From the IMG/VR virus record IMGVR_UViG_3300021255_000006: a DNA stretch of 20,000 nucleotides; one strand, 5' to 3'. Positions 1-20,000 of the stretch are shown here, one piece after another. The notes beneath the pieces are model-generated. The model saw only the letters and a program-made list of their open reading frames with translations, was not told the origin of the DNA and made no database searches. Both the position numbers and the translations under genes were made by a program. Positions within the stretch are counted from its first letter, which is position 1; each line of letters starts with the position of its first letter. The DNA comes from an uncultured virus (IMG/VR IMGVR_UViG_3300021255_000006). Lineage: Duplodnaviria > Heunggongvirae > Uroviricota > Caudoviricetes.

Positions 1-438
1 CTGAAGGACTTCCTCTGCTTCGCCCCTTGTGGTTATTACGATATCGTCAACAAGATAGCTAGAAGTACCAGCCTTTTTTCGAACAGGCTGCTGGGGCACG
101 GTTTGACCATTATAGTAGCTTCTATATGAAACTTGTCCGGCCGCAGTTCTAGGCCTTTGCTTTGTCCCACCGTCTTTGCCCCAGAGAGCCATGTCGACAA
201 CATTAGTCACTACATCCTGAGCGATTTTTCGAATCTCTGGATCAATGACCTCTTTTATGATATGATTCTTGATTGTTGCCGCATCTTCCTTTACTAAGGA
301 ATCAAGAATTTTAGCAAGTTTTCCCTTCTTCTTAGTTTTTACCGGAGATTTGACAACCTTATCAATCTTTTTTTCGGAAGATTCTTCAGCTTTAGTCTCC
401 ATTTTAGACTTCATCGAATTTGCTCTATAATCCTCCAC
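1..438 (-). CDS. Phage hypothetical protein, partial (runs off left edge); not in ORF track
   Basis: GTG start at 438 after RBS GAGGAGG; frame open to position 1: MEDYRANSMKSKMETKAEESSEKKIDKVVKSPVKTKKKGK...VSYRSYY...TRGEAEEVLQ. Confidence 0.85.
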   Translation of the reverse strand, partial: MEDYRANSMKSKMETKAEESSEKKIDKVVKSPVKTKKKGKLAKILDSLVKEDAATIKNHIIKEVIDPEIRKIAQDVVTNVVDMALWGKDGGTKQRPRTAAGQVSYRSYYNGQTVPQQPVRKKAGTSSYLVDDIVITTRGEAEEVLQ

Positions 439-448
439 AAACGCCTCC

Positions 449-931
449 TCATATTCTTATGATCGTGGCATTGCTATCAAGAAGATCGTCCAGTTTTTCA
501 GTAGCGTGATCCTTTAGCTCGTTAAGAATATCTTCTCTGAACTCGTCGAGGATATCGTCGAGATCCATGTGCTTGAGAAGTGACCTAACTTTAGATTTGA
601 CCATAGTTTCGACGTCGGTAGTTCTCTTGACATCTTCAATTACAGACATAACATTGGTAGATACTTCGTTCCGGATTTCGGCCTGAACTTTAGACTGCAC
701 ATTATTAACGATTTGGTTTGCTTTCTTTTCGGCAGCTTTTTTCACAGCATCTTCAGCCATGAACGTTGTGAATTTCTTCGCAACCTCGTCATCGCTGAGA
801 CCCGAGATATTGTCAACTGCTTTATCAACTGCTTTCTTCAATTTTGTAGCCTTAGAATCGGCGTCCGAAGCGATAAAGAATGCAATACCTGCTACAACAA
901 GAGCTGCAATGCCAACATATTTTTTGTACAT
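449..931 (-). CDS. Hypothetical protein, N-terminal TM/signal anchor plus helical/coiled-coil body
   Basis: 160 aa ORF, RBS AGGAGG, hydrophobic VGIAALVVAGIAFFIA. Confidence 0.85.
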   Translation of the reverse strand: MYKKYVGIAALVVAGIAFFIASDADSKATKLKKAVDKAVDNISGLSDDEVAKKFTTFMAEDAVKKAAEKKANQIVNNVQSKVQAEIRNEVSTNVMSVIEDVKRTTDVETMVKSKVRSLLKHMDLDDILDEFREDILNELKDHATEKLDDLLDSNATIIRI

Positions 932-940
932 AGTTACCTC

Positions 941-1132
941 CTATTTAACTATTTGGATTTTTCCTGGAAGAGTTATGACCGATGATGCCAATCTGTTATT
1001 CCTCTTTTTCCACTGGTACGCAAGATTGTTTCTGGCTTTTTTCTCGGTTTTAGCCATCGTCTCGCCATACCATCGATTTTCTACGAGACGACCAAACTCC
1101 ATTATCGGTCCTTCGTAAATATAATGATTCAT
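941..1132 (-). CDS. Small basic hypothetical protein (63 aa, MNHYIYEGPIMEFG...)
   Basis: Start moved to ATG 1132 (GAGG upstream); the longer ORF-track start runs through the terminator hairpin. Confidence 0.75.
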   Translation of the reverse strand: MNHYIYEGPIMEFGRLVENRWYGETMAKTEKKARNNLAYQWKKRNNRLASSVITLPGKIQIVK

Positions 1133-1145
1133 AAGAAACCTCATG

Positions 1146-1181
1146 AAAAACGAAGAGCCTGAGCATTTGCCCAGACTCTTC
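1146..1181 (-). terminator. Intrinsic terminator T1 (end of cassette 1)
   Basis: GAAGAGUCUGGGCA-AA-UGCUCAGGCUCUUC-GUUUUU; both DNA mismatches are G.U pairs on the minus-strand RNA. Confidence 0.85.
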
Positions 1182-1214
1182 AACATCGATTCCATATTCA
1201 GTTGTTATAGGATA

Positions 1215-1445
1215 TTATCCCCTTTTAAAGTATTCTCCGGTTACGGGCACTTCGGCATAGGCCTTCTTTTTTCTTCCGAACACTTTTTTAACGCCCTTCA
1301 CGATCAGCCCAACACCAAGGAGTGCCAGTCCACCAATGACTGCCATATCTCGTGTTGTCAGCTGTTCTCCGGTCTTCTTCTGTTCGTCGACAGTTGTTTC
1401 CTCTGCTGTTGTTACCTCGAATCCGTTTTTCATTTCTTCAGGCAT
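1215..1445 (-). CDS. Small single-pass membrane protein (cassette 1 cargo)
   Basis: 76 aa, RBS AAAGGAG, acidic N-terminus, TM MAVIGGLALLGVGLIV, basic tail. Confidence 0.85.
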   Translation of the reverse strand: MPEEMKNGFEVTTAEETTVDEQKKTGEQLTTRDMAVIGGLALLGVGLIVKGVKKVFGRKKKAYAEVPVTGEYFKRG

Positions 1446-1483
1446 AGTAATCTCCTTTCTTTTTGTTACCTGATTTACGGTTT

Positions 1484-1508
1484 CATAATATGCACTGTAT
1501 ATAGCGCG
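1484..1508 (-). promoter_or_regulatory. 25-bp cassette motif, copy 1
   Basis: CGCGCTATATACAGTGCATATTATG. Confidence 0.75.
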
Positions 1509-1514
1509 TATTAA

Positions 1515-2303
1515 TCAAAGATAATTTCCCCAAGAATCTTTAGGATGATCAGGTCGCTTATTAAACCCAACAACTAAAACAGGAATGTTCTCATATTCGC
1601 CGCTTCCAAGCGCACATGAAAATTCAGGTTCGAGCTTTGTGTTCTGAGGCCAACCGAGTTCTTTTGCATATTTGCATTCTAGGCCGTCATAAACTCCAGC
1701 TTGGTAATAATATTCATTTAAGTATACGAAATCGCTATAGCCACATTGATGAGTAATTTCATTCATGACACGCCATATGTGCTCAGAATTACTCCAGAAA
1801 TAATGTCCGGAAAACTCATCTTTGCATAACTGATTGCCCTTGCCACCAACCATGACAAATCCTGGCGGAGGTGGGTCTTTCTTTACACTGTTCTCTGCCG
1901 CTTTGGCATGTACTTCAGCCTCTTTTTTTTCTCCAAGTACTTCCTTAGCGGCCGTCCTGTATTCCTTAAGAGCTTCCTCCGATAGCGAGTATGCGGTCGC
2001 AAAGGCCGCAGCTCTCCTCGCAGTAGCTTTCTGCCCGCCGATAATAAGACAGCAGGCTAAAACAAAAATGATCAGTGAAGGCAGATAACACTGCCACGTA
2101 GCTTTAACAGTTTCAACAACAGTGAGGTCTTCTCCTTTTTCCTCCTTCTTTTCCTCAATGTTTTTTACTGCTTCTGGTGTTTTTTGAACTGCCCGAACAC
2201 CGGCGACAAAAGCAGCCGCCAGTCCGAAGCCCACGGCAAGCCATGGTCCGTTTGCTTTGACAAATGCCTTTCCGGCCGTCAAAAGCGTTTTCACTTTCAT
2301 CAA
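1515..2303 (-). CDS. DUF6353-like phage membrane protein
   Basis: Two hydrophobic segments, KTPEA, TWQCYLP, RRAAAFATAYSLSEEALKEYR and C-terminal LCKDEFSGHYF...LNEYY...LGW patterns, recognised by eye as DUF6353-like. Confidence 0.75.
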   Translation of the reverse strand: MMKVKTLLTAGKAFVKANGPWLAVGFGLAAAFVAGVRAVQKTPEAVKNIEEKKEEKGEDLTVVETVKATWQCYLPSLIIFVLACCLIIGGQKATARRAAAFATAYSLSEEALKEYRTAAKEVLGEKKEAEVHAKAAENSVKKDPPPPGFVMVGGKGNQLCKDEFSGHYFWSNSEHIWRVMNEITHQCGYSDFVYLNEYYYQAGVYDGLECKYAKELGWPQNTKLEPEFSCALGSGEYENIPVLVVGFNKRPDHPKDSWGNYL

Positions 2304-2343
2304 TTTTCTCCTTTCTTAAATATGAAGTGAATAGAAACAAAAA

Positions 2344-2425
2344 GAGAAGGTACTGTAGGAATCGAACCTACGTCTCTGTCGTTAGACAGCGCTTTCCCTC
2401 TAAGCTATTGTTAAGTACCTTTCTC
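2344..2425 (-). ncRNA. tRNA-like RNA with 4-nt anticodon loop (cassette 2 cargo)
   Basis: Acceptor AGGUACU/AGUACCU, D arm GCUU-AGAGGGA-AAGC, anticodon-position stem CUGUC-UAAC-GACAG, variable AGAC, T arm GUAGG-UUCGAUU-CCUAC; no CCA; followed by U-tract. Confidence 0.85.
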
Positions 2426-2450
2426 CATAACACACCTTGTTTATTTCGCG
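2426..2450 (-). promoter_or_regulatory. 25-bp cassette motif, copy 2
   Basis: CGCGAAATAAACAAGGTGTGTTATG; contains the TAA stop of 2441..2665. Confidence 0.8.
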
Positions 2451-2665
2451 TGTTTCTTAAACAGCTTATCAATGTCGTCTTTAGCGAGCTTCTTCGCAAT
2501 GGTATTAACTTTTTCAGATGTCATAATGTCTATAAGTTTTCCCGGATTGTGCGGAGAAAGCGTCATATCTGTTGCCATAGCAATGTATCCGAACATAGTA
2601 ACCCAATATTTAGTTGTAATCTTTGCGGTTACAAACGCTACAAGTGCATATTTTACGAATTTCAT
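2441..2665 (-). CDS. Hypothetical protein (74 aa)
   Basis: ORF with RBS AAAGGAG; hydrophobic N-terminus. Confidence 0.75.
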   Translation of the reverse strand: MKFVKYALVAFVTAKITTKYWVTMFGYIAMATDMTLSPHNPGKLIDIMTSEKVNTIAKKLAKDDIDKLFKKHAK

Positions 2666-2680
2666 AAATACTCTCCTTTC

Positions 2681-2980
2681 TTAGTACAAAGTATCAAGAA
2701 TCCAATCAGCAGTATCGGCAGCAACAGAAAACATATAGCCTGCATTTAAAGAATTACAAGCCGCCTTAGTCATTCTTTCTTTGAAATCTTCAATAACTTT
2801 TCGAGGCGGTTCGTCTTTTTCCAAAACTTCTTTTACTATTTGATTAAACGCATGATTTCTATAGCACGCTTGATAAAAATATTTTGGATTCGAAGCCTCG
2901 TTCGGGTCAGACAAATCGCCAGCTAATAATCCAAGCCCAAACAATGCCCGATTTTTTTGTATTCGTAGCTTCCCGGTCAT
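2681..2980 (-). CDS. Hypothetical protein (99 aa, MTGKLRIQ...)
   Basis: Start moved to ATG 2980 with RBS AGGAG, downstream of terminator T3. Confidence 0.75.
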   Translation of the reverse strand: MTGKLRIQKNRALFGLGLLAGDLSDPNEASNPKYFYQACYRNHAFNQIVKEVLEKDEPPRKVIEDFKERMTKAACNSLNAGYMFSVAADTADWILDTLY

Positions 2981-3000
2981 ATGCCGAACTCTCCTAAAAT

Positions 3001-3043
3001 ATAAAAGCAAGAGAGCTCAAAAACATCTTATGAACTCTCTTGC
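3001..3043 (-). terminator. Intrinsic terminator T3
   Basis: 13-bp stem GCAAGAGAGUUCA/UGAGCUCUCUUGC (one G.U) plus UUUUAU. Confidence 0.85.
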
Positions 3044-3052
3044 CGTTATTAA

Positions 3053-3166
3053 TTACTCTTCTTCTTTCTCATCAATGTTGCTGGAAATAACTTTACCAAT
3101 TTCGCCGATAGCCTGGATAATTGCTCCTACGACAATCATGGTCGTCCATCTACTCCATCTACTCAT
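3053..3166 (-). CDS. 37-aa peptide (cassette 3 cargo); not in ORF track
   Basis: RBS AAAGGAGGT; MSRWSRWTTMIVVGAIIQAIGEIGKVISSNIDEKEEE*; fills the space between motif and terminator. Confidence 0.8.
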   Translation of the reverse strand: MSRWSRWTTMIVVGAIIQAIGEIGKVISSNIDEKEEE

Positions 3167-3191
3167 GATGATACCTCCTTTCATAGTATTT

Positions 3192-3216
3192 CATTAGAGA
3201 CCCTGTTTATTCTGCG
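3192..3216 (-). promoter_or_regulatory. 25-bp cassette motif, copy 3
   Basis: CGCAGAATAAACAGGGTCTCTAATG; contains the TAA stop of 3207..3653. Confidence 0.8.
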
Positions 3217-3653
3217 TCTTCAAAGTTTTTGTATGGCTCATAAGGCATATCTATGGTGATTACTTCTTCGCCAGAAGACGTATGACCAAGTTTATGATTG
3301 AAGTCGATCCAATACACTCCGTCTTCCGGATACCACATCTTATTTTCATCTTCCGGTCTTCTATCAAGACCTAAGAAATCAGACCACATATGAGCATCGA
3401 CATCCGCACCCATTGTGTAATTGCGGTTCAAATGGTATTCAGCCTGTAAGACCTGCGATAAAGTAGCTTTGAAATGGCGTTTCGAAAAAGAATCATAGAA
3501 AAGTCTTATCGGGTCTTCTATTTTCGAATGAACTGACTGGGTTACATAATCTGTGAAATCGGCCGTCCAAATATCTTGAGGAAAGCACTGGTCTTTGATG
3601 ATTACGGGTTCGAGTTCATCGTTCATTGACGACTGAATGATCGATTCCAACAA
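3207..3653 (-). CDS. DUF6353-like C-terminal domain protein, lacking the TM region
   Basis: RBS AAAGGAGGT, TTG start; LFYDSFSKRHF...AEYHLNRN...WIDFNH...MPYEP parallels the C-terminal half of 1515..2303. Confidence 0.7.
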   Translation of the reverse strand: MLESIIQSSMNDELEPVIIKDQCFPQDIWTADFTDYVTQSVHSKIEDPIRLFYDSFSKRHFKATLSQVLQAEYHLNRNYTMGADVDAHMWSDFLGLDRRPEDENKMWYPEDGVYWIDFNHKLGHTSSGEEVITIDMPYEPYKNFEDAE

Positions 3654-3671
3654 TATCGCACCTCCTTTGAC

Positions 3672-3711
3672 AAAAAAGAAAAGCCCTCGATTCTATAAAG
3701 AACCAAGGGCT
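3672..3711 (-). terminator. Intrinsic terminator T4
   Basis: AGCCCUUGGUUCU-UUAU-AGAAUCGAGGGCU-UUUCUUUUUU; two G.U pairs. Confidence 0.85.
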
Positions 3712-3749
3712 CATTCACATAATCAAATATATCTTAATCTATTTTCAAC

Positions 3750-4088
3750 TTACTTCTTATCGTCAGTTACTTTCTTTTTCACTTCAGTTGCTTTGCCATT
3801 GTTCAGAAGCCCAGCCATCTCGAGCTTTGCCTTGATCTCACCGTACCTCTCACCGGTAGCCATGAATCCGATCTCAAGAACAGGGTGCTCGGTCTTCCCA
3901 TCAGCATCAAGAATTGTCGTGTCCTTAAGACAATTCAGAGGCTGATGTACTTTGTCGAGCAGCATGTCCAGAGTCGCATCTCTGTCATCCAGTTCGATGT
4001 AGATGGTTCTCTGCAGCTTAGTCTCTTCTTCCTGCCCTGCTTTGAACTCGTTGACTAAATCAAAAATTGTGTAAAATCTACGTTTCAT
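3750..4088 (-). CDS. Hypothetical protein (cassette 4 cargo, 112 aa, soluble)
   Basis: ORF with RBS GGAGGT. Confidence 0.85.
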   Translation of the reverse strand: MKRRFYTIFDLVNEFKAGQEEETKLQRTIYIELDDRDATLDMLLDKVHQPLNCLKDTTILDADGKTEHPVLEIGFMATGERYGEIKAKLEMAGLLNNGKATEVKKKVTDDKK

Positions 4089-4141
4089 TTCAATACCTCC
4101 ATAAATATAAAAATTGTTTATAAGTTTATAGTTCTCTTATG

Positions 4142-4166
4142 CATAAAGGGGATTGTTTATGTTGCG
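4142..4166 (-). promoter_or_regulatory. 25-bp cassette motif, copy 4
   Basis: CGCAACATAAACAATCCCCTTTATG; 2 nt after the stop of 4169..4525. Confidence 0.75.
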
Positions 4167-4168
4167 AA

Positions 4169-4525
4169 CTAAACTGGACAGTGGTCAAAGCATGTTTCCC
4201 ATGGCTGCCTTTTTATTGGTTTAAGTTTTAATGCCCACATCATCTGCCTTATAGTAACAGTTGGGTAAATGCCGTCTTTGGATATTCCGGCTTTCGCTTT
4301 AAAATATCCTGGAAATTTCGGGCTTCCGTACAGCATATTTCTATACGGATTTTCAATAGCAGACCACCATGTATGCTTTGTTATGGGATCGTAGTATTGT
4401 TGTATTACTGCTAATCCTAAGTTTCCATTTTTGTACAACGTACATTTGTGGTAGATTATATGATTACAATGATATGTCTCTCCAAACATAGGAACGGAAT
4501 CAAAGACCTCGCAGTGATAACGCAT
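4169..4525 (-). CDS. Hypothetical protein (118 aa, Cys/His/aromatic-rich)
   Basis: ORF with RBS GGAGGT just after terminator T5. Confidence 0.85.
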   Translation of the reverse strand: MRYHCEVFDSVPMFGETYHCNHIIYHKCTLYKNGNLGLAVIQQYYDPITKHTWWSAIENPYRNMLYGSPKFPGYFKAKAGISKDGIYPTVTIRQMMWALKLKPIKRQPWETCFDHCPV

Positions 4526-4540
4526 ATGACCTCCAAAACC

Positions 4541-4579
4541 AAAAAGGCCTTGTTAGAATTCTAAAACCCTAACAAGACC
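4541..4579 (-). terminator. Intrinsic terminator T5
   Basis: 15-bp stem GGUCUUGUUAGGGUU/AAUUCUAACAAGGCC (three G.U) plus UUUUU. Confidence 0.85.
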
Positions 4580-4595
4580 ATTTTTGTTGAATCAA

Positions 4596-5120
4596 TTAAC
4601 CCTTTCTAAACGGGTTGGGGAGTTGTCTTATTACAAGATCTTTAAATTTTCCAGATACTACCTTGTGCTCTTCGTAATCCAAACCGTACTTAAGTGCGGC
4701 GAATCCGCCAACAGTCCTTACTACTCCGCTAAGAGCCTCGACAGCAAGTCTCGCCATAAGCTGCTGATCAGAATGAATCCGATTAAGCTCTTCCAACTTT
4801 TCCTGAGCATCACGTTGATGAATCGCGTCAATTCGTCTCTGTTCTTCAAGTTCTTTCTGCAGTTTGATTTTCTCTGCATCCAGCTCTTTCTGAATCTTAA
4901 CTTTTTCGACTTCAAGCTCATGCTTCTTCACGTCAAGATCGTGTTTCTTTGTTGCAAGATCATTGTCAAACTTCATCTTTTCCAGCTTTGAAGACTCGCC
5001 GACAAGTCTCAATGCAGTTCCAGTACGAACCGCCTGCTTTCCCGCATCATTTTCTGCCAGTGCTTGTTTCAAAGCGTTCAAGGCATTTTTGTCAACTTGC
5101 TTAATAATCTCGTCTGTCAT
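4596..5120 (-). CDS. Coiled-coil protein (cassette 5 cargo, 174 aa)
   Basis: RBS AAGGAG; internal repeats KKHDLDV/KKHELEV and EKVKIQKELDA/EKIKLQKELEE. Confidence 0.85.
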   Translation of the reverse strand: MTDEIIKQVDKNALNALKQALAENDAGKQAVRTGTALRLVGESSKLEKMKFDNDLATKKHDLDVKKHELEVEKVKIQKELDAEKIKLQKELEEQRRIDAIHQRDAQEKLEELNRIHSDQQLMARLAVEALSGVVRTVGGFAALKYGLDYEEHKVVSGKFKDLVIRQLPNPFRKG

Positions 5121-5157
5121 ATCAATCTCCTTCCTTAATAGAACAAAATTATTGTTT

Positions 5158-5182
5158 CATATTAGCCCTTGTTTGTTTCGCT
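5158..5182 (-). promoter_or_regulatory. 25-bp cassette motif, copy 5
   Basis: AGCGAAACAAACAAGGGCTAATATG; contains the TAA stop of 5162..5428. Confidence 0.75.
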
Positions 5183-5428
5183 ATGCTGACGTACCTCAAC
5201 GACCATATAAACTTTATCTCCGTCCTTTTTCGACAAAATATCTTGCGTTAATTCGAGAGTTGTTGCAATAAATTCCCGTCCATCAACATGCAACACAAGA
5301 ACACCAATGTACTTTTCTTCGTGATCGGACTTATTAAAAGCTTTATGGTTTTTATATAATGTTATCCCGCTCCAAGCTCCAATAGAGGCTATCATAACAA
5401 AAAGCAATAAAAGTATTAACACATCCAT
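5162..5428 (-). CDS. Small N-terminally anchored membrane protein (88 aa)
   Basis: RBS AAAGGAG; VLILLLLFVMIASIGAWSGI. Confidence 0.85.
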   Translation of the reverse strand: MDVLILLLLFVMIASIGAWSGITLYKNHKAFNKSDHEEKYIGVLVLHVDGREFIATTLELTQDILSKKDGDKVYMVVEVRQHSETNKG

Positions 5429-5445
5429 GAGTAACTCCTTTCTAT

Positions 5446-5542
5446 AAAAAATAAAAAAAAATAAAAGGCTCGATGGGAGGACAGAACTCCATCGAGAAGG
5501 TAGCGTCTCTCAGCTACAACATTCGTCTCACTTACTTCCTTT
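5446..5542 (-). ncRNA. Candidate small structured RNA or minigene with terminator T6 (cassette 6 cargo)
   Basis: No ORF longer than 5 aa between motif 6 and U-tract; hairpins GUAGC-UGAGAGAC-GCUAC and CUCGAUGG-n12-CCAUCGAG-CC-UUUUAUUUUUUUU. Confidence 0.55.
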
Positions 5543-5567
5543 CATACTATGACTTGTTTATTTCGCG
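5543..5567 (-). promoter_or_regulatory. 25-bp cassette motif, copy 6
   Basis: CGCGAAATAAACAAGTCATAGTATG; first 15 nt identical to copy 2; abuts the U-tract of T7. Confidence 0.8.
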
Positions 5568-5568
5568 C

Positions 5569-5602
5569 AAAACGAAAAGGCTCTGTAAATATCTACAGAG
5601 CC
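5569..5602 (-). terminator. Intrinsic terminator T7
   Basis: GGCUCUGUAGAUAUUUACAGAGCC-UUUUCGUUUU. Confidence 0.85.
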
Positions 5603-5609
5603 AATCCGT

Positions 5610-5891
5610 TTACTCTTCGTTAAGTCGGACACAGTCATTCATAACATCCTGAATATCACCATAATAACAAAAACCATTATCTCTTACATAAACCTCTGGT
5701 AATCCGTCAAACTGCGATACACGCAGATACGGGACATACAAGTTTTTATACTCAACGGGGTTCTGCTGTTTCTTCTCATACAGTCTCCGGTGGTATACAT
5801 ACACCTGATCAAGTCCACGATCTGTGTTTTCGCTGTAGTGGATTCCTTCGGATTTAAGCCATTCAATAAAATCTTTTCTATTATCTATCAT
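5610..5891 (-). CDS. Hypothetical protein (cassette 7 cargo, 93 aa, soluble, Tyr-rich)
   Basis: ORF with RBS AAGGAGGTG. Confidence 0.85.
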   Translation of the reverse strand: MIDNRKDFIEWLKSEGIHYSENTDRGLDQVYVYHRRLYEKKQQNPVEYKNLYVPYLRVSQFDGLPEVYVRDNGFCYYGDIQDVMNDCVRLNEE

Positions 5892-5919
5892 GTTACACCT
5901 CCTTCATTCATGATGTGTC

Positions 5920-5944
5920 CATAATAGAATTTGTGCATCTAGCG
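5920..5944 (-). promoter_or_regulatory. 25-bp cassette motif, copy 7
   Basis: CGCTAGATGCACAAATTCTATTATG; contains the TAG stop of 5939..6361. Confidence 0.7.
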
Positions 5945-6361
5945 CACCCCACTGAGCACAAAATAAAACTTCCTCCGCCGGTCATAAAACATGTCTCGCT
6001 CACACGGAATACCATGCACGTTCTTCAACGTAACAAAAGTCAAGTTCTCGGTAACCGCTTTGAGAATATAACTGTACAGCTCTGAGTCGGCCGCCATAGC
6101 AGACTGTTCAACCATGCGCATGTAGTCGCTTAGCAGTTTCCTCTGTATGGCAATCTCTGCTGTTCGATCGGCTATTTTAGACGCGTTTACTCGCAAAATA
6201 TCAGTACTTCGAGAAGCCATTCCTACCGATCCCTCAAGCTCTGCCAGCTTCCGCTTCCACTCGGGATACTGCAAAGCAAAATATCTCAGCTCCAGATATC
6301 GGTATTTCGGCAGCCACCACTTACTAGATTTCGATAACTCCTTAGACAAAAAATCACCCAT
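5939..6361 (-). CDS. Probable RinA/ArpU-like phage transcriptional regulator
   Basis: Start at ATG 6361 (RBS AAGGAGG); YLELRYFALQYPEWK, DRTAEIAI and C-terminal HTH-like LTFVTLK..IPCERDMFYDRRRKFY. Confidence 0.6.
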   Translation of the reverse strand: MGDFLSKELSKSSKWWLPKYRYLELRYFALQYPEWKRKLAELEGSVGMASRSTDILRVNASKIADRTAEIAIQRKLLSDYMRMVEQSAMAADSELYSYILKAVTENLTFVTLKNVHGIPCERDMFYDRRRKFYFVLSGVR

Positions 6362-6449
6362 GATCAGGTCCTCCTTTTCGCTGGAGTTTAAACCTAGACA
6401 TGGGTGCATGAATATGGTATTTAGTTTGGGGCGAACTACTCTACTTTAC

Positions 6450-6617
6450 TACACAATTTTTACACAAATATAAGTCTGAAATTGACTCAAATCACGACCT
6501 GAGACCCGCATAAAACCTGACTCAGGGTCTTCATCATATTACGATACCTAATTTCATTTCTGTCTATTCTCCTTTAAATATAAGTCTCTTGGATGACATT
6601 ACACAGATTTTACACAA
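6450..6617. other. Putative attP region
   Basis: Tandem TACACA-n5-TACACAA pairs at 6450-6467 and 6600-6617, direct repeat AAATATAAGTCT at 6466-6477 and 6576-6587, imperfect inverted repeat 6496-6530; directly 3' of the integrase. Confidence 0.6.
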
Positions 6618-7759
6618 GATTCGAACAAATCAACTCCCGCACGCAGGCTCTCATCTGTGACATGTACGTATCTGTCCATGGTAGTCTTGATACTGGCATG
6701 ACCAAGGAGCTTCTGTAGGGTCTTTGGTGGCATTCCTCGCTCGATAGCTCTGGTAGCGTATGTATGTCTCAGTGCGTGCATACAGAACCGCTTAATACCA
6801 GCCTCGTCGCATAACTTATACAGATGCGTGTCGTACGAGCTATTCTTTGCAGGCATCCCAGTTCGCCAATTCACAAATATAAGTTCCCGCATGTTAAACG
6901 ACTTAAGCACTCCGCTACGTCGATCCAGATAGCTCAGAGTTTGATCCAGTTTTGGCGACTCTTTACGCTCTGAATCTCTGACCTCCAGCAAAATATCATA
7001 CGCTTTGGCCGTGAGTGGTATAGTCCTGTAACTTGATTGAGTTTTTGTCGGACCGGCTCTCCAGACCTTTGAAGAATGCCGATACTCCAATGTCTTAGTG
7101 ACTGAGAGCGTCCGGTTTTCCCAGTCTACACAGTCCCAGGTAAGTCCAATAAGTTCGCCTGTGCGTAGTCCGGTCTCTAATATAAGCGCGTATTGTCGAT
7201 AGTTATGAGACCTCTTAGCGGCTTCGAGGAACTTATTCTGTTCAGTCACAGTAAGAAAGTGAATCTCGTCAGGCGCTTTCTTTGGCTTGTTAATCTTAAT
7301 TCCTGTCAAAGGGTGTTTATCTATAAGCTCGTTATCCACAGCGGCTCTAAGCATTGTGCCCATAGTAATATAAGTCTGAATAATCGTTCCTGTGGCGTAT
7401 TGCGCTTCCATCTGATTAAGTACCATTTTGCAGTGCATCGGCTTAAGCTCTGTCAGATGAATATCACCGATGTAAGGACCTACGTTGTAGTGGTAACGCT
7501 CTGAGTAATTCCGTCTGGTGTTTGGCGCCAGGTCACATATCAGATTGGTACTCCAATACTCATACCATTGATCAAGCGTCATAGACTTTTTTGCTTTAGG
7601 TTTGCTCTTAGCCTCTTTCAACCACGCCTTGGCTTCTTTAACGGTTTTAAAGTAAGCGCCAAAACTCTGACCGTGCTGAGTGCATCTTGCAAAATATAAA
7701 CCGTCTTTCCTCTGACAAATACCTGTTCCAAGTTCCTTTCCTTTTAAATCCTTTCCCAC
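6599..7759 (-). CDS. int: Tyrosine recombinase / phage integrase
   Basis: GTG 7759 with RBS AAGGAGGT ([18 protein letters not shown]); catalytic TGLRTGE, HALRH, LGH, DRY; SAM-like TRRNY region. Confidence 0.95.
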
Positions 7760-7790
7760 GGACACCTCCTTGATAGGTCCGCCCCGAGCC

Positions 7791-7799
7791 AGTATAGCA
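7791..7799 (-). promoter_or_regulatory. Extended -10 promoter for integrase
   Basis: TG-C-TATACT about 32 nt upstream of the GTG start, just after a terminator. Confidence 0.5.
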
Positions 7800-7808
7800 C
7801 GGCAGGCG

Positions 7809-7853
7809 AAAAAATAAAAGGGACAGTAAACCTTGCGGCAAACCATCCCTTTT
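7809..7853 (-). terminator. Terminator ending the late/tail operon (possibly bidirectional)
   Basis: AAAA-GGGAUGGU-UU-GCC-GCAA-GGU-UU-ACUGUCCC-UUUUAUUUUUU. Confidence 0.8.
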
Positions 7854-7861
7854 ATGTTATT

Positions 7862-7909
7862 CTACCATTTTATCGGTTGTCCTAGGACCCGGAGTATGGT
7901 AGTTACTCC
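7862..7909 (-). other. Predicted pseudoknot-forming RNA element
   Basis: S1 GGAGU/ACUCC, S2 CUACCAU/AUGGUAG, palindrome GUCCUAGGAC plus A-rich tract in loop 3. Confidence 0.4.
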
Positions 7910-7943
7910 TCGTATTTTTCGCTCGTCACTTCACCGCTTTAAA

Positions 7944-10616
7944 TTAATCACCGAAGTATACATCGTAGGCACGCTCTGCTGTCGCAATTTCAATCCCTGA
8001 TTCCATCGCATAGTCAATCAAGTCTTCGAGCATGGGCAAATAAACTTCTGACCCCATAGTAGGGTTTTCCCCGTTAATATCAATAACGGGCTTCCCTTCT
8101 GTATTGGTCATTGGTATGGGATTGCCGTCAGTGTCTTTTTTCACACTGCCGTCAGGATTTAATTCTACCCTCTGCTTATAAATACTATTAGATGTATGAA
8201 ACATCCATATCATCCATCCTTTTTTATCAGCGCACTCGTCAACGAATCCTTTCAAGTCGTCATAATTCCAGTCAGTTCGGCCTTCGCTTGCGGCATAATC
8301 GCATCTGTAGCGTGCAAGTGCGAATTTGTCCGTATAAGGATAATTGAGCGTTTCTCCGCCTATGCGGATACCAGCCCTAAATACTTTTGCGGCGCATTCC
8401 TGATAAAATTTGTATGTACCCGTAGAAGATGTGTAAACCAAAATGTCACTAGCGTGATATCCGTGTCGTTTCAGAATATTGAGTCCTCTTAAATATTTAT
8501 GCGTCACTTCAAGCGCATTAAAATTGTGCGGATCAATATCATCGGGATGGTCATAAGTATGACAAAGGATTTCAGCACCGGAGTCATTACATTCATCGAT
8601 TTCTTCGTAAGTCATAAAGCCAACTTTACCTACGTTTACTGGCGTGACAGCGGAAGAAATCGGTATGTTTTTACGAAGGATCATCGGCACAACGTCTGTT
8701 AAAAAATGCTTATCCCCGTCATCGTCTATAATTGTCAGCATTGCTACATTTCCTTTTACGACGTTCGAATAAAAATCTACGCACCCCAAAATGCCAATAC
8801 CTGATGTATTAGAAAACTCCAGATAATCACCTGACGTACTTACTATAATCTCTGCAGGCATTACCACGGAGATGTCATAGATTTCTTCAGCGTCGAGCTC
8901 AAAAAGAACTATGGCGGGATTCTGAGTCATATACTCGTTTATTTTTGCAGTTGTATCGATTCCTGCAACTGGTACCCGCACAGAAAAACCGTATGTTTTA
9001 TCCGTATAAAGTGCAATAACGGGCTTATCTGTAACCTCTGCATTGTATATAGCCGCATAAGATACTGGCGTAAGAACGTCAGATAGAACATCGCCTAATG
9101 CCCTGATCGTTGGCTGGGGCTTTTCGCCGATATTATAATAAATCCATGCAGAAGTTGTATCGGTCGGCTTGAAATTAGATGTACGAATTGGCTGTGTTCC
9201 ATTAAGTACAACTCTTCCGACATTCTTGTGATACCTCCATCCGTGTTTGATTGCCCCACCCTCAGACCATTCGTCGTAGCTGATATAATTACATCTCTTT
9301 TGTGTAGCACTGCCGTAATATTGCAACTGTTTAACAATATCAGGAATATTGTGTATATCACCGCCACACTGCACCGCTGTGGGTATAGTTTCAATGAACG
9401 CAGAATAAATCGTAGGATTATTTGCAGCATACACTTCGATAGCATTTAACACCTCTGTGTCGTTAATGGTTGGCTCATTTCCAGCTCCGAACATTTCCGT
9501 AAGGTCAACACATATCGGTCTAATGACTGTATCAATCTCACCATAAAACGCTTCGAGTATCTTGATCACTAAGTAATCATAGCTTCCAGTCTGCGCTGGC
9601 GCGGTAGCGATTTGTCGATTGCCTTTGTATGTTACGCCTACATATTTATTGTAGCGCATTCCATACAGACACACATTTTCATCCCCAGTGCTTAAAAAAT
9701 ATTTATGTCCCGCAACAAAGAAATAAATGCCAGAAGAATAACCTGTGTTTGTCTGTATATTCCTATCAGACTGTGATTTTGTACCATTTATCGCCCATGT
9801 ACCATCGCTGTTATTTGTAAATGTCATGCTACCAACGGTTTTACTTGATCCGGTGTTTTTGTTAACCTGGGACCATTTCCAAACAGCGCTTCCTACTTTA
9901 GAAACACGGCAATATTTTGCCACATCCTTTTCGATTGTTTTTTGATAAAAATAACCTTCTTTCGTTAAAATGCTTTCTTGCGATATGGCAACGCCTTTTT
10001 TATATTGTAAATCTTCTTGTGCATCCAAATTGGTTACAGAAACCTTGAGCCCACTTTCGCATACTTTATGATTCAAGTAAGGCGGATTAGCATCTGTATA
10101 TACGCTATTAAAACAGAAGTATTTTTCGCCCGGCAAAATCTCTATTGAATAAGTATCAAACACCTGAGACTCTTCCGCTGTTGCCGTGCGCATAACAGTA
10201 TAATTAGCATCACAAGTCGCCCACGTTCTTGACGTGGCAGAGCCTTTTCCGCCAACATCAACTATTCCATATTCACTGACGGGGAACAGTGCTGTCCTAT
10301 AGATATCACTTGCGTTTACAGTTGTACGAATATAAGAACCATTACTGACTCTATATCCATTTACAAGTTCTTCATTTCGTTCGAAATATCCGTTGACATC
10401 ACTTGATAATACTTTTAAATCTTCCTTTAAATCAGTAATCTCATCCCCCACCACTTTAGCGTCTGCCGCCTGTCCCTCTTGTGTGAGAGTGGGATCAAGC
10501 TGTATGCCAACCCGATCGGCTCGTATACGCTTGGTCCCGCCCTCGCCATTGTCAAGGAGCAAATAATCTCCGTCGTTGTATCCGGTTTTCTCACTGTAAG
10601 ATATAACTCTTCCCAT
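7944..10616 (-). CDS. Large tail-associated/receptor-binding protein with C-terminal polysaccharide deacetylase (NodB/CE4-like) domain
   Basis: 890 aa; LDPTLTQEGQAADAKVVG fibre-type linker; LTIIDDDG, EILCHTYDH, WMIWMFH motifs. Confidence 0.75.
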   Translation of the reverse strand: MGRVISYSEKTGYNDGDYLLLDNGEGGTKRIRADRVGIQLDPTLTQEGQAADAKVVGDEITDLKEDLKVLSSDVNGYFERNEELVNGYRVSNGSYIRTTVNASDIYRTALFPVSEYGIVDVGGKGSATSRTWATCDANYTVMRTATAEESQVFDTYSIEILPGEKYFCFNSVYTDANPPYLNHKVCESGLKVSVTNLDAQEDLQYKKGVAISQESILTKEGYFYQKTIEKDVAKYCRVSKVGSAVWKWSQVNKNTGSSKTVGSMTFTNNSDGTWAINGTKSQSDRNIQTNTGYSSGIYFFVAGHKYFLSTGDENVCLYGMRYNKYVGVTYKGNRQIATAPAQTGSYDYLVIKILEAFYGEIDTVIRPICVDLTEMFGAGNEPTINDTEVLNAIEVYAANNPTIYSAFIETIPTAVQCGGDIHNIPDIVKQLQYYGSATQKRCNYISYDEWSEGGAIKHGWRYHKNVGRVVLNGTQPIRTSNFKPTDTTSAWIYYNIGEKPQPTIRALGDVLSDVLTPVSYAAIYNAEVTDKPVIALYTDKTYGFSVRVPVAGIDTTAKINEYMTQNPAIVLFELDAEEIYDISVVMPAEIIVSTSGDYLEFSNTSGIGILGCVDFYSNVVKGNVAMLTIIDDDGDKHFLTDVVPMILRKNIPISSAVTPVNVGKVGFMTYEEIDECNDSGAEILCHTYDHPDDIDPHNFNALEVTHKYLRGLNILKRHGYHASDILVYTSSTGTYKFYQECAAKVFRAGIRIGGETLNYPYTDKFALARYRCDYAASEGRTDWNYDDLKGFVDECADKKGWMIWMFHTSNSIYKQRVELNPDGSVKKDTDGNPIPMTNTEGKPVIDINGENPTMGSEVYLPMLEDLIDYAMESGIEIATAERAYDVYFGD

Positions 10617-10651
10617 AGTTTACTCTCTCTCTTATTATACTCCGCGACTCC

Positions 10652-12280
10652 TTATATCGCCTCAAGACCTGCATATCGATAATAATTTTCGTTCGTTTCG
10701 ATACATTCACTCATCAATCGCATTACCGCATAAGCAAGACCGGTATATGTTACCTGTGTCGGATGACCGTTAACCATAGTGTAATGATAAACATATGAAC
10801 TAAAGAATGGATCATCAAACGGATCAACAAACGGAATACCAAAATGCTCAGCAATTTCTGATGCAGCAGATGAATAGTTGCTAAAAATTTGACCAGATTT
10901 ATCCCACAGCCACCTACCGAATATAACAAATCTAGCCATAGGCGCATGTGTCTGTAGCTGAGCTATTATACGTCCGTAGTTTCCGTAAAATGAATCTGGA
11001 TTTTGCGAATAGTCACTTATTATGTCGTCAATGGTACCGATAGCATCTCCATTGATACAATCATTAATCCCAAAACATATCATATACAGATCAGGAGGCG
11101 TAGCAGAAAGAACTGATGATAAGCCATTGGTCAAATAAGATTTTGCACTGGAACCTCCAACACCAAAATTTTCAACAGTTACACCTAGATAATCGGCTAA
11201 CACTTGTGGATATGGTTTCTTAGCTTGAAGCCATGTGGAGCCATCCGAAGATTTTATCCCACCTTTGGTGTAACTATCGCCAATACATTGTATTCTAGAA
11301 AACATGTTCAATCCGCAATACGGTTTTTTCAAAGCGTTTTCTGGTATCGGTGTTATTGACCATGGTAAAGAAACGCCAAAACAATCCATGGAGAAATTAC
11401 TAAGATCGGTAGACAATCCTTCTATAGCTAATCTGGAATATCCCGCTTCTGATAAAAGTTTAAGCCTGATATGAACGCCATCGGTTTTAAGATATACATA
11501 TGCAGACATAGTAGAAGTGCCATCAACAATTTTTGCATATGTTGTGTTGATAGCCTTTACGTTTTCAGTGTAAGCAACAATGTAATTATAGTTTGGAATA
11601 CTCGACGGCACCGGGACAACCAATTCTGAAATATTAACTGGTATAGAAACATCAGCATAAAAATATTCAGTGTCACTTCTAAACGTGGGGAGGAACGTAG
11701 TTGTGCTATAACCGGTTAATCTTTTTTGTCGATTAATATCTGCTCGTTGAATAATGTTATACTTACTCGAATCAGGATAGCCGATGTCATTTGCTTTTTC
11801 TATATTACGTGCAGTTTGTATCACGGAATTAGAAACGCTGCTAACAACATGCTCTATATTTTTACACAGCCTAACATGAAAACCGCCAACTTGAGCCGTT
11901 CTATAGCAGGCTCTTGCTTTCGCGGCATTCATAGGAACGGTTAACGTTTGAGTTCCAGCAACAGCTTGCGCACCAGATATAAACGCATCTGTACTATCGT
12001 AAAATGCTATACCAAGGCCATCCTCAGCACGTTGAGTCTGGTAATCAATAATATCTCCAGATATTACAGAAAATTCGACATAAGAAAAATTAACGTTATC
12101 GCTTATACTTCCGGTATTACTTTCAATTCGTTTCCCAGAAACAGCATTAGTGGTATCGACACTTCTGTTTATTATATTACTAGCCGAGATTTTCCTAGTC
12201 CCATCAGTAGCTCCGTCAATGACTAAGAAATCGTCTTGATTCAACGAGTCAGCTTCTGGATAGGTATTGATCCTGCTCAT
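10652..12280 (-). CDS. Tail-associated protein with C-terminal SGNH/GDSL esterase domain
   Basis: 542 aa; blocks IGDSYT, NFGVGG, FGIND, NGHP. Confidence 0.8.
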   Translation of the reverse strand: MSRINTYPEADSLNQDDFLVIDGATDGTRKISASNIINRSVDTTNAVSGKRIESNTGSISDNVNFSYVEFSVISGDIIDYQTQRAEDGLGIAFYDSTDAFISGAQAVAGTQTLTVPMNAAKARACYRTAQVGGFHVRLCKNIEHVVSSVSNSVIQTARNIEKANDIGYPDSSKYNIIQRADINRQKRLTGYSTTTFLPTFRSDTEYFYADVSIPVNISELVVPVPSSIPNYNYIVAYTENVKAINTTYAKIVDGTSTMSAYVYLKTDGVHIRLKLLSEAGYSRLAIEGLSTDLSNFSMDCFGVSLPWSITPIPENALKKPYCGLNMFSRIQCIGDSYTKGGIKSSDGSTWLQAKKPYPQVLADYLGVTVENFGVGGSSAKSYLTNGLSSVLSATPPDLYMICFGINDCINGDAIGTIDDIISDYSQNPDSFYGNYGRIIAQLQTHAPMARFVIFGRWLWDKSGQIFSNYSSAASEIAEHFGIPFVDPFDDPFFSSYVYHYTMVNGHPTQVTYTGLAYAVMRLMSECIETNENYYRYAGLEAI

Positions 12281-12283
12281 AGC

Positions 12284-12493
12284 TTACTCCTTCATATTAT
12301 ACTGGACGGTACTGATGCCCAGGATCACACCGAGGAAGGTGTCGATCGCTGTGATAGTACCGACAATCTGCTCTCCGTAGGGGAAACCCCAAATTCCTGC
12401 CAGTGCAAAATATAAAGTGCCAACAGCCGGCAGCAGCACCAGTGCTACCCACTTCAGAATATCGTAGGTTTTGTCATTAAGAATCGTTTTCAT
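12284..12493 (-). CDS. Holin, Dp-1 type
   Basis: YDILKWVALVLLPAVGTLYFALAGIWGFPYGEQIVGTITAIDTFLGVILGIS; two TM segments. Confidence 0.85.
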   Translation of the reverse strand: MKTILNDKTYDILKWVALVLLPAVGTLYFALAGIWGFPYGEQIVGTITAIDTFLGVILGISTVQYNMKE

Positions 12494-12494
12494 G

Positions 12495-12791
12495 TTACGC
12501 CTCCTTTAACGGCAGTTTTTCTACCTCGTTCATGATCTTAGTTCCGGAACCGTTACCTCCTAGTTTTTTGTAAGGCTTGTATAAGTCCTGCAAAGTGTCG
12601 TACTCGTCTTTTGAAATCCATCCACGCTCGATGTACTGCATTCCGTAGAAAACCAGCTCCATGTGGGCGATACCAAGAAGCATTTCTCGTTCTGCCGTGT
12701 GCCGATCCAGTCTTGTACCCAGAAACGCCCAAAGGCCAGAGGAAGCCAGGAGCGATGTAAAGATAGTTATTACGATTTGTGTTAAGTTCAT
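12495..12791 (-). CDS. Holin-associated membrane protein
   Basis: N-terminal TM; YIERGWIS.DEY...Y.PYKKLGGNG pattern typical of genes next to holins in Firmicutes phages. Confidence 0.7.
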   Translation of the reverse strand: MNLTQIVITIFTSLLASSGLWAFLGTRLDRHTAEREMLLGIAHMELVFYGMQYIERGWISKDEYDTLQDLYKPYKKLGGNGSGTKIMNEVEKLPLKEA

Positions 12792-12833
12792 ACATTTTGT
12801 TCCTTTGGTAATTCTTATTCGAGATGAGTCTCC

Positions 12834-14078
12834 TTAAAAGTCGATAGACTGGTCTGGTGATACTTTTGCTCCTGTGGTTTTAATAGCAAACCAGGTTACT
12901 TTAAGCGTTATTTGTTTGGCTTGAAGATTAAAGTTTACTAAACCCATTCTAAAATCAGGCACGGAATTATGACTCATGTAATATTCGGTAGGTATAACCC
13001 ATTTGTATTCAGTACTTTCAATTTGACATAGCCCGCAAATAGTATATCCAGTCGGCACATTAGAAATGTACGAAGAAACAACCGTCCAGCCCGGAGTAAT
13101 AACGGTTTCTCCACCAGCTATAACGTTAGCGGTAGCCTTAGGTACTGTGCCTTTTATAACCAACGTTCCATAAGCCAAAATATCATTGATTTTGACAACT
13201 TCGACGCCATTTTCGCTAAGAGTTTTACCGCTAGGAACAGTAACATTAGCACCACCATCAGATAGTACAAATGACGCAATAGCAGATGTTCCATTTAATA
13301 ACTGCATACTCGCTCTCGGAGAATTATTCTTAGCCTCACAAACAACCTCCGATTTGTAGTTACCATAAGAATTGGACATGCCGATAGCGTTTACATTATT
13401 TCCACCCGACATTTTGAGTGTGCCGCCATCCAAAGCGATAACCGCCTTACCTCCACAAAAGCTAACTGTAGCTGACGTCGATTGTCCAATTGAAATAGAA
13501 TTAGCCGCAAAAGATGCTATTGTTGTACCAGTAGAATCTCTAAGCGTAATACCCTTAGCTGTAAAGTCAGCAAGAATCTTGTCAGAACCGTTTCTAATTT
13601 CAACACCGGAATCGGTGGCCATAACATGTGATTTTGAATTCATGCCTATCTGAGTGGTTGGGCCGAATGTTGCTAACAGCTGACCATCGATGTTATATAT
13701 GCTAGAACCATTAGTTCCAACAATAATATAACCGTCAATTGGCTGATTTTCTTCGTCAAGCTTACCTATCAATAAGCCCTCAGCAGTTAAGGTCATGTAT
13801 ACAGGGCCGACTCTTGTTAACGCCGGATAGCTAACATTACCAATGATGGTTAAAGTATGTCCACGCATTGTAGCCATAACCAGATCACCAACTCCAACTT
13901 CAACAAGAGACTTTGCCGGCGTATCAATTTCAGCGCCATTAAGTTGGACATAAACGAGACTGTCTTCTACGACTCGTGTTACTGTAGCGTACAAATGCTG
14001 GGAATCAGACGGAGCCATTTGAGAACCGCCGTTTACTGCATCCGCAAATCCTTTGAGGATGCTGTCATTCAATTCCAA
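12834..14078 (-). CDS. Minor tail protein (spike/tip-like)
   Basis: Start moved to TTG 14078 (MELNDSILKGF), after GGGGGTG overlapping the upstream stop; OB-fold-like N-terminus then beta-rich repeats (G.LLATFG, ILADFTA, IASFAA). Confidence 0.7.
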   Translation of the reverse strand: MELNDSILKGFADAVNGGSQMAPSDSQHLYATVTRVVEDSLVYVQLNGAEIDTPAKSLVEVGVGDLVMATMRGHTLTIIGNVSYPALTRVGPVYMTLTAEGLLIGKLDEENQPIDGYIIVGTNGSSIYNIDGQLLATFGPTTQIGMNSKSHVMATDSGVEIRNGSDKILADFTAKGITLRDSTGTTIASFAANSISIGQSTSATVSFCGGKAVIALDGGTLKMSGGNNVNAIGMSNSYGNYKSEVVCEAKNNSPRASMQLLNGTSAIASFVLSDGGANVTVPSGKTLSENGVEVVKINDILAYGTLVIKGTVPKATANVIAGGETVITPGWTVVSSYISNVPTGYTICGLCQIESTEYKWVIPTEYYMSHNSVPDFRMGLVNFNLQAKQITLKVTWFAIKTTGAKVSPDQSIDF

Positions 14079-14083
14079 AATTA

Positions 14084-15148
14084 TCACCCCCAAAGATTCT
14101 TTGTATAAATGGCTGTTTCTTGAACTCGACAACCTGTTTCGCATTCGATTGATTGTCGAGTTACTTTGGCACGCGTATTAATCATGCCTGCTCTTGTGTA
14201 ATTTAAAAGCACACAGTCACCCACTCGCACAGGACAATATCCATGAGTGTAGGTAACTGTGTACTCAAGTGCCGATAAATCTCTTAATTTCTGTCTGGCG
14301 TAGTCATCAAGCTGAACTTGTGTTGGTATTACGCCATTAAGATCAGGATTTGTAACGCGTTCAACGACCTTGCGACCTCTTGTAATCGTGGAAATTGGAC
14401 TGTCAGGATCATTGTTTTCGACCCTAGAGTAAATATAACTCCCGTCATCTTTAGTGTATACAACCTCTAGAACATTTGGAATTCCATATAAATCCCTATC
14501 TATGTCGAAGTCGGGTTGCAGTATTGAGCTGTTACCATCATCAAAAATCCACACAGGCTGTAACGAATTTGTGTCCTGGTTTGGTGAAAACATAACTCTA
14601 CCCATTTCGTCGCAGCCCATAGTATAGCCAGCACAGGCAAGCAAATCGTTAATGAAAGTAAACCAAGTATCGTTTATATCAGACACAAACGGTTGCGGAA
14701 GAACATATGACGCGCTTCCACCAACAACAGGCGCCCTGCAATTCTCAGTAACTAGATTTGTAGCTGTTTCAAGAATATTTACCCCGGACGCCAAAGAATA
14801 CCCGATAGGAGGTCTGTTGTCTTTAAGTTCCAACAAAGGTGTATAAGCGTCCAAGGTAATACTCTTATTTTTGCCGTCAAACCCTTCTCCAGTTGTCTGG
14901 CAAAGATGTGTTCCGAGAGGAGTTCTTTCTTCTATGTGATTTTGATTTGTAACAAGGTAAGTACGAATATAAAGCTCTCCTAAGTCGCTATCAACTTTAA
15001 ATGAAGCGCTTCCTCCAGTATCGTTTGAGTTGTCTCTCTTGATATTAGAAGATATAACATTCTTAATCCTGCTACGATCGGTCCATGTAGCCGGATCAAC
15101 TTCGTAATATTCATAAGTCTGTTGCATGGACTTTGTCCAATCCGGCAT
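14084..15148 (-). CDS. Minor tail protein (hub/baseplate-like)
   Basis: 354 aa; position in tail module; TGATG coupling; HGYCPVRVGDCVLL C-terminus. Confidence 0.7.
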   Translation of the reverse strand: MPDWTKSMQQTYEYYEVDPATWTDRSRIKNVISSNIKRDNSNDTGGSASFKVDSDLGELYIRTYLVTNQNHIEERTPLGTHLCQTTGEGFDGKNKSITLDAYTPLLELKDNRPPIGYSLASGVNILETATNLVTENCRAPVVGGSASYVLPQPFVSDINDTWFTFINDLLACAGYTMGCDEMGRVMFSPNQDTNSLQPVWIFDDGNSSILQPDFDIDRDLYGIPNVLEVVYTKDDGSYIYSRVENNDPDSPISTITRGRKVVERVTNPDLNGVIPTQVQLDDYARQKLRDLSALEYTVTYTHGYCPVRVGDCVLLNYTRAGMINTRAKVTRQSIECETGCRVQETAIYTKNLWG

Positions 15149-17673
15149 CAGATACCCCCTTCCACTCGTGTAACATCGATTGTGATCGGAATAAGTAAAT
15201 TATTGTAATCTTTATTAAATGAGACATTAATGCTAGCCCAATAACCAACACCATTAGGCTCTCTAACGTAACAATCGCCACGGTAAATCTGTAAACGTCT
15301 CAAAGCGTATACTGTATCTCTGTCTGTAGCAGGAATCTCTGACGACCAGTTGCCACTAATACCAAGCTGCGTACCATAATAAGAGACCGGCGCCGATCTT
15401 CCGATATACTCAACCAATGATTTGTCAATCGAGGAAGATTCGGAAACTTTAATATTATAGGGAAGCTTGAGCATGGACCCAACCCATGCCGGCTCGGCCA
15501 ACTCATCGCTATCACCAGAAGGAGCATCAAAATTAGACCATTCTTCGTCCCATTGAATAATGATGCCTGTTTCTCCTACAGGCTCGCCAGGCATGTCATA
15601 AAAACCAACTTGTCCAGTTTCGCTCGACGTCGCGATTATCCTATACCGCGCAAAGTTTAAAGCCGGATGCGGATCAGTAACAACGGTGAGCCTATTATTT
15701 GGAATATCCTCTTGGATTGTTACAAATCGTCCGTCGTATTCTCTGCGACAAACAGTAAGCGTAACCTTCTGAGCTAGTACGTCGTTATCATCTACACAGA
15801 AAGGACGAATATAAGCACAAAGCTTATCTCTATCAACTGTGATTTCAGCATTTGGCCATAGGTTGAACGATGCCCAGTCCATAGCAATGCGTTGCGATGC
15901 TTCCGCTTTGAGGCCGGAATTCATTGAAACGGTAACCTTAACGGTATAACTCATTTCGTTCTCAAAGTCTACGTCACTAGCCTTAAGCGTTCTTGACATT
16001 CTACTAGTTCCACCTGGAATATATTCAGAAAAGATTTCATCTCCAGCTCGAACAATGATTCTTTGACCAATGTCATCAATGGTATCATAAGAGTCATTTG
16101 AAATAATTGAAATGTTCCACCCAACTGGTGTTTGAGTTGAAGGATGCGCTTCTGCATAAATATAAATCGGAAATGAGTCGTATGTGTAAACAGAAGAACC
16201 GGAATTAGCAGTGTCTGTAACTGTCAAGTCTATTGTTGGAGGCGCATACATTACAACAACCCGTTCAGTGGACCAAGGACTATAACCGTCATTATTTGGT
16301 CCACCAGTTGTCATGACGCCACGAGTTCTAACCTGCCAGTGAATAACCATACCTTCTGGATAGTCGATATGAGCTTCACCAATAATGTTATCGCTTTTAT
16401 CGTCAATAATATTCGCATTGGAAGCGTCGACAATGTCCTCGGTTATAGTAATAAACGTATTATAATTCAAATAGCTAGCTTCACCGGGAGTCGTAGATTT
16501 ATAAGTCGGCGAATAAGTTTTCCATCCTTCGTCGTTTATCTTGATTCGAATCTGGGCATTGGACTGGACAGATCCATCCTCAGCATTATGAACCCAATAC
16601 AGTCGAATTTGTTCGCCAACTATTGCCGTCGACGTTTCAGACCATGTAGTTGGAGCTGCAGGAGCGACACCAATAACCACCGAATATATTTCAGACCAAC
16701 CAGACTCTCCCTGAGCATTTTTTGCCTTAACTCTGAAATACCAGGTTGTACCCGAATCCAAACCTTCTATGTAAGCAGTTTCTGTTGTAACAGTTTGACT
16801 TTTAGTAAGAGTAGACGTGTCAAAAAAGTTCTTAGACGTAGTGTACTCTATTGTATAACTATCGGGTTTTGGAGAGACAGCCTTCCAATACAGCCATATA
16901 GACGTCGGCGAATCTATTCTATGACTCGTTATTCGTGTCGGGGCATTTGGAACTGTGCCAAGATTCGATGAATAATCGGACCAATCGCTAACAAGCGTTT
17001 TCTGCGAACTAAGAACAATAGTGCTTGAGATAGATGGTGTGCCGCTTGGGGTAAATACTCTAACAGCTCTGCATCGAGCCTTGTATTTACCACCAGATGC
17101 GACTTTTACCTGATAAGCGGCGTGTTGAGTACGTACTTTTACAATACCGCTTTTGATTGTGTTTTTATCGTCTTTTACTACTTCGAACTCAATATAATGA
17201 GAATTCGGATCTGTAATGTTACTGACCTCAGCCAAAAGGTTGTAACTTCCATCAATGGTAACGGTCGGAGTACTTGGTTTCGCCGGGGTTAATACATTAT
17301 TAAAATCAAATGTCGCCGCAGCGGTGTGCGCCTGCCAATAATGTATTTCAGTTTCGCCTCGCTTATAAGTTCCGGAATGGGGCTGTACTCGAACAGAAAC
17401 CCTCAACGCGTTTGCTGGAGCTTGGTATGTGGCTCGTACAAAGCCGTCTTTACTAGGAAGATTAAGATTTTCGCTGCTTCCTACGAACCACACACCCTGA
17501 CCGGTATAATAACGCCACACAACACCAAAATGGTCGGTATTGCCCTTTGTCCATTTCCATGTGGCATATAGATTTCGATCTGTGCCGGCCTCCAGTCCAA
17601 TTTTCAGGTCGGACACAACATAATATGTAAAGCTTTCACCATAAATACCGTTTCCGGCTAGTTTATTAGCCAT
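15148..17673 (-). CDS. Tail protein with fibronectin type III domains (distal-tail position)
   Basis: 841 aa directly after tape measure (TAATG coupling); Fn3 signature SIWLYWK...GLDSGTTWYFRVKAKNAQGESGWSE. Confidence 0.8.
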   Translation of the reverse strand: MANKLAGNGIYGESFTYYVVSDLKIGLEAGTDRNLYATWKWTKGNTDHFGVVWRYYTGQGVWFVGSSENLNLPSKDGFVRATYQAPANALRVSVRVQPHSGTYKRGETEIHYWQAHTAAATFDFNNVLTPAKPSTPTVTIDGSYNLLAEVSNITDPNSHYIEFEVVKDDKNTIKSGIVKVRTQHAAYQVKVASGGKYKARCRAVRVFTPSGTPSISSTIVLSSQKTLVSDWSDYSSNLGTVPNAPTRITSHRIDSPTSIWLYWKAVSPKPDSYTIEYTTSKNFFDTSTLTKSQTVTTETAYIEGLDSGTTWYFRVKAKNAQGESGWSEIYSVVIGVAPAAPTTWSETSTAIVGEQIRLYWVHNAEDGSVQSNAQIRIKINDEGWKTYSPTYKSTTPGEASYLNYNTFITITEDIVDASNANIIDDKSDNIIGEAHIDYPEGMVIHWQVRTRGVMTTGGPNNDGYSPWSTERVVVMYAPPTIDLTVTDTANSGSSVYTYDSFPIYIYAEAHPSTQTPVGWNISIISNDSYDTIDDIGQRIIVRAGDEIFSEYIPGGTSRMSRTLKASDVDFENEMSYTVKVTVSMNSGLKAEASQRIAMDWASFNLWPNAEITVDRDKLCAYIRPFCVDDNDVLAQKVTLTVCRREYDGRFVTIQEDIPNNRLTVVTDPHPALNFARYRIIATSSETGQVGFYDMPGEPVGETGIIIQWDEEWSNFDAPSGDSDELAEPAWVGSMLKLPYNIKVSESSSIDKSLVEYIGRSAPVSYYGTQLGISGNWSSEIPATDRDTVYALRRLQIYRGDCYVREPNGVGYWASINVSFNKDYNNLLIPITIDVTRVEGGI

Positions 17674-20000
17674 TATGCCCTCCCTTCTATCTTAGCAGCA
17701 CGAATCAATGATCTGACCGCGGTGGATACGTTGCTACCGTCGTCATAAGTTACTCCATTTACATTATAAACATTGCCAGTGTTCCCAATAAGAGCTGACA
17801 GACCATTAATGGCGTCAATAAGACTACCCATCATCTGGTTATCAGAGTCCTGTTTTCGTCTTTTATCTCGGTCTACACTAAGCGAAGCCGCATTTGCAAG
17901 ATCTATATTGCCGTTAAGCGACAAACGATCAGAATCAGGCAGCATAGAGTAAAGTCTATTTGCTCCATTTTGAATTTCAGAAAGATCTAACACCGGAGTG
18001 ATTGTGGGGTCGGTTATGATATCGCCACTCATAAGATCGGCAAGCTGATCTATCGGTCGTTTTGCAGCGTTTATAACACCTTCCATAACACCAACTGATG
18101 CGGCGTTCACTTCTGAACCCATAGCTAGCATACCCTTGATTAGACCTTCGTCAAGAGAATTACCAAGTCTCATCCAAACCTTTGAAGGTGAGTTAACCTG
18201 AGCCGCTTCTCTTGCGGCGGCATTTGCGTCTTCGACAATTTGCCTAGCCACACTACTAACGTAGCTTCCGCTGTCTCGAATACCTTCTGCCAAGCCATTA
18301 CCGAGAGATTCGCCAACGCTTACCCAATCGTCTCGGTTGCTACCAGCTTCATTGCAGGCATCTTGGACTACTGTTGACGCAGATTCAGACACATCTCCAG
18401 ATAACCCATCAATGCCTTCTATCATACTGAGATCAATGTTTTTACCGTTTGTTTCGAATGCTCCGCCATTGATGTAATCTTCGATGTTGAAGTTTGTTGT
18501 ATCCATAAGGTCTGAAGATATGTCTTCCAACCCCGGAATACCACTCTCAAGTCCGGACGCAATTTGACTAGCACCTTCTTCGCCAGTACTTTCAAGTTCG
18601 TTTCCTTTGAGAAATTCATCCATGAAAGAGTTCTTAGCTCCGGAAGCTAAATCTGCAGCAGAGCTGTTTACTCCTTCGCTACTTCCTGTAATTCCGTTAC
18701 TAAGTCCTTCGCCCATCATCTGGCCGACCCACTCCATAACTTTCGACGGAGATTCGATTCCCAATACAGAACAAATTTTGTCAACAATTCCGCCAACAAA
18801 ACCGTCCACCATTTCTAGGATTGCTACGAATGGCGTCGATATACCTTCCATAAAACCTAAGAAAAGGTTAATACCAGCGTCTTTAAATGCTCCTATATGG
18901 GCCATTATGAATTCTACGAGTTTAACTATAAGAAGGCCAACAGCAGCAATAGCCAAAGCCGCTCCAATAGGAATACCATTAATAAGAGCTACAATGATAA
19001 GTGTGCCGGCAAGAAGGAATTGAGGAAGGTGACTTAAAATAGCATCTAATATTGCTTTAAGAAGACCGCCTATAAGACTTAACAGTACCGCTCCAAATTG
19101 AGACGCGCCCTCTATAATCAAATCAAAATTTCCATTAAGATTTATCAATGCTTCAATAAGCACATATATAGCAAGGCTAAGGATTAAGAATCCGGTACCA
19201 AGAAAAATAAGCTTGACTCCTAGAGGGGCTGCTATTGCGGCGGCGGCGACAAATATGAACATCGAACCAGCCAAAGCAATTAAAGCTGAACCAACTGTTT
19301 CTGGGTCAACACCTTTGAAGAAATTAATCGCAACACCCAATGCAATAAAAGCAACACTAATTATTGCGAAGCCAGCGGCTAATATAAAAGCAGAAGTTGC
19401 AAATTTAAGCAAGGTATCTGCTATTTTGTTTAAAGGTGCATCCAAAGCAACCATAACAGCAACCACGCCTGCTAAAATAATCATAGCTCCAACCATAGCC
19501 AGCAAACCTTGTGCAAGATCATCTTGAGCCATGGTGCCGACGATCCTTATAGCAGTAGCAAGAACTAATAGTCCAAGAGCGAATGCAATAGGCATCGCTA
19601 GAACGCTAACATCTAAAGAAGTCTTAAGGTCACTAAGTTCCTTAGCAATAAATGCCATGACAATTAACGAGCCAAGCAATGCTATCATACCATTATTTAT
19701 CTGGTTGTCGTTTAAATCTTTGAGTCGATAAAAAGCTTTCGATATTTTCTCAAGGCCAATAGCATATAATATAGGGAACAAAAGTGCAGAGGCATCTAAT
19801 TTTGTTTTCAGGTCACTAAGTTCCTTAGCAATAAACGCCATTATCGCCAACGTACCAAGCAAAGCGACCATACCATTATTTATCTGGTTGTCTGTCAAGT
19901 CTTTAAGTCTATAAAAGGCTTTCGCTATTTTCTCAAGGCCAATAGCATATAATATAGGGAATAAAAGTGCAGAAACATCTAATTTTGTTTTCAGGTCACT
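17673..20000 (-). CDS. Tail tape measure protein, C-terminal part (runs off right edge)
   Basis: Frame open to 20000; long A/G/L/I-rich helical and hydrophobic stretch; LGIESPSKVM and VNSPSKVW motifs. Confidence 0.9.
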   Translation of the reverse strand, partial: SDLKTKLDVSALLFPILYAIGLEKIAKAFYRLKDLTDNQINNGMVALLGTLAIMAFIAKELSDLKTKLDASALLFPILYAIGLEKISKAFYRLKDLNDNQINNGMIALLGSLIVMAFIAKELSDLKTSLDVSVLAMPIAFALGLLVLATAIRIVGTMAQDDLAQGLLAMVGAMIILAGVVAVMVALDAPLNKIADTLLKFATSAFILAAGFAIISVAFIALGVAINFFKGVDPETVGSALIALAGSMFIFVAAAAIAAPLGVKLIFLGTGFLILSLAIYVLIEALINLNGNFDLIIEGASQFGAVLLSLIGGLLKAILDAILSHLPQFLLAGTLIIVALINGIPIGAALAIAAVGLLIVKLVEFIMAHIGAFKDAGINLFLGFMEGISTPFVAILEMVDGFVGGIVDKICSVLGIESPSKVMEWVGQMMGEGLSNGITGSSEGVNSSAADLASGAKNSFMDEFLKGNELESTGEEGASQIASGLESGIPGLEDISSDLMDTTNFNIEDYINGGAFETNGKNIDLSMIEGIDGLSGDVSESASTVVQDACNEAGSNRDDWVSVGESLGNGLAEGIRDSGSYVSSVARQIVEDANAAAREAAQVNSPSKVWMRLGNSLDEGLIKGMLAMGSEVNAASVGVMEGVINAAKRPIDQLADLMSGDIITDPTITPVLDLSEIQNGANRLYSMLPDSDRLSLNGNIDLANAASLSVDRDKRRKQDSDNQMMGSLIDAINGLSALIGNTGNVYNVNGVTYDDGSNVSTAVRSLIRAAKIEGRA
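19628..20000 (-). repeat. 183-bp (61-aa) tandem repeat in tape measure gene
   Basis: GGTCACT at 19628, 19811 and 19994; TCTCAAGGCCAATAGCATATAATATAGGGA at 19748 and 19931. Confidence 0.9.

Follow-up and report, generated by a model that had tools for sequence, protein, structure and literature searches.

Organization of the Cassette Array

The window, a stretch of 20,000 nt from the genome of an uncultured Caudoviricetes phage, contains seven units, each of which is composed of one motif copy, exactly one cargo, and one hairpin with a U-tract, as the original prediction had stated. The cargoes comprise five small ORFs, one small RNA (sRNA), and one anticodon-less tRNA-like RNA. The region opens the early/replication module, with the tail genes and an integrase preceding it, and in relatives it lies upstream of the genes for a primase-polymerase and a single-strand annealing protein, which agrees with its earlier placement in an early operon. 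The features of the window listed below are on the minus strand.

The array is preceded by a gene for a 140-aa protein of phrog_11237 (5939..6361; PHROG E-value 2e-36), a candidate regulator, whose stop codon overlaps motif copy 1 (5914..5946, 30.6 bits). The first cargo is a 93-aa ORF (5610..5891) with no match in Pfam or PHROG, followed by terminator T1 (5579..5602). Motif copy 2 (5537..5569, 37.3 bits) precedes a small non-coding RNA (cargo 2, about 5446..5543) that belongs to no Rfam family and has terminator T2 (hairpin at about 5469-5496) as its 3' end; directly after T2 lies an 88-aa gene (5162..5428) without a motif of its own. Motif copy 3 (5152..5184, 33.6 bits), a 174-aa ORF (cargo 3, 4596..5120), and T3 (4546..4579) are followed by a conserved gene of phrog_17256 (4169..4525), which shows 56-67% identity in six of seven close loci. 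Motif copy 4 (4136..4168, 30.5 bits) and T4 (3681..3712) enclose a 112-aa ORF (cargo 4, 3750..4088); cargoes 3 and 4 have no Pfam or PHROG family and were not found in relatives.

Downstream of T4, a 148-aa DUF6353 C-terminal-type protein is encoded (3207..3653; Pfam PF19880, E-value 5e-14, profile positions 151-251). Motif copy 5 (3186..3218, 32.2 bits), a 37-aa hydrophobic peptide (cargo 5, 3053..3166), and T5 (3006..3044) come next, and behind them are a 99-aa gene (phrog_10740, 2681..2980) and a 74-aa gene (2441..2665). Motif copy 6 (2420..2452, 37.3 bits) is followed by the tRNA-like RNA (cargo 6, 2340..2426), whose extended acceptor stem runs into a U-tract and constitutes T6, and by the gene for a conserved 262-aa DUF6353 membrane protein (1515..2303; Pfam E-value 8e-42). 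Motif copy 7 (1478..1510, 34.1 bits), a 76-aa ORF with a hydrophobic segment (cargo 7, 1215..1445), and T7 (1151..1182) precede two conserved genes with PHROG matches that are kept in relatives, phrog_15567 (941..1132) and phrog_4079 (1..438, continuing beyond the window). Genes located upstream extend into the motif.

Genes alternating with the units had been regarded as a backbone. This label fits the conserved genes but not 5162-5428, 2681-2980, and 2441-2665, for which no homologue was found in the seven closest loci.

Sequence and Distribution of the Motif

The motif is lineage-wide, strand-specific, and promoter-like, with the consensus TTCGCGAAAWTWACA-N5-TWTTATG-RRAA. Its seven copies in the window occur on the minus strand only, within 1478-5946, and score 30.5-37.3 bits with a matrix built from these same, originally proposed sites (12.5-25.6 when each is left out in turn); with this matrix, no other site in the 20 kb exceeds 9.0 (minus strand) or 7.3 (plus strand). 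The most conserved part is CGC...ACA, the conservation in the logo being inflated by selection of the sites with the matrix, and TTCGCGAA in the consensus is an 8-nt palindrome.

Among loci left out of matrix building, matches were found exclusively on the coding strand: 408 versus 0 on the opposite strand in 49 metagenome loci (690 kb), and 438 versus 0 in 72 prophage loci (1.25 Mb), related loci being non-independent samples. The spacing is identical in FP_oengus (a Faecalibacterium phage), Elsa (an Arthrobacter phage), and Secretariat (a Gordonia phage). Of the 15 copies in FP_oengus, every one lies before gp55 and none in 31-58 kb, and Elsa and Secretariat have eight and nine full-pattern copies, respectively, on the plus strand only. 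Lactococcus phage P092 contains about 11 copies of TTTTACATACCCTATAATG, which corresponds to the 3' two-thirds of the motif, and TATAAT occurs without mismatch as the 3' box of Elsa, Secretariat, and P092. No match was detected in the late (left) arms of these three phages, where the matrix maxima were 6.1, -0.1, and 2.6, respectively. In four complete relatives, the motif spans the early/middle genes through the operon of a putative RdRP-like RNA polymerase, and the late genes lack it.

A search of five host genomes with a degenerate pattern gave 34 matches, about 27 of which cluster in the prophage, and the reversed pattern used as a control gave one; beyond the prophage, host chromosomes have almost no copies of the motif. 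The lineage consists of FP_oengus-like prophages of Clostridia, 1706-like phages of Lactococcus, and the Arthrobacter and Gordonia phages that have the same genome plan as these. The window derives from a gut phage of Clostridia, and related phages of very different bacteria carry the same putative promoter.

The predicted order of elements within a unit extends to the whole lineage. Across 99 loci, 693 of 806 motifs have a terminator between them and the next motif (median unit, 295 nt), 137 of these 693 units (about a fifth) contain no ORF, and each phage carries 7-20 cassettes in dense arrays. Motif density is 2.3 per kb directly past the phrog_11237 gene and zero in the tail genes, and the first motif is located at most about 300 nt from the phrog_11237 stop codon in most loci.

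The motif contains no -35 hexamer 16-18 nt from TWTTAT, and only 48% of the copies in the Clostridia branch carry an A at position -11; thus, it is not a standard sigma-A promoter. Judging from its sequence and distribution, it appears to be a lineage-specific promoter-like signal and not of a host promoter type.

Terminators and Read-Through

As previously suggested, the stem mismatches of T1, T3, T4, T5, and T7 are G.U pairs: all five are uninterrupted stems with 1, 3, 3, 2, and 2 such pairs, respectively (15 pairs altogether in T3 and 14 in T5). The sense strand folds more stably than the antisense strand by 6-9.5 kcal/mol in T3 (-19.0 vs. -10.7), T4, T5, and T7, whereas the two are equal in T1. 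For unit terminators across loci, the values are -14.8 (sense) versus -9.1 kcal/mol (antisense), with 1276 of 7084 pairs being G.U, all of which are inflated by the use of sites selected by matrix or sense fold. The terminators therefore seem to act as RNA. A generic terminator scan of the whole window revealed no enrichment (11 found vs. 13.6 +/- 2.9 in shuffled sequences); its four longest stems (10-15 pairs) are T7, T4, T3, and T1.

Genes following T2-T5 and T7 start about 15-25 nt after the hairpin, and the gene following T6 starts ~45 nt after it. Among 587 distinct unit terminators, 228 have a motif at most 60 nt downstream, and 256 precede an ORF start (median gap, 31.5 nt) without an intervening motif. 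This latter arrangement implies that read-through-dependent genes are a built-in feature, in agreement with the suggestion that backbone genes need read-through.

Variation of the Cargoes

None of the five cargo proteins recurs in the seven close loci, in which the core genes do recur, and the cargo after the first motif is different in each close relative. Cargo 1 is missing in two of them (L072 and L078), where the sRNA directly follows the first motif; the sRNA is kept in L072, L077, L078, and L002, with stem differences that preserve pairing. Breakpoints of similarity blocks coincide with the motif in 57 of 191 block starts and 69 of 219 ends, about five times the 5.9% expected. The alignment of relatives thus gave what had been anticipated for swappable modules, namely variable cargo, recurring core genes, and breakpoints at the motif. 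Based on this variability and these breakpoints, the units may be regarded as moron- or PeSL-like cassettes with a common special promoter.

Cargo 6 (2340-2426) matches the Rfam tRNA family with 33.2 bits (gathering score 29; model positions 8-63), and no tRNA was called in it by ARAGORN. It folds into a cloverleaf in which a 4-nt loop replaces the anticodon loop, and CCA is not encoded. In the tRNA-like RNAs driven by the motif, motif positions 28-31 form covarying pairs with the 3' strand (for example, G-C in eight and A-U in five), suggesting that these positions are part of the RNA. If so, transcription would start 1-2 nt past the hexamer, which is too close for sigma-70. Both the tRNA-like and the sRNA cargoes start right at the 3' end of the motif.

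Proposed Model and Alternatives

We propose, with a probability of about 0.8, that the motif is a special-class promoter of one phage lineage, that its units are terminated and exchangeable, and that partial read-through feeds the conserved genes. Transcription would begin at or next to the conserved G directly after TWTTAT, copy one small cargo (an ORF or a structured RNA), and mostly end at the intrinsic terminator of the cassette. The read-through fraction would then be the sole visible mRNA source for the conserved gene located 15-45 nt past the hairpin. Comparative evidence indicates that cassettes are gained, lost, and swapped by recombination at the motif or terminator, because a promoter of about 30 nt is common to them and often abuts a terminator, and that the conserved genes stay put.

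Regarding the polymerase that reads the motif, we give close to an even chance to the phage's own enzyme, the single-chain RdRP/YonO-like RNA polymerase of the lineage (phrog_4291), whose N- and C-terminal helix-turn-helix domains would read TTCGCG and TTTACA and which would start at the G after TATAAT; the enzyme would have to arrive in the virion or be produced at a basal level. This protein has a sigma-70 region-4-like helix-turn-helix (E-value 1.7e-10), an N-terminal helix-turn-helix, and a weak RdRP match, and a preprint reports a DxDGD motif in it; its polymerase activity is putative. Both motif and polymerase are present in FP_oengus, G008, G010, P092, Secretariat, Elsa, and five of five prophage genomes, and five genomes with motif-less prophages bearing phrog_11237 also lack the polymerase, although co-occurrence cannot separate it from other core genes of the lineage. 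Conservation of motif sequence and spacing across hosts of different phyla, the lack of its use by host genomes, and a predicted start right after TWTTAT, which misfits sigma-70 geometry, also favor this enzyme. On the other hand, its own operon sits behind a motif (in FP_oengus, L234, L235, Elsa, G001-G003, and G005, the nuclease-polymerase operon has a copy upstream) and would depend on it, a chicken-and-egg situation unless the enzyme is injected or present at a basal level. In addition, late genes lack the motif, whereas the SPbeta homologue YonO is described as transcribing late genes; the 2017 YonO paper gives the promoter of YonO as not yet defined.

It is also possible, at below even odds, that host RNA polymerase reads the motif, either by itself or together with a phage factor: sigma-A would recognize TATAAT/TATTAT and the G-rich discriminator as a -10-only promoter, and the upstream TTCGCGAA...ACA box would bind a phage activator, or a repressor in temperate members, for which phrog_11237 is the candidate in the window. 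The perfect TATAAT of Elsa, Secretariat, and P092 would suit host sigma-A, an 8-nt palindrome is expected for a dimeric DNA-binding protein, and lytic members need a host-read promoter at time zero, for which the motif is the sole repeated candidate where the early region begins. Furthermore, the phrog_11237 gene has its end inside motif copy 1 of the window and inside the first motif of six close relatives (L072, L073, L076, L078, L079, and L080) and elsewhere mostly lies close to it, and its homologues in other prophages are found just upstream of terS, before another promoter-like box. However, phrog_11237 is absent from motif-bearing G010 (100% complete) and was not found in P092 or the actinophages, a properly spaced -35 is lacking, the covariation described above places the start too close for sigma-70, and an identical upstream box across phyla is difficult to reconcile with host factors.

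A stronger form of the originally proposed two-tier system, in which phrog_11237 would be a Q-like antiterminator loaded at the motif, with short terminated RNAs made in its absence and, in its presence, a polymerase that passes the terminators and expresses the conserved genes, is unlikely. Its AF2 model is all-helical (pLDDT 81), and the best match in the whole structure bank is Q21 in the Q-engaged complex (6jnx_P; Z 5.6, rmsd 7.8 A), but this match is tied with unrelated helical proteins and lies within helical-protein noise; a fold search with the model gave no clear match, and Foldseek and sequence searches gave nothing. In four of nine "late-type" loci, a promoter-like box, a short transcript, and a terminator lie between the homologue and terS, a layout like the lambda Q-PR'-tR' arrangement, and the 256 terminators followed by promoterless genes would also fit. 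However, motif arrays exist without phrog_11237, and factor-free partial read-through explains the anatomy equally well. The original interpretation is partly supported: the early region, unit grammar, read-through anatomy, and swappability stand, and antitermination and a host-takeover or anti-defence role of the cargoes are putative.

We consider it very improbable that the motif is an RNA-level signal, such as a processing site, in one long early transcript. Its overlap with upstream gene ends and the predicted presence of positions 28-31 in the RNA would be compatible with this, but the motif is often only a few nt past a strong terminator and would be reached by little transcript, the best-conserved stretch (CGC...ACA) is upstream of the RNA structures, and the tRNA-like and sRNA cargoes begin at its 3' end.

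Comparison with Known Systems

The special-promoter cassettes proposed here resemble the morons of lambdoid phages, which Juhala and Hendrix are said to have described in 2000 as promoter-gene-terminator units between two operon genes. In both cases an autonomous unit is inserted between genes that are adjacent in relatives, as with cassette 1, which is absent in L072 and L078. Morons have assorted sigma-70 promoters, whereas here one putative lineage-specific promoter is used in dense arrays and 137 of 693 units lack an ORF.

PeSL cassettes of T4-type phages are described as composites of a terminator and an early promoter in hyperplastic regions with many small ORFans, with indels and replacements arising via recombination between the motifs (PMC2839356, PMC4122927). 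Similarly, 228 of 587 terminators adjoin a motif here and breakpoints are enriched at motifs. PeSL promoters are strong and sigma-70-like, whereas our motif has no properly spaced -35; in addition, the hosts here are Gram-positive, the phages are siphoviruses (some temperate), and the cassettes are interspersed with conserved genes at conserved positions.

As the original prediction had allowed, a version of the motif is already in print for a relative. The accessible part of the genome announcement of Gordonia phage Vardy (cluster DJ) reports a 50-bp intergenic motif, present in five copies with TATAAT, in a mid-genome region of small membrane-protein genes and terminators, and interprets it as a sigma-70 -10 sequence with a possible regulatory effect on expression (PMC9671010). 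That part makes no mention of cross-phylum conservation, unit grammar, exchange, a link to the polymerase operon, or RNA cargoes (PMC9671010). A homologous motif was found in Secretariat, also of cluster DJ, and the two are very likely the same element, Vardy being compared by its description and Secretariat by sequence.

Phage polymerases are known to use promoters of their own, such as those of T7/SP6 and the late promoters of phiKZ/AR9 with a TATG-like start. The motif shares with them a contiguous box of ~27 nt, an AT-rich end before a +1 G and purine-rich start, and phage specificity, being absent from the host genome; the candidate enzyme differs in being RdRP/YonO-like with helix-turn-helix domains, and its link to the motif is putative.

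Known tRNA mimics include mascRNA and the tRNA-like module of bacterial Y RNAs. Like these, cargo 6 and related RNAs retain the acceptor, D, and T arms and have an abnormal anticodon region. In contrast to mascRNA and Y RNA, cargo 6 appears to be a primary transcript, in which the promoter defines the 5' end and the acceptor-stem terminator the 3' end.

Organization of the Seven Units in the Window

All genes of the window are located on the minus strand. The tape-measure and tail genes (19898 down to 7944, minus strand) are followed by a tyrosine integrase gene (7846–6599, minus strand) and then by the gene for a 140-amino-acid protein, phrog_11237 (6361–5939, minus strand), which lies directly upstream of the cassette array. 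The original prediction described this array as seven units of one motif, one cargo, and one hairpin with a U-tract each, and this arrangement was seen at all seven sites. The sites scored 30.5–37.3 bits against a matrix made from those same seven sites, compared with at most 9.0 in the rest of the 20 kb, and their leave-one-out scores were 12.5–25.6. A conserved, strand-specific promoter-like motif precedes every cargo in the window. Five cargos are ORFs (93, 174, 112, 37, and 76 amino acids), none of which could be assigned to a Pfam or PHROG family, and the other two are RNAs. No GenBank phage DNA showed similarity to the window at blastn sensitivity.

Several other features of the region were observed. 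The 240-nt gap between the integrase and phrog_11237 genes (6362–6598) is approximately 77–85% identical in three related loci (L072, L076, and L077) and may contain attP and the first early promoter. An 890-amino-acid protein encoded after the tail genes (7944–10616, minus strand) has a polysaccharide deacetylase domain at residues 626–692 and may be a tail-associated cell-wall enzyme. Two DUF6353 paralogues are encoded at 3207–3653 and 1515–2303 (minus strand), the shorter of which matches only the C-terminal 100 profile positions; phage FP_oengus and locus L040 contain three DUF6353 genes each.

Sequence and Distribution of the Motif

To gather relatives, we searched with the DUF6353 and phrog_11237 proteins and, as a third route, with a 15-mer taken from the motif. 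Scanning IMG/VR for exact 15-mer matches returned 67 single matches; most resembled chance matches, but two (L040 and L044) turned out to be true relatives. The window and seven loci of IMG/VR then served to build a refined matrix. In loci outside matrix building, matches on the coding and opposite strands numbered 408 and 0 in 49 metagenome loci (690 kb), and 438 and 0 in 72 prophage loci of named Clostridia genomes (1.25 Mb). The tail genes have a motif density of 0; immediately behind the stop codon of phrog_11237 the density reaches 2.3 per kb, and it then falls off over about 7 kb. The logo of 494 distinct, matrix-selected sites is TTCGCGAAAWTWACA-nnyyC-TWTTAT-G-RRAA, with near-invariant positions C3, G4, C5, C14, T23, A25, T26, and G27.

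A degenerate form of the motif matched five host genomes 34 times, and about 27 of these matches were clustered in a prophage on its coding strand, compared with a single match for a reversed-pattern control in the same genomes. It is thus indicated that host genes make no use of the motif. The motif lacks a −35 element at 16–18 nt, and its TTTACA and TTCGCG elements lie 5 and 14 nt from the TWTTAT box, unlike a sigma-70-like promoter. When compared with a sigma-A −10 element, T26 is 99% conserved, but A is present at position 22 in only 48% of the Clostridia-branch copies. An ATG-led mini-ORF inside the motif was also considered and dropped, as TTATG accounts for the conserved ATG in every lineage and no conserved peptide was seen.

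The same motif was detected in phages whose hosts belong to different phyla. Gordonia phage Secretariat has nine copies (TTCGCA-nnn-ATTACA-yGCCy-TATAATG-AGACCCC), Arthrobacter phage Elsa has eight copies of the full pattern (e.g., TTCGCGTAAAATACAAGGGCTATAATGGAGAAG), and Lactococcus phage P092 has about 11 copies of GTTTTACATACCCTATAATG-ARA, which lack the CGC box. The spacing of the CGC, ACA, TATAAT box, and G elements in these phages is identical to that of the window, and TATAAT is perfect in the actinophages and P092. All copies are on the coding strand just after the tail genes, and no match was found in the late arms of the three genomes. Similarly, FP_oengus contains 15 copies, all on the coding strand and upstream of gp55, and none in 27 kb of its late genes. 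A copy located 0.1–1.4 kb upstream of an endonuclease-exonuclease-polymerase operon is retained in distant relatives, including FP_oengus (L233, record position 27682), L234 (163), L235 (407), Elsa (L238, record position 54112), and the genomes G001–G003 and G005.

Terminators and Composition of the Units

A predicted hairpin and U-tract with sense-strand bias ends all seven units of the window. G·U pairs are the sole irregularities in the stems, in agreement with the original prediction, and folding suggested that the sense strand is 6–9.5 kcal/mol more stable than the antisense strand for the terminators of units 3, 4, 5, and 7 (T3, T4, T5, and T7). A generic terminator scan of the whole window was not above chance (11 found vs. 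13.6 expected); the four longest stems were in the array.

Across 99 loci, a predicted terminator-like hairpin occurs before the next motif for 693 of 806 motifs; measured from the motif, the terminators end after a median of 295 nt. Exactly one ORF of at least 25 amino acids is present in 500 of these 693 units (median 74 amino acids), two or more in 56, and none in 137. The unit hairpins have folding energies of −14.8 (sense) and −9.1 kcal/mol (antisense) with 18% G·U pairs, figures which are biased because the hairpins were picked by sense-strand folding. A motif follows within 60 nt after 228 of 587 distinct unit terminators, and another 256 lead into an ORF start without a motif (median 31.5 nt). 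The "backbone" genes alternating with the cassettes had been thought to have little room for their own promoter, and these 256 terminators indicate that promoterless backbone genes are a general feature of the lineage.

Many cassette terminators in L002 and L072 share a CTGTAG..GATATTTACAG theme in stem and loop (e.g., L002:6372–6407, 7403–7433, 7791–7825, and 19520–19566), which is also seen in terminator T1 of the window (5579–5602), and GAGCTTACGAGAAATCGTAGGCTC is common to FP_oengus terminators. Judging from these sequences, the terminators appear to form a repeat family of their own.

Variation and Exchange of Cargos

None of the five cargo proteins was found in the seven closest loci (70–91% identity in phrog_11237). 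By comparison, core genes were detected there more often: phrog_17256 in six of seven, DUF6353 and phrog_4079 in four each, and phrog_15567 in two. The proposed division into variable cargo and constant backbone thus stands for the cargos and core genes, but not for the 88-, 99-, and 74-amino-acid backbone genes, which are absent from the same loci.

The phrog_11237 stop codon (…GVR*, GGGGTGCGCTAA) overlaps the first motif in the window and six relatives. Behind this motif the content differs by locus: the 93-amino-acid ORF in the window, a small RNA in L072 and L078, a lipoprotein-like ORF in L073 and L076, and other small ORFs in L079 and L080. L072 and L078 lack cassette 1, and their phrog_11237 gene is directly adjoined by the next unit. 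In addition, L072 has two more cassettes than L002, bounded by the terminator/motif junction. The expected breakpoints at the motif were borne out. When the similarity blocks of all related loci were considered, 57 of 191 block starts and 69 of 219 block ends, which are not independent events, fell within −12 to +33 of a motif, compared with the 5.9% that sequence coverage predicts. A single-strand annealing protein, which relatives encode, would favor exchange at short homologies.

The 498 distinct cargo proteins form 231 clusters, 174 of which are singletons, and 45% of the proteins have a hydrophobic segment. Together with 137 noncoding units, they provide a catalogue of accessory cargo. 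Because the cargo boundaries are precisely marked, the arrays are suitable for superinfection-exclusion, host-takeover, and counter-defense screens as well as for the study of tRNA-like RNAs.

RNA Cargos

Cargo 6 (2340–2426, minus strand) matches the Rfam tRNA model with 33.2 bits (gathering score 29), and no tRNA was found in it by ARAGORN. The minimum-energy structure shows the acceptor, D, anticodon, and T arms of a cloverleaf; instead of a 7-nt anticodon loop with a readable anticodon, it has a loop of only 4 nt (UAAC). We found 17 tRNA-like RNAs that appear to be driven by the motif. RNAs of this kind are located directly behind a motif at, for example, L002:9617–9694, L078:5152–5233, and FP_oengus (L152):2935–3009, and P092 has two (L236, near record positions 23599 and 23987), which ARAGORN does not call. 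In general, ARAGORN gave either no call or tRNA-??? with a 2-nt anticodon for those of the relatives. The tRNA-like RNAs retain intact acceptor, D, and T arms (GGTTCGAWTCC) and have, in place of the anticodon loop, a loop of 4–6 nt (GCAA, UUCG, or UAAC) or a large insert. Their extended acceptor stem runs into the U-tract, and CCA is not encoded. In the window, L002, L072, L073, L078, and L079, the tRNA-like RNA is located upstream of a DUF6353 gene.

A consensus cloverleaf of 13 sequences contains 21 pairs, 16 of which show compensatory changes, including one pair that is G-C in eight sequences and A-U in five. The terminal stem starts at motif position 28, which is 2 nt past the hexamer, and shows covariation with the 3′ strand, which suggests that transcription starts directly after TWTTAT. 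The covariation at positions 28–31 argues against TWTTAT being an ordinary sigma-70 −10 element with a start about 7 nt downstream.

Cargo 2 (5446–5543, minus strand) is a structured RNA approximately 85 nt long that contains a conserved 5′ part, AAGGAAGUAAGUGAG, and a CUACCUUCC segment, and has no Rfam family. Members were found in only five loci, namely the window, L072:10442–10538, L077:6163–6250, L078:488–576, and L002:5066–5166, usually as the first or second unit behind the phrog_11237 gene. Sequence differences in two hairpins preserve pairing.

Phage Lineage and Possible Readers of the Motif

Among GenBank phages, phrog_11237 matched only FP_oengus and two uncultured gut phages. The plan of the window recurs in FP_oengus, which has an integrase, gp02, gp03 (phrog_11237), small genes, and three DUF6353 genes and continues with a 1337-amino-acid DNA polymerase and a single-strand annealing protein. 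Its gp55 (phrog_4291) is annotated as RNA-dependent RNA polymerase (RdRP). In a homologue from an IMG/VR relative, one helix-turn-helix is present at the N terminus and another, resembling sigma-70 region 4, at the C terminus, and the match to RdRP is weak. These domains agree with the available text of a preprint, in which phrog_4291-type proteins are putative YonO/RdRP-like polymerases and the signature of a supercluster comprising actinophage clusters AM, AU, AW, DJ, CC, EL, and BI, Lactococcus 1706-like phages, and FP_oengus (Koert 2021). The polymerase protein was detected in 250 phage records by tblastn. According to the text available, FP_oengus occurs in up to 40% of the gut viromes analyzed (Cornuault 2018). 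Several Clostridia-type prophage contigs were observed in bins labeled Bacteroidales, Kiritimatiellae, Phocaeicola, Parabacteroides, or Muribaculum (L155, L163, L175, L176, L194, L229, and L230), probably through mis-binning of phage contigs.

The motif recurs with the same sequence and spacing across host phyla and is unused by host genomes, which makes it a strong candidate for the site that a phage-encoded transcription protein recognizes; this protein may be the uncharacterized RdRP-like polymerase. We assign a probability of roughly 45% to the motif being read by the phage's own polymerase (phrog_4291). The DNA-binding domains of this protein and the apparent start position directly after TWTTAT point in the same direction. 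Motif and polymerase also co-occur in all complete relatives examined, a relationship that is confounded with lineage, and the window itself stops short of the polymerase gene. On the other hand, host RNA polymerase, alone or with a phage factor, is a credible if tentative reader. The perfect TATAAT in three lineages is consistent with it, lytic members require an early promoter read by the host, and the phage polymerase operon is itself behind a motif. Moreover, the late genes lack the motif, whereas YonO, the studied homologue, is described as transcribing a late operon.

A more specific form of the polymerase reading appears possible but more doubtful than either of these: TTCGCG-N6-ACA-N5-TATAATG (27 nt) would be the long-sought promoter of the helix-turn-helix RdRP/YonO-like phage polymerase, an enzyme present from the start of infection, and would fire exchangeable mini-gene arrays including tRNA mimics. 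The enzyme would have to be injected or made at a basal level, and the anticodon-less tRNA mimics would be primary transcripts whose acceptor stem doubles as terminator. If so, they could be decoys or scaffolds against host tRNA-directed functions. The motif provides a concrete and testable candidate promoter for early/middle genes of a widespread phage lineage with culturable members in Lactococcus, Arthrobacter, and Gordonia. As the recognition site of a phage-encoded transcription protein, it would allow the question of this protein to be addressed directly in vitro.

Relationship to Known Systems

A moron is a promoter-gene-terminator insert. Like morons, the units have their own predicted factor-independent terminator downstream (7/7 in the window and 693/806 lineage-wide), and cassette 1 separates genes that adjoin one another in L072 and L078, the relatives without this cassette. 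PeSLs of T4-type phages are described as composite terminator/promoter motifs that mediate shuffling (PMC2839356, PMC4122927). The units resemble them in that a stem-loop terminator is followed by a motif (e.g., T1 and motif 2 in the window; 228/587 terminators) and that indels or replacements between relatives are bounded by motifs. However, PeSLs contain a sigma-70-like promoter (−35/−10 at 16–18 nt), and such a −35 is absent from the motif here.

The suspicion that repeats might already have been reported in relatives proved right: in the announcement of cluster DJ phage Vardy, a 50-bp motif containing TATAAT is described as present in five copies, along with terminators and genes for small membrane proteins (PMC9671010). 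In the main texts of Cornuault 2018, Kot 2014, and Koert 2021 and in literature searches on DUF6353, DUF722, and the motif sequence, we found nothing on conservation of the full box across phyla, the composition rules of the units, restriction of the motif to an early/middle regulon including the polymerase operon, breakpoints at the motif, or RNA cargos. Literature searches returned no motif sequence strings, no work on DUF6353, and nothing relevant on DUF722. Kot 2014 contains no promoter motif; the available text of Cornuault 2018 does not mention terminator, tRNA, or motif, and that of Koert 2021 does not mention promoter or terminator.

The phrog_11237 Protein

The phrog_11237 protein had no match in Pfam, NCBIfam, PDB profile search, or Foldseek. 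The best whole-bank structural match of its model was the Q21 antiterminator (6jnx_P, Z 5.6, rmsd 7.8 Å), tied with unrelated helical proteins, and at the level of the predicted structure this match is within noise for helical proteins. DUF722 emerged as a possible lead from ESM Atlas features (0.94, 192 shared features). A role as general motif reader was rejected: G010 (a complete genome), G006, and P092 carry motifs without phrog_11237, so the protein is not a general requirement. It remains a candidate regulator in this branch. The start codon of its gene and the Shine-Dalgarno sequence lie within a stable hairpin at 6357–6406 (minus strand, −20.6 kcal/mol), which is conserved in L072 (−25.3) and L078 (−24.2) and may provide translational control of this candidate regulator.

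Nine phrog_11237-bearing loci lack the motif and represent a different type of phage, with the gene just upstream of the terS, terL, and portal genes. No polymerase was found in five searched genomes of this group, and a simple k-mer search of the nine loci revealed no alternative repeated motif. In L196 (9962–10548), L188, L212, L225, L183, L204, L211, and L167, a conserved box similar to GGACAAGTCAATATGGTATAAT (extended −10) comes after the phrog_11237 homologue. L183, L188, and L204 have a common hairpin right after this box, in which changes preserve pairing. In four of the nine loci, the box is followed by a predicted short transcript and a terminator, a layout similar to that of lambda Q/PR′/tR′.
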